From contig OZ223209.1 in NCBI GenBank assembly GCA_965140415.1, forward strand, positions 160,001-224,000: a DNA stretch of 64,000 bases, in the 5' to 3' direction. The stretch comes from Myxococcota bacterium. GTDB lineage: Bacteria > Myxococcota_A > SURF-8. Position 1 is the first letter of the stretch, and the number at the start of each line of letters is the position of its first letter. The notes under the pieces are model-generated. The model did not search any database, was not told where the DNA came from, and was given only the letters and a program-made list of their open reading frames with translations. Below, piece by piece: positions 1 through 64,000 of the stretch. Position numbers and translations under genes: made by a program.

Positions 1-273
1 CTTGTTGCAAAACGGCATCCAGCGCAAGGGTTCCAGCTTTTCAAAGGAAAGCAGAATATCGACTTCGCCGGTCGGAATGATGGAGCTTGGCACCACCTCG
101 CCGAAACGGACCTGCGAATTGACGCTGCCACCACGTTGCGCCATGCCGTGTACTTCCGAGCGTTTGACATCGTAGCCCGCGTTCAATGCGACTTTCGCCA
201 GAATTTCACCGGCCAGCAAAATACCCTGACCGCCGACACCGACCACCAATACGTTCGTAATCGCGCCGCTCAT
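1..273 (-). CDS. iorB: indolepyruvate:ferredoxin oxidoreductase beta subunit (partial, runs off window start)
   Basis: Not in the ORF track. Manual translation from ATG 273 gives MSGAITNVLVVGVGGQGILLAGEILAKVALNAGYDVKRSEVHGMAQRGGSVNSQVRFG, with the IorB motifs GVGGQG and SEVHGMAQRGGSV. ATGA overlap with the iorA stop. Confidence 0.92.
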   Translation of the reverse strand, partial: MSGAITNVLVVGVGGQGILLAGEILAKVALNAGYDVKRSEVHGMAQRGGSVNSQVRFGEVVPSSIIPTGEVDILLSFEKLEPLRWMPFCNK

Positions 274-2117
274 TTCCGGCCTCCTTTCGCCTTGGCCGCC
301 TGGGCTTTCTTCTGTGCGGCGGCTTTCTTGCGCTTGCGCCGCGCCAGTTCCTTCTTCGCGATCGCCTTGTGCTCGTCTTCCTTGTCGGTGCGGTAGATCG
401 CCTCGAACTTGCACTGCTGGCTGCAAATGCTGCAACCCACGCACATCACCGGATCGATGCGCGCCAGCCGCTGTTTCTTGTCGTAGAAGATCGCTGGGCA
501 GCCGACTTTCGCACAAGCGCCGCAACCGACGCAGAGATCGGAATCCACGGCGTAGGGAATCAGCTTGATTTTGCCCCACTCCACGCAGTCGCGTTTGCCG
601 ATGACCACCGAAGGCTCGTTGTATTCCCAGTGTTTTTGCAACACGGCGCGCACCTGGGCGATGTCATAGGCGTCCACGACATCGACGTATTTGACGCCAC
701 AGGCTTTCACTAAAGCTTCAAGATCCACTGCGTGGGTTTCTTCGCCACTCAAGCGTTTGCCGGTCACCGGATTGTTCTGATGCCCGGTCATGGCAGTCAC
801 GCGGTTATCCAGAATGCAGGTGACGAAGGGAGTCTTATTGTGTACGGCATCGATCAGGCCGGTGATGCCCGAATGCATGAAGGTGCTGTCGCCGATGGTG
901 CAGGCCATGCGGCGGTCTTCTTCCTTACCACGCGCCTGAATCATGCCGGAACTGGCGGAGATCGAAGCGCCCATGCAGATGGTTGTATGCATGGCGGAAA
1001 TGGGTGGCAGCGCGGCCAGCGTGTAGCAGCCGATGTCGCCGAAAACAGTGGCCTTTTCCTGCTTCAGCGCCATGAACATGCCGCGATGCGAACAACCGGC
1101 GCACAGTGCGGGCGGACGTCCGGGGACGGCCACGTCCGTAGCCAACCCTTTTTTGACGCGCTTACCGAAGGCTTTGCGGATGCGGTCTACGTTGTATTCG
1201 CCAAGCAGGCCGGTGCGGTTTTTGCCGCCATCGACCGCAATACCTGCGGCTTTCAGTTGATCTTCCAAAAAGGCGTCGCCCTCTTCCACCACGTACAACT
1301 TTTCAACCTTTTTACGGAAAGTCTTGGCCAGTTGCAGATTCAGCGGATTGGTCAGACCGTATTTCAGTACCCAGGCATCCGGGAAGGCTTCTTTGACATA
1401 TTGATAGCTGACGCCGCTGGTGACGAAGCCGATTTTACTGCTACCCTTTTCAATGCGATTGAAAAGACCGGCTTTGCCCTCGGCCAACAGATCGACCATG
1501 CGCTGCTCGACCACCGGGTGGCGCTTGCGCGCATTCACCGGCAGCATGACGTTTTTCGCAAAGTTGTAGCTGTACTCTTTCAGCGGAAGCTCATTGCGCT
1601 CTTGCAATTCCACCACCGATTGTGAATGGCTGATGCGTGTCGTCACGCGCACCAAAACCAGCGAATCGTAGCGCTCGGACAGCTCGAAGGCGGCCTTGAC
1701 GAATTCCTTGGCCTCGCCCGAATCGGAAGGTTCCAGCAGCGGTACTTTCGCCGCGCGAGCGTAATGACGATTGTCCTGCTCGTTCTGCGAACTGTGAAGT
1801 TCGGGATCGTCCGCCGTGATGACAACCAGTCCGCCGTTGACACCGATGTAACTCATGGAGAACAACGGATCGGCAGCGACGTTCAGCCCGACGTGCTTCA
1901 TGGCGCACAGTACACGCGCCCCGCCCAGCGATGCGCCGCTGGCCACTTCCAGCGCGACCTTTTCGTTGATCGACCACTGCGATTTCAATTCGGGATAACG
2001 TCCGCAGTTCCACAGAATCTCCGTACTGGGAGTCCCCGGATAGGCGACCGCTACATGCGCTCCAGCCTCCCAGGCTCCGCGCGCGATGGCTTCATTGCCG
2101 GAATACACCGCTTTCAT
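270..2117 (-). CDS. iorA: indolepyruvate:ferredoxin oxidoreductase alpha subunit
   Basis: SGNEAIARGA, YPGTPSTEI, KHVGLNVAAD, SSQNEQDNR, LCAGCSHR, GDIGCY, TPP motif GDSTFMHSG, C-terminal 2x[4Fe-4S] Cys motifs. Start placed at ATG 2117 behind GGAGG. Confidence 0.95.
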   Translation of the reverse strand: MKAVYSGNEAIARGAWEAGAHVAVAYPGTPSTEILWNCGRYPELKSQWSINEKVALEVASGASLGGARVLCAMKHVGLNVAADPLFSMSYIGVNGGLVVITADDPELHSSQNEQDNRHYARAAKVPLLEPSDSGEAKEFVKAAFELSERYDSLVLVRVTTRISHSQSVVELQERNELPLKEYSYNFAKNVMLPVNARKRHPVVEQRMVDLLAEGKAGLFNRIEKGSSKIGFVTSGVSYQYVKEAFPDAWVLKYGLTNPLNLQLAKTFRKKVEKLYVVEEGDAFLEDQLKAAGIAVDGGKNRTGLLGEYNVDRIRKAFGKRVKKGLATDVAVPGRPPALCAGCSHRGMFMALKQEKATVFGDIGCYTLAALPPISAMHTTICMGASISASSGMIQARGKEEDRRMACTIGDSTFMHSGITGLIDAVHNKTPFVTCILDNRVTAMTGHQNNPVTGKRLSGEETHAVDLEALVKACGVKYVDVVDAYDIAQVRAVLQKHWEYNEPSVVIGKRDCVEWGKIKLIPYAVDSDLCVGCGACAKVGCPAIFYDKKQRLARIDPVMCVGCSICSQQCKFEAIYRTDKEDEHKAIAKKELARRKRKKAAAQKKAQAAKAKGGRK

Positions 2118-2237
2118 CAACACCTCCAAGCTTCCACGATTAGGGTTGCAGGCTTTCCGTGTGATCTAACATACTTATGTACTAGCCCCAATTGTTTTTT
2201 TGTTGCAGCGAGATTTGATCCGCTCTTCGTATTAATT

Positions 2238-3332
2238 TCAGGCGTTTTCGCTCTGACGCAGCTTGGCGTAATCGCGAGCTTCCGCTTCGCCCCGCAATAC
2301 ACGCAGCGCACCGTTTGCCAGCGCTTCCATTTCCAGTTCGCCCGGCACCGTTTCAAGCGGAGCCAGCTTTTCGATCCACTGCGATAGTTCCTTCAGGAAT
2401 ACAGCCGATTTTGCCAGACCGCCGGTCAGCACAATCAATTCCGCGCCGCCGCAAGCGACCGACATCGCACCGATTTCCTTGGCCACCTGATAGGCCATGG
2501 CCCGCCAGATCAGCCCGGCCTGTTCCTCGCCGTCTAAAACACGACGCTCGACTTCGAGCATGTCCATCGTGCCCAGATGATCGCAAACACCGCCCGTTTT
2601 CAGTAAGCGCCGGGTAATGCTATCTTTACTGGCACCTTCTGAAAAGCATAGTGAAACCAAGGAGGTAGCTGGTACCGAACCGGCGCGCTGCGGTGAAAAC
2701 GGTCCCATGTCGTTGGCGTTATTGACATCCACGCAGCAGCCCTGCCGATGCGCCGACACGCTGATGCCGGTGCCCAGATGCGCCACCACCAGATTGCTTT
2801 TTTCGTAGGTCAAACCGCGCCGTTCGCAGGCCAGCCGCGCAGTATAGCGGCTGTTCAAGGCATGCCACAACGAACGCCGGGGAGTATCTTTGAGTCCGCC
2901 GATGCGGGCAACATCCGTGAATTCGTCCACGCTGACCGGATCGACCACGAACGCCGGTTTATCACGCGCCGCCATCAACTTGCGCGCCATCAATGCACCC
3001 AGCAGGCTGGGGTGATCAGTCAGAATACGACCTTCCATGATGTCGGAAACCATGCGGCCATCGACGGCGTAGGTGCCGGCAGGCAGCGGCTGCAAAGGAC
3101 CGCCGCGCGCCGCCACGGCGTCCAGGATATCCACATCGATTCCCCATTTGTGGATCAGTTCGCCGATGCCGTAGAGTCGGTACTTGACCTGATCCACCGA
3201 GCGCTTGAACATCTCCAGATCGCGCGGCTCGTGCTGGATATTCTCCGAATGCAGGCACTGCTCGTCTTCGTAATAGGCGACTTTGGTGGAGATTCCACCG
3301 GGGTTTAATACCAGAATATGCTTTACGCTCAT
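2238..3332 (-). CDS. buk: butyrate/branched-chain carboxylate kinase family
   Basis: LNPGGISTKVA, ARGG, VDPVSVDE, HALN, AHLGTGISVSAH, GPFSPQRAGS, AMAYQVAKEIG, LTGGLA, PGELEMEALA. Confidence 0.9.
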   Translation of the reverse strand: MSVKHILVLNPGGISTKVAYYEDEQCLHSENIQHEPRDLEMFKRSVDQVKYRLYGIGELIHKWGIDVDILDAVAARGGPLQPLPAGTYAVDGRMVSDIMEGRILTDHPSLLGALMARKLMAARDKPAFVVDPVSVDEFTDVARIGGLKDTPRRSLWHALNSRYTARLACERRGLTYEKSNLVVAHLGTGISVSAHRQGCCVDVNNANDMGPFSPQRAGSVPATSLVSLCFSEGASKDSITRRLLKTGGVCDHLGTMDMLEVERRVLDGEEQAGLIWRAMAYQVAKEIGAMSVACGGAELIVLTGGLAKSAVFLKELSQWIEKLAPLETVPGELEMEALANGALRVLRGEAEARDYAKLRQSENA

Positions 3333-4240
3333 GCTTTGGCTCCCGGCAACATGGCGATGGCGGCGGAGATGGAACGCAGCCGCACTTCAGGCGTATCCAC
3401 GCGCGAAAGCGACACGATCGGAATGCGGGCGCCTACAACCACGCCGCTGCCCTGGCCACCATTGAAAATAAGGGCTTTGGTCATAGCGTTACAGGGGGTG
3501 ATGTCCGGCGCGACGATCGCGTCCACGTCTCCGGCGATCTCGCTTTTGTAGTCTTTGATGATCTTTGCCTGCGGATTCAGGCAGAGGTCGACCGCCATCG
3601 GACCTTCGATCTTGGCTTCGCCGAATTCCCCCGCTTTGGCCATGCGCACCACTTCGGCCCATTCCTCGGTTTCGAAATCGTCGGGCATGACTTTTTCCAC
3701 GTAGGAAAGCAGGCCGATTTTCGGGCAATCATAGCCCAGTTGATGGAAAGCCTTGACGGTATTGCGCACGATACCGATTTTATGCTTGAGCTTGGGATGC
3801 CGGATCAGGCCGCCGTCGGTGGTGCCGAACAATTTCGGATAGTTGTCGATGCGCAACAGTGCGATATGCGACAACAAACCGCCGTTGGCCAAGCCCGCCT
3901 GCTTATCCAGCACCGCCGAAAACAGATCGTGCGTGGTCATGTGACCCTTCATCAACAGATCCGCTTCGCCTTCGCGCACGGCGGAAACCGCTCGCAATGC
4001 ACAGGCATTGTCACTTTCTTCACAATTGTGAATCGTGCAGTCCAGCGGCAATTCCAGGCGCTCGATGATTTCCTCTATTTTTTTGCGATTGCCGAACAGC
4101 ACCGGCTCGATCAGTCCTTTTTGCTGCGCCAGCACCAGCCCGCCCAAGACCAGTTCATCTTCGGCCCGCGCCACCGCAAGTCGTTTTACACCACGCCCGA
4201 CAGCCAGGCTTAACAGTTCGTCGAAATCTCTAAGCGCCAT
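3329..4240 (-). CDS. ptb: phosphate butyryltransferase / phosphate acyltransferase family
   Basis: ADLLMKG, LLSH, TDGG, IEGPMAVD, IAGDVD, VVVGARIPIVSLSRVD; overlaps the buk start. Confidence 0.85.
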   Translation of the reverse strand: MALRDFDELLSLAVGRGVKRLAVARAEDELVLGGLVLAQQKGLIEPVLFGNRKKIEEIIERLELPLDCTIHNCEESDNACALRAVSAVREGEADLLMKGHMTTHDLFSAVLDKQAGLANGGLLSHIALLRIDNYPKLFGTTDGGLIRHPKLKHKIGIVRNTVKAFHQLGYDCPKIGLLSYVEKVMPDDFETEEWAEVVRMAKAGEFGEAKIEGPMAVDLCLNPQAKIIKDYKSEIAGDVDAIVAPDITPCNAMTKALIFNGGQGSGVVVGARIPIVSLSRVDTPEVRLRSISAAIAMLPGAKA

Positions 4241-4462
4241 CAGCTTTCACTCCACTCGTTACTGTTCCATAAGAGAGCCAGCCCCGCGATCAACAGCGGA
4301 ACCACGACTCATACAACCAGATGTTTCAATACCTTATTTCGTATCTTGACGTTTCATGACGCTGTTTGTTGTTTCGCGCCACGATAAAACGAACGCCGGA
4401 CAAACAGGGGCCTTGCGTCTGTACGCCGCCCCTGAAAGCCTCTGTCCGATATACTCATGATT

Positions 4463-5230
4463 TTAAATGTAGTACCGATCTTTATCCACTTCGTCGCGCA
4501 GAATCCGCAGTTCGTCGTCGGTCGGTTCCTCGTTGACTCCCACCTGCTCCGGTACAATCAACTCGAACCCGGTGTTTTTCTTGACGTCTTCCACGGTTGC
4601 ACCCGGATTGAGCGCCAACAGCCGCATGCGCTTGCTGTCGGGATCGAAGTCCATGGTGCACAGGTTCGTCACCACGCGATAAGGGCCGGTGCCTTTGGGT
4701 AGACCCGCCGCTTCGCGAGCGCCAGGGCCGGTCAGGTAGCCGGGTGTGGTGAGGAAATCGACTTTTTCAACGAAAGAACGCGCCGACTGCCTCATTATGA
4801 CGATGGTGCGCCAGCAGGCCGAGCCGACGTCGTTGCCGCCGCCCGAACCGGGCAGGCGAACTTTGGGATGATCGTGTTCACCGATCACCGTGGTGTTCAG
4901 ATTTCCGTATGGATCGATCTGAGCGCCGCCTAAAAAGCCGTATTCGATAAAGCCGCGCTGCGCCGCTTCCATGATATCCAGAATGCCGGAGGCGTGTAAC
5001 CCCTTGTTATAGGTGCGCATATCGCCCACCGCCAGCGGCAGTTTTTCCAGAATCGCGCCGGTGCCGCCGAATTCAAAAACCGCCGTCAATGCCGGAGCAT
5101 GCATTTTCTGCGCTAACGAGGCCGCCAGCATCGGAACGCCGGTTCCGATAAAAGCCGTGGTTTTATCCGTTACCAGGCGGCTGGCCAAGCTGATCATCAA
5201 CTCCGTTCCGTTGTAACGAGCTTCCGCCAT
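4463..5230 (-). CDS. family I CoA-transferase beta subunit (glutaconate CoA-transferase GctB-like)
   Basis: FIGTGVP, VFEFG (catalytic Glu region), FLGGAQIDPYGNLNTT, RLPGSGGGND, FVEKVDFLTTPG; AAGGAGG RBS before ATG 5230. Confidence 0.88.
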   Translation of the reverse strand: MAEARYNGTELMISLASRLVTDKTTAFIGTGVPMLAASLAQKMHAPALTAVFEFGGTGAILEKLPLAVGDMRTYNKGLHASGILDIMEAAQRGFIEYGFLGGAQIDPYGNLNTTVIGEHDHPKVRLPGSGGGNDVGSACWRTIVIMRQSARSFVEKVDFLTTPGYLTGPGAREAAGLPKGTGPYRVVTNLCTMDFDPDSKRMRLLALNPGATVEDVKKNTGFELIVPEQVGVNEEPTDDELRILRDEVDKDRYYI

Positions 5231-5232
5231 GG

Positions 5233-6213
5233 TCAACCCTCCTTGATCCGCAACGCTTCGAGCCGGTCGCGCCCGACAACATCCAGGTATTCCTCGTGAT
5301 TTTTCACGCTATAGATGTATTTGTCCAGATACTCCTTGACCTTCTGCTCGTCTTTGGATTCGGTGAAATACTGCTTGATATGTTCTTCGTCGCGTTCGTA
5401 CACGCCGTTCATTTCTCCCGGATGCGAACCGAAAGGCGCGTGCACCACGGCATCCACCAGATAATAGGGGATAATGGTGCGATCCGGCTGCTTGCGGATC
5501 TCTTCGGTGTCGATGATCTCCTCGGCGCTGATAATCAGGCGCTTACTGGCGCGTGCCATTTCGGCGGCGAAACCGGTGATGCCGTCGATCTGGCAGTTAC
5601 CGTATTTATCCGCGCGGTTGACGTGAATGACGCCGACATCCAATACCAGTGCGGGAACCAAGGCGATCGGTTCGCCGGTAAAGGGACATTCGATGACTTT
5701 GGCTGCCGAATATTTCAGCGTGTCAGTGCCCAGCATCGAGCGCACCGGCAGAAACGGAACGCCCATGGCGGCGGCTTTGAAACGCCAGGCCAAGCTGGCG
5801 TTGGACCATTCGACCACGTGTTCCACGTATCCGCTTTCCACCGTGCGGCGCAGGTTGCTGCTGACGCCGTAGACTTCCAGACCGATGTAGGTCCAGTCCA
5901 TTTCTTTAAAGACGTTGGCGGCGGCGAACAGGTCGGATTCGTAAACGCCTTGTGCGGCGGAACGCAACTTGCTGTAGCCGCGTCGGATCAACTCGCGCAC
6001 CAGCGACATTGGACAACGCACGGTGCCGTACAGCTCCACGCCGACATAGTCGCCTTCTTTTACGAAGCGGCTAACGGCGTCGCCTTCCAGCATGCGCTTG
6101 TCTACCAGCGCTTTTTCCTTGTTTCGATTGAAGGCGCGGAAGTCGTCCAGATTGAACGGCTGAATCAGCTTGCCTTCCCCTTCCTGCAATACTTTTACGC
6201 TGCGTTCGGCCAT
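5233..6213 (-). CDS. family I CoA-transferase alpha subunit (GctA-like)
   Basis: RCPMSLVRELIR, EWSN, AAAMGVPFLPVRSMLGTD, CPFTGE, DVGVIHVNRADKYGNCQI, HAPFGSHP. Confidence 0.88.
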   Translation of the reverse strand: MAERSVKVLQEGEGKLIQPFNLDDFRAFNRNKEKALVDKRMLEGDAVSRFVKEGDYVGVELYGTVRCPMSLVRELIRRGYSKLRSAAQGVYESDLFAAANVFKEMDWTYIGLEVYGVSSNLRRTVESGYVEHVVEWSNASLAWRFKAAAMGVPFLPVRSMLGTDTLKYSAAKVIECPFTGEPIALVPALVLDVGVIHVNRADKYGNCQIDGITGFAAEMARASKRLIISAEEIIDTEEIRKQPDRTIIPYYLVDAVVHAPFGSHPGEMNGVYERDEEHIKQYFTESKDEQKVKEYLDKYIYSVKNHEEYLDVVGRDRLEALRIKEG

Positions 6214-6251
6214 GTTTCGCCTTTCTAAAGAAAAGGACTTGAATGGATACG

Positions 6252-6278
6252 AAAAACCCGGCGGAAGATCCGCCGGGT
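6252..6278 (-). terminator. intrinsic terminator downstream of por/nifJ
   Basis: ACCCGGCGGA-AGA-TCCGCCGGGT perfect 10-bp stem followed on the minus strand by a T run. Confidence 0.75.
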
Positions 6279-6286
6279 GATTAAGG

Positions 6287-9200
6287 TTACTTGCTATCGG
6301 GCCGCTGCCAGTTTTCGAAGGACATGCCCGCCAGACTCTTATAATAGTTGTAGCGGTTGGTCACAAAGCGTTCGGCCTCGGCAAAGAATTCCTCGGCGCG
6401 CTTCGGTTGTTCGTCCTTCAAGCGGGCGAAACGACGCTCGCCATTGAGGAAATCGGTCAGAGGAATCGTCGGTTCCTTGCTGTCCAGCTGCAAAGGATTC
6501 TTACCGGTTTTGAGCAGGCGCGGATCGTAGCGATACAGCAGCCAATAACCGGAATCCACCGCCAACTTGGAGTAATACGGTCCTTTGCTCATGTTGATGC
6601 CGTGCTCGATGCAGCTACTGAAGGCGATGATCAGGCTGACGCCCGGATACTCGATCGCCTCGCGCATGGCCTTGACGGTGTGATTCATGTTGGCGCCGAA
6701 GTTGATGCTGGCGACATACACGTTACGGTAGGTCATGGCCATCATGCCGAGATCTTTTTTGTTCGTCTCTTTGCCTGCCGCAGCGAACTTGGCCACTCCG
6801 CCCACGAAGGTCGCTTTGGAGCGTTGACCACCGGTGTTGGAGTAGACTTCGGTGTCCATAACCAGGATGTTAACGTTCTTGCCGCTGGCGAAAACGTGAT
6901 CCAGGCCGCCGTAACCGATGTCGTAAGCCCAGCCGTCACCACCGACGATAAAGACGGTGATTTCAGTCAGATACGAAGCCAGCTCGCCCAGTTCGGCCAG
7001 GGCCGATCCGGCAGGAGCCTTTTTGCACAGTTCACGCACCGTTTCGGCGGCGGCTTTGCTGCTCTTGTACACGGCGTCATCGGCCTGTTCGGCCAACGGA
7101 GCGATCTTGCCCAGCGCGTCTTTCACATCGGCGGGGGTGGACGCATCGCTAAGTGCCTGATTGCGCAGCATTTCAGCGCGCTCTTGCAGTTTTTCAACGG
7201 ATAGGCGCATACCCAGGCCATGCTCGGCGTTATCTTCGAACAACGAAGACGACCAAGCCGGACCGCGACCTTCCGGAGTTTTGCAGTACGGCACGGTGGG
7301 GGCGGTGCCGCCGTAGATGCTGGAACAACCGGTGGCGTTGCTGATCATCATGTGATCGCCAACCAACTGCGTGGCCAGCTTGATATACGGTGTTTCACCG
7401 CAGCCGGGGCAGGCGCCACTGAACTCGAAGAGCGGTGTAATAAACTGCGTGCCTTTAACGACGTTGCGGTTGATGAATTTCTCGTCGGTGTCGGGCAGGC
7501 GCTCGAATTCAGCCAGCGACTGACGGGATTGTTCCAGGATATCGTACTTGGGCGTCATGGTCAGCGCCTTGGCGCCGGTTTCCTTGTTTTTGCCCAGACA
7601 GGCTTGGACGCAGACGCCGCAACCGGTGCAATCGTCCGGGTAAACCTGCACGCGCACCACATCGTTTTCGGTGACGTCCTTGCCCTTCAAAGGAATCGTG
7701 GCGTACTGCTCGGCGGACAGTTTGATGTCGGCCTTATTGTGTACTTTCAAACGTATTGCCGCATGCGGGCAGACGAAAGCGCAGTATCCGCACTGGATAC
7801 ACAGTTCTGGATTCCAGTTGGGCACGTTGACCGCGATGGAGCGTTTTTCGTAGCGCGTGGTCGCAGTGGGGAAAGCGCCGTCATCGGGAATGGCGGACAC
7901 CGGGATGTTGTCGCCCTGCAAATGGACGATCGGATCGATGACCTGATCCAGAATGGGAGCGATATCGGCATCTTCGGGCAGAGCCTGCAACTTGGCGGCC
8001 AGGGGATGCGCCTCGCCGACGGTCTCCGGCACCGGAACTTCGAAGAAGGCTTCCAGGCCACGCTCAAAGGCGCTCAGGTTGATCTGTACGACCTTTTCGC
8101 CCTTTTTGCCGTAACTCTTGCGAACCGCTTTTTCCACCGCTACCTTGATGACGTCTTCCGGCAGAATCTGTGTGATTTTGAAGAATGCCGCCTGCATGGT
8201 GGTGTTGATGCGGCCCGGCATACCCAGATCGCTGACGACCTTGTTGGCGTCGATGGCGAACAGGCGCGCCTTGCGCTCGATCATGATTTTCTGCTCGCGC
8301 TCGGGGAAGGACTGGAAGACTTCTTCTTTTGGCAGGCTGGTGTTGATCAGCACCATGCCGCCCTGCCCCAGACCTTTAAGCAGTTCGTATTTCCCAAGGA
8401 ATTCACGATTGTGAATAGCCACGAAGTCGGGTTTGTCGATTTCGTAATGCGACAGAATCGGCGATTTGGAGAAGCGCAGGTGACTGATGGTCGTGCCGCC
8501 CGCTTTTTTGGAGTCGTACACGAAGTGACCCTGCACGTACATGTCGGAGTTGTCGCCGATGATTTTGATGGAGTTCTTGTTCGCGCCGACGGTGCCGTCC
8601 GAACCCAGACCCCAGAATTTCAGGCGATGCACGCCTGCCGCTTCGGAGTCCACCTGCTCGGTGACGGGAATCGACAGGTTGCTGACGTCGTCGGTGATGC
8701 CGACGGTGAAGCCATGCTTCCAGTCCGCCGGGGCGCTGCCTTCCAGATGTTGCACGACTGCGTTGACGTGCGCCGGAGTGAAGTCTTTGCTGGAAAGACC
8801 ATAGCGACCGCCCACAACGTGCGGAACGCTGGCGACGGTGCCGCGTCGGGTCGCTTCCGCATAGGCGGCCACGACATCCTGATACAGCGGTTCGCCGTTG
8901 CTACCCGGCTCCTTGGTGCGATCGAGAACCGCGATATTCTTAACGCTTTTCGGAATCTGCTTGATGAAGGTATCGAAGGCGAAGGGGCGATACAGGCGCA
9001 CTTTCAACACGCCCAGTTTCTTGCCGCGTTCGCGGTTCAGGTATTCAATCGCTTCTTGGGCGACTGCCGCGCCGCTACCCATGATCACTACCAGCGTTTC
9101 CGCTTCCGGATGGCCGATGTACTCGTAGGGCTTGTAATGACGACCGGTCAACTCGCCGAATTTGGCGTAGACGGCTTCCAGATGTCCCGGTATCGCAGCA

Positions 9201-9910
9201 TGATGCAGGTTGCGCGCTTCCGCTCCCTGGAACCAGATATCCGGGTTCATGGCGGTGCCCTTGAGCATCGGATGATCCGGGTTCATGGCGCGGGCGCGGA
9301 ATTTGTTCAGGGCGTCCATATCGACCAGGGCGCGCATGGTTTCATTCGAGAGCAACTCGACCTTGCTGATTTCATGCGAGGTGCGGAAGCCGTCGAAGAA
9401 ATGCACGAACGGCAGCGAGGAGTTGATCGAGGTCGCCATGGCGATGGCGGCCTGGTCCATGACTTCCTGCTGATTGGCGCTGGCGAGCATGGAAAAACCG
9501 GTCTGGCGGCAGGCCATGACATCGGAATGATCGCCGAAAATGGAGAGAGCGTGTGTGCTGAGCGTACGGGCCGTAACATTAAACACTGCCGGCAACAGTT
9601 CACCGGCGATTTTGTACATGCTCGGAATCATTAATAAGAGGCCCTGGCTGGCCGTAAAGGTCGTGGTCAGCGATCCGGCGGACATCGCGCCGTGAATGGC
9701 TGCCACCGCGCCGCCTTCGCTTTGCATTTCGTACACGGTCGGAACCATGCCGAAGATGTTTTCCCGGCCCTTGGCGGAGTATTCGTCCGCTGCTTCGGCC
9801 ATCGGGGAAGATGGGGTAATCGGGTAGATGGCGATCACTTCGCTCATGGCATGCGCACTGTGCGAAGCTGCCGCGTTTCCATCCATAGACATCCATTTTC
9901 CGTCGCTCAT
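6287..9910 (-). CDS. nifJ: pyruvate:ferredoxin (flavodoxin) oxidoreductase, homodimeric type
   Basis: DGNAAA, AIYPITPSSPMAE, MQSEGGA, TTFTASQGLLLMIP, FFDGFRTSHE, GLGSDGTVGANKN, two ferredoxin motifs, FEFSGACPGCGETPY, GGDGWAYDIG. Start ATG 9910 behind AGGAG. Confidence 0.97.
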   Translation of the reverse strand: MSDGKWMSMDGNAAASHSAHAMSEVIAIYPITPSSPMAEAADEYSAKGRENIFGMVPTVYEMQSEGGAVAAIHGAMSAGSLTTTFTASQGLLLMIPSMYKIAGELLPAVFNVTARTLSTHALSIFGDHSDVMACRQTGFSMLASANQQEVMDQAAIAMATSINSSLPFVHFFDGFRTSHEISKVELLSNETMRALVDMDALNKFRARAMNPDHPMLKGTAMNPDIWFQGAEARNLHHAAIPGHLEAVYAKFGELTGRHYKPYEYIGHPEAETLVVIMGSGAAVAQEAIEYLNRERGKKLGVLKVRLYRPFAFDTFIKQIPKSVKNIAVLDRTKEPGSNGEPLYQDVVAAYAEATRRGTVASVPHVVGGRYGLSSKDFTPAHVNAVVQHLEGSAPADWKHGFTVGITDDVSNLSIPVTEQVDSEAAGVHRLKFWGLGSDGTVGANKNSIKIIGDNSDMYVQGHFVYDSKKAGGTTISHLRFSKSPILSHYEIDKPDFVAIHNREFLGKYELLKGLGQGGMVLINTSLPKEEVFQSFPEREQKIMIERKARLFAIDANKVVSDLGMPGRINTTMQAAFFKITQILPEDVIKVAVEKAVRKSYGKKGEKVVQINLSAFERGLEAFFEVPVPETVGEAHPLAAKLQALPEDADIAPILDQVIDPIVHLQGDNIPVSAIPDDGAFPTATTRYEKRSIAVNVPNWNPELCIQCGYCAFVCPHAAIRLKVHNKADIKLSAEQYATIPLKGKDVTENDVVRVQVYPDDCTGCGVCVQACLGKNKETGAKALTMTPKYDILEQSRQSLAEFERLPDTDEKFINRNVVKGTQFITPLFEFSGACPGCGETPYIKLATQLVGDHMMISNATGCSSIYGGTAPTVPYCKTPEGRGPAWSSSLFEDNAEHGLGMRLSVEKLQERAEMLRNQALSDASTPADVKDALGKIAPLAEQADDAVYKSSKAAAETVRELCKKAPAGSALAELGELASYLTEITVFIVGGDGWAYDIGYGGLDHVFASGKNVNILVMDTEVYSNTGGQRSKATFVGGVAKFAAAGKETNKKDLGMMAMTYRNVYVASINFGANMNHTVKAMREAIEYPGVSLIIAFSSCIEHGINMSKGPYYSKLAVDSGYWLLYRYDPRLLKTGKNPLQLDSKEPTIPLTDFLNGERRFARLKDEQPKRAEEFFAEAERFVTNRYNYYKSLAGMSFENWQRPDSK

Positions 9911-10068
9911 GACTTCTCCTACTTTGTTGTTTCGTATTGTGTCGGGAGGAAAGAGGCGAACATCTACGCGAACTGCACAACCAGCTACAACCACTTTCCT
10001 CTTGCCGCAATGAACCCCACGGGTGGGGTCTTTCTACACCCCCCGCATACACGCCCGTATTATAACGA

Positions 10069-10096
10069 CCGAAGTTCAACTGTCCAGTGATTTTGC
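10069..10096 (-). promoter_or_regulatory. candidate sigma70 promoter for nifJ
   Basis: Minus strand TGGACA-16 nt-TATAAT about 160 nt upstream of the nifJ ATG. Confidence 0.45.
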
Positions 10097-10193
10097 GCGA
10101 TTGGCGGGCAAAGAATTCCGCCGTAAATTCCGGTATCGACCGGTACAACCCCTTAAAAAGCTCCCATTATCGAGCAAGGATAGACAGGTAATC

Positions 10194-10286
10194 CTATAGG
10201 ATGAGTTTGAAAATGGCTAGAACTGCGCAGATCCCCAGGCTCAGCGCGATCAGGTCTCGATCTATTGTGGTTGCAATCTTATCCAT
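10194..10286 (-). CDS. putative 30-aa single-TM small protein
   Basis: MDKIATTIDRDLIALSLGICAVLAIFKLIL, hydrophobic C-terminal half, AAGGGG upstream of the ATG. Confidence 0.4.
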   Translation of the reverse strand: MDKIATTIDRDLIALSLGICAVLAIFKLIL

Positions 10287-10608
10287 TACGTTGCCCCTTG
10301 TTGTCTGTACCGGTGCCTCGATTGAACCCCTCGGCAAAAAATAACCTGCAATTCTCAAGCCGGATTCCGGTCTTTTTTCCATCTATTCGAAAGCAGGTCG
10401 CTTTTTTCCCGGCGCGCAAAATTTGCTGTATCATCAACCGCGACACTGATGTCCGATGCGCCAAGTTTGCCTGACAACCTGTCTTGTTAAGCTGACAGTC
10501 AATGCCTTTTTTCCATAATCCGTGCGGTTTTCGTACGCGTGGCTGAATTTCGGATGTAAGGATAATGGGCTGGTGTATATAATATACTGATATTACTAAG
10601 TATTGTTG

Positions 10609-10625
10609 TTGGCACGGCTCATGCT
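10609..10625 (+). promoter_or_regulatory. sigma54-type (-24/-12) promoter candidate
   Basis: TTGGCACGGCTCATGCT, GG-N10-GC spacing, AT-rich tract immediately upstream, about 45 nt before the radC ATG. Confidence 0.6.
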
Positions 10626-10669
10626 CTACGTTTCATGTCACACAATGGTGTATCACGCAGGAGAAGAGC

Positions 10670-11494
10670 ATGACTCGCTACCGGCAATTACCGCATCCCA
10701 AGGAAATGAGAGAGAAGCTGCGCCAACAGGGCGTACAGAAAATGACGGACAGTGAACTCCTTGGTTTATTGATCGGGGATGGAAACAATGCCGCCAGGCA
10801 GCATGTTCTCGAACTTTCCGGTAGCTTGCTGCAAAGCTTTGGCAGCCTGGAACGGTTGCAGGATGCAAGCCTGTCGGAACTGATCGCTTTTTCCGGCTTG
10901 GGAACGGTCAAAGCCAGTCGCTTGAAAGCCGCGCTGGAGATCGGTCAGCGTAGCTTGGCAAAGCGAAACGAGCAGGCGCTTAGCCTCACTGGCCCGGACT
11001 GTATCCGGGAGATATACGGACCGCGCCTAAGCTCGTTGAAAAAAGAAGTGTTTCTGGCCGTGCTGATAGACAAGCACCTGCATTGGAGCCGCGATCTGCA
11101 TCTGGCGGAAGGTTCTCGTTTTGAATGTGTGCTGCATCCGCGAGATGTGTTTTCCGCGATTGTGCGCGAGTCCCCGGCGGGTGTCATTTTCGTTCACAAT
11201 CATCCTTCCGGTGATCCGGCGCCCTCCGAAAACGACCGACGCTTGACGCGCCGGTTGCAGAAGGCCGGGGAGTTATTGGGCATCTGGGTGATCGATCATG
11301 TGATTGTCGGCAATGGGGGATATTTCAGTTTCAGCGAATGCGGCGAAATGGGAAAGGGCGATTATGCAGCCCGCATTCGAAGGCGTGCCGTGCGGCATGT
11401 TGCGGAACCGGAACGCATCGCCGATTTCTTAAATGTTGAAGAACCGATCATTTCTCCGGATCTCTGCTGCATTCACGATTTCGACATTTTCTGA
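10670..11494 (+). CDS. radC: RadC/UPF0758 JAB-domain protein
   Basis: MREKL..G..MTDSELL, HhH GLGTVKA, LHPRDVF, HNHPSGDPAPSEND JAMM motif, IDHVIVG. Confidence 0.92.
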   Translation: MTRYRQLPHPKEMREKLRQQGVQKMTDSELLGLLIGDGNNAARQHVLELSGSLLQSFGSLERLQDASLSELIAFSGLGTVKASRLKAALEIGQRSLAKRNEQALSLTGPDCIREIYGPRLSSLKKEVFLAVLIDKHLHWSRDLHLAEGSRFECVLHPRDVFSAIVRESPAGVIFVHNHPSGDPAPSENDRRLTRRLQKAGELLGIWVIDHVIVGNGGYFSFSECGEMGKGDYAARIRRRAVRHVAEPERIADFLNVEEPIISPDLCCIHDFDIF

Positions 11495-11548
11495 GCGCGA
11501 AAAATCCAATCGTTGCCTTTTTATTGAAATCATGTTATTTTTCCGTTC

Positions 11549-13177
11549 ATGAAAGCGCAAATCCATTCGATAGTCATAGTTGTGGCGTTTTTGCTTTTGC
11601 TGTGCGCCTGTAATGCCGACGATGCCGCCAACGTGCTGCCCGACGGCGATCTCGATCTGGATTCAGAACCCGCCGCCGAGACGGATCTTACGCTCGACGC
11701 GCCGGAGACGGAGGAAGCGCCACCCGGCGACCCGGACATCGAGCCAGATCTGGAGGGGAAAGACGGCGACGCGGATCTGCCGGAGGCCGAGCCGGAAACA
11801 GAAACGCCGATCGATGGCGATCTGGATGCGCTGGAAAGCGACCCGGAAGAGGTGGACTCGATAGACGCAGAGGATGGTGACGCGGAAATCGAATGGGTGG
11901 AACTGGAGCTGGAGCCGGAAGAAGAGCAGGAACCGCCGCTACCCACCTGCGAATACGACAGCGACCCGCTGGAACTCGTGCGCATTCTCGACGAACCACG
12001 CTTCGGTTCGTACAACTTCCTTTACAATGGCGAGATCCGCCACCTCTGCCAGACCGACGGTTTCCTGATCGCCGGGCGCAAAGGCATGGAAGTTACGGTG
12101 CGCATTCGTCCCTACACCACGACCGAGCAGCTAATCGGGCGCTTGATGATCTACGATCAGGCCGCCGTGAGCCATCGCCGCGAACCGACCGTCTTGTTCG
12201 AGCAGCAGGCACCGTTGTGGCCGGAGGAAATCGAAACCCGTTTCACCCTGCCTTACAGCGGTGAATACCTGGTGCTGGTCAGCGGCAAGGACTACAGCTT
12301 TACCGGAAAATACGAACTGCTGATGCGCTGCGATGAAGGCTGCAACGAGCGCTTCACACGCTTCCCCATCGTGCTGTTGCACGGCATGGGCGGCTTCGAT
12401 GAAATGCTGGGATTGCTTAACTACTTCAACGGGGTGGAAGACGATCTGCTGGAACAGGGTTACGATGTCCACGTGACGGAAGTCGCCATGTTCAACGACA
12501 GCAACTATCGCGCCGAAGAACTGGAACGGCAGTTGGTCGAGATTCTGGACACCACCGCTGCGCGCAAACTGAACCTCGTTGCGCACAGCCAGGGCGGACT
12601 GGATGGGCGTCACTTCATCAGCGTGATGGGCCACGGCGACGACGTCTCCGTGCTGGCCATGGTATCCACACCCAATCGGGGCGTCATTATCGGCGACATG
12701 ATTCTGGGTACGGTGCAGGGCGTCAGCCGCGAAGTCATTACCGCCATATTCGATTTCTTCTCCGATCTGATCGACGCCAGCGACAGCGATATCGAGGGCG
12801 CATTAAGCCAGATCTCCGTAGAGGCGATGGCCAATGACTTCAACCCCAAACATCCAGACGATCCCCGCGTGCGTTACTGGTCCTGGGCCGGTCGCACTTG
12901 CGGCAGCCTGGACCGAGAGTGCCGCAGCCAGAACAATGATGAAGCCGTCAACCCGGTGCTGGCTCTGACCTACAATCTGATTCTGGACGGTCCCGATGGT
13001 GTGGGCAGCGGTCCAAACGACGGCATGGTGCCGCTTTCCAGCGCGATGTGGGGCGAATGGCAGGGCGAGTTGAGCGCCGATCACGCCGACGAAATCGGAC
13101 AGCTAAAAACCGGCGATTTCGACCACAAACAACTTTACCGCGACATCTGTAACAAACTGGTCGTCGAAGGCTATTGA
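11549..13177 (+). CDS. lipoprotein with acidic linker, PPC-like beta domain and C-terminal alpha/beta-hydrolase (family I-like lipase)
   Basis: Lipobox LLLCAC, PIVLLHGMGG oxyanion motif, AHSQGG nucleophile elbow, PNDGMVP, DHADEIGQ. Confidence 0.85.
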   Translation: MKAQIHSIVIVVAFLLLLCACNADDAANVLPDGDLDLDSEPAAETDLTLDAPETEEAPPGDPDIEPDLEGKDGDADLPEAEPETETPIDGDLDALESDPEEVDSIDAEDGDAEIEWVELELEPEEEQEPPLPTCEYDSDPLELVRILDEPRFGSYNFLYNGEIRHLCQTDGFLIAGRKGMEVTVRIRPYTTTEQLIGRLMIYDQAAVSHRREPTVLFEQQAPLWPEEIETRFTLPYSGEYLVLVSGKDYSFTGKYELLMRCDEGCNERFTRFPIVLLHGMGGFDEMLGLLNYFNGVEDDLLEQGYDVHVTEVAMFNDSNYRAEELERQLVEILDTTAARKLNLVAHSQGGLDGRHFISVMGHGDDVSVLAMVSTPNRGVIIGDMILGTVQGVSREVITAIFDFFSDLIDASDSDIEGALSQISVEAMANDFNPKHPDDPRVRYWSWAGRTCGSLDRECRSQNNDEAVNPVLALTYNLILDGPDGVGSGPNDGMVPLSSAMWGEWQGELSADHADEIGQLKTGDFDHKQLYRDICNKLVVEGY

Positions 13178-13241
13178 AAAGGAAATGTAGTTTTAGCATT
13201 TTATAACTAGGGCAGTACAACATCGAACCACTGGAGGCAAC

Positions 13242-13727
13242 ATGAAACGCCCGGCATTATGGCTTTTACTTCTGGTTTCTCTGACGCTGCCTTTCGAATG
13301 CGGAGACCTGGAAGAAACAGTCTGCGATGATGTCTTCGATGTTTGTCCTTCCTATTGGAATAACGATTTTACAACCTGTGAGGATCAGGTTTCCTCATTA
13401 GGTCAATGCATATTGCAATGCCTTGCCGAGGCCGGCTCCTGCGATGAAATTCGGCAATGCATTGAGGAACAGGATGACACCACCTGTGCGATGCCGGAGG
13501 ATGTGCAGCCATTACAAGGCGAGGGCGTCTGCTATTGGCAATATCAAACCGGGGATCAATGGGGTTTCGGCTGCCAGGCCGACATCGATGGTCGCAGCGC
13601 CTGCGAATCGCATGTCAACTCCCAGACCAACAACGGCGAGTGGCTGACCCAGTGGGATTTCATGCCTGAATGCAAAGATATCGGTTGTACGGGCAGCTGC
13701 GGTCCGGACTGGTGGTCCTTGTATTAA
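13242..13727 (+). CDS. small secreted Cys-rich protein (15 Cys), function unknown
   Basis: GGAGG RBS, signal-peptide-like N-terminus ending in Cys, many Cys and Trp residues. Confidence 0.7.
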   Translation: MKRPALWLLLLVSLTLPFECGDLEETVCDDVFDVCPSYWNNDFTTCEDQVSSLGQCILQCLAEAGSCDEIRQCIEEQDDTTCAMPEDVQPLQGEGVCYWQYQTGDQWGFGCQADIDGRSACESHVNSQTNNGEWLTQWDFMPECKDIGCTGSCGPDWWSLY

Positions 13728-13760
13728 GAGTCTACTTCACAGCTACAGTTTAAATATTCG

Positions 13761-13855
13761 AACCCATCCCGGGTGACGGCGAAGAATCGGGTTGATTCTT
13801 CGCCTGTGGCTCGGTTTGACGAACCACATCTCACCCAGTAGGGTGTGAACGGGTT
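13761..13855 (-). other. multi-stem inverted-repeat element between convergent genes
   Basis: 11-bp perfect hairpin 13778-13804, second hairpin 13805-13828, enclosing stems GGGTGA/TCACCC and AACCC/GGGTT. Confidence 0.6.
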
Positions 13856-13884
13856 GAAACCGCTACATTCTCAATCCATCCGAG

Positions 13885-14637
13885 CTAATGTTTCATGATG
13901 TAAAACATGTAGCCGTACAACTCGGAATAGCGATTGAACAGATCGATTTCGTGCCTGCAACGTTCAATGACGGCCTGTGCTGCCAAATGTTCTCCGTAGC
14001 ATTCTTCAAAGCCGTCGAGTTGATCGAGCACGTTGGCGTAATAGCCTTCCCACCAGCCCTCTTTGGGTAGCGGGAAATCATCGACCATCCGGTATCCGGC
14101 CCGTGTAACCGCCTCTCGACGAGCGGCGAGACGGGCGTCTTCCGCTGGATCGGGAACGCAGACCTCACGCAACTCGGCGGGCGGATCCTCGGTGAACCAG
14201 GTCAGTTCCGAGATGACCAGATAGCCGCCCGGTTTGAGTAAGCGCTGCCACAATTCGAGAGCCCGCTCATAACCGATGATGAAGCTCGAGCCTTCCGCCC
14301 ACAAGACATCAAAGGAATGATCCTCGAAAGGAAGTTCCCCCATATCGGCAACCTGTGTGGTGATACGGTCGGAGAGCCCTTCCTTTGCAGCTTGCTTTTT
14401 CAGCATGTCCAGAAACGGGGCGTGAAAGTCTATCGCTATGATCGAGGCGGCACTTTTACGTGCGAGTTCAAGCGTTTGCATGCCCACTCCACAGCCGATA
14501 TCCAGGATGCGCTGATGTGGGCGCAATTCGGGCAGACAGGCTAATGCTTTAGCGGTGTAACTGTTCAGGCCTGGTCCCTGGCGGGGGAGGGTTTCGAAAA
14601 ATTTAAAGAAGTACTTCCAGAATTCTGCGTCGTACAT
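13885..14637 (-). CDS. class I SAM-dependent methyltransferase
   Basis: LPRQGPG, ILDIGCGVG motif I, ADMGELPF, FDVLWAEGS, LLKPGGYL; AAGGAG RBS before ATG 14637. Confidence 0.9.
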   Translation of the reverse strand: MYDAEFWKYFFKFFETLPRQGPGLNSYTAKALACLPELRPHQRILDIGCGVGMQTLELARKSAASIIAIDFHAPFLDMLKKQAAKEGLSDRITTQVADMGELPFEDHSFDVLWAEGSSFIIGYERALELWQRLLKPGGYLVISELTWFTEDPPAELREVCVPDPAEDARLAARREAVTRAGYRMVDDFPLPKEGWWEGYYANVLDQLDGFEECYGEHLAAQAVIERCRHEIDLFNRYSELYGYMFYIMKH

Positions 14638-14896
14638 GAGATAACTCCTTGTAAGCTCAACACACGTCGGCAAGGCAATACACCACCATCCGACGGCATG
14701 GCCGTTGGTCAATTGCGCCCAATGGGCGATTCAAATTGTCTAACTAGTCACTAAGAGCGAACAAGAAGCACAAGCATCAAAACTCTTTTCAACAGGTAAC
14801 TGTTTTATGGCAACGGAACCACTCCATTGCGTATGGCTTTTATATGACTGAAATCGGGTTTAAAGTCAAGAAGTTGCTGCGGAAAGAAACATTCTT

Positions 14897-16195
14897 CTAC
14901 CGATTCGCACGCAGCAAGCGCAAAGCGCGTCGCCAGAAGGCGCGCAGGCTAAAGCGGATAAACTGGACGATGTCGCAGATATCGAACATGGGACTGGGCA
15001 CACGGAAAAGCAGCGGCACCTTGATGAACAGATCCCGCGCTGCCACCGGGCAACCCTTGACCCGATAGACCGAGCGCGCCTGTAAGGTTCCTTCCACGCG
15101 GGTGCAGTCGCCGATAAGCAGAACCGGCGCATCTGGCATGATGATGTCCGCCTGCACGACCCCGGTAACAATCGCGCCCTTTTTCGCCCTTGCCAAGGAG
15201 CCGGGTCGTCGTTTTTCAATGGTTCCCAAGCAGCCCTTCAAGGCTCCCTCGCAACCGCCGTCACAGATCGTCTGCGTGCCCGCCGCCCTTCCGGCGTAAA
15301 AGCGGATGGGCGTGTCCAGCTCGCTGAGAACTTGGAACAGGCGTGTCTTTCCTTTCGGTTTGGCGATCAGTTCGTCCAGCGGGTAATCGCCTTCGATGTG
15401 GATGTCCTCCAATTTCAGCGAGCCGTACCCGCGCTCGGCTGCGATGCGCAGGTGTTCGACCTGTTCCGGTTGATAACCCATGATGTGCGCGGCGACGACA
15501 TCCGCCGCCAGTGGATCGTCGGCTCCCAATAGCAAACCAAGCTCTACCGGATACGGAGCGGATTCGAAACCGTAAGTAATGCGAATCGCATCGGAAATAA
15601 CCAGATCGGGCATGCCGACTTCGAGCAGATCCACGATCTTTTCATGGATGCGATAGTCGTGATACAGCATGCGTTCCTTGTGTGTGAGAATGCCGATGTT
15701 CAGTTTCAATGCCTGGGTGATGCTTGCAAAGATGTGATACTTCAATTTGGGCAGCCAGATTTTAGTGTCGGCTTCGTGCAGGCGTTGGGAAAGCAGCATC
15801 AGTTTGTGGCAGACGCCTTTAGGCAGGGCTACGCGTAGCAGGCGATCTTCATTAATATTCAGCAGGCGAACTCCCAGCCGTTTAGCCAACTCATCGTAAC
15901 CGGCTTCGTGAAAAAACAACTCGGTTGGAATGCCGTAGCCACTGGATTCTCCAAGCGTCATGTCGGTCACATCCGGCAGTTGTCGAAGCGAACGCACAAC
16001 GCCCTCGGTAACTGTCGGATGGGTGTAGGAATCGTGGATATAGGCTCGATTGGCACTGACGATGTTGGGTTTGATAAACAGCTTGCCTGTTATCGGAACC
16101 TTTAAATCTGCGATCAGTTCATCGGTAATGGCCTGGATGCGGTCGGCATTATAATCGTTGCAACGACGGAGAATCACGTTTGGCCGAGGCGGCAT
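14897..16195 (-). CDS. DUF362-family protein (probable Fe-S)
   Basis: LFIKPNIV, YTHPTV, LGESSG, LPKLKYH, ITQALKLNIG, DPLAADVVAAHIMG, C-terminal CDGGC / GDC / KGCP. Confidence 0.8.
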   Translation of the reverse strand: MPPRPNVILRRCNDYNADRIQAITDELIADLKVPITGKLFIKPNIVSANRAYIHDSYTHPTVTEGVVRSLRQLPDVTDMTLGESSGYGIPTELFFHEAGYDELAKRLGVRLLNINEDRLLRVALPKGVCHKLMLLSQRLHEADTKIWLPKLKYHIFASITQALKLNIGILTHKERMLYHDYRIHEKIVDLLEVGMPDLVISDAIRITYGFESAPYPVELGLLLGADDPLAADVVAAHIMGYQPEQVEHLRIAAERGYGSLKLEDIHIEGDYPLDELIAKPKGKTRLFQVLSELDTPIRFYAGRAAGTQTICDGGCEGALKGCLGTIEKRRPGSLARAKKGAIVTGVVQADIIMPDAPVLLIGDCTRVEGTLQARSVYRVKGCPVAARDLFIKVPLLFRVPSPMFDICDIVQFIRFSLRAFWRRALRLLRANR

Positions 16196-16634
16196 GGCAA
16201 ACTCCCAAGGGGATGAAGTTGACTGTGTATCGATGCAATACAGTAACCACAACAGCATAGTTTATTTTGGCTGAAAGTTGAAAGAGAATCGCTTCGTATC
16301 GAAATAAAAAACGGATTCATAAAAAGATTGTATTTCCACATACTACTTTTAAAAAGGCATCAAGTTGTTTTTATTACAGAATTGAGATGCTTAAAGAATA
16401 GAACGATCGAAATGTTCAGATCGGGTTATTTTATCTATCTGAAAGTGACACGAAAGTAAAAACTTTAGACTTTCCTTAATGAAACTGCTAGAATAGCCGA
16501 TAGTAGTACTAGTCAGTACATTGGGGTATCTCTTCCGTTCCTGGTAGAATCTTGCGGCTTGGGGCCAATGACGCCGCAGTAACTCATTTGTTGTGCACAA
16601 TAGGCTTGTATCATTCCTGAAGGAGGACACTTCT

Positions 16635-18974
16635 ATGCCCACCGGATCGGGTAATCGCAGAAACAAAAAAAATAAAACGGAAAGCGTATGGGATTTATTG
16701 AACAAACCGATCGGTTTCAATAATGTATTCGAAGTATTGAACAAGGATATCGGTTTCTCGAACAGTCAGGGTCATCGCATACCCAACCTGGAAGAACAGG
16801 CGGACAAGCTGATAGAAGACGCCACCCGCCTTGCGCAAAGCCAGGGAATTTCCATCGAGCAGGCTTTGGAAAAGTTGGGAATCGATCTTGACGAAGGCGG
16901 TAGTGCCGACAGCGACAGTGGCCAGCAGGTGATGAAGGAATCCATGCTCAAGTCGCTCTCCTGGGAGGTGGAAAGCCGCGAAGAACAGTCGGACATCTCC
17001 GATGCCGATGGTGCGCGTGATTTCGTGCGTCGCGGCAACGATGCGTTAAACGAAATCTGTCGCATCATGGGTGATGTGGATCGCGAGGTCGTCGCCAACG
17101 CATTGATGCATGCGCAACCCACCGATGACTTACTTTTCGAACGGCTGGAATTCGTCGGCTTCATTACTCGACAAAGCTATGACGCACTGGTCAATCGCTA
17201 CAAAACCAGCGGTGGGCAGTTCTGGCGCTTATTGTTGGAAGATCACGAAAGCGACATCAACCTGTTCTGCGCCGTGTTGGCCACCATGCCTTACATGCCG
17301 TATTGTTTGCCGGAAGAAGGCGCGTTGTATGAGTGGCTGCTGGATCGCGGCCTGCTCAATTTCCGGCTTTTCCGGGAAGCCAACGGCAAGGCGCGTAAGG
17401 CCGGTGTCGCAAGTGACCGTCTGCTTGTGCAGGACGAGTATATGGGCAACGACCGTTACTGGGAATCGTTGGAGGAATTCACCGGGTTGAGCCAGTGGAG
17501 TAAAGCGCTGCCTCGCTACAGCGCGAAATTGCTTCAGAGTGTGCCGCGCATCTGGGTGGATCGTTTCGAACTGGCTCCCGTAAGCATCACCAAGGAAAAG
17601 CTGGGCATTGCGGTTCCATATGCATTGATGCCGCTGTTGAAAGAAAAATTGGAAAAGGAAGTCGGTTTGAAAGTCGTGCAATGGCTGATGCCCTCTGAAC
17701 GACTGGAAAAATTGCGAGCTTCTTACCTTGAAAAAGCGGTGGATGCCGAACCGCCGTCTACAAAGTCCGATACGATCGCACAGCAGGGACGGATTCACGA
17801 TATCGTGGCCAGCGCCAGCGCCGTCAATATGGTGCGTCAATTGTTCGAAGGTGCCATGGAATCGCGCGCGACCGATATCCACATCGAGCCGCATGGACAA
17901 GAAACCACCGTTCGTTTCCGCATCGATGGTCTGCTCTACAATGTAATGACCCTGGATGAGGACTTGTACAACGAAGTCGCCTCGCGCATCAAAATTCTGG
18001 CGGATCTGGATATCACCGAGCGTCGCCGCCCGCAGGACGGACACATCAAGGTGCATATCCGTGACCAGGATTACAACATGCGAATCGCCACCATTCCGAC
18101 CAAAGGTGGAGAAAAGGTCAGTATCCGCATGGTATACGCCGGGCGCGTAATGACGAAACTGGACGATCTGGGCTTGGATGGAAAGGATTATGAAAAGCTC
18201 AATCGTTTTGTGAGAAAGCCGTACGGCATGATCCTGGCGACCGGTCCGGTGGGATCGGGAAAAACCACGACCCTGTACTCCTGCCTGAACTCCATCGACA
18301 GCAAAATCTACAACGTAATGAGTGTAGAAGATCCGGTTGAGTTCGACCTGCCCGGCGCCAACCAGGTCGAGGTCAATTACAAACTGGATTTCGGTTTCGC
18401 CGAAGGATTGCGGGCGATTCTGCGACAGGATCCGGATACGATTCTAGTCGGTGAAATTCGTGACAACGAAACCTCGCGTATCGCCGTGCGCGCCAGTATG
18501 ACCGGTCTGTTAGTGTTCAGTACGCTGCATACCAACGATGCCCCCGGAGCCATCACGGCGCTTTATAATTTCGAATTGCCCACACACCTGATCGCGAATT
18601 CCGTGATCGGTGTCATCGCCCAACGATTGGTGCGACGCATCTGTCCGCACTGCAAGACGAGCTACAAGCCCACCCAGAAAGCGCTGTTAGAGGCTGGTTT
18701 CAGCAAGACGGAAGCGCAGAAAATCAAGAAGGTTTACAAGGGTAAGGGTTGCGAGCAATGCTTCCATACCGGATATCTGGATCGAATCGGTGTGTTCGAA
18801 GTGATGGAAGTTACCTCCAAGCTACGCGATATGATTCTCAATCATGCCAGCGAACGACAATTGCGGGAAAGCGCGGTTTCGGAGGGGATGCGAACCCTCT
18901 CGGTAGATGGACGAGCCAAAATTCTGGCCGGAGAAACGACCATCGAGGAATATCTGCGGATGATTCCGCATTGA
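16635..18974 (+). CDS. GspE/PilB-family secretion/pilus assembly ATPase
   Basis: ATDIHIEP, RFRIDG, ERRRPQDG, Walker A GPVGSGKT, EDPVE, LRQDPD..LVGEIRD, TLHTND, Zn motif CPHC...CEQC; AGGAGG RBS before ATG 16635. Confidence 0.93.
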   Translation: MPTGSGNRRNKKNKTESVWDLLNKPIGFNNVFEVLNKDIGFSNSQGHRIPNLEEQADKLIEDATRLAQSQGISIEQALEKLGIDLDEGGSADSDSGQQVMKESMLKSLSWEVESREEQSDISDADGARDFVRRGNDALNEICRIMGDVDREVVANALMHAQPTDDLLFERLEFVGFITRQSYDALVNRYKTSGGQFWRLLLEDHESDINLFCAVLATMPYMPYCLPEEGALYEWLLDRGLLNFRLFREANGKARKAGVASDRLLVQDEYMGNDRYWESLEEFTGLSQWSKALPRYSAKLLQSVPRIWVDRFELAPVSITKEKLGIAVPYALMPLLKEKLEKEVGLKVVQWLMPSERLEKLRASYLEKAVDAEPPSTKSDTIAQQGRIHDIVASASAVNMVRQLFEGAMESRATDIHIEPHGQETTVRFRIDGLLYNVMTLDEDLYNEVASRIKILADLDITERRRPQDGHIKVHIRDQDYNMRIATIPTKGGEKVSIRMVYAGRVMTKLDDLGLDGKDYEKLNRFVRKPYGMILATGPVGSGKTTTLYSCLNSIDSKIYNVMSVEDPVEFDLPGANQVEVNYKLDFGFAEGLRAILRQDPDTILVGEIRDNETSRIAVRASMTGLLVFSTLHTNDAPGAITALYNFELPTHLIANSVIGVIAQRLVRRICPHCKTSYKPTQKALLEAGFSKTEAQKIKKVYKGKGCEQCFHTGYLDRIGVFEVMEVTSKLRDMILNHASERQLRESAVSEGMRTLSVDGRAKILAGETTIEEYLRMIPH

Positions 18975-19036
18975 AAAACCATCGCAATAAAGAAGTCTTC
19001 TACGACCAAATGATCGGTTAATACAAGGAGAGTGCC

Positions 19037-20230
19037 ATGCCGAAAAGTACAGACGAACAATTAAAAGCGAAAGTCAAAGAACAACTCAAGGGAAAAACGG
19101 CTTCGAAAGGAGCTGGCGATGACGCGGGATCTTCCGAAGCCGCCGTGTCTGCGGCCTTCGAAGCGGTTCCGCCACGGCGCATCATGTCTCGCATGGCAAA
19201 AAAACCGGATATCGCCATGTTCTTCCGGGAACTGTCGATTCTGATCGACGCCGGGTACCCGATCATGCGTGCATTGACGCTGCTGGGCAATAAGAGCACG
19301 AATAAACACCTGGGCGGAACGATCGAACAGATCGCGATGCAGGTCGAAAAGGGCAGCACCTTCAGCAAAGCGCTGGGCAGTTTCCCCTGGTATTTCTCGC
19401 CGATGATCGTTTCTATGGTTGAGGCGGGTGAATCTGGCGGACAGATTGCCGAAGCACTCAATAACATCGCCGCCGATTTCGAATCGGACGATGAACTTAA
19501 CGACAAAATGCGCCGTGCATTGGCCTATCCGGTGTTGACAGCCGGTATCGCCGTGCTGGTCTTTATGCTCGTGCTGATTTTCGTCGTACCGACATTTGCC
19601 GGTGTTTACACTCAACACAACATGGAATTGCCTGCGATTACCTCCATGCTGGTCGGGTTATCCAACATTGTAACCGGTTACTGGTGGCTTTGGATTCCGG
19701 GCCTGGCGCTGGTTGTCTGGTTTCTCCGTCGCCGCGTACTGGAAAATTTCGGCATGTTCGACCGCTTCTATCTGCGTATTCCGGTTATTAAAGACATTCT
19801 GATTCTCGGTTCGATGGCGCGTTTCTCCAGCAGTTTGAACGTATTGCTGAGCAACGGTGTGCCGATTTTGCAGAGCCTGGATCTTGCCCAGGGCGCAATT
19901 ACAAATGTGTACCTGCAAGATGTCGTCAAGCGCATGCGTAACAACGTCGAAGTCGGTCGTTCGATGGTGCAACCGATGGCTGAAGAAGGCATCTTCCCGC
20001 CGATCCTGGTGGACATGTTGTTCGTCGGTGAAGAATCCGGCCAGGTGCCTTTCGTGCTGGAAAAAATCGTCCACGCGCTGCGCATTCAACTGGACCGCTT
20101 GACCAGCCAGCTTGCAATTCTGCTGGGACCGATTATGACCTTGTTCGTCGGTGGATTGGTGCTGTTGATCACGTTATCGTTGTTCATCCCCTACTTCTCT
20201 TTCATTTCTTCGCTGGGCGAAATCCACTAA
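19037..20230 (+). CDS. GspF/PilC-family inner-membrane platform protein
   Basis: FFRELSILIDAG, MVEAGESGG, ALAYP, VVPTF, GVPILQSL, VGEESG, three TM segments. Confidence 0.92.
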   Translation: MPKSTDEQLKAKVKEQLKGKTASKGAGDDAGSSEAAVSAAFEAVPPRRIMSRMAKKPDIAMFFRELSILIDAGYPIMRALTLLGNKSTNKHLGGTIEQIAMQVEKGSTFSKALGSFPWYFSPMIVSMVEAGESGGQIAEALNNIAADFESDDELNDKMRRALAYPVLTAGIAVLVFMLVLIFVVPTFAGVYTQHNMELPAITSMLVGLSNIVTGYWWLWIPGLALVVWFLRRRVLENFGMFDRFYLRIPVIKDILILGSMARFSSSLNVLLSNGVPILQSLDLAQGAITNVYLQDVVKRMRNNVEVGRSMVQPMAEEGIFPPILVDMLFVGEESGQVPFVLEKIVHALRIQLDRLTSQLAILLGPIMTLFVGGLVLLITLSLFIPYFSFISSLGEIH

Positions 20231-20264
20231 ACCTTCTCTCGAAGGTTCGAATTTGAGGGTAGTG

Positions 20265-20300
20265 CGCCCGGTTGCCGATGGTAGCCGGGCGTTTTCTTTT
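20265..20300 (+). terminator. intrinsic terminator after gspF/pilC
   Basis: CGCCCGGTTGCC-GAT-GGTAGCCGGGCG stem followed by TTTTCTTTT. Confidence 0.75.
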
Positions 20301-20310
20301 GCCGGTTTTT

Positions 20311-20339
20311 TTGCTACCTTAGCTCAGCTCTGGTATAAT
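20311..20339 (+). promoter_or_regulatory. sigma70 promoter candidate for the TPR gene
   Basis: TTGCTA-17 nt-TATAAT with TG extension. Confidence 0.55.
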
Positions 20340-20430
20340 CACGCGGAGCATTTCTTGAATTGACTGTAATACATTGGGCGTGATGTATTGAACGTGGGAA
20401 CTTTTACAAGAAATACGGTAAATATAGAAT

Positions 20431-23355
20431 ATGACGACAAACGACGATAGTCAGCAAAAAGGCAGCCGAGCGCGTATCGCCAATTTCGAAAAGATTCTGG
20501 CGAACAACCCGAAATCGTTCATCTTTGCGCAACTGGCGGAAGAGCACCTGAAATTGCAGGAATATGACAAGGCCATTCAGATATGCCGGGATGGGTTGGT
20601 TCATAATCCGGAATTTTCCGATGGCTTGTACGTGCTGGGTGTGGCGGTTTTTAAAAAGGGCGATCAGGAAGCGGCGGTTCGTATTTTCCTGCGCATTCTG
20701 AATCAGCAGCCGGATCACTATCTTGCCAAGGAAGCCTTGCAACGCATGGGCCATGGAGAAGAGTGGATCCAACAAAACGCTGCACAAGCTCTAACTCCAA
20801 TCGTGATCGGTACGACGGAAACGCAAGCCGCTGCACCGCCAAAACCGGCACCCGTTCATCATGACAGCAGTGAAGAGCAGGCTGCCCAAGCCCGTCGCAG
20901 TGCACCGAAAGAGATCCGCTCGGCTTTGAAATCGGATGCAGTGCTTGAAGAAGACATGGAAGACAAGAACGACGATGAGGGGTTGCCGCTCTGGTTGAAA
21001 ATCGGTGCGGCCATTTTATTACTGCTGCTGGCAGGTGGAGGATATTTCGGGTACACCGTAATGCAGAAGCGTGCGGTTCAACAACAAGTCGCATTGCTTT
21101 ACATCGACAGTCGCAAACTCATCAACCACGATACCTATACCGGATATACCCAAGTCAGGCAATCGCTGGAAGACAGCATTAAAACCTATCCGAAATCGCA
21201 GGAGTTGAAAGCGCTGCTGGTCGAAACCTACAGCAAACTCTTAATCGACTTCTCCTCCAACGATCACAACATGCAAGCTCACCTGGAAGGGCTTAACGCC
21301 ACCTTCCCGGCAGACAGCCTTGGCGACAGCGACCTGCTCACCGCCCAAGCCTATCGTTCTTTCTATCTTGGAAAAAACGGTAACGTGCGTTTCCTGATCG
21401 ACACTGCCGGTGAAAAAGGATTGTTGACACCGTCGTTGAACTGTCTGGACGGAGAACTGCACCTGCTCGACAAAGATTACGATGGCTCGATCCGGTTGTT
21501 CGATGAAACCTTGAACGACGACCCGGCCTTGTGGCGTGCCGTCTACAAAAAAGCTGTTGCACAGTTCGATCGCAAAGATTATTCCGGCGCCCGTATTACG
21601 CTTGAACTTCTTTTGGAAAAAGCTCCCGATCATCAGCGTGGACGCATTTTGTTGTGGGAAACGAAACTATACGCAGGAGACGACAAGCAGCAGATCGAGA
21701 AGGAAGTCGTGCCCTTTGCCGAAAAGGAAGGCGACAAACTTCCCGATATGGTTAAAGCACGCCTGTTGTTCGTGCAGGCCGTTTTGCTGCACGCCAAGGG
21801 GGACGTCGACGAAGCCTTGAAACTGGCTTCGCAATCGGTGGAACTGGATCTGCGAGCGGAACCGGCATTTCTGTTGGCGCGTCTTCAATATGAAAAACGG
21901 ATGTATACCGCCGCCAAGCTTCAGGTGCTTAAAGCCATCGATCTGAATCGCGATGTCAAGAAATACCATGCCTTCTTAGGACGCCTGTATTTCATGGAAG
22001 ACAACAAAACCGCAGCATTGGAAGAGATGGAACTGGCCATCGACGATGCGACCGATGAACTGGATCTGCTCGTGATGGCGGCGGATGCCGCTTTCAAGCT
22101 GCGCATGTACGATCGTGCCGTGCAATATTACGAGCGCGCCACCTTCGTCAATTTCCAGAATCTGGATCTTAAAAAGAAATTGATCCTGACCTATATCGAA
22201 AAGCAGGACATGAAAGACGCCAAGGGGCGCATTGAAAAGATAATGCAGGATCATCCCGACGATCCGCTCAGCTATTTCTTAAACGGTCGTTATCTATTGG
22301 CCGAAGGCAGCAAAGCCAAAGCGGAAAAGGAATTCAAAAAGGGCTTGCAACTGGATCCCAACAATCGCGAAATTTTGTTGGAAATGGCCAATCTGAATAT
22401 CCGCCGCGGCAAAATCGATGCCGGTATTTTGTCTTTGCGTCGATTGGAGAAACTGAATCCGGACGACAGCGAAGTCTTGCAGCGGCTGGCTCGCTACAGT
22501 TTCGCGGCCAATTCCCGTAAGGAAGCTTACACCTATTACAAGCAGCTCTCCGACATGAATCCGCAGCTGGCGCTGTATCGTCTTCGTCTGGCCTATCTGG
22601 ATTACATGAGCGGCAACAAGAGCCAGGCCAAGCAGGTCGTCGAAGCGGAGTTGGCTAAAGATCCCAACCTTGGTTACGGACATATTTTGCGCGGTATTTT
22701 CCTGTTTTTGGAAGGGGACGGCAAAACCGGGGAAGCTCAGATCCAGCGTGGCATTCAACTGGATAGCAAAAACCCGGAAGGGCATTACTGGCTGGCTCGT
22801 ATCAAGCTGGACAACAAAGATTATACCTGGGCGAAAAACGAGTTGGACATTGCGCTGGAATGTGAACCGGTCAGCCCCAAAGTCTATTATGAAATCGGCA
22901 TGATTTATTTCAACCGCAGCCAGTTCAAACAGGCACGCGATCTGTTCGACAAAGCGGCGCAGATTTTCAGACTGTTCCCCCTTGCAGTCGATTACCGGGT
23001 GCGCATTCTGTTGCGGCTGGGCGAGATCGAAATCTTCCGCAACCGTTTGCGGGAAGGAATGCGGCTGGTGGAGGAAGCTTCCAAGCTGGACCCGGAAGCA
23101 GGCGAGCCGTATTACATTATGGCGCGTGACGGCAGCAAGTTCGCCAATCCGCGTAAAGCCATTTCGCTCTTGAACAAAGCACTGAAATTGAACCCGGATT
23201 TACATGCAGCGCATTACGAACTGGGTCTGGTTTACATGGCCAAGGACAACAAAAAGAAGGCCATAGAGGAATTCCGACTGTATCTCAAACTCGACCCGAA
23301 GGGACGCTATGCCGCCGACGCCAAGCGTCAGTTGAACGAATTGGGTGCTCCCTGA
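20431..23355 (+). CDS. large membrane-anchored tetratricopeptide-repeat protein
   Basis: N-terminal TPR block, Pro/Ala/acidic linker, single TM (LWLKIGAAILLLLLAGGGYF), long run of TPR-like repeats to the C-terminus. Confidence 0.85.
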   Translation: MTTNDDSQQKGSRARIANFEKILANNPKSFIFAQLAEEHLKLQEYDKAIQICRDGLVHNPEFSDGLYVLGVAVFKKGDQEAAVRIFLRILNQQPDHYLAKEALQRMGHGEEWIQQNAAQALTPIVIGTTETQAAAPPKPAPVHHDSSEEQAAQARRSAPKEIRSALKSDAVLEEDMEDKNDDEGLPLWLKIGAAILLLLLAGGGYFGYTVMQKRAVQQQVALLYIDSRKLINHDTYTGYTQVRQSLEDSIKTYPKSQELKALLVETYSKLLIDFSSNDHNMQAHLEGLNATFPADSLGDSDLLTAQAYRSFYLGKNGNVRFLIDTAGEKGLLTPSLNCLDGELHLLDKDYDGSIRLFDETLNDDPALWRAVYKKAVAQFDRKDYSGARITLELLLEKAPDHQRGRILLWETKLYAGDDKQQIEKEVVPFAEKEGDKLPDMVKARLLFVQAVLLHAKGDVDEALKLASQSVELDLRAEPAFLLARLQYEKRMYTAAKLQVLKAIDLNRDVKKYHAFLGRLYFMEDNKTAALEEMELAIDDATDELDLLVMAADAAFKLRMYDRAVQYYERATFVNFQNLDLKKKLILTYIEKQDMKDAKGRIEKIMQDHPDDPLSYFLNGRYLLAEGSKAKAEKEFKKGLQLDPNNREILLEMANLNIRRGKIDAGILSLRRLEKLNPDDSEVLQRLARYSFAANSRKEAYTYYKQLSDMNPQLALYRLRLAYLDYMSGNKSQAKQVVEAELAKDPNLGYGHILRGIFLFLEGDGKTGEAQIQRGIQLDSKNPEGHYWLARIKLDNKDYTWAKNELDIALECEPVSPKVYYEIGMIYFNRSQFKQARDLFDKAAQIFRLFPLAVDYRVRILLRLGEIEIFRNRLREGMRLVEEASKLDPEAGEPYYIMARDGSKFANPRKAISLLNKALKLNPDLHAAHYELGLVYMAKDNKKKAIEEFRLYLKLDPKGRYAADAKRQLNELGAP

Positions 23356-23465
23356 GAAATAAAAGATTTCCGTTCCACGAAATCATGGCTTGAGTGCAAT
23401 GGAAATACTCGTGCGTCAACAGTGAATATTCATTCACGGGCGTCTGTGCGGTAGCGCTAATTCCT

Positions 23466-23494
23466 TTGCTCCCGTCTCTCATCACTGGTATACT
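23466..23494 (+). promoter_or_regulatory. sigma70 promoter candidate for thrABC
   Basis: TTGCTC-17 nt-TATACT with TG extension, same pattern as 20311-20339. Confidence 0.5.
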
Positions 23495-23595
23495 TACACC
23501 AAATAAACGGATAGATTCCCGTTACTTTGACCGGTCAATCCTGTTGATCGGCGGTGTTTTTATTAAATGCCGCATAGCATAGTGGGGAGGCTTTT

Positions 23596-26061
23596 ATGCT
23601 GGTTTTGAAATTCGGTGGAACATCGGTCGCCAACGCCGACTGCATCATGCAGGCGGCTCGATTGATCGCCCAGCAGTCCCGTCCGGTGGTGGCTGTCAGT
23701 TCAGCCATGTCGGGTGTCACCGATGTGCTGATCGAAGCCGGGAACCTGGCCTGCAAGCGCAATTACGACGAAGTGGAAAAACGCCAGATGGACTTGCGGC
23801 GTCGCCACGATGAAGCCGCCCGCGTGATCTGTCCCGACAGCGGAGCGCGCAAGGCGCTTTCCAATGACTTGGATGCGCTCTTTTCGGAATTGACCGGGAT
23901 GCTGAACGGGATTTCCCTGTTGCAGGAACTTTCTCCCCGATCCCTGGATTTGATCTCTTCCTTCGGTGAGCGCTTATTGGTGCCGTTACTTGCCGAGGCG
24001 CTCGTTCAACAAGGCGTGCCCGCCAAAACCGTGGACGCGCGCTCGTTATTGCGCACCAATTCCACCTTCGGAGCGGCCAGCGTCGATCACGACGTCAGCC
24101 GGGAGCAGACGAGAGATCTGTTACTGCCGTTATGCAAGCAGACGGTGCCGGTCGTCACGGGGTATATCGCTTCCGACGCATCCGGTAATACCACCACGCT
24201 GGGTCGTGGCGGCAGCGATTACAGCGCCACCGTTATCGGTTCTTATTTACAGGCCGACGAGATCTGGATATTTACCGATGTAGACGGCATGATGACTGCC
24301 GATCCGCGTGTGGTGCCTGAAGCACGCGTGCTCGATGAAATCACCTATCGGGAGGCGGCGGAATCGGCCTACTTCGGTTCCAAAGTGCTGCATCCCAGTA
24401 CCATGATTCCCGCCGTTCGGGCCAAGATTCCAATTCGTATTCGCAACACCTTTAACCCCGAACACCAAGGCACGTTGATTTCCACCCGTCGTGTGGATCG
24501 TTTCGAAGGCGTTAAAACCGTTACCAGCATCAGCGATCTGGCCATGGTCACGGTCGAAGGCAAAGGGATGTTGGGTGTTCCCGGCATGGTCAAGCGCGTA
24601 TTTACGGCCACTGCCGCCGCAGGCATCAACGTCTTCATGATTTCCCAGGCCAGCAGCGAGCAGAACATCAGCTTCATCGTGCGCGGCGTCAAGGGTGAAC
24701 TGGCAGTGGCTGCGCTGGAAAAAGAATTCGAGTTGGAGTCTTCCCAGGGGCGCATCGATACAATCGGATTGCGAGCGCCGGTTGGCATTCTGGCGATCAT
24801 CGGCGAGGGCATGCAGGGCACACCCGGTATCAGCCGCCGTCTCTTCGCTGCGTTGGGGCGTGCTCGCATCAACGTGCTGTCTATCGCCCAGGGCAGTTCG
24901 GAACTGAATGTCTCCGTGGTGGTGGAGCAACGCGATCTGCATCGGGCCGTCGGTGCGGTGCATACTCGTTTTGGCCTGACGCGCGACACGCATCTGTTCC
25001 TGTTCGGAAAAGGTTTGATCGGACGCACCCTGATTCAGCAGGTTCTTCAGAGTCGCCGCCGCTTGGGAGAACATGGTCTTTCCCTGAAAGTGCTGGGAGT
25101 CTGCGGCAGAAACGAGTGGCTGTTCGAGCCGTTGGGGCTGGATGATTCACGCCTGCAAGGCGTCGCGAAAGGGGAGGATATCACAAAATTGGGTGGAGAA
25201 GCCCGCCCAACAGACAAGGAAATTCTAAAGCAACTGGCCAAGGCGCGTCGCCTGGATATCGTGGTGGTGGATGTCAGCGCCGACGATACCGGTGAATTGC
25301 ATCATCAGGCGTTGGCGCATGGTTTCCATGTTGTGACCGCCAACAAAAAGCCGATGTCCGGTCCGCTGGCGAGCTACGATGCCATTCGCAAAGAAGCATT
25401 GCACCAGGGTTGTGGCTATCATTTCGAAACAACCTTCGGCGCCGGATTGCCGGTGCTGTTTACCTTGCAGGATCTGTTGGCCACGCGCGATCGCGTGCTG
25501 CGCGTCACCGGTTGCTTCTCCGGTACGCTCGGTTATATTTGCAGCGAACTGTCCAAGAACCGACCGTTTTCCGAAATCGTCACCGAAGCGAAAAAGCTGG
25601 GTTATACCGAACCGGACCCGCGCGACGATCTGTGCGGGATGGATGTTGCTCGCAAGGCGTTGATCATTGCCAGAGAAATCGGCTCCATGCTGGAAATGAA
25701 CGATATCGCATTGGAAGGACTGGTGCCGCAGGAATTATTGGAGCTACAAACCGTTGATGAATTCATGGCAAGGCTTTCCGAGTTGGATGATGGGATGGCA
25801 AAGCGGGTCGAACAAGCTGCCAAAGAGGGAAAGGTGCTGCGTTTTGTGGCGGAAATCACGCCGGAAAACGTGCAAGTCGGATTACAAGCGGTCCCCTTGG
25901 AAAGTCCTTTAGGACAACTTTCCGGACCGGACAACATTGTAATCTACCAAACGGAACGTTACTACGACTACCCCTTGATCATTCGCGGTCCCGGAGCCGG
26001 AGCGGAAGTTACTGCCGCCGGAGTGCTGGGTGATATTCTGAAAGTCGCGAGAACCAGCTAA
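23596..26061 (+). CDS. thrA: bifunctional aspartokinase/homoserine dehydrogenase
   Basis: VLKFGGTSV, TTLGRGGSDYSA, DVDGMMTADPR, two ACT domains (QASSEQNIS, QGSSELNVS), GKGLIG, VVTANKK, GYTEPDPRDDL, GPGAGAEVTAAG. Confidence 0.96.
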   Translation: MLVLKFGGTSVANADCIMQAARLIAQQSRPVVAVSSAMSGVTDVLIEAGNLACKRNYDEVEKRQMDLRRRHDEAARVICPDSGARKALSNDLDALFSELTGMLNGISLLQELSPRSLDLISSFGERLLVPLLAEALVQQGVPAKTVDARSLLRTNSTFGAASVDHDVSREQTRDLLLPLCKQTVPVVTGYIASDASGNTTTLGRGGSDYSATVIGSYLQADEIWIFTDVDGMMTADPRVVPEARVLDEITYREAAESAYFGSKVLHPSTMIPAVRAKIPIRIRNTFNPEHQGTLISTRRVDRFEGVKTVTSISDLAMVTVEGKGMLGVPGMVKRVFTATAAAGINVFMISQASSEQNISFIVRGVKGELAVAALEKEFELESSQGRIDTIGLRAPVGILAIIGEGMQGTPGISRRLFAALGRARINVLSIAQGSSELNVSVVVEQRDLHRAVGAVHTRFGLTRDTHLFLFGKGLIGRTLIQQVLQSRRRLGEHGLSLKVLGVCGRNEWLFEPLGLDDSRLQGVAKGEDITKLGGEARPTDKEILKQLAKARRLDIVVVDVSADDTGELHHQALAHGFHVVTANKKPMSGPLASYDAIRKEALHQGCGYHFETTFGAGLPVLFTLQDLLATRDRVLRVTGCFSGTLGYICSELSKNRPFSEIVTEAKKLGYTEPDPRDDLCGMDVARKALIIAREIGSMLEMNDIALEGLVPQELLELQTVDEFMARLSELDDGMAKRVEQAAKEGKVLRFVAEITPENVQVGLQAVPLESPLGQLSGPDNIVIYQTERYYDYPLIIRGPGAGAEVTAAGVLGDILKVARTS

Positions 26062-26072
26062 AGGAGCGCTTG

Positions 26073-27038
26073 ATGTCTCCACAGAGCAAGAAGCCCTGGA
26101 TTCGTATTTTCGTTCCCGCTACGTTGGCCAATGTCGGTCCCGGTTTCGACTGCTTCGGCCTTGCGCTGGAGAAACCCGGAGATATCGTTGCCGCGCGGGC
26201 AAGTCGCAAGCCGGGCGTTCGAATCGAATCCATCACCGGTGATCAAGGGGCCTTACCCACCGAGGCTAGTGCCAACACGGCGGGCAAAGCAGCCCAAAGT
26301 CTGCTGGCGTGTTTTCCTGGATTCTCGAAAAAGCAGGGTTTGACTTTACGAATCGAAAAAGGATTGCCTATCGGTTCGGGGCTTGGCTCCAGCGCATCCA
26401 GCGCCGTCGGCGGTGCCGTGGCTGCTATGCGCGTGATTATGTCCGAAACGGGTATTGACTATGATGATAGCGCCGTTTTAAACGCAGCCGTAACCGGCGA
26501 AGAAGTCGCTTCCGGCGACTGGCACGCCGATAACGTCGCTCCGGCTTTATATGGCGGTTTCACCCTGGTTCAATCGTTACATCCACTACGGGTGGCGCGT
26601 TTCATTCCGGCGCTTGAACTGAATGTGGTGATTGCCACGCCGGAGGTATACGTTTCCACCCGCGATGCTCGCGCCGTGTTGCCGCGGGATGTTCCCCTGC
26701 GGGACGCCGTTGCTCAATGGGCCAATGCCGCTTCGCTGATATTGGCGTTGAACACCGGCGATGTCGTTCTGTTACAGGCCGCATTGCAGGATCATTTGAT
26801 CGAACCTCGACGCGCATCGTTAATCCCCGGCTACATCGAGGCCAAGCGGTTGGCGTTGGAAGCCGGTGCGCTGGGTTGTTCGATTGGCGGCAGCGGTCCG
26901 ACCGTGTTCGCCTTTGCGCAAGATGAATTGACCGCCGAACGCATCCGGCTGGCGTTGATCGACGCATTCGCACGTCAGGGGTTGAGTTGCCAGAATCATA
27001 TTACGCGGCTTAGTACGCAAGGAGCGCGAGAATGTTGA
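26073..27038 (+). CDS. thrB: homoserine kinase (GHMP family)
   Basis: PATLANVGPGFD, PIGSGLGSSASS, HADNVAP, GGSGPT. Confidence 0.95.
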   Translation: MSPQSKKPWIRIFVPATLANVGPGFDCFGLALEKPGDIVAARASRKPGVRIESITGDQGALPTEASANTAGKAAQSLLACFPGFSKKQGLTLRIEKGLPIGSGLGSSASSAVGGAVAAMRVIMSETGIDYDDSAVLNAAVTGEEVASGDWHADNVAPALYGGFTLVQSLHPLRVARFIPALELNVVIATPEVYVSTRDARAVLPRDVPLRDAVAQWANAASLILALNTGDVVLLQAALQDHLIEPRRASLIPGYIEAKRLALEAGALGCSIGGSGPTVFAFAQDELTAERIRLALIDAFARQGLSCQNHITRLSTQGAREC

Positions 27039-28336
27039 ACGAGCCAATTTCCCAACTTCACTGTATTAGCTGTGGCAAGTCCTATGACGTGAATGAGGTT
27101 CGCTATCGCTGCGACTGCGGCGACCTGTTGCAGGTCGTGCACGATCTTGAACGGCTCAAGCATCGCCACCCGGATTTGAAAAATACGTTTTCTGCACGTA
27201 TGACCGATCAGAACCTGCCATATCATTCCGGTGTGTGGCGCTATCACGAACTGATTCTGCCGGATCTGCCAGTAAAGGACATCGTTTCCAAGCCGGAGGG
27301 CAATACCCGCTTGTATCACTTAGAGCAACTTTGTGCAGCATTCGGTATCGACAAGCTCTATTTGAAACACGAAGGCGAGAATCCCACACTTTCCTTCAAG
27401 GATCGCGGCATGACAGCCGGGGTCAGTTGGGCCAAGCATCTGGGCATGCGTCTGGTTGCCTGCGCCTCTACCGGAGATACCAGTGCCGCCATGGCCGCTT
27501 ATGCCGCACAGGTACCCGATATGGATGCGGCGGTCTTTCTACCGCATGGCAAGATCAGCCTGGAGCAACTGGTTCAGGCGATCACCTACGGCGCGAAAAC
27601 CCTGGCTTTAGATACCGATTTCGATGGCTGTATGAAACTGGTGCAGCAGGTCTGCGAGCATCACCCGGTCTACCTTCTAAATTCGATGAACAGTTTTCGC
27701 ATCGAAGGTCAGAAGGCCATCGGTCTGGAAGTGTTGCAACAGTTGGACTGGCAGGTGCCCGACTGGTTTGTGATTCCGGTGGGCAACGCCGGAAACGTGA
27801 GCGCACTGGGAAAAGGATTGGCAGAAGCGTTCGAGTTGGGCCTGATCGACCGGCTGCCGCGCATCGCAGGCGTACAGGCCACAGCCGCCGATCCGCTCTA
27901 TCAGAGTTACCAGACCGATTTCACAGAGCGCATCAGTGTGACCGCACAACCCACATTGGCTTCGGCCATCCGTATCGGTGACCCCGTCAGTCGCGACAAG
28001 GCGGCGGCGGTGATCCGTCGCTTCGACGGCGTTATGGAAACCGTGAATGAAGCGGAATTGATGGATGCAAAGGCGCTGGCTGACCGGGCCGGGGTGGCGG
28101 TTTGCCCCAATTCCGGTGTGGCTTTGGCGGGTATGCGTAAGCTGTTGAATTCCGGCGTGATCGAAAAACAGCAAACGGTCGTGGCGATTATGACGGCCCA
28201 TGGCGCGAAGTTCTCGCGAGTCGCTCAGGACTATTACACCGGAAAGCTCGATGGGCTTGTTTCCGTGCATACCAATGCGCCCCAGACCTTGCCAGCCGAG
28301 CTCGATGCCATCACACAAGCGTTAAATTTGGCGTGA
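27032..28336 (+). CDS. thrC: threonine synthase
   Basis: N-terminal Zn-ribbon-like CISC...CDC, EGNT, KHEGENPTLSFKDRG (PLP Lys), ASTGDTSAA, PVGNAGN. Confidence 0.95.
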   Translation: MLNEPISQLHCISCGKSYDVNEVRYRCDCGDLLQVVHDLERLKHRHPDLKNTFSARMTDQNLPYHSGVWRYHELILPDLPVKDIVSKPEGNTRLYHLEQLCAAFGIDKLYLKHEGENPTLSFKDRGMTAGVSWAKHLGMRLVACASTGDTSAAMAAYAAQVPDMDAAVFLPHGKISLEQLVQAITYGAKTLALDTDFDGCMKLVQQVCEHHPVYLLNSMNSFRIEGQKAIGLEVLQQLDWQVPDWFVIPVGNAGNVSALGKGLAEAFELGLIDRLPRIAGVQATAADPLYQSYQTDFTERISVTAQPTLASAIRIGDPVSRDKAAAVIRRFDGVMETVNEAELMDAKALADRAGVAVCPNSGVALAGMRKLLNSGVIEKQQTVVAIMTAHGAKFSRVAQDYYTGKLDGLVSVHTNAPQTLPAELDAITQALNLA

Positions 28337-28338
28337 GA

Positions 28339-28392
28339 GAAAAAGAAATCGCCACGGTCTCTTGGGTTTTACCGATCCGTGAAACCGTGGCA
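28339..28392 (-). terminator. hairpin between convergent thrC and the Cys-rich gene
   Basis: GCCACGGT...ACCGTGGC stem, with a T-rich tail on the minus strand. Confidence 0.45.
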
Positions 28393-28427
28393 AACGTTAT
28401 CTTATACGAAAACACAAGAAGACTCGC

Positions 28428-31400
28428 CTACTCCTGCTCGACATCTCCATCAACAACATCCACATCACCATCTATTGGAACTTCGTTGTCGCCGTCAGCA
28501 GTGTCCACGTCCCCATCGACCGGAGCTTCCTCATCGCCATCGACAGTCGGGCAGGTTGAAAATTCGAGCGAAAATGCCTGCAAGCTTGCCGGGGAAATTG
28601 AAGAATCGACCTGCAATTGCAACAGCCACGTACCGACGCGGGATTCGCCATCGAAGGCCATGGTTTCGGTGCTAATTTGCAATGGATTGGCAGCGGCCTC
28701 GTGATCGAACAGCGCCGGGCTCAGCATCGTACCAGCCGGGCTGCTTAGGTTCACCAGCAGTTCTTGCGGATCGGCGGCGTCGATGGTTGCCTGGATGCAC
28801 AATGGTGCGGCGTTGCCTTCTTCCGTAAAGGTTACGGCAACCAATAAGGAGCCACTGCTTGGGTCCGTTGCCAGCGGAAGCGTTGATCCGGCGCAGGAAG
28901 CGAATTCGTCGCACACATCGTTTACGGTGCCGGCGTTGGTGTCATCGCAATACGTTCCCTGTTCGGCATTGGCGTTGCGGCAATCCGGTGCGCCCGAGTT
29001 GTCGTAACATTCGCCGACGGTGCAGCCTTCGTCCAGGCCGGAGCAGTCGTAGGCATCGCCTACACAATTACCCGAACTGCATAGAGCATCCAACACGCAC
29101 ACGTCATTCGGGTCGCAACTCTGACCTTCTTTGGCGTACAGATCCCAGGTACAGTTTCCGGTATTGGGATTGCAGACCCCGGCCCAGCAGGGTTGTGGTG
29201 GATTGCAGACTTTGTCGTCGTGAACGCAGACACCGCTTTCGCAATGATCGTTTAGCCAGCAGAGATTGGAGGAGCAGTCTTCTCCTTCATTGACCGCCGT
29301 CCAGTCGTCGGTAGCCAATCCCGGGTTACAAATCGCGCAGGCCGGAGCCTCGGGGTTGCCCTGGCTGGTCGAATAGCAGACGCCGTCGATCAGGCAGCGA
29401 TTGGCGAGCAGGGTGTTGCTGCATTCGCCGGTAAGTTCATCGCATTCATCTTCCGTGCATAACAGATCGTCGTCGCAGTCGTTCACTTCACCAACGCAAT
29501 TGGCGTTATCGCACACATCGTTGACGGTGCAGGGGTCGTTATCGGAGCACTCCGTTCCATCTTCGAAAGTATCCGCGTAACAGTTGCCGCCCTGGCAAAC
29601 GCCCTGCTGGCAGGGGCCGTCCAGTTCGCTGCAATCCATCGGACCGTCCGGTTCACAGAAACCATCGACACATACATCGCCCATCGTACAGGGGTCATCG
29701 TCATCGCAGTCCAGCCCGTTCAACTGAATCAGGTTGACTTTGCACTCGCCATCTTCCGGGTCGCAGTAATCGTAGGTACAGAAAACATCGTCATCGCATA
29801 CCACGTCGTCGCCGACGCAATCTCCCTGGTCGCAATGGTCGTTTTCGGTGCACAGGTTTCCGTCGCTGCATTCGCTGTTATCCGCTACGGGAATGGGGAA
29901 GCAAGTTCCGTTCATGCAACCCGAACCGTTGCAGTCGTCTTCGACTTCGGAACAGTCCTTATCTTCTCCCGGCAGGCATTCTCCCAGCTGGCAGGTGTCG
30001 TTTACGGTGCAGTCATCCAGGTCGTCACAGGGTTCGCCGTTCAAAGCCGTATTGTCGAAAATGCATTCTCCGTTTGCCGGATTGCAACTGTCGTCGGTGC
30101 AGAAAATATCATCGTCGCACACCACGTCATCGGCGACGCACAAGCCGCTTTCGCAGTGGTCGTTTTCCGTGCAGAGATCGTTGTCGTTGCATTCTGTATT
30201 GTCCTGCTTGGGCTGGGCATAGCAGTCACCCTGCTCACAGGCGCCATCGTTGCATTCATCATCGAACAGGTCGCAGTTTTTCGGTCCCAGCGGGGTACAG
30301 TTGCCGGAAACGCAGCGGTCACCCACGGTACAGGCGTCGTTATCCGAGCATTCTTCGTTTTCCATGGGGACGGAATCATGCTCGCAAATTCCGGTTTCTT
30401 CCGCGCAGCTATCGACGGTACAGTCGTTGTTGTCCGAGCAGTCTTTGTCTTCGCCTTCGCAGATCCCGCTCAAACAGGCGTCGTTTTCCGTGCAGGGATT
30501 ATCATCGTCACATTCCACGCCGTCGGTGTCGCTGCTGTCGTGGTCGCAGCTTCCATCTTCCGGATCGCAGCTATCGGTGGTGCAGGGATCGTCATCGTCG
30601 CAAGTCACGTCCTCGCCTTCGCAGATCCCGCTCAGGCAGACATCGTTTTCCGTGCAGAGATTGTCATCGTCGCAGCCGGTCAGATCGGGAACGACGCTTT
30701 CCTGGCAGGTTCCCTGCCAGCAGGTAAAGACCCGACAAACCGCCTGTTGCAGACCGCAGGGCAGCCCGTCATCGACCGCTACCTGCTTGCATTGCCCGTT
30801 TTCACAGATCGCGCTGTTGCAGTCGTCCTCCAGCTCGGTGCAATCCTTTTCCTCGCCCACGCAAACGCCGTTCTGGCATATTCCGTTGACCATGCAGGGG
30901 TCGCTGGGCGTACAGGCCTGATCCTCGATACAGGGTTGGACGCTGTCCGGTTCCACGTCGTTGTCGATGTCACCATCGATCACGGTGTCGATATCCCCAT
31001 CGGTATCGCCATCCGTTTCTGTCGAATCTCCCTCTTGTTCGGTGGTATCCATATCGCCGTCGGCTTGCCACAAGGGGCCAAGAGCTTCCAGCCGGTCCAA
31101 CAACTCCGCACAAGTCAGATTCAAGGCGGCATCGGCAGCCAGCGGTTCTCCCTGCAAGCCTGAGAAAGTCGCCTCGTTGGACTGGCATTGCTCTACCAGA
31201 CCGACCAGCACCACTTCATTGGCATAGGCCAGCTCGAAATTGCGGCAGGCATACTCGTAGTCTTTGGACAACTGCCCGTCCGTGCAACAGGCCGCTACGC
31301 TGCTGACAGCGCGCTCGCAGTTGACTCCACCGTTGGCGGAGGAACCCAGCACGCTGTAGGGATCGCAACCCACCGACATCAGTAGAACCAGCAGGGTCAG

Positions 31401-31457
31401 CAGAACGATCTTCAATTTGCCAGGCAAACAGGATTTCATTTTCATCGGGATATGCAT
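28428..31457 (-). CDS. large Cys/Asp-rich repeat lipoprotein with a C-terminal P-domain-like module
   Basis: Lipobox LMSVGC, many CxDxxxCTxxDxC repeats (Dictyostelium CTDC-like), then VNLSSPAGT...FDGESRVGTWLLQL resembling a proprotein-convertase P domain; DGD-rich stretches; start 31457 behind AAGGAGG. Confidence 0.8.
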   Translation of the reverse strand: MHIPMKMKSCLPGKLKIVLLTLLVLLMSVGCDPYSVLGSSANGGVNCERAVSSVAACCTDGQLSKDYEYACRNFELAYANEVVLVGLVEQCQSNEATFSGLQGEPLAADAALNLTCAELLDRLEALGPLWQADGDMDTTEQEGDSTETDGDTDGDIDTVIDGDIDNDVEPDSVQPCIEDQACTPSDPCMVNGICQNGVCVGEEKDCTELEDDCNSAICENGQCKQVAVDDGLPCGLQQAVCRVFTCWQGTCQESVVPDLTGCDDDNLCTENDVCLSGICEGEDVTCDDDDPCTTDSCDPEDGSCDHDSSDTDGVECDDDNPCTENDACLSGICEGEDKDCSDNNDCTVDSCAEETGICEHDSVPMENEECSDNDACTVGDRCVSGNCTPLGPKNCDLFDDECNDGACEQGDCYAQPKQDNTECNDNDLCTENDHCESGLCVADDVVCDDDIFCTDDSCNPANGECIFDNTALNGEPCDDLDDCTVNDTCQLGECLPGEDKDCSEVEDDCNGSGCMNGTCFPIPVADNSECSDGNLCTENDHCDQGDCVGDDVVCDDDVFCTYDYCDPEDGECKVNLIQLNGLDCDDDDPCTMGDVCVDGFCEPDGPMDCSELDGPCQQGVCQGGNCYADTFEDGTECSDNDPCTVNDVCDNANCVGEVNDCDDDLLCTEDECDELTGECSNTLLANRCLIDGVCYSTSQGNPEAPACAICNPGLATDDWTAVNEGEDCSSNLCWLNDHCESGVCVHDDKVCNPPQPCWAGVCNPNTGNCTWDLYAKEGQSCDPNDVCVLDALCSSGNCVGDAYDCSGLDEGCTVGECYDNSGAPDCRNANAEQGTYCDDTNAGTVNDVCDEFASCAGSTLPLATDPSSGSLLVAVTFTEEGNAAPLCIQATIDAADPQELLVNLSSPAGTMLSPALFDHEAAANPLQISTETMAFDGESRVGTWLLQLQVDSSISPASLQAFSLEFSTCPTVDGDEEAPVDGDVDTADGDNEVPIDGDVDVVDGDVEQE

Positions 31458-31470
31458 TGGCTCTCCCTCC

Positions 31471-33030
31471 TTAATACCGAATCGTGGCACAAACGCCCGC
31501 GCCATCCGGCAGCAGGGCGGGTGCGGCGGAAACTGTCGGCTCCCCGGTTTCCTTTTCGGTAAAGAAAAGGATCAAGGATGTCGTAACAGCGGCTCCGGCA
31601 AGGCCGTACAGGGCGTAACTGGCGATCCAGTAGTTGTCGCGGCGGTCGGCGTAGTCTTTTCGTGTAGAAGGCAACAGTTGCGTATCTCCGGCGCGATCGT
31701 CGGAGTGCAACGCGCCAAGCGTCAACCCCAAACCGCCGATGGCGGAGGCGACGCCGATGCCGACCGTGCGCCAGGCCCACTTGCGTTGCAGGCTCATGCT
31801 GTCTGGAGCTTTTGCCGTAGTTTGCAGAGGAGCTGTTTCTTCTAGTACCGGTTCCTCAGCAAGGGGAAGCTCGGCAACCGGCGCCGGTTCCTCTTCCTTT
31901 TGGACGATTGGAGCCGGTGGCGTTTCGTCGTCGGAGCTTTGTTGGGTCGGAGGTTCCTCGTCATCCGAAACCGTTGCCGCTCGTGGAGGCGCGCCGCTTT
32001 GCATCGGCGGCAGCACATCCGCCGCGACGGGCGGTAGATCGTCGGAGACGGGAGCAGGCGCTTCGGCTACCGGCGCAGGCGTTGGTTCGACTTCTTCTCC
32101 AGCCGGTTTTGCTGTTGCACGTTGTGTGGGAGTCGCTTGCGGTGCACCGATAGGTGGCAGCACATCCGCCTGTACCGGGGGCAAGTCATCCGATGGTGCT
32201 GCCGTGGCTGGCGCTGCGGCAGCCGGTGCGGCTGTTGCGGCTGGCGCACTTGCCGGGGCGGGAGTCGCCGCCGGTTGTGCCTGCGGTGCGCCGATGGGCG
32301 GCAGTATGCCACCTGCAACCGGCGGAATATAGTCCGGATCTTCCTGCATCGGAAGGGTGGCGTAGATCGGACGATCGGAGGGCATGGGGAATTCCACTTC
32401 CATGCGTTTGTAGCCGGGTTTCTCGATCAGAACCTTGTAGTTGCCCTCCTTCAGCATTTTCCGCAGTGGAGTGATTCCCCACTTTTCTCCCTGATAGGTC
32501 ACACTCGCGCCGCTCGGATCGGTATCCAGTCCCAGCGGATAGGGGCTGGCAAACAACCGGTCGGTTTCGTGCGCGATCATGTTACCCAGTTGTTTGCCGG
32601 TGCAGTTTTTGCAACTTTCAGAGATCGTGCGCAGGATTTCGTTACCGGTGACGTCGAAGAACGACAGGCGGAAATCGTAATTGCGCCGTTCGCGCCGTTT
32701 GGTGCGGGTCGAAATCAAGCGGCAGGATACCACCAGATCGGCTTCCAGCTTTTTACCGGCCAGATACAAGGTTTCCTTTTGCGTAACATCCTGACGACCG
32801 ATCTTGAACTTGCGCGCAGCGTTGGCGGCGGTGATTACGGTGTAGTCTTCCCGCTGCTGCAAGGGACGTTCCAGGGATTTGTGAATGGTCTGCTTCAGGG
32901 ATGAAGATAGTGCGCTTTCCGACTGTAGCGGCAGCACGGCGGCGGTGATTTCCATTTGTGCGGCAGCCGGAGCGCTCCACAACAACAAGCAGAACAAGCA
33001 AAGCGATAAGTTGCGAAGTATGGTTTTCAT
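31471..33030 (-). CDS. secreted PEGA-domain protein with Pro/Ala-rich linker and hydrophobic C-terminal anchor
   Basis: Signal peptide, alpha/beta N-terminal domain, PEGA signature TDPSGASV...WGITPL...GNYKVLIEKPGY, two hydrophobic helices and a terminal beta-hairpin ending in Tyr. Confidence 0.8.
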   Translation of the reverse strand: MKTILRNLSLCLFCLLLWSAPAAAQMEITAAVLPLQSESALSSSLKQTIHKSLERPLQQREDYTVITAANAARKFKIGRQDVTQKETLYLAGKKLEADLVVSCRLISTRTKRRERRNYDFRLSFFDVTGNEILRTISESCKNCTGKQLGNMIAHETDRLFASPYPLGLDTDPSGASVTYQGEKWGITPLRKMLKEGNYKVLIEKPGYKRMEVEFPMPSDRPIYATLPMQEDPDYIPPVAGGILPPIGAPQAQPAATPAPASAPAATAAPAAAAPATAAPSDDLPPVQADVLPPIGAPQATPTQRATAKPAGEEVEPTPAPVAEAPAPVSDDLPPVAADVLPPMQSGAPPRAATVSDDEEPPTQQSSDDETPPAPIVQKEEEPAPVAELPLAEEPVLEETAPLQTTAKAPDSMSLQRKWAWRTVGIGVASAIGGLGLTLGALHSDDRAGDTQLLPSTRKDYADRRDNYWIASYALYGLAGAAVTTSLILFFTEKETGEPTVSAAPALLPDGAGVCATIRY

Positions 33031-33039
33031 GGCGACCTC

Positions 33040-33585
33040 CTACACGTTTCCGCGCAGGCCAACGAACACCAGGATCGGCATCATGTAGCCGCCGCCCAGT
33101 CCGTCACCAGCGAAAAAGGTTTCGATGTTCACTTCGGTCACCAGCCCGAGATGTTCCAGAAAATGCCAGATGAAGCCGCCGCCGATATCGATGCCATAGT
33201 AGTTGGGTTCGATGCGGATGGCCACGCCGATGCGACCGAAGCCGGTAATGACATCGCCGTCGCTGTCGAAAACGATACCCGGTACCAGCGTCAAGGCTTC
33301 GCCGCCTTCCACCGTGATCTCGGTGCGCAGCGAAGGCGCCAGCCAGCTGAGCGCTTCGTATTGAAAATCCAGATCCAACAAGGTTGGATTGCGGCGCGAG
33401 ATGCTGCTTGAAGAAGCGGTGGAGCTGGTCGTATGTCCAACCAGATAGCCGGTGCCCGCACTTAGCGAAAGCGCGAATTCGCCCTGCTTGGCCTGTGCGG
33501 CCTGAGAGACCAATAGCACCGCCATAAGCAAACCCAGCAAAACGCCGTGTTTCAGCCATCGGTGTAAAGTAGCCGTCGTTTTCAT
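33040..33585 (-). CDS. putative small outer-membrane beta-barrel protein
   Basis: Signal peptide (AAQA) followed by amphipathic beta-strand patterns (FALSLSAGTGY, ITGFGRIGVAI, YYGIDIGGGFIWH, ILVFVGLRGNV). Confidence 0.6.
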   Translation of the reverse strand: MKTTATLHRWLKHGVLLGLLMAVLLVSQAAQAKQGEFALSLSAGTGYLVGHTTSSTASSSSISRRNPTLLDLDFQYEALSWLAPSLRTEITVEGGEALTLVPGIVFDSDGDVITGFGRIGVAIRIEPNYYGIDIGGGFIWHFLEHLGLVTEVNIETFFAGDGLGGGYMMPILVFVGLRGNV

Positions 33586-33650
33586 CCGTCCTCCCATCCG
33601 GGATCGTTACCGGAAGCGGCGCGATGTGGTGCCGCGTAATCGTCTTAGCT

Positions 33651-34685
33651 TCAATTCGATGTCGCCATGCGTGCGCAGCGAAACCCGATCCAGGGATACG
33701 GGCCATCGGAGGGCATGGGCGTATCCCAGGCGGTTATCGGCGTTCGATCTCCATTACGCAGTTCTGCGGCTCTGGAGATATAACTACCCCCATGTACGAT
33801 GCGCTGGGTTTGATCCGAGGCCGGATCGCCCAGCGGGTCTGCGCAATCCACGCACCAATCGTAATTTTGGGAATACCAGTCGAACACCCATTCCGCCACG
33901 TTACCTGCCATGGCGTAAACCGGCGGTTCCGGTGTGGCGCCTAAAGCATAGGTTTCCGGTGGCACCGTGCGTTCGCTGCCGCAACCGGCAATACTTTCAT
34001 CGTCCTGCATCTGTACCCGCGAGCAGTCCGGCGCGGGCTCATCACCCCAGGGATATTTTCTGCGCTCCGTACCACGTGCGACCGCTTCCCACTGCGCTTC
34101 CAGAGGCAGATCCGCACCGATAAACAGGCAATATTCCCGCGCACCGAGAAAATCCACGCAGTTCATCGGCATCGAGGTCCGCGAGGCGTCGCCGTAGTTG
34201 CAGGCGTCGTTGAGGTTTCGGGTGACGTAATGACCCGCCGTGCAGGCTCCTGCTTGGATGCAGTGGGTAAATTCCTCGACGGTGACTTCGAATTTGTGCA
34301 GCTCGAAGGCACTTAAAATAACCGTGTGCTCCGGCATTTCATCCGCCTCGCCCGAACCGCCTCCCAGCACGTAGCTTTGGGTTTGAAATGCCACGAAGGG
34401 ATTGTAGGTTTCGTGGTCGTAACCGCTGTCCATTTCCTGTTCCGCATCACCATCCGAAGTATTCATATCTCCATCGACGGGCACTTCGGAGCTTTCGAAA
34501 TCGCCATCTTGTGACAGGCAGATGTCGCCGACGAGAACGGTCCCTGCCGGGCAGACGTCTTGTACGCACACGCCGTTTTCTTCGTGCTCGCCATCCGGGC
34601 AGGTCAAGGGGTCGTCCCCACCGCAGGCCATCAGCAAGCCGATTACCAGAAAAGACAATAAATTACACCCGTTTCCGATCCTCAA
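33651..34685 (-). CDS. FGE-sulfatase (SUMF1/EgtB/PvdO, C-type-lectin fold) domain lipoprotein
   Basis: Lipobox LLMAC, DEMPEH, FEVT, PMNCVD, LPLEAQWE..ARG, YPWGD, MAGNVAEW, HGGSY, GFRCAR. Start moved to TTG 34685 (GGAG RBS) because a promoter overlaps the track's ATG 34727. Confidence 0.88.
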   Translation of the reverse strand: MRIGNGCNLLSFLVIGLLMACGGDDPLTCPDGEHEENGVCVQDVCPAGTVLVGDICLSQDGDFESSEVPVDGDMNTSDGDAEQEMDSGYDHETYNPFVAFQTQSYVLGGGSGEADEMPEHTVILSAFELHKFEVTVEEFTHCIQAGACTAGHYVTRNLNDACNYGDASRTSMPMNCVDFLGAREYCLFIGADLPLEAQWEAVARGTERRKYPWGDEPAPDCSRVQMQDDESIAGCGSERTVPPETYALGATPEPPVYAMAGNVAEWVFDWYSQNYDWCVDCADPLGDPASDQTQRIVHGGSYISRAAELRNGDRTPITAWDTPMPSDGPYPWIGFRCARMATSN

Positions 34686-34717
34686 CGCAGACTCCGTCCT
34701 AAGATGATTGACAGTGC

Positions 34718-34747
34718 ATTCTAGCATGTCCGCCCCGCCTACGTCAA
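34718..34747 (-). promoter_or_regulatory. sigma70 promoter candidate for the FGE/OMP/PEGA/Cys operon
   Basis: Minus strand TTGACG-18 nt-TAGAAT with TG extension. Confidence 0.55.
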
Positions 34748-34855
34748 AATATTGAATGGAAGAGAATCAACGTAAAAACCTCGCAGGTGAATGCTAAAAA
34801 GCCATCGATTGCGAATCTCCCTAAGCCCTGCATGAAAAGAACATCAATATAGCGC

Positions 34856-34884
34856 TTGACGGGTATTCATGAGCCAGCTATGAT
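34856..34884 (+). promoter_or_regulatory. sigma70 promoter candidate for the divergent lipoprotein gene
   Basis: TTGACG-17 nt-TATGAT. Confidence 0.6.
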
Positions 34885-34951
34885 CTACATGTTCGCTGGG
34901 AAATCGCCACTTCCAATACCATTCCATATTCACGAAAAGATGGAGAGCGTG

Positions 34952-37141
34952 ATGCGTCATGCCTGCACGGCCTTTTTTTGTTTGGCTCTTCTATTGTGGC
35001 TGTTCGGTTGTGCCGAAACGGAGAATCCCGCGAACTCCGGCGACTTGGATACGTTGGATACTGCGGAAACGTTGGAGCAGGACTCTCGAATTGAAGACGG
35101 CGACAATGATTTAGACGATAGCGAGGGAAATCCTACTGATGGCGATGGCGAATTAGAAGAAGAGGGATACCCCTTTTATCATGATCTCCCATCTGCCATG
35201 CAAATCGAATCCAAGACCTTGAGTGTACCTCCCATGAATTTATATCATGAATGCACGGGAACGATCTCGGGTCAGTTGTTGGTGGTCGAAGACGGTGCGT
35301 ATTCCGTAATATATAACACGGAAACGATGATCCCATATTCGGCTGTCAGAAGTTCGGGGACTTCTCTATTAAGTGGAACATCTCTTTTTCAGATTAAATA
35401 TACAGAGCTTAAGCGTTGGGATCTGCAACAACCCACAAACCCGATTTTACAATATCGCTCCCCAAATAACAGTAGAATCATTTCTACAACAAGCATAAAC
35501 AACACATTATTTTATTGCAATAAGCAAGGCGTAAATCGCTGGAGCGGAGAAGACAATCCGCAGCTCATTGTCCCAACAGATAGCTGTAGTCAGTTGTTTG
35601 GCATCGGAGAGGATATCCTCCTAGTAGTAAATGACGAAAGCGACAACGAAAATGAAACCTCAATAGAAACAGCAGTGGAAACCCGCATCGATGCCTATCG
35701 GCTCGGGGGGATCTCGCTATATACCCCGATGTGGTCTTTTTCTTTTTCTCATAAAAGATCAATCAAAGCTTATGCATCCGATACGCGGCTGGTATTCAGT
35801 TCATCCTACTTCGCTGGAACTCCGCTTCTATATCTGATCGATCTGAGCCAACCGGACCAGGCCCCTGAATCGGTTCAAACGATCATGCCCGAAACATTTA
35901 GTACGTGGTCTTGCGAGATTCAATCTTTGTTGGTACGTGGCAATTACGTTTTAGCGCATGTCGTAGTGAATGATAACGATAGTTACCTGTACAAAATCGA
36001 TGTGACATCGACTTCGGCTCCAAGCATTGAATTGGCGGAATGCTATGAAGATTCATCCAATGATGGAAATGATGGTATCGGACACAATGGAAACGGTTGT
36101 TGGCAAGCCAATGCAGACAGTGGAGTCGTCAATCCTCACGGCCTATTTGTACATATGTGGAGTTGCAGTGGCGAAGGCGGCTGTCTGAGCGAATTAGATT
36201 TCTTAACTTTAGAGGAAAACGGGGAGATAAATCCAAATTATATCTTAGGCCACGATACAAAAATCGCCCCCGACGACATCGCCGTAGCTCAGGATCGTTA
36301 CTATTATCATTTCAGATTTTCAAACGATAAGCTGTTTGCTTATAACTCAGATACAGAGGTCTTCTCCGCATTGGATTTGGAAGAATCTGCTAAAAACATT
36401 GTGGGTCTTGGCGAACGGTTGTACATCCTTACCGACACCGGATTATATTCCCGTGCCGTTTTACCGGATGGCTCCTTGCAACCTCGTGAGACAATCTTTC
36501 AACCCGAGAATGTCGCTATTCAAAGATTGATCGTTTCGGATCGATACCTTGCCGTAGTTTGGGATACGGCAAGCGATCAAAGATTCAAATTTTTTGACAT
36601 CCACTCCGACGGAAGTTTATCGGAACTACCCGACATCTTGAAGCTTAATAAAAATGAGTATATTTTCATCCAGGGTTGTACAGCGGTAATTAAACATTTC
36701 AACAAACAGATTTCCATCAAACCACTGGTAGAAGGTTGTCATCCGACCGTCGATCACCTCTCACTGGAAGATATAGAAGAATTCAATAATCTAACAATTA
36801 GGCCTTGCTATGGATTGATTGTGACGAATTATGAATCGGTTTGTGATTCGTCTTATTCTTACACGACCAACATCCTCCGGATATTCGACTGGCAAGGTAA
36901 GTTCTTGCGTGAAATTCCTGCCAGCTATTGCGACACGGAGTATGAAGCCGTGATACGGCGCGGCAGCATAATATGTGCTGGAGGGTGGCTATTCGACACC
37001 ATATCAAAACGAGCGACAACCATAAGAGAATTACCGAACGGGCAACCGAGCTGGAAGTCGGGTTACAATATTAAAATCGTTGACGGCAACAACCTGTTTC
37101 AACTCGATCCGACCCCGACACATTACATACTTTCGGAATGA
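34952..37141 (+). CDS. hypothetical lipoprotein, probable beta-propeller body
   Basis: Lipobox LWLFGC, acidic DGD linker, beta-rich repeats (LYLIDLSQP, LYKIDVTS, LYILTDTGLY); GGAG RBS before ATG 34952. Confidence 0.65.
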   Translation: MRHACTAFFCLALLLWLFGCAETENPANSGDLDTLDTAETLEQDSRIEDGDNDLDDSEGNPTDGDGELEEEGYPFYHDLPSAMQIESKTLSVPPMNLYHECTGTISGQLLVVEDGAYSVIYNTETMIPYSAVRSSGTSLLSGTSLFQIKYTELKRWDLQQPTNPILQYRSPNNSRIISTTSINNTLFYCNKQGVNRWSGEDNPQLIVPTDSCSQLFGIGEDILLVVNDESDNENETSIETAVETRIDAYRLGGISLYTPMWSFSFSHKRSIKAYASDTRLVFSSSYFAGTPLLYLIDLSQPDQAPESVQTIMPETFSTWSCEIQSLLVRGNYVLAHVVVNDNDSYLYKIDVTSTSAPSIELAECYEDSSNDGNDGIGHNGNGCWQANADSGVVNPHGLFVHMWSCSGEGGCLSELDFLTLEENGEINPNYILGHDTKIAPDDIAVAQDRYYYHFRFSNDKLFAYNSDTEVFSALDLEESAKNIVGLGERLYILTDTGLYSRAVLPDGSLQPRETIFQPENVAIQRLIVSDRYLAVVWDTASDQRFKFFDIHSDGSLSELPDILKLNKNEYIFIQGCTAVIKHFNKQISIKPLVEGCHPTVDHLSLEDIEEFNNLTIRPCYGLIVTNYESVCDSSYSYTTNILRIFDWQGKFLREIPASYCDTEYEAVIRRGSIICAGGWLFDTISKRATTIRELPNGQPSWKSGYNIKIVDGNNLFQLDPTPTHYILSE

Positions 37142-37184
37142 TGGCTTCCATAACCACCGCTTTCAGTCCGATCCTTGCCAAACG

Positions 37185-37216
37185 AAAAACGGGGAACGAC
37201 GTAAAGCCGTTCCCCG
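37185..37216 (-). terminator. intrinsic terminator of the efflux operon
   Basis: CGGGGAACG...CGTTCCCCG stem with a T run on the minus strand. Confidence 0.7.
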
Positions 37217-37243
37217 AAAATGAGTTTAACCGACAAAGGCTGG

Positions 37244-38608
37244 CTACTTCACCGCCGAGCGCATATCCAATCCCGTGGCGCGCAGCAGGTTCAACTTGGA
37301 CAGTTGCGCCTCCAGCCGTTTGATGACCAGGTTCACCTGGGCGCTCTGGCTGCTGCGGCGTGCATCCACCACATCCAGCGACGTTCCCCGGCCATTCTCG
37401 TAATACGTTTCCGCCAGTCGCATGGATTCCTCTGCAATCTCCGCCTGTCGTTGGCTCGAACGCACCATGTCCAGCGCTTCGTCGTAGCCGCGCCGCAGTT
37501 GTCGAACTTCCAACTCGGCGTTGTCCATCGCCGCCTGCTCGGCAAGCTGCGCCACGTTTTTCGCAGCGCGGCTCTGCTGCAAACTGCCGTAGATGTTGTA
37601 GTCGAATAACGGCACAGAAAGCACCAGTCCGGCAAACCAGCGCGAACGGTCCAGGTTCGCTTGATTAGCAGGCGGATCGGTGATCTGGTAGCCGAATTGC
37701 CAGGAGGCGCTCAAGGTCGGTACGAACTGCATGTAGCTCGCCAGATATTGACGCTGAGTCACTTCCAGGTTCAGACGCGCCATTCGCAGATCGTAGCGCC
37801 GGACCTGCGCCTTGTCGATCATCGCTTCTTCGCTGTTATCTTCGAATTCGGAAAGACTTACTTCTTCGACCGTCAAAGGCAGCGTGTCGATGCGGATCAG
37901 CGTGCGCAGGGTGTCGCGCGCATTCTCCAAAGCGTATATCGCCTGAATCAGGCTTTGTTGCGTCGTGATCCAGTCGCTCTGCGCGCGGGTGACATCCAGG
38001 CGGGTGCCGATACCCGAACGATGTCGGAAGGTGGCTACTTTCAGGTGGCGTTCGATGGCGGCCAGTTGGCCCTTGTAAATGTCGATTAACGACTGCGCCG
38101 AGAGCGCCTGAAAATACGCGAACGCCACGGTAAACAGTAACTCCTGTCGCGTCTGTCCAGCGCTCATGCGGGAAAGATTCAAGCCACTTTTTGAAGCGGC
38201 AACGCCCACCCATTGTTGCGCGCTGATCAAAGGCAGGCTCACCGACAGGCTGGCGTCCAAATCCTGCTGAGTGCGCGTTTCCACCTTAACACCACTGATC
38301 GTACTGGAATCGGCGTGATCGTAATAGACATAGTTCAACTGTCCATACACATCCGGCAACAGACTACCCCAGGAGGATTTAAGCCGCGCGCGCGCCGCTT
38401 CGATTTCCTCACGACTTTGGGCCAAGGTCAGGTTGCGCTGCTCCGCCAGTTCGAACGCTTTACCAAGTGTCACCGGGTCGCCTGGCGCGATAGCGGGAAG
38501 TTCGGGCATGCGCAGGGCTTTCGCTTGCGAGTCACTGGCCCAGGCATCGATGTGGAAAGCCGCTAGAATAGAGATCGCCAGCGCGAAAATGCCGATTAGT
38601 CGTTTCAT
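37244..38608 (-). CDS. TolC-family outer-membrane efflux protein
   Basis: Signal peptide, two OEP repeats (LLPDV, AYFQAL, GTRLDVTRA; FVPTLS, VPLFD, GTSLDVVDA). Confidence 0.92.
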   Translation of the reverse strand: MKRLIGIFALAISILAAFHIDAWASDSQAKALRMPELPAIAPGDPVTLGKAFELAEQRNLTLAQSREEIEAARARLKSSWGSLLPDVYGQLNYVYYDHADSSTISGVKVETRTQQDLDASLSVSLPLISAQQWVGVAASKSGLNLSRMSAGQTRQELLFTVAFAYFQALSAQSLIDIYKGQLAAIERHLKVATFRHRSGIGTRLDVTRAQSDWITTQQSLIQAIYALENARDTLRTLIRIDTLPLTVEEVSLSEFEDNSEEAMIDKAQVRRYDLRMARLNLEVTQRQYLASYMQFVPTLSASWQFGYQITDPPANQANLDRSRWFAGLVLSVPLFDYNIYGSLQQSRAAKNVAQLAEQAAMDNAELEVRQLRRGYDEALDMVRSSQRQAEIAEESMRLAETYYENGRGTSLDVVDARRSSQSAQVNLVIKRLEAQLSKLNLLRATGLDMRSAVK

Positions 38609-41600
38609 AGCACTTCCTCCGCTTCATCCAAATCCGGTGTTCCGTCTGTTTCCTCCTGTGGTCTCATCCGAATTCTCAAGTTCTCGATCATGGTGAACAA
38701 GGCCGGAATCAAAATCAGAATGAAGGTGGTGGATACCAGAATACCGAATCCCAAACTTACCGCCATCGGAACGATGACACGGGCGGTGAAGTCGGTTTCG
38801 AAAATCATCGGCGCCAGGCCGAAGAAGGTGGTGGCGGTGGTCAGGAAGATGGGTCGGAAGCGTCGGCAGGCCGCGTCTACGGCGGCTTTTATAGGTGGCA
38901 GACCTTCCAGGCGCATCTTATTGGCCGTATCGACAAAGACAATGGAATCATTTACCGCCACTCCGGCTAATGCCAGCATACCCATGATGCTGAACATGCT
39001 CAAATCCAGTCCCAGCAGGATATGCCCCAGCACCGAACCCATCGCGCCGAAAGGAATTGCGGCCATCACAACGAAGACCGGTTGCAAATAGCTTTTCACC
39101 GGAATGGCGATCAGTGCGAAGATAGCAAGCAAGGCCAATGAAAAGCCGAGCTTCATATAAACGCCAAAATCCTTCATGTCTTCCTGTCGTCCGCGAAGTT
39201 GCCAGCGTAAACCCGGATACTGAGCGGCCAGTTCCGGCAGATAGGAGGTAAACATTTCATCCATGATTTCATTGGCATTGGCTTTGCCGTTTTCCACCGC
39301 TGCCTGAATCTGCAAGGTCCGTTGTGCGTTGGTACGTCGAATCGACGTATACGCGCGCCCGTAACTTACCGTGGCTGCCTGCAACAGGGGAATCTCCCCG
39401 CCCAATGGCGTACGAATCATCAGGTCGTCCAGGCTCTTCATGTTTTCGCGTTCGTCCTTGGTCAAGCGCACCATGACTTTCATTTCGTTGCGTCCGCGCT
39501 GTTGCCTTAGCGCTTCCGCGCCGTAAAAGGCACTGCGCATCTGGTTGGCCAGATCGGCGGAGGTCAACCCGGCATTGACGCCTTCCGGAGTGAGTTTGAA
39601 ACTCCACTGGTATTTTCCCATCTCGATACCGTTGTCGATGTCGTTCACGCCGTCGAACACGGCCAGGTGCTCTCCGATCTGGCGCGCGCAGATTTGCAGG
39701 ATTTCATTGTCGGTGTGCGAGATCTCGAAATCGATGGCTTTGCGCGTACCGTGCATGGAGGAACTGAAGACGATGCTGTCCAGCATGCTGGTGTCCCCCA
39801 GGTTTTTACGCCAGCTTTTCGCGAATTCGCTGGAGCTGAAATCGCGCTCGTCCGGAGAAACCAGCATTACCTCTACTGCCGTCAGGTTCGCGGAGGAATC
39901 ACTGCCGCCACGGAAACCTCGGCTGGCGCCTTGACCCAGTTTGGCAAAAGTACCCAGGGCAATGCTTTTGCCGCCATATTGATCGATGGTCTGTTGCGCC
40001 GAATCGATCATGCGCTTCATCATTTTTTTAGTGTCTTTAATCGATACGCCAAAGGGCAATGTGGCCGAGGCCTGCACACGGTCGGTATCGTCTCTGGGGA
40101 AATCGATGTACTTGATGCGTCCTCCGGCTACGAAGCCCACTACAATTATCAACAAGCTCAAACTAGCAGCCAAAGTGATCCAGCGATGCCGCACGGCGGC
40201 TGTAACCGCAGGGCGAAAATGCCTTTCGATGAAGCTTTCCATTCCCTGCGATACTTTTTTCTGAAAGCGTAGAACCGAACTCAAAAGACCGTCGGAACCG
40301 TTTTTTCGAACGTGCGCCAGATGCGCGGGCAAAATGAAAAACGATTCCACTAAAGAAATGGTAAGCACCAGAATAACGATCACCGGAATGGAATAGGCGA
40401 TCTTTCCAAATGTTCCCGGAACACCTAATAGGGGAGCGAAAGCGGCAATGGTCGTGCCGATGGAGAAGAAAACCGGCACTGCCATTTCACGAACGCCGTG
40501 AATGGCCGCTTCAATGGGTGGATGCCCCAGATTCCGCTTGTGAAAGATGTTCTCTCCCACCACGATGGCGTCATCCACCACCATACCGAGCGTGATCAGA
40601 AACGCGAACATGCTGATCATATTCAGTGAAATACCCATGGCAGGCAAAAGCACAAAAGATCCCATGAAGGAAATAGGAATTCCCAGACTCACCCAGAATG
40701 CCAGACGCGGTTCAAGGAACAAACCCAGAATCACCAGCACCAGAGCCAAACCGATAGCCGCGTTGCGAAGCAACAGATCCAGTCGCTGTTCGAACATCTT
40801 GGCGCGGTCGTTCCAGGTCGTGACGAAGATACCGTGCGGAAGTTGCTGTGTGAGCGTTTTAGCGTAGTTTTTCACGGCGATTGCCACGGCGGTCGGGGAT
40901 TGATCTCCCACACTGGCGACATCCAACACCAGCGCCCGCTTACCGTTGAAGTATCCGGCGATATCGCTTTCTTCGAAGTCGTCTGTAATGGTGGCAATTT
41001 GTCCCAGCCGTACCTGGGCACCGTCGCGCCCGTACACAATCGGAACGTCGCCGAATTCGTGGCCGTAGTCGCGCCGCTCCTGGGTGCGCAGCAGGATATC
41101 GCCGCCGATGGTTTTAACGCCGCCACCCGGACTCTCTACCGCCGTCTGGCGAATCTGTTGCGCAATCGCCGCTGTCGTCAAGCCGTACTCGCGCAGTTTT
41201 TCCTGCGTCAGTTCGACTCCGATCTCCAACTTGCGCACGCCGTTCATTTCCACGCTGGTGACTTCGGGAAGATCCAGCAGCCCTTCTCTCAAGCGCTCGC
41301 CATAGGCGTACAGCGTCTTTTCATCCACATCGCCGTATACCACCAGGCTGATGGCTTCCGCCGTTCTTTCCGGCATAGCGATATTGGGTTTTTCGATGTC
41401 GTCGGGAAAGGAACTGATTCGATCCACCGCGCTCTGAACGTCGTTTAGAGCTTTGCTGCGATTGGTGCCATCGTACAGTTCCACCGTTACCATGCCCATG
41501 CCTTCGGAAGCGACGGAATAGACTTTCTTTACGCCGTCCAACGGGCGCACGGCCTCTTCGATCGACAACAACAGCCCGCGCTCGATCTCTTCCGGGCTTG

Positions 41601-41781
41601 CGCCGGGATAGGCCACGGAAATGCTGACCTGGTCCATCGTAATCTGCGGGAACACTTCTTTGTTGATGCGCTGACTCATCAGCAATCCGCCGACCAGCAA
41701 CATGACCATCAACAGATTGGCCGCCACCGGATTGCGCGCCATCCAGGAAAGCGAGCCGCTATACAGATCTCGCCGTTTCAT
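38605..41781 (-). CDS. RND efflux transporter permease (AcrB/AcrD/AcrF family)
   Basis: NPVAANLLM, YPGASPEEIE, GMVVDDAIVVGEN, GVAVNDSIV, RFRPIFLTT; 1058 aa. Confidence 0.95.
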   Translation of the reverse strand: MKRRDLYSGSLSWMARNPVAANLLMVMLLVGGLLMSQRINKEVFPQITMDQVSISVAYPGASPEEIERGLLLSIEEAVRPLDGVKKVYSVASEGMGMVTVELYDGTNRSKALNDVQSAVDRISSFPDDIEKPNIAMPERTAEAISLVVYGDVDEKTLYAYGERLREGLLDLPEVTSVEMNGVRKLEIGVELTQEKLREYGLTTAAIAQQIRQTAVESPGGGVKTIGGDILLRTQERRDYGHEFGDVPIVYGRDGAQVRLGQIATITDDFEESDIAGYFNGKRALVLDVASVGDQSPTAVAIAVKNYAKTLTQQLPHGIFVTTWNDRAKMFEQRLDLLLRNAAIGLALVLVILGLFLEPRLAFWVSLGIPISFMGSFVLLPAMGISLNMISMFAFLITLGMVVDDAIVVGENIFHKRNLGHPPIEAAIHGVREMAVPVFFSIGTTIAAFAPLLGVPGTFGKIAYSIPVIVILVLTISLVESFFILPAHLAHVRKNGSDGLLSSVLRFQKKVSQGMESFIERHFRPAVTAAVRHRWITLAASLSLLIIVVGFVAGGRIKYIDFPRDDTDRVQASATLPFGVSIKDTKKMMKRMIDSAQQTIDQYGGKSIALGTFAKLGQGASRGFRGGSDSSANLTAVEVMLVSPDERDFSSSEFAKSWRKNLGDTSMLDSIVFSSSMHGTRKAIDFEISHTDNEILQICARQIGEHLAVFDGVNDIDNGIEMGKYQWSFKLTPEGVNAGLTSADLANQMRSAFYGAEALRQQRGRNEMKVMVRLTKDERENMKSLDDLMIRTPLGGEIPLLQAATVSYGRAYTSIRRTNAQRTLQIQAAVENGKANANEIMDEMFTSYLPELAAQYPGLRWQLRGRQEDMKDFGVYMKLGFSLALLAIFALIAIPVKSYLQPVFVVMAAIPFGAMGSVLGHILLGLDLSMFSIMGMLALAGVAVNDSIVFVDTANKMRLEGLPPIKAAVDAACRRFRPIFLTTATTFFGLAPMIFETDFTARVIVPMAVSLGFGILVSTTFILILIPALFTMIENLRIRMRPQEETDGTPDLDEAEEVL

Positions 41782-43022
41782 TGAGGCACCTCGGCCTTTT
41801 GTTCTTTTTTGCCTGCGCCGGGAAGTTTCTGCGCCGGGGTCGTTTTGCGCTCGCCGGCCAGTAACAGTTCCATACCGGGCACGGGAATTTGAATGCGGCT
41901 GACAATCACAGCCTCGCCCTGTTGTATGGGACCACGAACCACGACGTTCTCTTCCGTGCGCCAGAGTAGTTCCACATCGCGAATATCCAGCCGTCCTTCA
42001 TCGTTGCGAATCCAGACTTTGCTTTCTTCATGCAAGGCGCGATCCGGCAGGGAGACGACATCGGGCATGACTTTCCCTTGTATTTCCGCGTGGACGAAAG
42101 CTCCCAGCATCAAAGGTGTTTTCTCGTTGTTTTCGGCGTCTTTCAGACCGAAAGGATCTTCGATTAGCACCAGCAGTTGCGCGGTTTTGCCGTTGGCGTC
42201 GAGATCCGCCAACAGTTTGATGATGCGTCCCTGCCACTGCGGGTTGCCTTTGCCGATCTGTTGGGATATCTTCACCTGGGAGCCGCCCTCGCTATGGATA
42301 TCCGGCAACTCGATCCAGCGCAATTTCTCCACCGGCACCGATACCTGCACCCAGAATGCGTCGCTGGCCACCAGGGTGGCAACGGGCGTCTGGCTGGAAA
42401 CCACCTGCCCGACGTCCACCCCTTTGGAAGTTACAAAGGCATTGAATGGTGCAGGAATACGCGTGCGCGAAAGATCCAGCTTGGCCTTTTCCAATCCGCT
42501 GCGCGCGGCGGACAGGGCGGTTTGGGCGCTCTTTAATTGAATTTCGCGCGTCGCCAGACGCAGACCCTCTTCGGTCGGTTTCACTTCGTGTTCGATCAGG
42601 CTCCATTCCAGCTTCGCGGCGGCGTGCTGGCCTTCTTCCTGCGCCAGTGCCAGTTCGGCCTGAGCCACACTGGCCTGTTGTGAGCGAACGTTCAATTCAT
42701 AATCGCTTGCATCGATGCGCAGCAGATTTTCTCCCTTTTTCAAATGTCCGCCTGGAATCAGTTGCGGCGAAACCGAAACGACTCGACCCGCGACCTGGGG
42801 ATAAACCGTTACGCTTCTGGCTGCTTTTACCGGACCCAGCGCCGTTACAACGGCTTGAATATCGTTGCGCTCGGCAGCCACGGTTTCCACCGTCAATGTG
42901 CGCCGAACGGGTTTGGTGCGTGATGGAGGCTGCTTCGTACTTGTAAAATAATAAAAGATCGCCATTCCAATCGCCAGAATCACGACGATGGTTAAAATGG
43001 TTGAACTGGGTTTCTTATTCAT
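41778..43022 (-). CDS. RND periplasmic adaptor (membrane fusion protein)
   Basis: N-terminal TM, PQVAGRV, lipoyl half-motifs, coiled coil, IPAPFNA..GQVV. Confidence 0.92.
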   Translation of the reverse strand: MNKKPSSTILTIVVILAIGMAIFYYFTSTKQPPSRTKPVRRTLTVETVAAERNDIQAVVTALGPVKAARSVTVYPQVAGRVVSVSPQLIPGGHLKKGENLLRIDASDYELNVRSQQASVAQAELALAQEEGQHAAAKLEWSLIEHEVKPTEEGLRLATREIQLKSAQTALSAARSGLEKAKLDLSRTRIPAPFNAFVTSKGVDVGQVVSSQTPVATLVASDAFWVQVSVPVEKLRWIELPDIHSEGGSQVKISQQIGKGNPQWQGRIIKLLADLDANGKTAQLLVLIEDPFGLKDAENNEKTPLMLGAFVHAEIQGKVMPDVVSLPDRALHEESKVWIRNDEGRLDIRDVELLWRTEENVVVRGPIQQGEAVIVSRIQIPVPGMELLLAGERKTTPAQKLPGAGKKEQKAEVPQ

Positions 43023-43300
43023 ATCTCTGTTCTCCTCTTACGAACATCCGCCGAGAATTCCGGCAATCATAACCGAAACTTCCCATCTCGTCAGCAGCCT
43101 TTTTCGTAGCAATTCGTAGCATGATAGCTCATTTATCCAATAAAAGAAGCCGCATTCACTCCAAGCAAAGACAAAACTGGCCGTTAAAGCCTTCCATTAA
43201 GTTTGATTTTCAATAGATCTCGGTGGCTATACCGGGTGTGCTTGTACTCACTGCTGCGGTACACACACAGAAAGAGCCGATACATTACCGCTGAATTGGT

Positions 43301-43331
43301 AAAAGCACCAGGGAGGCAAATGCCTCCCTGG
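43301..43331 (-). terminator. intrinsic terminator after the small Cys-repeat gene
   Basis: CCAGGGAGGCA-AA-TGCCTCCCTGG inverted repeat followed by TGCTTTT on the minus strand. Confidence 0.7.
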
Positions 43332-43375
43332 CTTAGCAAACATTCCCAAGGGTGGGATTGGGGAGGGGTAATTTC

Positions 43376-43831
43376 TTAGCGATTTCGACCGTTTCCGCCA
43401 CCGCGGCCACCGCGACCGCCGCCCTTGCCCGCTCCGTCGGGTCGGCAGACCAGATCGTTACCCATGCGGGCCTGTTGACAGGAGCCGCTGCGCTCACCGC
43501 GCCGAGTTGTGGCGGTGCAAGTATCTCCCTGCGATTTTCCGACGCAAGCAGCTACGGCTTGTTCGTGTTGCTGTTTCCGTTCTTCCGGAACGCAGACCAT
43601 CCTGCTTTCATTATTGGGTTGTTCACAGGTTCCGCTCAAGTCGCCGCGTCGACAGCTAAAGGAACAGGCATCGCCCTGCTGAGCGCCATCACAGGCGGTG
43701 TACGCTGCTTCAGGCGGACCCTGACGACCTTTGCCGCGTCCCTGACCGCGTCCCTGGGCGACTGCAAGCGAAGAAACGAACAGAACCAAAATTGCCAATG
43801 AGAACAGGATCATGTTTTTCTTGTTGAACAT
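43376..43831 (-). CDS. small secreted protein with two tandem Cys domains and Gly/Arg-rich tails
   Basis: Signal peptide (AVA), GQGRG repeats, AC.G..QGD.C....RRG..SG.C.Q.......VC.P twice. Confidence 0.75.
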   Translation of the reverse strand: MFNKKNMILFSLAILVLFVSSLAVAQGRGQGRGKGRQGPPEAAYTACDGAQQGDACSFSCRRGDLSGTCEQPNNESRMVCVPEERKQQHEQAVAACVGKSQGDTCTATTRRGERSGSCQQARMGNDLVCRPDGAGKGGGRGGRGGGNGRNR

Positions 43832-44051
43832 CTTTAACCTTCTCTTTCTTTCAGTCGATTCAATTTACTAACGATACAACCTGTGGCCGCTTCCGGCCTG
43901 ACTCGCGTCCTCCTCGATCCGGTTGATGATTGGAGTCCGGCGCATTCGACTATAAGACGTGCGGCGGGAGCGGTTGTTACATACAAACACACACAAAATG
44001 CACGATGCATCTGCCTCAAGCCCCCAATGTGGTACTATTGTCTTGTAATAT

Positions 44052-46325
44052 TCAGTGCTTATCGGCTAATGGATCGGGAAGATAATGTGCCCCCGGAGGG
44101 AGTTCATCGGTTCCCAGTGCGCGAATGGCGGCCTTGAAGCGGTCGCCGCGCTGGTAGTATTTCTCCCCGGCTGGGCTGGCGCTGGCCGGGCTGAAGAGCA
44201 CATCCATGCCGGGTTGAGCCTGCATAACTGCCTGCCGGGCGGCGTCTTCCAGATCGGTGCAAGATTGAATCGGAATCGGTGACGATAGCTTGTTGAGTGC
44301 TTCACTTAGTGCTTCGGTGATTTCTCCAAAGAGGAACGCTTTGCTTACCCGCCCGGAACAGGCCTGGGCTGTTTCGTCGAAACAAAGCCCCTTGTTGTTG
44401 CCGCCTGCAACCAGTAAGATGGGATTGTTCAACGATTGCAAGGCCTTGATAGTGGCATCGGGATTCGTACCCTTGCTGTCGTCGTAGTAATCCACCCCAT
44501 TCATACGGTGGAAGCGTTCGACGCGATACACCACTCCGGCAAAAGATCGCAGCGTTTCTTCGATCACGTCAGGCGACACTCCAAGTAAAAACGCCGCCAG
44601 ACCCGAGGCCATCAGGTTTTCCAGGTTGTGTTCGCCCACGAAACGACGCTGCTGCATAAAGTCTTCGATGCACAGCACGTCCCGGTCGGGATGGCGCATA
44701 ACCAGATCCGTTCCTTGCAGAAACGCACCCCGCTCCAGTTCCCTGCGAGTCGAAAAGGGGACCATCGCCGCCGCACAACCTTTGGGTAGTAACTCATTGA
44801 CGATCGGTTCGCTTTCGATGTTGTAAATCGCGTAGCTGTTCTTTTCCAACAGGGTGAAGATGCGCCCCTTGGCGGCGATGTACCCGGCCATATCGCCGTG
44901 CCGGTCCAGATGATCCGGCGTGATGTTCAGCAGTATAGATGCCTGTACCGGCAAGCTGGACAATTCCTCCAACTGAAAGCTGCTTAACTCCATGGCGCAC
45001 ACGCTGTTGTCATTGAGATCGGGCAGAATGTCCAATACCGGACGACCGATATTGCCCATCAGGTGGGCGTCCTCGCCGATGTCACCGGCGAACAACCGCT
45101 GGGTTAGAATCGTCGTGGTGGTTTTTCCATTGGTGCCGCTGATGGCCACCTTGCGTCCCTTGGCATGTTGCAGAAAGAGTTCGACGTCGCTCATGATCGG
45201 CACGCCCATACGCCGCGTCTGTCGGAAAGCGGGCAGATCGGCGGGAACGCCGGGCGAGCGGAAAACGACGTCCGCCCGGTGCAGATCGTCCAGGTACTGT
45301 TCACCGGTAACGGCCTGTGCCGATAAATCCGGGAAATCCTCTTTCAGTTTCTCCGCTACAACGGGGCGACTGTCACGCACGCGGATCAGCGAAGGGCGGT
45401 GCCTGCGCAGATGGCGCAACAGGCTTTGTCCGGTCACGCCGTAGCCGACGACATCCACGGCTTTTCCCGATAAATCGTTGCGAATATCCACCTGGCGAAC
45501 GCGCAGGCGACCATTCACGCCCATGCGCGCCAGTTGTGCGGAAATCGCCTGCTCCGATCCGTTCGTAAAAACCACCTGTTCATCGCTTGCCGCGCGGTTA
45601 TCCGCATCCGCCCGCAGATTCCGAATATCCAAATAAGCACGCGCGAACTGCGCCAACGACAAGGCCGGATTGATCAGACGCACCCCGTTTCCCAAAACCT
45701 GCCGGATCTCTTCTGCCAGTCGTGGAAAATGCGTACAACCCAGAAAAACGGCATCCGGCGGCTGTTCCATAAAAGGCGCCAGGTCTTTTTGCAGCGTTTC
45801 CATTCGCAGACGCCGTTCCAAATCCGCATCGGTTTCCGGGCGTTCCACCCGCTGCACCCATTCCGGCGCGGCCAGAGTATGCAGCTTGCAATTGGGTAGT
45901 AACTCCGCTGCCAGCTTCTGATAAAGTCCGCTGTCGATCGTCAGGCGGGTTCCGGTAATCAGCAGGCGCGAAGGTGCAGTAAAAGTCAATTCCGAAAGCG
46001 CTTCGGGCGAGGCGATCGGGAGCACGTCTACGCCGTGTTTGTGCAAACGTTGCCGCAGTTCGTGAGAGGCGGGTAGGGAACGAAAGACGGTGGAGGCGGT
46101 GTGGCAGGCGATGATCAGCAGTTTCACCCGCCGCATCAGCATGCCTTCCACGATATCCGATAAAAATTGTTCGATCTGCGCCGCAGACTTTTCCCCGTAG
46201 GGATTGTTCACCGTATCGGCAAAGTAATACATTTTTTCGTTAGGCAATAGGCGGTTCAAATGCTCCAGCATTTCCAACCCGCCGACACCGGAATCGAATA
46301 CGCCAATACGGTAGTTGCGGTTCAT
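44052..46325 (-). CDS. murI-murD: fused glutamate racemase (MurI) / UDP-MurNAc-L-Ala:D-Glu ligase (MurD)
   Basis: N-terminal IGVFDSGVGGL, PYGEKS, IACHTAS, LGCTHFP; C-terminal GYGVTG, SPGVP, GTNGKTTT, ELSSFQLE, NITPDHLDRH, DDSKGTN, SPASAS...RG; one uninterrupted 757-aa ORF. Confidence 0.93.
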   Translation of the reverse strand: MNRNYRIGVFDSGVGGLEMLEHLNRLLPNEKMYYFADTVNNPYGEKSAAQIEQFLSDIVEGMLMRRVKLLIIACHTASTVFRSLPASHELRQRLHKHGVDVLPIASPEALSELTFTAPSRLLITGTRLTIDSGLYQKLAAELLPNCKLHTLAAPEWVQRVERPETDADLERRLRMETLQKDLAPFMEQPPDAVFLGCTHFPRLAEEIRQVLGNGVRLINPALSLAQFARAYLDIRNLRADADNRAASDEQVVFTNGSEQAISAQLARMGVNGRLRVRQVDIRNDLSGKAVDVVGYGVTGQSLLRHLRRHRPSLIRVRDSRPVVAEKLKEDFPDLSAQAVTGEQYLDDLHRADVVFRSPGVPADLPAFRQTRRMGVPIMSDVELFLQHAKGRKVAISGTNGKTTTTILTQRLFAGDIGEDAHLMGNIGRPVLDILPDLNDNSVCAMELSSFQLEELSSLPVQASILLNITPDHLDRHGDMAGYIAAKGRIFTLLEKNSYAIYNIESEPIVNELLPKGCAAAMVPFSTRRELERGAFLQGTDLVMRHPDRDVLCIEDFMQQRRFVGEHNLENLMASGLAAFLLGVSPDVIEETLRSFAGVVYRVERFHRMNGVDYYDDSKGTNPDATIKALQSLNNPILLVAGGNNKGLCFDETAQACSGRVSKAFLFGEITEALSEALNKLSSPIPIQSCTDLEDAARQAVMQAQPGMDVLFSPASASPAGEKYYQRGDRFKAAIRALGTDELPPGAHYLPDPLADKH

Positions 46326-48895
46326 TTCTGGGTCTTTCGTTCGTTCTCGATGCGCACGCTCTCACCGAGTCGCTCGATAATGGATTTCAGCTCGGGATTC
46401 GTGGAATCATAGCGTTGTGCGCGGCTGTAATAGCGCAGGGCGGCGCGGGTGTTACCCTGTTTTTCGTAGGTTTTTGCGATTCGTTCGTGAATGCCTGGAT
46501 TCTTGGGAGAATAGACCAGGGCGCGGTTGTATTCTCCACGTGCCAGATCGTACTTGCTGCGGGCCATATCGATATCGCCCGAAAGCAGGTAAGCTTCCAA
46601 CTTGCGGCTGGGATGCCGCCAGGCCAGACCGTGAATCTTCACGGCCATCTGGTTGGCCTCGTCGTAGCGCTTCGCCGCCAAATAGGTGCGTCCCTGCAAT
46701 AACCACAGCCCGATATTGACCGGTTGCAGCGTTTCCGCTTTGGCGTACCAGTTCAATGCTTCGTCAAAACTTCTTTGCGTCTGCGCGATTTCACCCTTGA
46801 GCATGTATCCCTGGTAATTGGCAGGGAACTTCGCGATCAATCGGCCTGCGGTTTCGCTTGCGGCGTCTATTCCGCCTTCTTCCAGATGGATTTTTCCCAT
46901 CAGATACAAGGTGGCGGGAGCGTGTTCGGTGTTGGTATCGACCCAGTTGGACAGCAGCATTTTTGCGGTGTCCGATTCTTCACGATCCACCAGAAAACGA
47001 GCCAGTTGCGGAATGCGTCCGTTGTCTTTTGGCACGGTGGCCGCCAGATCTTTCGGTTGCAGACCGCTTTTCAACATCTGACTCCAGGTGTCATCCAGCG
47101 GTTTTTGTTCCAGGGTTTTATTCTGGGCGGAGGCAAATGCCGCGCGCGCGTTGTCGAAATCGCCAACCAGTGCATAGGCTTTGCCGCTCCATCGATCCAC
47201 CATCGGATCGGTGGGGCTTAACAACCCGGCCTTTTCAAGATGCAGCATCTTGTTCGGCATTTCGGCAAACGATCCGGCCCGGTAACGCTCGCTGGCCAGA
47301 ATGCGCAGGTAGGCATCTGTCGGGTGGCGTCCCACTTCCGCAGAGAGCACACGCTCGAATTGGCTTTCGCTTAGCGAGCGGTCGTATACCGCCCGGTGCA
47401 AACGTTGTTGGCTTTGCGCGATGCGGTGATGCAGCCACAGCGCCTCACCGGCCAGCACCGTTACCACGGCCATGATCCACACGGAAATCAGCACCCAGCG
47501 CGGCAATTTCCGGGGTTTGATCCAACTGTTTTTACTGCGTTGCGCCGCGCGCGTAGTCAAGGCTCCGATTAAAAACACCAGTGGCATGGCTACGGCGAAC
47601 GTGCTCAGGTTGAAATCGACGTAATTGTGGATCGCCGCTACGAAAATCGCGCAGAGACCGGCCATTTCCATCCGTTTTAAATGGCGCGTTTTGAAGATCA
47701 GAAAGAGCCCGAATGCAAAACCGAAGATGATCGCCGCTCCCACCGGAAAGCCGCTTTCCACCACGATCTGCAACAGGATGTTTTCCGGGTAGTCGTAGCG
47801 CAAGTCATCTTTGACCGTTTTGTAAATCGGATAGGCCACCTTGAAGGATTCCGCCCCGATGCCTGCAACCGGAAAGGTCTTGGCCATCTGCCAGGCATCC
47901 TGCCAGATTTCCGGGCGCGTGCTGGCGGCCTGGTCATCACTGGAAAATTCATCGGCGAGTTGTTGCAATGCCAGCCAACTGGAAAGCACGATTACCAGCG
48001 CTACCGCCACCTGCACCCAAAGCAGTTCTTTTTTTCCGCGGCTGCGCCTCCAGAGCAGGTAGGTAAACAACAACTGCCCGGCTAAAAAGGCAATGATTCC
48101 ACCTTTGGAGAGCGTCATGAATACTGCAGTGGAAGTCACGACCGCCATGGCCAGAATGAACAAGCGTCGCTGACGCCCCTCTTCTTTAAGGGCGAAGCCG
48201 ATCTGAATCGGTACGCTCATGCCCAGAAAGGCCGCCAGATGGTTGGCGTTGATAAACGTCGAGAAAAAGAAGGGCGGTTGCTGTTCGAAAGGAATCAGCC
48301 CGTAAATTTTGGAAATTCCCAGCGCTTTCTGGATGAACCCGATCATGGCCAGTGCAAAGCCGGTAATGGCGATCGTTTTCAATACCGGATTGAGGCGTTC
48401 GTCATTATTGAACAGGTTCGCCGCAATCAGGTAGACCATTAACAATGAGAAGAAGCCGCTCAAACCGAACCAGGTTTCCGCCGGATCGAGTGAGAGCGTG
48501 CGCCATTGTCCCTGGCCATACAAGCCCAGACCATCCAACGTTACGTGATACAGGCGATCCGTTTCCGGCGAGAATACGGAAAGCAGCCAGGGCGGCAGCG
48601 GTGTCACCTGCAACAGGGTAAATAGCGCTCCCGCAAATAACACCACCCATAAGCCGGTGATATTCGTACGTTTCTGATTGATCAGGGCATCCATTACAAA
48701 CAGGGTGGATAAGCCCAGGATAATCACCCGTGCAATCAGCATCGGGTAGGGGCGCGAGGTCGTGGTTCCAAGCATTAACGGCAGCAGAGGAATCAGAACG
48801 ACAAATCCCCACAGCACCCATTTCTCCAGTACGCCGGGAGCGGGCTTGGGTAATCGTCTGTACCGCACGGGGCGGCGCTCGTTCATGCTTTCCAT
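46322..48895 (-). CDS. O-antigen ligase/Wzy_C-family membrane protein with C-terminal TPRs
   Basis: About 12 TM segments, STFINANH, TLSKGG, RPEIWQDA..FPVAGIG, ENILLQ..VESG, IHNYVDFN; TPR repeats at the C-terminus. Confidence 0.85.
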   Translation of the reverse strand: MESMNERRPVRYRRLPKPAPGVLEKWVLWGFVVLIPLLPLMLGTTTSRPYPMLIARVIILGLSTLFVMDALINQKRTNITGLWVVLFAGALFTLLQVTPLPPWLLSVFSPETDRLYHVTLDGLGLYGQGQWRTLSLDPAETWFGLSGFFSLLMVYLIAANLFNNDERLNPVLKTIAITGFALAMIGFIQKALGISKIYGLIPFEQQPPFFFSTFINANHLAAFLGMSVPIQIGFALKEEGRQRRLFILAMAVVTSTAVFMTLSKGGIIAFLAGQLLFTYLLWRRSRGKKELLWVQVAVALVIVLSSWLALQQLADEFSSDDQAASTRPEIWQDAWQMAKTFPVAGIGAESFKVAYPIYKTVKDDLRYDYPENILLQIVVESGFPVGAAIIFGFAFGLFLIFKTRHLKRMEMAGLCAIFVAAIHNYVDFNLSTFAVAMPLVFLIGALTTRAAQRSKNSWIKPRKLPRWVLISVWIMAVVTVLAGEALWLHHRIAQSQQRLHRAVYDRSLSESQFERVLSAEVGRHPTDAYLRILASERYRAGSFAEMPNKMLHLEKAGLLSPTDPMVDRWSGKAYALVGDFDNARAAFASAQNKTLEQKPLDDTWSQMLKSGLQPKDLAATVPKDNGRIPQLARFLVDREESDTAKMLLSNWVDTNTEHAPATLYLMGKIHLEEGGIDAASETAGRLIAKFPANYQGYMLKGEIAQTQRSFDEALNWYAKAETLQPVNIGLWLLQGRTYLAAKRYDEANQMAVKIHGLAWRHPSRKLEAYLLSGDIDMARSKYDLARGEYNRALVYSPKNPGIHERIAKTYEKQGNTRAALRYYSRAQRYDSTNPELKSIIERLGESVRIENERKTQK

Positions 48896-48941
48896 TGCGA
48901 ACCGAACCTTCCTCTGTATCGGGCGTTGATGCCCCACAGCA

Positions 48942-49934
48942 TTAGACCGGTGGCCATTTCCCTTCTGCCATCAATTCCGCAACGCGCGGTGCATGATAGG
49001 TCAAAATCAAATCCGCTCCCGCTCTGCGGATGCCGATCAGGTATTCATAAATGCTGCGATCCCGGTCGAGCCAGCCGTTTTGCGCTGCCGCTTCGATCAT
49101 GGCGTATTCTCCGCTGACGGCATAGGCGGCTACCGGGGTTTCCACCCAATCGCGAATCTTGGCGATGACATCCAAATAGGCCAGCGCCGGTTTGACCATC
49201 ACGATATCCGCGCCTTCCTCGATGTCCTGATCCACTTCCTGCACCGCCTGGCGCAGATTGGCCGGGTCCATCTGGTGGGAGCGCCGATCGCCGAAAGCGG
49301 GTGCGGAACCGGCGGCATCGCGAAACGGTCCGTAAAAGGCGGAGGCGTATTTTGCCGAATAGGCCATGATCGGAATGTGAGAATAGCCTGACATATCAAG
49401 CGCTTCGCGAATTGCTCCGACGCGACCGTCCATCATGTCGCTGGGAGCGATTATATCCGCTCCGGCTTCGGCCAATGTCACCGCCGCCTGCGCCAATAAC
49501 GGCAGGGTGGCGTCGTTGTCGATGTATTCTCCCGCCAGCAAACCGCAGTGACCGTGCGAGGTGTATTCGCATAAACAGACATCGACCACTACCAATAGCG
49601 GCAGTCCTTCTTTTTTCAGCGCACGCACCGCCTGCTGCACGATGCCGTCTTGCGCATATGCGCCGGTGCCCTGCGGATCTTTATGCTCGGGAATACCGAA
49701 TAAAATGATGGCCTTGATGCCCAACTCGGAGATCCGGCGCGCCTCCGGCAGCAGCATGTCGATGGATAACTGGTACTGGCCAGGCATAGAGGGAATCTCG
49801 TTTTTGACGCCTTGCCCGTAATGCACGAACATCGGGTAAATCAGGTCATCCAGCGACAAACGGGTTTCGCGCACCAGATCCCGCAACAATCCCTGTTCGC
49901 GCAAGCGCCGCATGCGGACATCGGGAAAACTCAT
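48942..49934 (-). CDS. hemB: porphobilinogen synthase (Zn-type)
   Basis: RMRRLR, DVCLCEYTSHGHCG, APSDMMDGR, YSAKYASAFYGPFRDA, MVKPA, SGEYAM. Confidence 0.97.
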   Translation of the reverse strand: MSFPDVRMRRLREQGLLRDLVRETRLSLDDLIYPMFVHYGQGVKNEIPSMPGQYQLSIDMLLPEARRISELGIKAIILFGIPEHKDPQGTGAYAQDGIVQQAVRALKKEGLPLLVVVDVCLCEYTSHGHCGLLAGEYIDNDATLPLLAQAAVTLAEAGADIIAPSDMMDGRVGAIREALDMSGYSHIPIMAYSAKYASAFYGPFRDAAGSAPAFGDRRSHQMDPANLRQAVQEVDQDIEEGADIVMVKPALAYLDVIAKIRDWVETPVAAYAVSGEYAMIEAAAQNGWLDRDRSIYEYLIGIRRAGADLILTYHAPRVAELMAEGKWPPV

Positions 49935-49973
49935 ATCAACTCCTGTTTTCGTCTCACACCCGATTGGGTGACG

Positions 49974-50663
49974 CTACATCTCGAATCGATAGCCGACCGC
50001 GCGCACCGTCAGGAAATGACGCGGACGTTCCGGTTCTTCCTCGAACAGCTTGCGCAGTCGCAGCACGAAATTATCCACCGTACGTTCCGTGGGGGCGGTG
50101 TCCATCCCCCAGACTTCTTCAAGGATATCCACACGTTTCAGGCTGTGTCCCGCCATACGCACGAACATGCCCAACAGCCGCGCCTCTTTTTCCGACAGGC
50201 GCACCTGGCCTTCGACGGTTTGTGCTTCGCGTGTATCCAGATTCGCCGTAAAGCGACCGATTTTTACCACTTGATTGCTGGGGACTTCCCGCTGAGCCTG
50301 TCCGCGGCGGATCATCGCCCGCACCCGCGCCAGAAACTCAGCCATATCAAAGGGTTTGGTCAGGTAATCATCCGCGCCCGAATCCAAGCCCTGCACTTTG
50401 GCCTGGGTTTCGGAGCGAGCTGTGAGCATCAGAACGGGGGTGAAGATCTCTTTGGCGCGCAGTTCGGAAACCACTTCGAATCCGTTTTTTCCGGGTAGCA
50501 TCACATCCAGCACGACGGCGTCGAACGCTTCGTTTTCAATCGCCGGCAGCGCCTTGTCTCCGGCCATTACCCAGCTTGCCCGGTAGCCTTCGCGCTCCAG
50601 GTTCAGCTTGATCATCTCTCCGATCAGCTCGTCATCTTCGACCAGCAGTATCCGTTCCGCCAT
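49974..50663 (-). CDS. OmpR/PhoB-family response regulator
   Basis: ILLVEDD, LDVMLPG, LMLTAR, GADDYLTKPF, wHTH ERTVDNFVLRLRK...TVRAVGYRF; start ATG 50663. Confidence 0.95.
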   Translation of the reverse strand: MAERILLVEDDELIGEMIKLNLEREGYRASWVMAGDKALPAIENEAFDAVVLDVMLPGKNGFEVVSELRAKEIFTPVLMLTARSETQAKVQGLDSGADDYLTKPFDMAEFLARVRAMIRRGQAQREVPSNQVVKIGRFTANLDTREAQTVEGQVRLSEKEARLLGMFVRMAGHSLKRVDILEEVWGMDTAPTERTVDNFVLRLRKLFEEEPERPRHFLTVRAVGYRFEM

Positions 50664-50665
50664 GC

Positions 50666-51823
50666 CTACGCCACTTTCTTCAAATGCAGAATCATGCGCG
50701 TGCCTTTGCCGGGTCCGTTGCTTTGCGCGATCAGTTCCCCGCCGAAAGAACGCAGCAGTTGCCGAGCGATATATAAACCCAACCCGGAACCCTTGATTTC
50801 CCCGATGCGCTCGCTGGGACCGCGCCACAACTTGTGAAACATCGCCTTGCGTTCGGCGCGACTCAGTCCCACCCCGTTGTCTTCCACCACAATCATGCCC
50901 CATTCGTCCGTTTCCTGCAAGATAACCCGCACTTCGGGTACATCGGAGGAATACTTGAAGGCGTTGTCCAGCAGGTTTTCCATAATGTGGCGCATCAAAT
51001 CCGGATCGGCCCAGACCGAAATCTCATCCGCACAATCCACCACGACTTCGGCGCGTTTGTCGCTGAACAACCGGTTGCGGCGTTCCACGAATTCCCGCGT
51101 TCCTTCAATCAGTTGCAATGGACGCGGCTGCGAATTGAAAATTCCTTGCTGAATGCGATTGGCGAGCAGCACGTTTTCGATCAGGCTTTGTAAATGATTG
51201 GTTTCGATCAATCCCAATCGGGCGTAACGAGCTTGTTTTTCCTCTGGAATTCCTCCACTGGAGAAGGTTTCCAACAGCGCCTTGACTCCCGCGACCGGCG
51301 TTTTCAGTTCATGGCTGACCGCCTGGAAAAAGAGTTCCACATTGCGCCGCGCCCGACGCTCGGAAAGCCACAGAAAATACAGACCCAGGCAGAGAATCAC
51401 GATTAGAATGATCAGCAGTGATCCTTCACCGGCCACCATCACCATGCGGCTGCGGTGCTTGACTTTCTGCTCTTTCAATACCTGCGGCTTGACCTGTAGC
51501 AAGAGTTCGGGGAAATTCGGTTGTAATGGCAAGGCGGCGATATCGTGCGCCTGCGAATCGGAAACGATTTCAAATATCGAATCCGGTTCTATAACGGGTG
51601 GATTGTGTTTGTCGCGCAGACCCAGACCATGAGCGACCATCAGCATCTGCAATTGTTGCCGCTCCATGCTCAACGTATAAACGGTTTGCATCTGCTGCCA
51701 TTGCAGAATCACCCACCAGATCCCCAGGCTGGTTAACGCCAGCACGGCCACTAACAGCAGTGGATGCAGCGGGCGCAAGCCTCGTCCGTGCCAGCTTCGC
51801 GTTTTCGTTTGACCGCTTGCCAT
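50666..51823 (-). CDS. sensor histidine kinase (2 TM, HisKA-HATPase)
   Basis: SHELKTP H-box, NLLDNAFKY, VEDNGVG, KGSGLGL. Confidence 0.95.
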   Translation of the reverse strand: MASGQTKTRSWHGRGLRPLHPLLLVAVLALTSLGIWWVILQWQQMQTVYTLSMERQQLQMLMVAHGLGLRDKHNPPVIEPDSIFEIVSDSQAHDIAALPLQPNFPELLLQVKPQVLKEQKVKHRSRMVMVAGEGSLLIILIVILCLGLYFLWLSERRARRNVELFFQAVSHELKTPVAGVKALLETFSSGGIPEEKQARYARLGLIETNHLQSLIENVLLANRIQQGIFNSQPRPLQLIEGTREFVERRNRLFSDKRAEVVVDCADEISVWADPDLMRHIMENLLDNAFKYSSDVPEVRVILQETDEWGMIVVEDNGVGLSRAERKAMFHKLWRGPSERIGEIKGSGLGLYIARQLLRSFGGELIAQSNGPGKGTRMILHLKKVA

Positions 51824-51830
51824 GGTTTTC

Positions 51831-53120
51831 CTATTCGGCGCTTAGAACGTCCGCCCAGGCTTCTGCCAGACCCTCGATATGTTCGACGCTATGGGCGGTG
51901 GATAAAAACGCCACTTCCCAAGCGGAGGGAGCCAGGTAATAACCCCGGTCCAGCATGGCGCGATGATGCCGGTTAAAGCGTGCAATCGCGCGCTCGGAGA
52001 CCTTTTCGGGCTGGCGCGGAAGTTCTCCCGTGTCCAGATACAGCCAGCCGATGGAGCCCACGCGCCGACTCTGGAAATCGCCGAAGCGTTCCTTCAATCC
52101 GGCGAAGGCGGCATCCTGTGCCTGTCCGAGTTTTTCCAAGCTGTCGTAGGCATCGGTCTGCTTCAATACGTCCAACGTCGCACAGCCTGCGGCCATGGCC
52201 ACGGGATTGCCGGAAAGCGTTCCGGCTTGATACACCTTGCCGTTGGGTGCGAATAACTCCATCAACGCCGCCGAACCGAGTAGCGCGCCGACCGGCATAC
52301 CGCCGCCCACGATCTTTCCAAGCGTTACCAGATCCGGGAGAATGCCCGTTTTGTGCATGTAGCCGCCGTAGTGCAGCCGGAAGCCCGAAATAACTTCATC
52401 GAAGATCAACAGCGCACCATGCTGCTTCGTGATGTCTCGCAAAAACTGCAAGTACTCGGGACGCTGCACGAGCAGGCCGCTGTTTGCCGGAAGCGGTTCC
52501 AGAATCACCGCTGCGATCTGATCCGGGTATTTTGCGAAGAGTTCGCGTACCGCCTCTTCATCGTCCAACGGAACAACCAGGGTTTCTCCGGCAATGGCCG
52601 CCGGGACGCCGTCGGAGGAGGCGATCGGCTGGGTGATCAAACCGCTGCCTGCTTTGACCAGCAGGTGATCGGCATGGCCGTGATAGCAGCCGGAAAACTT
52701 GATGATTTTCCCGCGTGCCGTCGCACCGCGCGCCAGCCGCACCGCCGACATGACAGCCTCGGTACCACTGCTGACGAAGCGTACTCGTTCGAATTCCGGG
52801 AAGGCATCCAATACGCGCTCGGCCAGATCGATTTCCCGCTTGCAGCAGGCTCCGAAGCTTAGCCCGTCCTGTAATGCCGCCGTGGCCGCTTCAACCACCG
52901 CCGGGTGCGCATGACCCAGAATCAACGGACCCCAGGAACCGCAGAAATCCACGTATTCATTGCCGTCGGCATCTGTGACTTTTGCTCCCGCACCTTTTTC
53001 GAAATAAACCGGATGGCCGCCGACGCTGCCGAAGGCGCGTACCGGCGAATTGACGCCGCCGGGCATCAAGTTCACGGCTCGTTCGTAATACTCACTCGAT
53101 TGACGATATCGATCACTCAT
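51831..53120 (-). CDS. hemL: glutamate-1-semialdehyde 2,1-aminomutase
   Basis: MPGGVNSPVRAF, SWGPLILGH, SGTEAVMSA, GCYHGHAD, IFDEVISGFR, LGKIVGGGMP, YQAGTLSGNP. Confidence 0.97.
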   Translation of the reverse strand: MSDRYRQSSEYYERAVNLMPGGVNSPVRAFGSVGGHPVYFEKGAGAKVTDADGNEYVDFCGSWGPLILGHAHPAVVEAATAALQDGLSFGACCKREIDLAERVLDAFPEFERVRFVSSGTEAVMSAVRLARGATARGKIIKFSGCYHGHADHLLVKAGSGLITQPIASSDGVPAAIAGETLVVPLDDEEAVRELFAKYPDQIAAVILEPLPANSGLLVQRPEYLQFLRDITKQHGALLIFDEVISGFRLHYGGYMHKTGILPDLVTLGKIVGGGMPVGALLGSAALMELFAPNGKVYQAGTLSGNPVAMAAGCATLDVLKQTDAYDSLEKLGQAQDAAFAGLKERFGDFQSRRVGSIGWLYLDTGELPRQPEKVSERAIARFNRHHRAMLDRGYYLAPSAWEVAFLSTAHSVEHIEGLAEAWADVLSAE

Positions 53121-53222
53121 CTTTGGCTCCGTCTTCTCTTTCACGGTTCAACAATTACCGAAATCACCATACTTGGATAAGGAAAGCTTTACCAGTGCTT
53201 TCCCGTCTTTTCAGGGTTCATC

Positions 53223-53939
53223 TCACTTCACGAGGTCGCATAGGGTTTCAGCCAGTACCGCATTTTCGGTGGAAGTGGAAACCACCGGTTGCAGGCCCTG
53301 CGAACGAAGCCAGTTTCCGGTGGTGCTGCCGATGGCAAGCAGTTTCTTTTCATGGGCAAACGGATTGGCTTGTAAAAAGCGTTTGGCGGCACTGGGACTG
53401 GCCAAAAGCACCGCATCGAATTTTTCGGTAACGACCGGCTTGGGTGGTTCCCGGTTTTCGTAGACTGTCAACGGATAAATCGTATGTCCCAATTCGGACA
53501 ATTTCGACGAGGCGCTGTCACGACTGTGATCGCCGCGCACGACCAGAACTCGCGATGCCAGCCCCAGTTTCGGGATCATGCGCTCGGCCAGATTCGCTCC
53601 GGTGGCGGGATCTGCCACGACATCCGGCGGCCAGCCAACGTCTTGCAGTCGTCGCGCCGTGCCGGGACCGACCGCGCCGATCAAACGAGGGCGATCCTGC
53701 GTGCGCCGCTCCGCCTGGCTTTGCAACCAACTGAAGAAGCCGCCAACGCCGTTTTTGCTGGCGAACAGGGCCGCATCCAATCGGTTCAATTCCGGCAGCG
53801 CCAGTACTTCCTCTTCCGAAGGAGCGACGAAGGCGATTTGCAGACAGGGCGCTTGAATGACGCGGATGCCGCGTTTGCCAAGCAATCCGGCTAATGGCGC
53901 ATTGTCCGCCGCTTCGCGTGTCAGGACAACGGTTGGCAC
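53223..53939 (-). CDS. hemD: uroporphyrinogen-III synthase
   Basis: VVLTRE, FASKNGV, AVGPGTA, VYEN, ASPSAA, AIGSTT; position after hemC. Confidence 0.85.
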   Translation of the reverse strand: MPTVVLTREAADNAPLAGLLGKRGIRVIQAPCLQIAFVAPSEEEVLALPELNRLDAALFASKNGVGGFFSWLQSQAERRTQDRPRLIGAVGPGTARRLQDVGWPPDVVADPATGANLAERMIPKLGLASRVLVVRGDHSRDSASSKLSELGHTIYPLTVYENREPPKPVVTEKFDAVLLASPSAAKRFLQANPFAHEKKLLAIGSTTGNWLRSQGLQPVVSTSTENAVLAETLCDLVK

Positions 53940-54880
53940 AGGCTTCCCTCCATGATTGCGGTTTCTTCGCCGCCTTTCAATACACGTTCCAATTCCTCAT
54001 AGGCGCGCGCGGTGGCTTCTTCCATTGTGGAATTTTCCACATACGCCGCCCGCCAGTTGCCGTGTTCGTCTTCATGACCCAGCCGGATACAGAAACCGCC
54101 TTTATCCAGTTTTTGTGCCCAGGCTCCGAAGGCCGCATGACAGCCGCCCTCGAAACGCGCCAATAGTTCACGCTCCGCCATCACTGCCTGCCAGGCGGCA
54201 TCGTCGTGAAAATCGCATAAGGCCTGCTTTACGCGCTCGTCGCCCAGGCGTAGTTCCACGCCCATTACCGCCTGTCCGGGTGCAGGAATCCAGATCGACG
54301 GATTCAATTCATAGACGTGCAACCCTTGCAGATCCAATTGCAGCCGATCCAGCCCGGCGCGCGCCAAAATGATGGCGTCGTATTCGCCGTTACGTAGTTT
54401 ATCGACGCGGGTGGGCACGTTGCCGCGCAGCATGGCGGCTTTTAAATGCGGTGCAAAGCGCCGCAATAGCGACTGCCGCCGCAGGCTTGTTGCACCGACT
54501 ACGCCGCCCGGTTTCACCGGCAAAGGCTGTTGTTCATCAAAAGATGCAGGATGCACCAGCAGCACATCGGCCACCGCCGCTCTTTTAGACACCGCCCCAA
54601 GTTCCAGGCCCTCGGGCAGTTCGGTGGGAAGATCCTTCAGGCTGTGAACGGCCAGATCCACGTTGCCCGCCAGAAGCTCGTCTTCGATTTCTTTCGTGAA
54701 AAAGCCCTTGTCCGCCTGTCCCTGTAACGCGCGATCCAGAAAGCGGTCGCCTGCCGTTTTGATGACCGTGATTTCGGCCCCGCCGTGAATGACTCCGGCG
54801 ACGTGATTGGATTGCCACAGGGCAAGCTGGCTGCCGCGCGATCCGATGATAAAAGTTTTATTGCCGTTAGGACTGCTCAT
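53921..54880 (-). CDS. hemC: hydroxymethylbilane synthase (porphobilinogen deaminase)
   Basis: GSRGSQLALWQ, KGFFTKEIE, AVHSLKDLPT, SLRR, RGNVPTR, PAPGQ, GGCH. Confidence 0.96.
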   Translation of the reverse strand: MSSPNGNKTFIIGSRGSQLALWQSNHVAGVIHGGAEITVIKTAGDRFLDRALQGQADKGFFTKEIEDELLAGNVDLAVHSLKDLPTELPEGLELGAVSKRAAVADVLLVHPASFDEQQPLPVKPGGVVGATSLRRQSLLRRFAPHLKAAMLRGNVPTRVDKLRNGEYDAIILARAGLDRLQLDLQGLHVYELNPSIWIPAPGQAVMGVELRLGDERVKQALCDFHDDAAWQAVMAERELLARFEGGCHAAFGAWAQKLDKGGFCIRLGHEDEHGNWRAAYVENSTMEEATARAYEELERVLKGGEETAIMEGSLCQPLS

Positions 54881-56099
54881 CGGCGTTCTCCGTGATTTCG
54901 TGAATGGAATTGAAAATGGAATTGGTGTATTCGCGGATCAGGCCGCGCAAACGGAAGGCCAGCCGGTTTCGATCCTCCTGGCTCAGTTGGGGCAGTTCCG
55001 TATCCAGCAATTGCGGAATGACTTCCTTGATGTAGCGCTCGTGCTGATTTTGCGTGGTTTCCAGCACTTTGACCAGGTTTCGTTCCCGGCAGAAGCGGGT
55101 GAATTCGCGCATGGCTTCGCGGATCACGCGTCGCATGTGGCGCATCCCTTCCGAATTCCCCGCCGGAATGACCAGCAGATCCTGCAAGGTATCCAAATCC
55201 ACGCGCACGAGCTTGTCCAATTCGGATAAGGCTGTCTCGCTCTGTACGGGAATGCCGATATCCACGATGGTCAACTCCCGCCCTTCGCGCGGCAGGATAT
55301 GACGTGCTCCCAATAGCGGCTTTTCCGAACTGGTACACAAAATCGCAGCGTCGGCCTGTTGTAAAAGCTCCGGCAAGCGCTCCAAAGGCTGAACCTTATC
55401 GCGCTGCAAAAAGGTGATCGTGCGATTGACACGCTCTGTCTGCCAGTTCGTGCGAGCCTTCAAACTCTGGTTGACCTGCCTGCCAATCGCTCCCGTGCCG
55501 ACCACGACTACCGAGTAAGGTTGCTTGGGATCGTGTCGTTCGGTTAGAAAGCGCACCGCGGCATCGTGTACGCCGCGCAGCGTCGTATCGCCCAACTGGG
55601 TTTGCGCCGCTTCACGCGCCACGCGCCCCAACAAAGGACTGAGCCCGTTCAGAATGACGGAGGAGCGTTGCCTCTGCTTGGCGATATTGAACGCACAGTT
55701 CAACTGCGTCGCGATCTGCCGTTCTCCGATTACGAAAGACTCGATTCCGCTGACCACGCGCAGCAGGTGTTCCACCGCCGCAATCCCCGTAAACACGTAT
55801 GGATCGGGGATTTTTCCCTCGCCGTCGTCCTTTTTCAGGCGGCGGATGAACTGCGCTTTTAAAATCTGCGCTGCCCACTGTGGCGTGCTGGAAGAAACGA
55901 TCCATTCGTTGCGATTGCAGGTATCCAGTACCACCAGCCCGCGTGCGATGCCGGAATCTTCCAGGCGGCGGTGCAGTTCGTCGGCCTGATCCGGCTTTGT
56001 GACCAGGCGCGAGCGCATCCCCGCGCCTGCAATGCGGAAGTCGTAGCCGATTACGGCCAGGGGAATTTCGATACAATCAAACGTTGCGTTGTGATTCAT
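54867..56099 (-). CDS. hemA: glutamyl-tRNA reductase
   Basis: TCNRNE (catalytic Cys), HLLRVVSGIESFVIGERQI, GTGAIG, NRT, DIGIP. Confidence 0.9.
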   Translation of the reverse strand: MNHNATFDCIEIPLAVIGYDFRIAGAGMRSRLVTKPDQADELHRRLEDSGIARGLVVLDTCNRNEWIVSSSTPQWAAQILKAQFIRRLKKDDGEGKIPDPYVFTGIAAVEHLLRVVSGIESFVIGERQIATQLNCAFNIAKQRQRSSVILNGLSPLLGRVAREAAQTQLGDTTLRGVHDAAVRFLTERHDPKQPYSVVVVGTGAIGRQVNQSLKARTNWQTERVNRTITFLQRDKVQPLERLPELLQQADAAILCTSSEKPLLGARHILPREGRELTIVDIGIPVQSETALSELDKLVRVDLDTLQDLLVIPAGNSEGMRHMRRVIREAMREFTRFCRERNLVKVLETTQNQHERYIKEVIPQLLDTELPQLSQEDRNRLAFRLRGLIREYTNSIFNSIHEITENADEQS

Positions 56100-56104
56100 C
56101 TCAG

Positions 56105-57466
56105 TCACCTGCCCTCGATGACCTCGGCGATGGCCCTGGCGCACTCGCGTCCGCTGCGGGCTGCGTCGTCCATGCCGACTCCCTCCACGTAATTGCCGAT
56201 GACCGACAAGTGCCCGATCTGTTCGCCCAGCTCTTGAATGCGGCGCACGCGCTCGCGATGTCCGTGCGTAAACTGCGGGATTGCGTGGGGGTGTTTTAAA
56301 ACCTTATGAAACACCGGTTTCATGCGACGACCCAGAATGCGTTCCAGATCCTGCAAGGTGTCTTCGATCAGGGTCTCGTCGTTTTCGTTTACCGCCTGCG
56401 GATCGAAGGAGCCGCCGATATACACGGTTAACAGTTCATGACCTTCAGGCGCGCGCACCGGGTAGAGCTTGCTCATGAAAATACAGCCCAGCAGGCGCAC
56501 CTGTTGATTGCGCGGCACGAGAAAACCGAAGCCGTCCGGGATCGCAGCCGCGTCTTCACCGTTAACGGCCAGATGCGCCACGGCAACGGGTGCCATTTCG
56601 ATCTGATCGAAGAGCGCTCCCATTTGCGGAAATACCGGTTTGACCAGCATTGATGCGCGGTGCGGCGGCGTGGCCAGCACCAGATGCCTGGCGCGATAGG
56701 CGGCGACGTCGGTATTCACCTGCCAGCCGACCTTGTCGGAGATGATTTTCTTGACCGTTTCCGACAAATTCAGGCTGTTTCCCAGATCCATCGCCAGCCG
56801 CTCGGTGAGTACACCCAGTCCTTCGTCGAAACTGAACAGGCCGCGCAGCTTGGCGCGTTCGCCGCGCTCCTTGCGCTTTTTCTTCATATATTTGCGCGCC
56901 CCGGAAATCATCGAGCCGCTTTCCTTTTCCCAGCTCCACATCTTGGCAAAGGCGTCTGGAGCCGAGAGCCGTTCGGGATCGCCCGCATAGACGCCGGAAA
57001 TAAACGGCGCGATGACCCAGTCTGCCGCTTCCTTGCCCAATCGACGAATGAAGAACTCGCGCGCGCTTTCTTTTTCCGAGGCCCGATTGGGCATGAAGGG
57101 TTCCATCATCAAGCGCAACTTGCCGGGAAAACTGACGAATCCTGAAGAAAGGAAACTACCGGGCGAAGTCGGCAGACGATTCAAATTTCCTTCCCGATAA
57201 ATGTAGCGGGAATTGCCTGCCGCGCGCGCCGGTAACAGGCGATTTTCCAGCCCCAGCAATTCGATCAATTCCCAGATGGCGTCGCTGGAGGCCATGAAAC
57301 TGTGCGGTCCCTGCTCCAGCGTGTAGCCGTCGAGTTTCTCACTGCGCAGATTTCCGCCCGCCTTTTCGGCGACTTCGATCACGCGCACGGAAATACCCTC
57401 GCGTCGCAGATAATGGGCGCAACTCAATCCGGCCACCCCGCCGCCGATGATCACGACATCTTTCAT
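56105..57466 (-). CDS. hemY: protoporphyrinogen oxidase, HemY (FAD) type
   Basis: IIGGGVAGL, AGG..S, EQGPHSF, SGVYAGDPERLS, GFGFLVP, AIPQF, GNYVEGVG. Confidence 0.92.
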   Translation of the reverse strand: MKDVVIIGGGVAGLSCAHYLRREGISVRVIEVAEKAGGNLRSEKLDGYTLEQGPHSFMASSDAIWELIELLGLENRLLPARAAGNSRYIYREGNLNRLPTSPGSFLSSGFVSFPGKLRLMMEPFMPNRASEKESAREFFIRRLGKEAADWVIAPFISGVYAGDPERLSAPDAFAKMWSWEKESGSMISGARKYMKKKRKERGERAKLRGLFSFDEGLGVLTERLAMDLGNSLNLSETVKKIISDKVGWQVNTDVAAYRARHLVLATPPHRASMLVKPVFPQMGALFDQIEMAPVAVAHLAVNGEDAAAIPDGFGFLVPRNQQVRLLGCIFMSKLYPVRAPEGHELLTVYIGGSFDPQAVNENDETLIEDTLQDLERILGRRMKPVFHKVLKHPHAIPQFTHGHRERVRRIQELGEQIGHLSVIGNYVEGVGMDDAARSGRECARAIAEVIEGR

Positions 57467-58443
57467 GCTCTGTCCTTATCCGCGTTTTCAATCGTTTTAC
57501 GCACCAGTTCCGCCAATCCGGCGATGAATCCGGCGTCGGTTTGTACCGTTGGAATCCGCTCGAAGCGTCCTGAGCCTGCTTGCTTGGCCAGTTCGCGTAC
57601 CTCGACATCCAGTTCGTACAAGGTTTCGATATGTTCGCTGACGAAACTGACCGGCACCAGCAGCAAGTCGTTACCGGTGGCGGCCACTTCTCGCACGGTT
57701 TCGTCCAGATACGGTTGCAGCCAACGCACCGGACCCAGTCGGCTTTGAAACGCAAGCCGATGTGCAACGCCTTCCGGCAATCGCTCGATCAGAGCCTGCA
57801 CCGTCTGCTCGATATGCTCCGGGTAAGGATCACCCTTGTTCACAGCCCGTTGAGGCAGGCCATGAGCGCTGAAAATCACCGTCGGATTGTTCAGATACGG
57901 CAGGCGGGAGTCGATCTCGTTGGCCATGGCGTCGATATAGCCAGGTAATGTCGGATAGGCCCCGACTGCATGAACGCCCAACCCGGCTTTCGCCGCCGCC
58001 TGCGTGAAATCTTTCAGAGAGCTTTCCGTAGTGGCGTGGCTGGCGTGTGGATAGAGCGGAAGCGCGACCACGTGTTCTACTCCCTGCTCAACGAGTTGCT
58101 TCACGGCGTCTTCGGCTCGCGGCTCGCTGTAGCGCATGGCGATGACCACCGGATAATTGTTAACCGAAAGCTGTTGTTGCAATGCCGCAGCCTGGGCGCG
58201 TGTCTGCTCCAAGATCGGCGAACCGCCGCCGATGGCCTGATAGCGCGGAATGACCAGGGGAGCGCGTTTGCGGCTGATACGCGCGGCGATCATGCGCCGC
58301 ACCGGAGCGATGGGAATGCCGATGATGTGAGGATCGCTGAGCAGATTATACAAAAAGGGACGTACCTGCTCGGTATTGGCCGGTCCACCCATGTTCAATA
58401 GTGCTACGCCCCAGCGTGGGGAATGTGATGCCTCGTGACTCAT
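57463..58443 (-). CDS. hemH: ferrochelatase
   Basis: LLNMGGP, YQAIGGGSP, AMRYSEP, LPLYPH, FSAHGLP, FQSRLGPVRWLQP, SFVSEHIETLYELD. Confidence 0.95.
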   Translation of the reverse strand: MSHEASHSPRWGVALLNMGGPANTEQVRPFLYNLLSDPHIIGIPIAPVRRMIAARISRKRAPLVIPRYQAIGGGSPILEQTRAQAAALQQQLSVNNYPVVIAMRYSEPRAEDAVKQLVEQGVEHVVALPLYPHASHATTESSLKDFTQAAAKAGLGVHAVGAYPTLPGYIDAMANEIDSRLPYLNNPTVIFSAHGLPQRAVNKGDPYPEHIEQTVQALIERLPEGVAHRLAFQSRLGPVRWLQPYLDETVREVAATGNDLLLVPVSFVSEHIETLYELDVEVRELAKQAGSGRFERIPTVQTDAGFIAGLAELVRKTIENADKDRA

Positions 58444-58450
58444 GACCCAC

Positions 58451-59860
58451 CTACACCGTTTGAGAATAGCGCCGCTGGGTGAGATCTTGTTCCAGATAGG
58501 CGTCGAAGACCATGCAGATGTTGCGGATAAAGGCGCGTCCAAGCGGCGAAACCTGAATCCGCTCGCCATCCAGTGTCAGCAGTCCATCCTGCTGCATCGG
58601 GACTAAGCGCTCCAACTCGTCGGCGAAAGCCTGATTGAAATCAATTCCCCAACGCTGCCCGAAAGCGTGACCGTCCAATTCGAAATTACAGAATAGATCG
58701 ATAATCAACTCCCGGCGCAAGTCGTCCTGCTCACTTAGCAGATAACCGCGTTCGAAAGCCGGACGACCTTTTTGCATGGCTTTGTGATAACCTTCGAAAT
58801 TCTTGCTGTTTTGTGCGTAAGTCCGTGAAACGGAACTGATGGCCGATACACCGAAACCGGCCAGATCCAGGCCGCGCCGGGTGGTGTAACCCATGAAGTT
58901 GCGATGCAGACTGCCCTTGGCCAACGCCAGGCAGAGTTCGTCTTCGGGTCGGGCGAAATGGTCCATTCCCACCGGGATATAGCCCGCCTGCGTGAAGATG
59001 TCGTAGGCGATTCCGAATAGCGCCAGTTTTTCATCCGGTCCGGGTATGGGGTGTTTTTCCAGCACCTTTTGATTCGATTTCATCCAGGGAACGTGCGCGT
59101 AGCTGTATAGTGCAATGCGCGAAGGCGAAAGTTGCACCGTTTGTTCTGCCGTGGCCTGCATGGTCTCCGGCGTTTGTCCAGGCAGACCGTAGATCAGATC
59201 GAAATTGACGGCCTGGCGTCCACGGGAGCGCAATGCCGTTACCAAGGCTTGTGTATGTTCCAACGATTGTTTGCGGTGGATGATATCGAGTACGCGCGGG
59301 TCGAAGTCCTGCACGCCCATCGAAAAGCGATTGAAACCCTGCTGCACCAGCACGTCCACGTGTTCTTCGGTTACGGTGCGCGGATCGATTTCTACCGAAA
59401 TTTCCGCACCTTCTCCAAAATGCCAGATCTCTTTCATGCACAGCATCATGCGTTCGAAACGCTCGGGCGTTAAAAACGTCGGCGTGCCGCCGCCCAGGCT
59501 GAGTTGCAGAACCGGGCGCGACGGATCCAGCGTTTGTGCGACCAGCTCGAATTCCCGCAACAGCGAATCGAGATAAGGATCCGCGCTTTCCGGGCGACTG
59601 GAAATATGAGTGAAACAGCCGCAGAAAAAGCAGCGCTCCCGGCAGAATGGAATGTGGACGTAAAAGGACAGGCCACGCTGCGGTTGCTCCTCGTTACCCG
59701 ACTTCCAGCGTCGCTGCAACTCATCCCAATCCAGATCGGGTGTGAAGTGCGGAGCGGTCGGATAGCTGGTGTAGCGTGGCCCGGCAGTGGCGTAACGTTG
59801 CAACAATTCCTTGGGCGCAAGCGCGGGATTGGGGGGAATCGCTAGCGGATCGGTCGGCAT
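58451..59860 (-). CDS. hemN: oxygen-independent coproporphyrinogen III dehydrogenase (radical SAM)
   Basis: GPRYTSYPTA, HIPFCRERCFFCGC, GGGTPT, SMGVQDF, DLIYGLP, GMDHFA, LHRNFMGYT (true HemN motifs, not HemW). Confidence 0.95.
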   Translation of the reverse strand: MPTDPLAIPPNPALAPKELLQRYATAGPRYTSYPTAPHFTPDLDWDELQRRWKSGNEEQPQRGLSFYVHIPFCRERCFFCGCFTHISSRPESADPYLDSLLREFELVAQTLDPSRPVLQLSLGGGTPTFLTPERFERMMLCMKEIWHFGEGAEISVEIDPRTVTEEHVDVLVQQGFNRFSMGVQDFDPRVLDIIHRKQSLEHTQALVTALRSRGRQAVNFDLIYGLPGQTPETMQATAEQTVQLSPSRIALYSYAHVPWMKSNQKVLEKHPIPGPDEKLALFGIAYDIFTQAGYIPVGMDHFARPEDELCLALAKGSLHRNFMGYTTRRGLDLAGFGVSAISSVSRTYAQNSKNFEGYHKAMQKGRPAFERGYLLSEQDDLRRELIIDLFCNFELDGHAFGQRWGIDFNQAFADELERLVPMQQDGLLTLDGERIQVSPLGRAFIRNICMVFDAYLEQDLTQRRYSQTV

Positions 59861-59863
59861 GGC

Positions 59864-60895
59864 TCAGGCTCCAAGCTTGGTGATTTCATCTACGAACGCG
59901 GCAACGCCTTCGATCGGCGTATTGGGCCAGATACCGTGTCCAAGGTTGAAAATGTGGCCGCTCTGCCCGTCCAGTTCGGCGGCCATTTCACGCACGCGGC
60001 GGCGGATATGCGCTTCCGGCGCGAACAGTTCAGCCGGGTCCAGGTTGCCCTGGGTGGCGCTGCGACCCGCAATATGTTTACGCGCAACAGACAGCGGTGT
60101 GCGGTAATCGATGCCCAGGACCTGCACCCCGATTTCGGAGAGCGGCTCCAGGTAGGGACCGATACCGTTGATGTAATAGATGATCGGAGTCTTCGTTTCG
60201 CGCAGACCATCGACTAAATACGTCAAGGTAGGAAGCACCAGCTTTTCGAATTGCAACGGCGACAATTCCCCCGCCCAGGTGTCGAAAAGCTGTAGCGCAT
60301 CCGCGCCTTGTTCGATCTGCATACGCAGATATCGCAGCAGTACCGAGCTTAAGCGCTCCAATAACTCATGGATGAACCCCGGATCGCTGTAGGCGCGGGC
60401 GCGCAGGGCAGGACGGCGCTTGGCTTCGCCGCCGGTGATCATATAGGTGGCCAGCGTGTATGGCGCACCGGAAAATCCGATTAACGCCTTGTCCTCTCCG
60501 ACACCCTGCCGGATGGCTTGCAAAGCCTGACCGACATATCCCAGCGCCTGCTCCACATCCGGGTCTACCAGGCGGTCGATGTCCTTCAAACTGCGCAAAG
60601 GTGGGGCCAATCGCGGGCCACCGTCGGGGAAGCTGACATCCATGCCCATCGCTTCAGGCACTACCAGAATATCCGAAAAGAGGATAGCGGCATCCAGTTC
60701 GAAACGTCGGAAGGGTTGCTCTGCGACTTCCCGCGCCAAAGCCGGGGTGCGGCAGACTTCCTCGAAGGAATGCTTCTCCTTGATCGCCATGTATTCCGGC
60801 AGATAGCGGCCCGCCTGGCGCATCAACCAGACCGGGGGACGATCGACCGGCAAGCCTTTGCAGGCGGCCAGAAAACGTTCTTTTCCCTTCATCAT
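59864..60895 (-). CDS. hemE: uroporphyrinogen decarboxylase
   Basis: PVWLMRQAGRYLPEY, AAILFSDIL, IGFSGAPYTLATY, QLFDTWAG, QGNLDP, IFNLGHG. Confidence 0.96.
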   Translation of the reverse strand: MMKGKERFLAACKGLPVDRPPVWLMRQAGRYLPEYMAIKEKHSFEEVCRTPALAREVAEQPFRRFELDAAILFSDILVVPEAMGMDVSFPDGGPRLAPPLRSLKDIDRLVDPDVEQALGYVGQALQAIRQGVGEDKALIGFSGAPYTLATYMITGGEAKRRPALRARAYSDPGFIHELLERLSSVLLRYLRMQIEQGADALQLFDTWAGELSPLQFEKLVLPTLTYLVDGLRETKTPIIYYINGIGPYLEPLSEIGVQVLGIDYRTPLSVARKHIAGRSATQGNLDPAELFAPEAHIRRRVREMAAELDGQSGHIFNLGHGIWPNTPIEGVAAFVDEITKLGA

Positions 60896-60934
60896 CCGCG
60901 TTGTTCTCCTCTTTCAGCCTTGCCAAGATTCCAG

Positions 60935-60986
60935 ATGATACCCGAATTTGCACTCTTTGTGTCATGGTTTTGTCACAAATTGTCGA
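60935..60986 (-). promoter_or_regulatory. hem operon promoter candidate with tandem TGTCA direct repeats
   Basis: TGTCAT-5 nt-TGTCAC-4 nt-TGTCGA at 60960-60986; minus-strand TATCAT -10 at 60935-60940. Confidence 0.45.
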
Positions 60987-61180
60987 TATCACCGGTTTAT
61001 AGGAAGGAAATTGTGTTCGAAAGAATCCTTTTCTATGGATTTTCATGAGCTGCCTTTCTTATCCTTTGATTTGTGATGGAGTAGCGCTTGCATTTCCCGG
61101 CGCTTTTTGAATAATGGATTACATGATTCCCGGGAGCGGGTGTCCTTCGAGTCTCCCGGACAGCCATGGGACGAGGTCAA

Positions 61181-63151
61181 ATGCCAGAATCGAATAAAAA
61201 GCCCAAGTATACTGTGCGCTTCCTCCCCGATGACATCGAAGTCAAAGCCCGCGAAGGGGAAAACCTGCTGCGCACGGCAGTCGAACATGGAATACATATC
61301 GACGCCAACTGCGGTGGGGCGGGTGTTTGTGGAAAATGCGTCGTGCAGGTCGAGGGAAAAACGCTGTCTCATCCGGCCCGCAAGCGGATGGAAGATCTAC
61401 CCGAGGGTCACGTGCTGGCCTGCCGCACGGACATCATGGGCGATGTCACCGTGACGCTCTCGGCTGCGACGCGCGTTCAGGGCACCTTGCCATCCAGAAG
61501 CGGAGACGCAAAGGGGCGTGTGCGGCTGAGCGGGTTGGATATCGACAACCTGTTGGAAGGTCGTCCCCTTCAACCGATTATGACCAAGGTTCACCTGCAA
61601 CTGCCCGCCGCTACACAGGATTCCAACCTGACCGACAGGCTGCGCTTGTATCAGGAGCTTAAAGCCAAGGTGGATATCGTCGATCACTCGATGGATTTCG
61701 AGCTGCTAAAAGAACTTCCGAGCAAGATTCGCCAGAGCGAGGGCGACATCACGGCGACGGTGATTGTGGATCGCCCGGAGCTTTTCTCTACCTGTCTACC
61801 GTCTATCGTTGCTGTGGAAGACGGCGATACGACGGATGCGTTTTACGCGCTCGCTTTCGACATCGGCACGACTTCCGTCTGGGCGCAGTGGATCGATCTG
61901 AAAAGCGGAGAAGTCCTGGCGCAAGCCGCCGACTACAACGATCAGATCCGCTACGGAGCGGATGTCATCAACCGTATTCTGGCCTGCCGTAAGCGTGAAG
62001 GATTGCCGATGGTGCAGAAGGCGGTGATCGACACCATGAACCGCCTGATCGAAAAAATGACCGAATCGAACGGGCTTTTACCCGGGCAAGTCTCCTATAT
62101 GGTTATTGCCGGAAACACCACCATGAGCCAGATTCTGTACGGCATCGACCCCACATACATCCAGTTGTCGCCGCATACGCCGACGACGCGCTATTATCCG
62201 CCGGTGCGGGCCAGCGATTTGGGCTTGAACCTGCCGCCGCACGTGCTGCTTTTGGGTGTTCCTTCCGTTTCAGCCTGGGTGGGAGGCGATATCGTGGCGG
62301 GTGTGCTCGCTTCCAAGATTGCCGCGCAGGAAAAGATGACGCTCTTTATCGACATGGGCACCAATGGTGAAATCGTGCTGGGAAATCAGGAGTTTTTGCT
62401 AACGGCGTCCTGTTCGGCGGGACCGGCTTTTGAAGGCGGAGATATCGAATTCGGTATGCGCGCCATGGACGGCGCCATAGAAGACTTCCACTTGAATGCA
62501 CCCGATGCCGAGCCGATGGTGTTGACGATCGGTCAGCAACCGGCCTTGGGAATCTGTGGCTCGGGTCTGATCAATATCATCGCCGGGCTGTTTTTGGCCG
62601 GAGTGCTTCAGCCGGACGGCAAGTTCATCGAAGCGTCGCGTTGTCCGCGTTTGAAGACCGGGGAAAACGGCACGGAATACGTGCTGGTTTATGCGGAAGC
62701 TTCCGGTGTCGGCAAAGACATCACGATCAACGAAATGGACGTAGACAACCTGCTGCGCGCCAAGTCCGCCATCTATGCGGGAATCCGAACCCTGGTGATG
62801 GAAAGCGGTTTCGACATGTCGATGATCGAGCAGGTTTTAATCGCCGGTTCCTTCGGTCAGAGCATCGATATCGAAAAAGCCATTACCATCGGTCTGATGC
62901 CCGATCTGCCGCCGGAGAATTACTTCTTTATCGGTAACGGTTCGCTATTGGGTGCGCGGTTGACGGTGCAATGTGCGGACTGCATGGCCGAAGGTAACGA
63001 TATCGCCAGCAAAATGACGTATATCGATTTGGGCACCAATTCGCGTTTCATGGACGAATATACAGCGGGGAACTTTTTACCCCACACCAACCGGGAGAAT
63101 TTCCCTTCGGTATTTGCATTGATCGACAAAAACGGCAAGAATTCTCCGTAA
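61181..63151 (+). CDS. ASKHA-domain [2Fe-2S] reductive activator of corrinoid proteins (RACo/AcsV, DUF4445)
   Basis: CGGAGVCGKC...LAC ferredoxin domain, AFDIGTT, YGADVINRI, AGNTTM, VGGDIVAG, IDMGTNGE, CSAGPAFEG, GICGSG, AGSFG, GNGSL. Confidence 0.92.
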   Translation: MPESNKKPKYTVRFLPDDIEVKAREGENLLRTAVEHGIHIDANCGGAGVCGKCVVQVEGKTLSHPARKRMEDLPEGHVLACRTDIMGDVTVTLSAATRVQGTLPSRSGDAKGRVRLSGLDIDNLLEGRPLQPIMTKVHLQLPAATQDSNLTDRLRLYQELKAKVDIVDHSMDFELLKELPSKIRQSEGDITATVIVDRPELFSTCLPSIVAVEDGDTTDAFYALAFDIGTTSVWAQWIDLKSGEVLAQAADYNDQIRYGADVINRILACRKREGLPMVQKAVIDTMNRLIEKMTESNGLLPGQVSYMVIAGNTTMSQILYGIDPTYIQLSPHTPTTRYYPPVRASDLGLNLPPHVLLLGVPSVSAWVGGDIVAGVLASKIAAQEKMTLFIDMGTNGEIVLGNQEFLLTASCSAGPAFEGGDIEFGMRAMDGAIEDFHLNAPDAEPMVLTIGQQPALGICGSGLINIIAGLFLAGVLQPDGKFIEASRCPRLKTGENGTEYVLVYAEASGVGKDITINEMDVDNLLRAKSAIYAGIRTLVMESGFDMSMIEQVLIAGSFGQSIDIEKAITIGLMPDLPPENYFFIGNGSLLGARLTVQCADCMAEGNDIASKMTYIDLGTNSRFMDEYTAGNFLPHTNRENFPSVFALIDKNGKNSP

Positions 63152-63238
63152 AGCAATTCCGTTTGCGAGCTAGGAAGATCTTTCGCGTTGGGCAACACAC
63201 TCAAGTTGAACGAGTAAACCACAAGTTGGGAGATAACA

Positions 63239-64000
63239 ATGGGTAACAAGGTAATCGCCGTATCCGGCAAGGGCGGAACCGGTAAGACTACGGTAGCGGC
63301 GCTGGCGATGCACAGCTTGATTAAAATGAATCGCCGACCGGTGCTGGGCGTGGATGCCGATCCGAACAGCAACCTGGGCGAAACGCTGGGTTTGGATATC
63401 GACATGACCATCGGCGACATGCTGGAAGATTTCCTGCGTGATCCAACCGTCGTGCCGGGCAGCATGACCAAGGATGTGTACTTGCAGATGCGCATGAACC
63501 AGGTACTGGTTGAGCGAAAAGGATTCGATCTGCTGGTGATGGGTCGACCGGAGGGACCGGGCTGCTATTGCATGGTCAACAACATCCTGCGCCAGTTTCT
63601 GGAAGAATTGCACGACAACTACAAGGTTGCCGTCATCGATAACGAAGCGGGTATGGAGCACTTCAGCCGCAATACCAATGCCCACATCGATAGTTTGTGG
63701 CTGGTGACCGATCATGCACTGCGCGGACTGCGCGCGGTGAAGCGCATCAAGCAAATGATCGATGGCATGCGCTTGGATGTCGATGAAATGGGTATCGTCG
63801 TCAACCGTGCGCCCGAACAGCTTTCTCCGGCTTTTCTGGCGGAACAGGAAAGTATCGGTCTGCCGATCTGGGGCACGATTCCCAGCGATCCATTGATGCA
63901 AACCTTCGATCTCGAGCAGAAATCGATGATGGAATTGCCCGATGATTCTCCCGCCGGTCTGGCTGTAGAAGCGCTATTGAAGAAAACTCTCGGTGAGTAA
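63239..64000 (+). CDS. cooC: CooC/AcsF nickel-insertion ATPase for CODH/ACS
   Basis: SGKGGTGKTT, VDADPNSNL, MGRPEGPGCYC, DNEAGMEHFSR. Confidence 0.9.
   Translation: MGNKVIAVSGKGGTGKTTVAALAMHSLIKMNRRPVLGVDADPNSNLGETLGLDIDMTIGDMLEDFLRDPTVVPGSMTKDVYLQMRMNQVLVERKGFDLLVMGRPEGPGCYCMVNNILRQFLEELHDNYKVAVIDNEAGMEHFSRNTNAHIDSLWLVTDHALRGLRAVKRIKQMIDGMRLDVDEMGIVVNRAPEQLSPAFLAEQESIGLPIWGTIPSDPLMQTFDLEQKSMMELPDDSPAGLAVEALLKKTLGE

Follow-up and report, generated by a model that had tools for sequence, protein, structure and literature searches.

Glutamate racemase (MurI) makes D-glutamate, and MurD joins this D-Glu to UDP-MurNAc-L-Ala. As a rule, the supply of D-Glu is linked to its use either loosely, as in E. 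coli through allosteric activation of MurI, or not at all. The locus described here, which is located in a 64-kb stretch of DNA from a Myxococcota bacterium (the whole stretch of 64,000 nucleotides that was analysed is called the window), raises the question of whether a single polypeptide carries both steps and, if so, whether it serves ordinary peptidoglycan synthesis. An earlier note on this DNA had described a 757-aa ORF in which a complete MurI is joined directly to a complete MurD, with the boundary near 45480. The ORF listing and the translation agree on an uninterrupted frame of 757 aa with an ATG start (44052..46325, minus strand), and all four motif readings of the note could be located in the translation: ACHTAS at residues 73-78, GCTHFP at 196-201, YRVE at 600-603, and SPASASPAGEKYY at 712-724. 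The boundary is also close to the position that had been given, with MurI ending at 45477 and MurD starting at 45476 on the minus strand. The features referred to below are as follows.

44052..46325, minus strand: whole fused gene murI-murD, 757 aa plus stop codon, a single ORF without internal stop
45477..46325, minus strand: MurI (glutamate racemase) half, residues 1-283, from Asp_Glu_race, TIGR00067 and structure alignment
46104-46106, minus strand: catalytic Cys74 of the MurI half
45735-45737, minus strand: catalytic Cys197 of the MurI half
45459..45524, minus strand: junction, residues 268-289 (MGVNGRLRVRQVDIRNDLSGKA), from invariant columns and the predicted structure
44109..45476, minus strand: MurD ligase half, residues 284-739, from TIGR01087, the E. 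coli MurD alignment and the residue table
45114-45137, minus strand: P-loop GTNGKTTT of the MurD half
44910-44915, minus strand: D471-H472 of the MurD half
44868-44870, minus strand: K486, the carbamyl-lysine position of the MurD half
44466-44474, minus strand: K618-T620 of the MurD half
44391-44393, minus strand: K645 of the MurD half
44517..44528, minus strand: YRVE, residues 600-603, with Tyr in place of the hinge-loop His (E. coli His301)
44145..44192, minus strand: SPASASPAGEKYYQRG, residues 712-727, remodelled loop after the D-Glu-binding Ser717 (E. coli Ser415)
44055..44108, minus strand: clade-specific C-terminal tail, residues 740-757 (DELPPGAHYLPDPLADKH), 18 aa
46322..48937, minus strand: upstream gene (context), Wzy_C (O-antigen-ligase-like) membrane domain plus TPR repeats, from Pfam

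Four Pfam domains were found above their gathering scores: Asp_Glu_race at residues 17-227, the UDP-binding N-domain MurD-like_N (PF21799) at 290-378, Mur_ligase_M (PF08245) at 395-577, and Mur_ligase_C (PF02875) at 601-714. The combination of Asp_Glu_race with Mur_ligase_M and Mur_ligase_C, for which the earlier note had suggested a search, is thus present in one protein. Both NCBIfam equivalog cut-offs are passed as well (TIGR00067 glut_race, 163.1 bits versus a cut-off of 146.65; TIGR01087 murD, 337.7 bits versus 211.95, covering profile positions 2-440 of 441), in line with the view that both enzymes are complete.

A fused ORF might also arise when an assembly or sequencing error masks a stop codon or a frameshift between neighbouring murI and murD genes, a danger that the note itself had pointed out. 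We regard the chance of this as practically negligible. At least 15 other protein clusters, found on other contigs and in other sources, match the fused size (744-765 aa; 45-61% identical across 98-100% of the query) and have an alignable junction, and two further independent fusions exist (P0123, 718 aa; P0124, 761 aa). The fusion is thus not an assembly error. The junction has no spacer, and all clade members share R277, D280, R282, G287 and K288. The fused set consists of 16 proteins (query included), identified by their racemase and Mur ligase Pfam domains among the 120 matches listed, which are the best 120 of 3,680 MurD-side matches. In the MurD tree, these 16 proteins group together with a support of 100, and the MurI trees likewise recover them as a single clade (supports 99 and 100). 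Within the clade, the MurI halves share 48.6% and the MurD halves 53.9% pairwise identity on average (120 pairs; r = 0.82); both halves are similarly constrained and are co-diverging. When all fused racemase halves, including those of the two more distant fusions, were forced into one clade, the resulting tree was rejected (log-likelihood 27.9 lower, p-AU 0.008), and the fusion has thus arisen more than once. Such independent recurrence would be expected if joining these consecutive steps makes functional sense.

Judged from these sequence comparisons, the MurI-MurD fusion is rare and is kept as a single gene in a small bacterial clade. A profile search with the 16 fused sequences, which used generic MurD patterns only, led to 80 murD loci, all of them stand-alone, and a related-locus search with the window's protein alone returned no relative. 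In the ESM Atlas, which is restricted to clusters of at least 50 members and would thus miss a rare fusion, stand-alone MurD clusters only were seen among the 8 listed of 30 matches. No description of a MurI-MurD fusion was found in the searchable literature, so that the worry of the earlier note that the architecture might be common and already described did not materialise.

The MurI half aligns end to end with the solved MurI structures 3hfr, 2gzm and 2jfn, and its predicted model has a target-normalised TM-score of up to 0.90 to MurI structures. C74, C197, H199 and P42-Y43-G44 are kept in 16/16 clade members and D11-S12 in 15/16, the exception (P0018) being N-terminally truncated; every full-length member (15/15) retains DSG, PYG, C74, E161, C197, T198 and H199. 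The deviation of ACNTA to ACHTA, to which the earlier note had drawn attention, is present in the window's protein but does not characterise the clade: the His occurs in two of the 16 members (the window's protein and P0005) and in 9 of 120 stand-alone MurIs. TIGR00067 scores in the clade are 145-165 bits, compared to 210-299 bits for four stand-alone MurIs. Among six other members tested, three are above the cut-off of 146.65 (149.9, 160.1 and 164.7), two are just below (144.9 and 146.4), and for the truncated P0018 no match was returned at E 1e-40. A kinship of the clade's racemase half with the activator-dependent MurIs of enterobacteria was considered and dropped, because the support for this join was only 35 and it was flagged as a meeting of long branches.

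Residues 1-456 of the MurD half align with positions 3-439 of E. coli MurD, and the predicted model of this half has a target-normalised TM-score of 0.73 to liganded E. coli MurD (2uag); the predicted model of the whole fusion has a mean pLDDT of 87.1 and a pTM of 0.70. Residues were mapped to E. coli MurD by pairwise alignment. The E. coli residues K115, N138, E157, H183, the carbamyl-lysine K198, R302 and D317, which we take to be the ATP-binding and catalytic ones, correspond to K401, N425, E446, H472, K486, R601 and D616, and the D-Glu contacts T321, K348 and S415 correspond to T620, K645 and S717. All of these, as well as K618, are kept in 16/16 clade members. According to one review, the choice between D-Glu and L-Glu is set by D182, K348 and K319 of E. 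coli MurD, and the L-Glu ligase MurD2 has E197/R358 at the D182/K348 positions (PMC8788868). In the clade, D-Glu-type residues occupy all three of these positions (D471, K645 and K618 in 16/16), and the MurD2-type Glu and Arg are absent. By alignment, all first-shell D-Glu contacts and all D/L determinants are canonical.

We thus favour, with a probability of roughly 0.7, that the fusion is a bifunctional glutamate racemase / UDP-MurNAc-L-Ala:D-glutamate ligase with a canonical role. The N-terminal half would convert L-Glu to D-Glu by the usual two-cysteine mechanism, and the C-terminal half would add D-Glu to UDP-MurNAc-L-Ala in an ATP-driven reaction, which would yield the dipeptide peptidoglycan precursor. 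Racemase and ligase activities would be held at a 1:1 ratio in one place. Both would be canonical, their product would feed peptidoglycan, and the clade-specific changes described below may adapt the ligase to work beside the racemase. The bifunctional enzyme proposed by the earlier note is supported at the sequence level, with both halves being full-length and above the equivalog cut-offs and the checked catalytic and substrate residues being invariant in the clade. We also lean, with somewhat less confidence, towards a relocation from the dcw cluster, with the fusion serving as the principal or sole MurD and MurI of the genome.

The clade departs from ordinary MurDs at several positions. His301 of E. 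coli MurD is part of the hinge loop Thr294-Glu304 (PMC4816537). Tyr600 occupies this position in 16/16 clade members, whereas His is found in 2/2 of the other fusions and in 328/329 stand-alone MurDs. The remodelled loop after Ser717 has a one-residue deletion relative to E. coli MurD. It has Pro718 (16/16), at the position of E. coli Leu416, where 319/329 stand-alone MurDs have F/W/Y and 325/329 have F/W/Y/L; Leu416 is within about 4 Å of the D-Glu moiety, according to PMC3527612. The loop also carries Gly720 (16/16) and Tyr724 (13/16, versus Glu in 236/329 stand-alone MurDs). The hinge His and the residue following S415 are to be seen as conserved features, not as proven catalytic requirements. 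A tail of at least 15 aa is present in 16/16 clade members, in 0/2 other fusions and in 8/329 stand-alone MurDs, and DPLA in the last 15 aa is found in 16/16, 0/2 and 0/329, respectively, with D751-P752-L753-A754 being invariant in the clade. A strand is predicted at residues 274-278 of the junction, and pLDDT is 74-81 in the blocks that cover residues 251-290. TIGR01087 scores are 272-344 bits in the clade versus 397-460 bits for six stand-alone MurDs. The clade is unusually diverged, with equivalog scores that are 50-190 bits below those of ordinary enzymes. In a FastTree tree, its MurD half is set apart from the MurDs of Myxococcota, Thermodesulfobacteriota and Bdellovibrionota, and its stem is long, at 1.06 changes per column compared to a median end branch of 0.55. 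In the tree of racemases, the MurI half has a long stem branch as well. The claim that both halves deviate from consensus is borne out, with YRxE and the remodelled loop in 16/16 and low equivalog scores.

The earlier note had found no dcw genes adjacent to the fusion. This extends to the 64-kb window, where no dcw gene, no second Mur ligase and no second racemase were detected by Pfam and NCBIfam among the 41 ORFs (at least 90 aa) that were picked. Stand-alone murD loci have at least one dcw neighbour in 65/65 cases, with MraY upstream in 56/65 and FtsW downstream in 54/63; a dcw location between mraY and ftsW is typical for murD, not defining. No stand-alone MurD or MurI from the window's own contig is among the best 120 of 3,680 MurD-side or the best 120 of 328 MurI-side matches. 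The location outside dcw fits a relocation and an extra copy equally well. The stop codon of the upstream Wzy_C/TPR gene overlaps the ATG of the fusion by 4 bases (ATGA). Homologs of this gene on size-matched contigs were seen only for the fused homologs P0005, P0006 and P0007, which are the closest relatives. For the remaining 12 of these 15 fused homologs, among them those with contigs of 1.15, 5.18 and 0.85 Mb, no such homolog was detected. hemB is found in the same tight gene string as the fusion. Between 43000 and 50600, neither promoter-like sites (2, versus 4.3 +/- 2.1 in shuffles) nor terminator-like sites (13, versus 8.9 +/- 3.2) exceed chance.

Might the fusion instead be a specialised second copy, MurI-MurD-like but with an altered amino-acid or acceptor preference, beside a canonical dcw murD? 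Such a copy could act on a modified wall or, together with the Wzy_C/TPR protein, on a D-Glu-bearing surface polymer. The non-dcw setting, when compared to the dcw neighbours of all 65 stand-alone loci, would agree with this, and so would the 4-base overlap with the Wzy_C/TPR gene, a pairing that recurs in three relatives. The long stems and low equivalog scores of both halves point the same way, as do the exchange of the hinge His for Tyr and the remodelled D-Glu-site loop in 16/16, and the fact that the MurD half does not group with MurDs of the phyla suggested by the organism labels. We nevertheless consider a second copy unlikely. D-Glu contacts and D/L determinants are canonical (PMC8788868; PMC3527612) and the UDP-binding N-domain is present. 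With no matched homolog for 12/15 fused homologs, the Wzy_C/TPR link is not clade-wide, and the presence of hemB in the same gene string means that adjacency here need not reflect a shared role. It would also be more parsimonious to move and fuse single copies than to duplicate two genes and fuse them. The alternative offered by the earlier note, a second ligase that serves a non-peptidoglycan polymer, is disfavoured by the D-Glu-type residues in 16/16, and the link to the neighbouring Wzy_C/TPR gene can be followed in the closest relatives only.

That one half is catalytically dead and has become a regulatory or scaffold domain, for example a racemase-like sensor of D-Glu or of the precursor on an active MurD, seems improbable to us, even less likely than a second copy. 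Both catalytic Cys, DSG, PYG, E161 and T198-H199 are retained in 15/15 full-length members and all MurD catalytic residues in 16/16, and the two halves are similarly conserved. Such a sensor would be in accord with the MurI half being at or just under the equivalog cut-off throughout the clade (144.9-164.7 versus 146.65 bits). It would also be in accord with the E. coli enzyme, where the substrate of MurD acts as an activator of MurI (PMC3037491, citing Ho et al. 1995), so that racemase folds can bind that ligand.

Within the preferred reading of a bifunctional racemase-ligase, it is conceivable, though we would not expect it, that the two enzymes have co-evolved into a coupled machine. The junction, the Tyr, the loop and the DPLA tail would then gate the racemase by the open and closed states of the ligase, or D-Glu would be passed directly between the sites. 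In that case, D-Glu would be made only with UDP-MurNAc-L-Ala bound and would never be released; this would be a built-in substitute for the way in which UDP-MurNAc-L-Ala allosterically activates MurI in E. coli. A two-chain complex prediction for the MurD half and the MurI half, which was run without controls, gave a score of 0.00 in both runs and speaks neither for nor against an interface.

One natural polypeptide with both steps would be a direct system to probe the channelling of D-Glu and the matching of racemase activity to demand. For annotation, it is relevant that genomes with the fusion will appear to be devoid of a glutamate racemase in metabolic reconstructions. The hinge and loop changes of the clade mark near-invariant positions of MurD, which is relevant to work on MurD and MurI inhibitors.

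With stand-alone MurIs (TIGR00067; 3hfr, 2gzm, 2jfn), the fusion shares the fold, the two catalytic Cys, DSGxGG, PYG and GCTH(F/Y)P. It differs in that the C-terminus of the racemase continues straight into MurD, that the racemase half of the window's protein scores barely above the equivalog cut-off, and that a His follows Cys74. With stand-alone and E. coli MurD, it shares the three domains, the P-loop, the Mg and acyl-phosphate residues and the carbamyl-lysine position, as well as the counterparts of the E. coli D-Glu contacts (T321, K348, S415) and determinants (D182, K319). It differs from these by the N-terminal racemase, the Tyr for His301, the remodelled loop after Ser415, the 18-aa DPLA-bearing tail and a gene location outside any dcw cluster, and the window's protein scores 60-120 bits lower than six ordinary stand-alone MurDs. 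P0123 and P0124 have the same domain order as the window's clade, likewise without a spacer. Unlike the clade, they have the canonical MurD hinge His and loop and lack the tail, they score like ordinary enzymes (TIGR01087, 391-396 bits; TIGR00067, 208-228 bits), and their racemase halves fall outside the clade.

Other fused peptidoglycan-precursor enzymes are MurB/MurC of Verrucomicrobium (PMC4803751) and MurF'-Alr of Phocaeicola (PMC13726279); the MurI/MurD pair is not mentioned in the accessible parts of these two papers. Curated NCBIfam bifunctional models cover MurE/MurF (PRK11929), MurC/Ddl (PRK14573) and MurF/Alr (PRK11930). The window's protein is far below their cut-offs (71.5 versus 1023, 27.5 versus 1015, and 17.5 versus 804, respectively), and no model for a MurI/MurD pair was matched in the NCBIfam scan of this protein. 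Like MurE/MurF, MurC/Ddl, MurF/Alr and MurB/MurC, the protein described here is a fusion within one pathway, but the pair is a different one, MurI with MurD. A parallel in kind is MurF/Alr, where an amino-acid racemase is also joined to a Mur ligase. MurI-MurD is a new pair on this short list, and one which arose more than once. In Xanthomonas, MurD2 adds L-Glu, which MurL then epimerises on the nucleotide; for MurL, PMC8788868 states that no conserved domain is known. In both MurD2/MurL and the fusion, the stereochemistry of Glu is tied to the MurD step, and no separate racemase gene has to supply free D-Glu. They differ at the D182/K348 positions, where MurD2 has Glu and Arg and the window's protein has Asp471 and Lys645, and, in contrast to MurL, the window's protein carries a true MurI-type racemase domain.

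The gene at 44052-46325 (-) forms one uninterrupted reading frame: 757 codons, starting with ATG and devoid of internal stop codons (ORF listing and translation). Its product carries these Pfam domains:

residues 17-227, fused protein, Asp/Glu racemase domain
residues 290-378, fused protein, MurD-like_N
residues 395-577, fused protein, Mur_ligase_M
residues 601-714, fused protein, Mur_ligase_C

In an NCBIfam scan, it passes the equivalog models for glutamate racemase (TIGR00067, 163.1 bits vs. a cut-off of 146.65) and for MurD (TIGR01087, 337.7 bits vs. 211.95, with profile positions 2-440 of 441 covered). Both halves can be aligned over their full length to solved structures from their own families. 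An AlphaFold2 model of the fused protein (16 homologs as input) has a mean pLDDT of 87.1 and a pTM of 0.70. According to Foldseek, its ligase part resembles E. coli MurD at a target-normalised TM-score of 0.73, and its racemase part MurI structures at up to 0.90; among the matches listed, no PDB chain covers both parts. With one ORF, both equivalogs passed, and all Pfam domains present, the in-frame fusion of MurI to MurD proposed in the earlier note stands, and the motifs quoted there were all found where it had placed them. By the tests run, the predicted protein is a member of both families; the hinge histidine and the canonical loop after the D-Glu-binding serine are the conserved MurD features which it lacks.

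When 5.8 billion protein clusters were searched, the fused protein had 3,680 matches. Among the best 120 of these 3,680 are 16 fusions (including the query) of 744-765 aa with racemase and Mur ligase Pfam domains, which show 45-61% identity to the query over 98-100% of its length and are referred to as the clade. The next match after this set is a stand-alone MurD of 470 aa (40% identity over 61% of the query). Because the junction can be aligned in all 16 members, with no spacer and with R277, D280, R282, G287, and K288 invariant, a hidden stop codon or frameshift is ruled out as far as comparison can show, and with it the assembly error which the earlier note had considered. When 1.84 billion representatives (50% identity clusters) were searched exhaustively with a profile, the fused architecture occurred in four of the best 150 matches, which is a lower bound since a distant fusion could rank below the 150th. 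These are two representatives of the clade and two more distant MurI-MurD fusions, P0123 (718 aa) and P0124 (761 aa). The ESM Atlas, a collection of clusters with at least 50 members, had stand-alone MurD clusters only among the eight rows listed of 30 matches. Only two source names were displayed for clade members, and both call the protein MurD alone. Few entries have an organism label; a "Myxococcales bacterium" MAG is named for one fused homolog and for one homolog of the Wzy_C/TPR protein described below. This fusion of two well-known enzymes catalyzing consecutive steps is real, conserved, and rare; the racemase and Mur ligase domains expected from a Pfam scan were confirmed, while the worry that the architecture might be common was not.

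Further multi-enzyme fusions which include MurD were seen in database proteins from outside the window (P0107, P0140, P0153). One chain of 1323 aa combines a Mur ligase, MraY, and MurD, and in the two others, of 912 aa and 941 aa, MurD is preceded by another full Mur ligase.

The following genes surround the fusion:

43376-43831 (-), predicted secreted protein, 151 aa, N-terminus hydrophobic, ends rich in Gly/Arg, two similar repeats which contain Cys
46322-48937 (-), protein of 871 aa, membrane domain of the Wzy_C type (O-antigen-ligase-like) followed by C-terminal TPR repeats (domain scan)
48942-60895 (-), nearly complete haem biosynthesis string: hemB, hemL, hemD, hemC, hemA, protoporphyrinogen-oxidase-like flavoprotein, hemH, hemN-like, hemE
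49974-51823, OmpR-type two-component pair, which splits the haem string between hemB and hemL

The ATG of the fusion overlaps the stop codon of the upstream Wzy_C/TPR gene by four bases; beyond that gene follow hemB and then most of the haem biosynthesis cluster. Downstream are the small secreted Cys-rich protein, for which no Pfam or NCBIfam match was obtained, and an RND efflux operon. Promoter-like or terminator-like signals around the fusion did not exceed shuffled expectation. No gene of the dcw cluster, which normally houses murD, is encoded in the 64-kb window, in agreement with the earlier note, which had reported none adjacent. Stand-alone murD was analyzed at 65 loci (80 fetched, minus 12 with short flanks and 3 left out to stay within a size limit): MraY is encoded upstream in 56/65 and FtsW downstream in 54/63, and at least one dcw gene adjoins murD in all 65.

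The Wzy_C/TPR family is small: among 5.8 billion clusters it has 23 matches, of which 10 show 40-50% identity. Three of these close homologs reside on contigs of exactly 2,372,178, 38,266, and 17,200 bp, lengths identical to those of the contigs with the fused homologs P0005, P0006, and P0007. In the case of the 12 other fused homologs, including those on contigs of 1.15, 5.18, and 0.85 Mb, no size-matched Wzy_C/TPR homolog was found. Because only P0005-P0007 pair up, the adjacency belongs to the nearest relatives of the window and not to the fusion as such. An additional homolog (P0399, 822 aa, 40% identity) is on a contig with the same length in bp as that of the window and looks like a paralog from the same genome.

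Elsewhere in the window, two large ORFs of 1025 aa (28428-31505, -) and 761 aa (34856-37141, +), without a Pfam family at E 1e-5, flank a PEGA-domain protein and a formylglycine-generating-enzyme-like protein. The regions 270-9994 and 61166-64000 carry genes of an anaerobic-metabolism type, which code for pyruvate:ferredoxin oxidoreductase (1235 aa), an indolepyruvate-oxidoreductase-like protein, phosphotransacylase- and acetate/butyrate-kinase-like proteins, two CoA-transferase subunits, the corrinoid activator RACo, and a CooC/NifH-like ATPase. A stretch of lower G+C (16001-24000, 0.49-0.53 vs. 0.55-0.59 elsewhere) encodes a T2SS/T4P-type ATPase of 793 aa, whose N-terminal extension is long, together with a T2SSF platform protein and a TPR protein of 974 aa.

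Functional residues were tabulated for the 16 clade members and the two other fusions together with 120 stand-alone MurIs (racemase) and 329 stand-alone MurDs (ligase; E. coli numbering via pairwise alignment). The catalytic roles of the E. coli MurD residues mapped onto the fusion are those given in the MurD structural literature. All 16 racemase halves retain the catalytic cysteines C74 and C197, along with H199, E161, and the PYG motif, and 15 retain the DSG motif, which is missing from the N-terminally truncated P0018. All 16 ligase halves keep the P-loop lysine K401 and (E. coli residues in parentheses) N425 (N138), E446 (E157), H472 (H183), K486 (K198, the carbamyl-lysine position), R601 (R302), D616 (D317), K618 (K319), T620 (T321), K645 (K348), and S717 (S415). 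Judged from these alignments, every residue which can be mapped to a known role is kept. The protein is thus probably bifunctional in the canonical sense, converting L-Glu into D-Glu and ligating the latter to UDP-MurNAc-L-Ala. Excerpts of PMC3527612 describe that the carboxylates of D-Glu-type ligands are bound in E. coli MurD by Ser415, Lys348, Thr321, and the amide of Phe422. MurD2, an L-Glu ligase from Xanthomonas, has Glu197/Arg358 where MurD has D182/K348, exchange of these two residues turns MurD2 to D-Glu, and K319T makes E. coli MurD accept L-Glu, according to a review of the alternative pathway in Xanthomonas (PMC8788868). All 16 clade members have Asp, Lys, and Lys at the positions of D182, K348, and K319; by these residues, the predicted enzyme is not a MurD2. 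Conservation is about the same in both halves (mean pairwise identity over 120 pairs 48.6% for the racemase and 53.9% for the ligase) and their divergences track one another (r = 0.82, 120 pairs), which argues against decay of one half.

The equivalent of E. coli His301 is Tyr in 16/16 clade members (Tyr600), while the two other fusions have His, as do 328/329 stand-alone MurDs. His301 sits in the hinge loop Thr294-Glu304, which governs rotation of the C-terminal domain and has Arg302 as a "molecular handle" (excerpts of PMC4816537). The loop after Ser415 has Pro in 16/16 members where 319/329 stand-alone MurDs carry an aromatic residue (Phe, Trp, or Tyr), Gly in 16/16 at the next-but-one position, a one-residue deletion in the alignment to E. 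coli MurD, and Tyr in 13/16 where 236/329 have Glu. P0197, a database protein from outside the window, is the sole stand-alone MurD of the 329 with Tyr at the hinge; because it retains the canonical loop SPSCASFDMF, the two changes are separable. Beyond the usual MurD end, there is a C-terminal tail of 18 residues with an invariant Asp-Pro-Leu-Ala. A tail of at least 15 residues occurs in 16/16 clade members, 0/2 other fusions, and 8/329 stand-alone MurDs; for DPLA near the C-terminal end the values are 16/16, 0/2, and 0/329. TIGR01087 scores are 272-344 bits for the clade, 391-396 for the other fusions, and 397-460 for six stand-alone MurDs; TIGR00067 scores are 145-165, 208-228, and 210-299 (four stand-alone MurIs), with two clade members just under the racemase cut-off. 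Compared to P0123 and P0124, the clade alone has Tyr600, the remodelled loop, the DPLA tail, and low scores. The earlier note had pointed to deviations from consensus; the hinge Tyr and the rebuilt loop prove to be clade-wide, while the ACHTA motif is of minor weight (His after the first catalytic Cys in 2/16 clade members and 9/120 stand-alone MurIs).

In the MurD-domain tree (135 rows, FastTree), the 16 members form one clade (support 100) and P0124 is sister to the stand-alone MurD P0032 (support 99). The clade is also one group in the racemase-domain trees (support 99 then 100), and P0123 is sister to the stand-alone MurI P0352 (FastTree, support 99). An AU test of racemase sequences under a mixture model (11 fused, omitting clade members P0006, P0007, P0010, P0013, P0014, P0017, and the truncated P0018; 33 stand-alone, being every fourth match plus five named ones) rejected the tree in which all fused forms are one group, its log-likelihood being lower by 27.9 (p-AU 0.008). 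For the racemase halves a single origin is thus rejected, and the fusion appears to have arisen more than once. On the ligase side, a single old fusion with later splits may apply, as all 18 fused forms and four stand-alone MurDs form one group (starred, support 97) in the MurD FastTree. Stem branches are long for both halves (1.06 changes per column for the ligase, 0.68 for the racemase).

We consider it probable, at about 0.6, that the fusion is a housekeeping enzyme, serving as the main or only MurD and MurI of the genome, and unlikely that it is a specialised second copy. No stand-alone MurD or MurI from the window's own contig is among the best 120 listed matches of the MurD-side and the MurI-side search. 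In the FastTree, the ligase half is placed apart from the MurDs of Myxococcota, Thermodesulfobacteriota, and Bdellovibrionota, a position which fits a paralog or transfer as well as fast evolution. We infer that the clade-wide changes may have adapted the moving parts of the ligase to a permanently attached racemase; a changed role would leave identical facts.

The MurI-MurD fusion is undescribed in the literature searched, which comprised about 8.1 million PMC papers and 0.36 million bioRxiv preprints: no paper names such a fusion, nor is one described in the listed titles or abstract openings of 13 papers which combine glutamate racemase and MurD with fusion and of 12 among 24 which combine them with bifunctionality. 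The pair is not mentioned in the excerpts of PMC13726279, PMC4803751, PMC2650404, and PMC8142540. The concern that the architecture is already described is not borne out within that literature. That E. coli MurI is activated by the substrate of MurD, a premise of the earlier note, is supported by an excerpt of PMC3037491 (citing Ho et al. 1995). Beyond a routine gene fusion, the clade has changes at nearly invariant MurD positions and a conserved tail, which open a possible coupling between the making and the use of D-Glu to direct tests. In the scan, the protein matched no NCBIfam entry for the pair MurI/MurD, and the fusion differs from the curated bifunctional Mur families MurE/MurF, MurC/Ddl, and MurF/Alr, scoring far below their model cut-offs.
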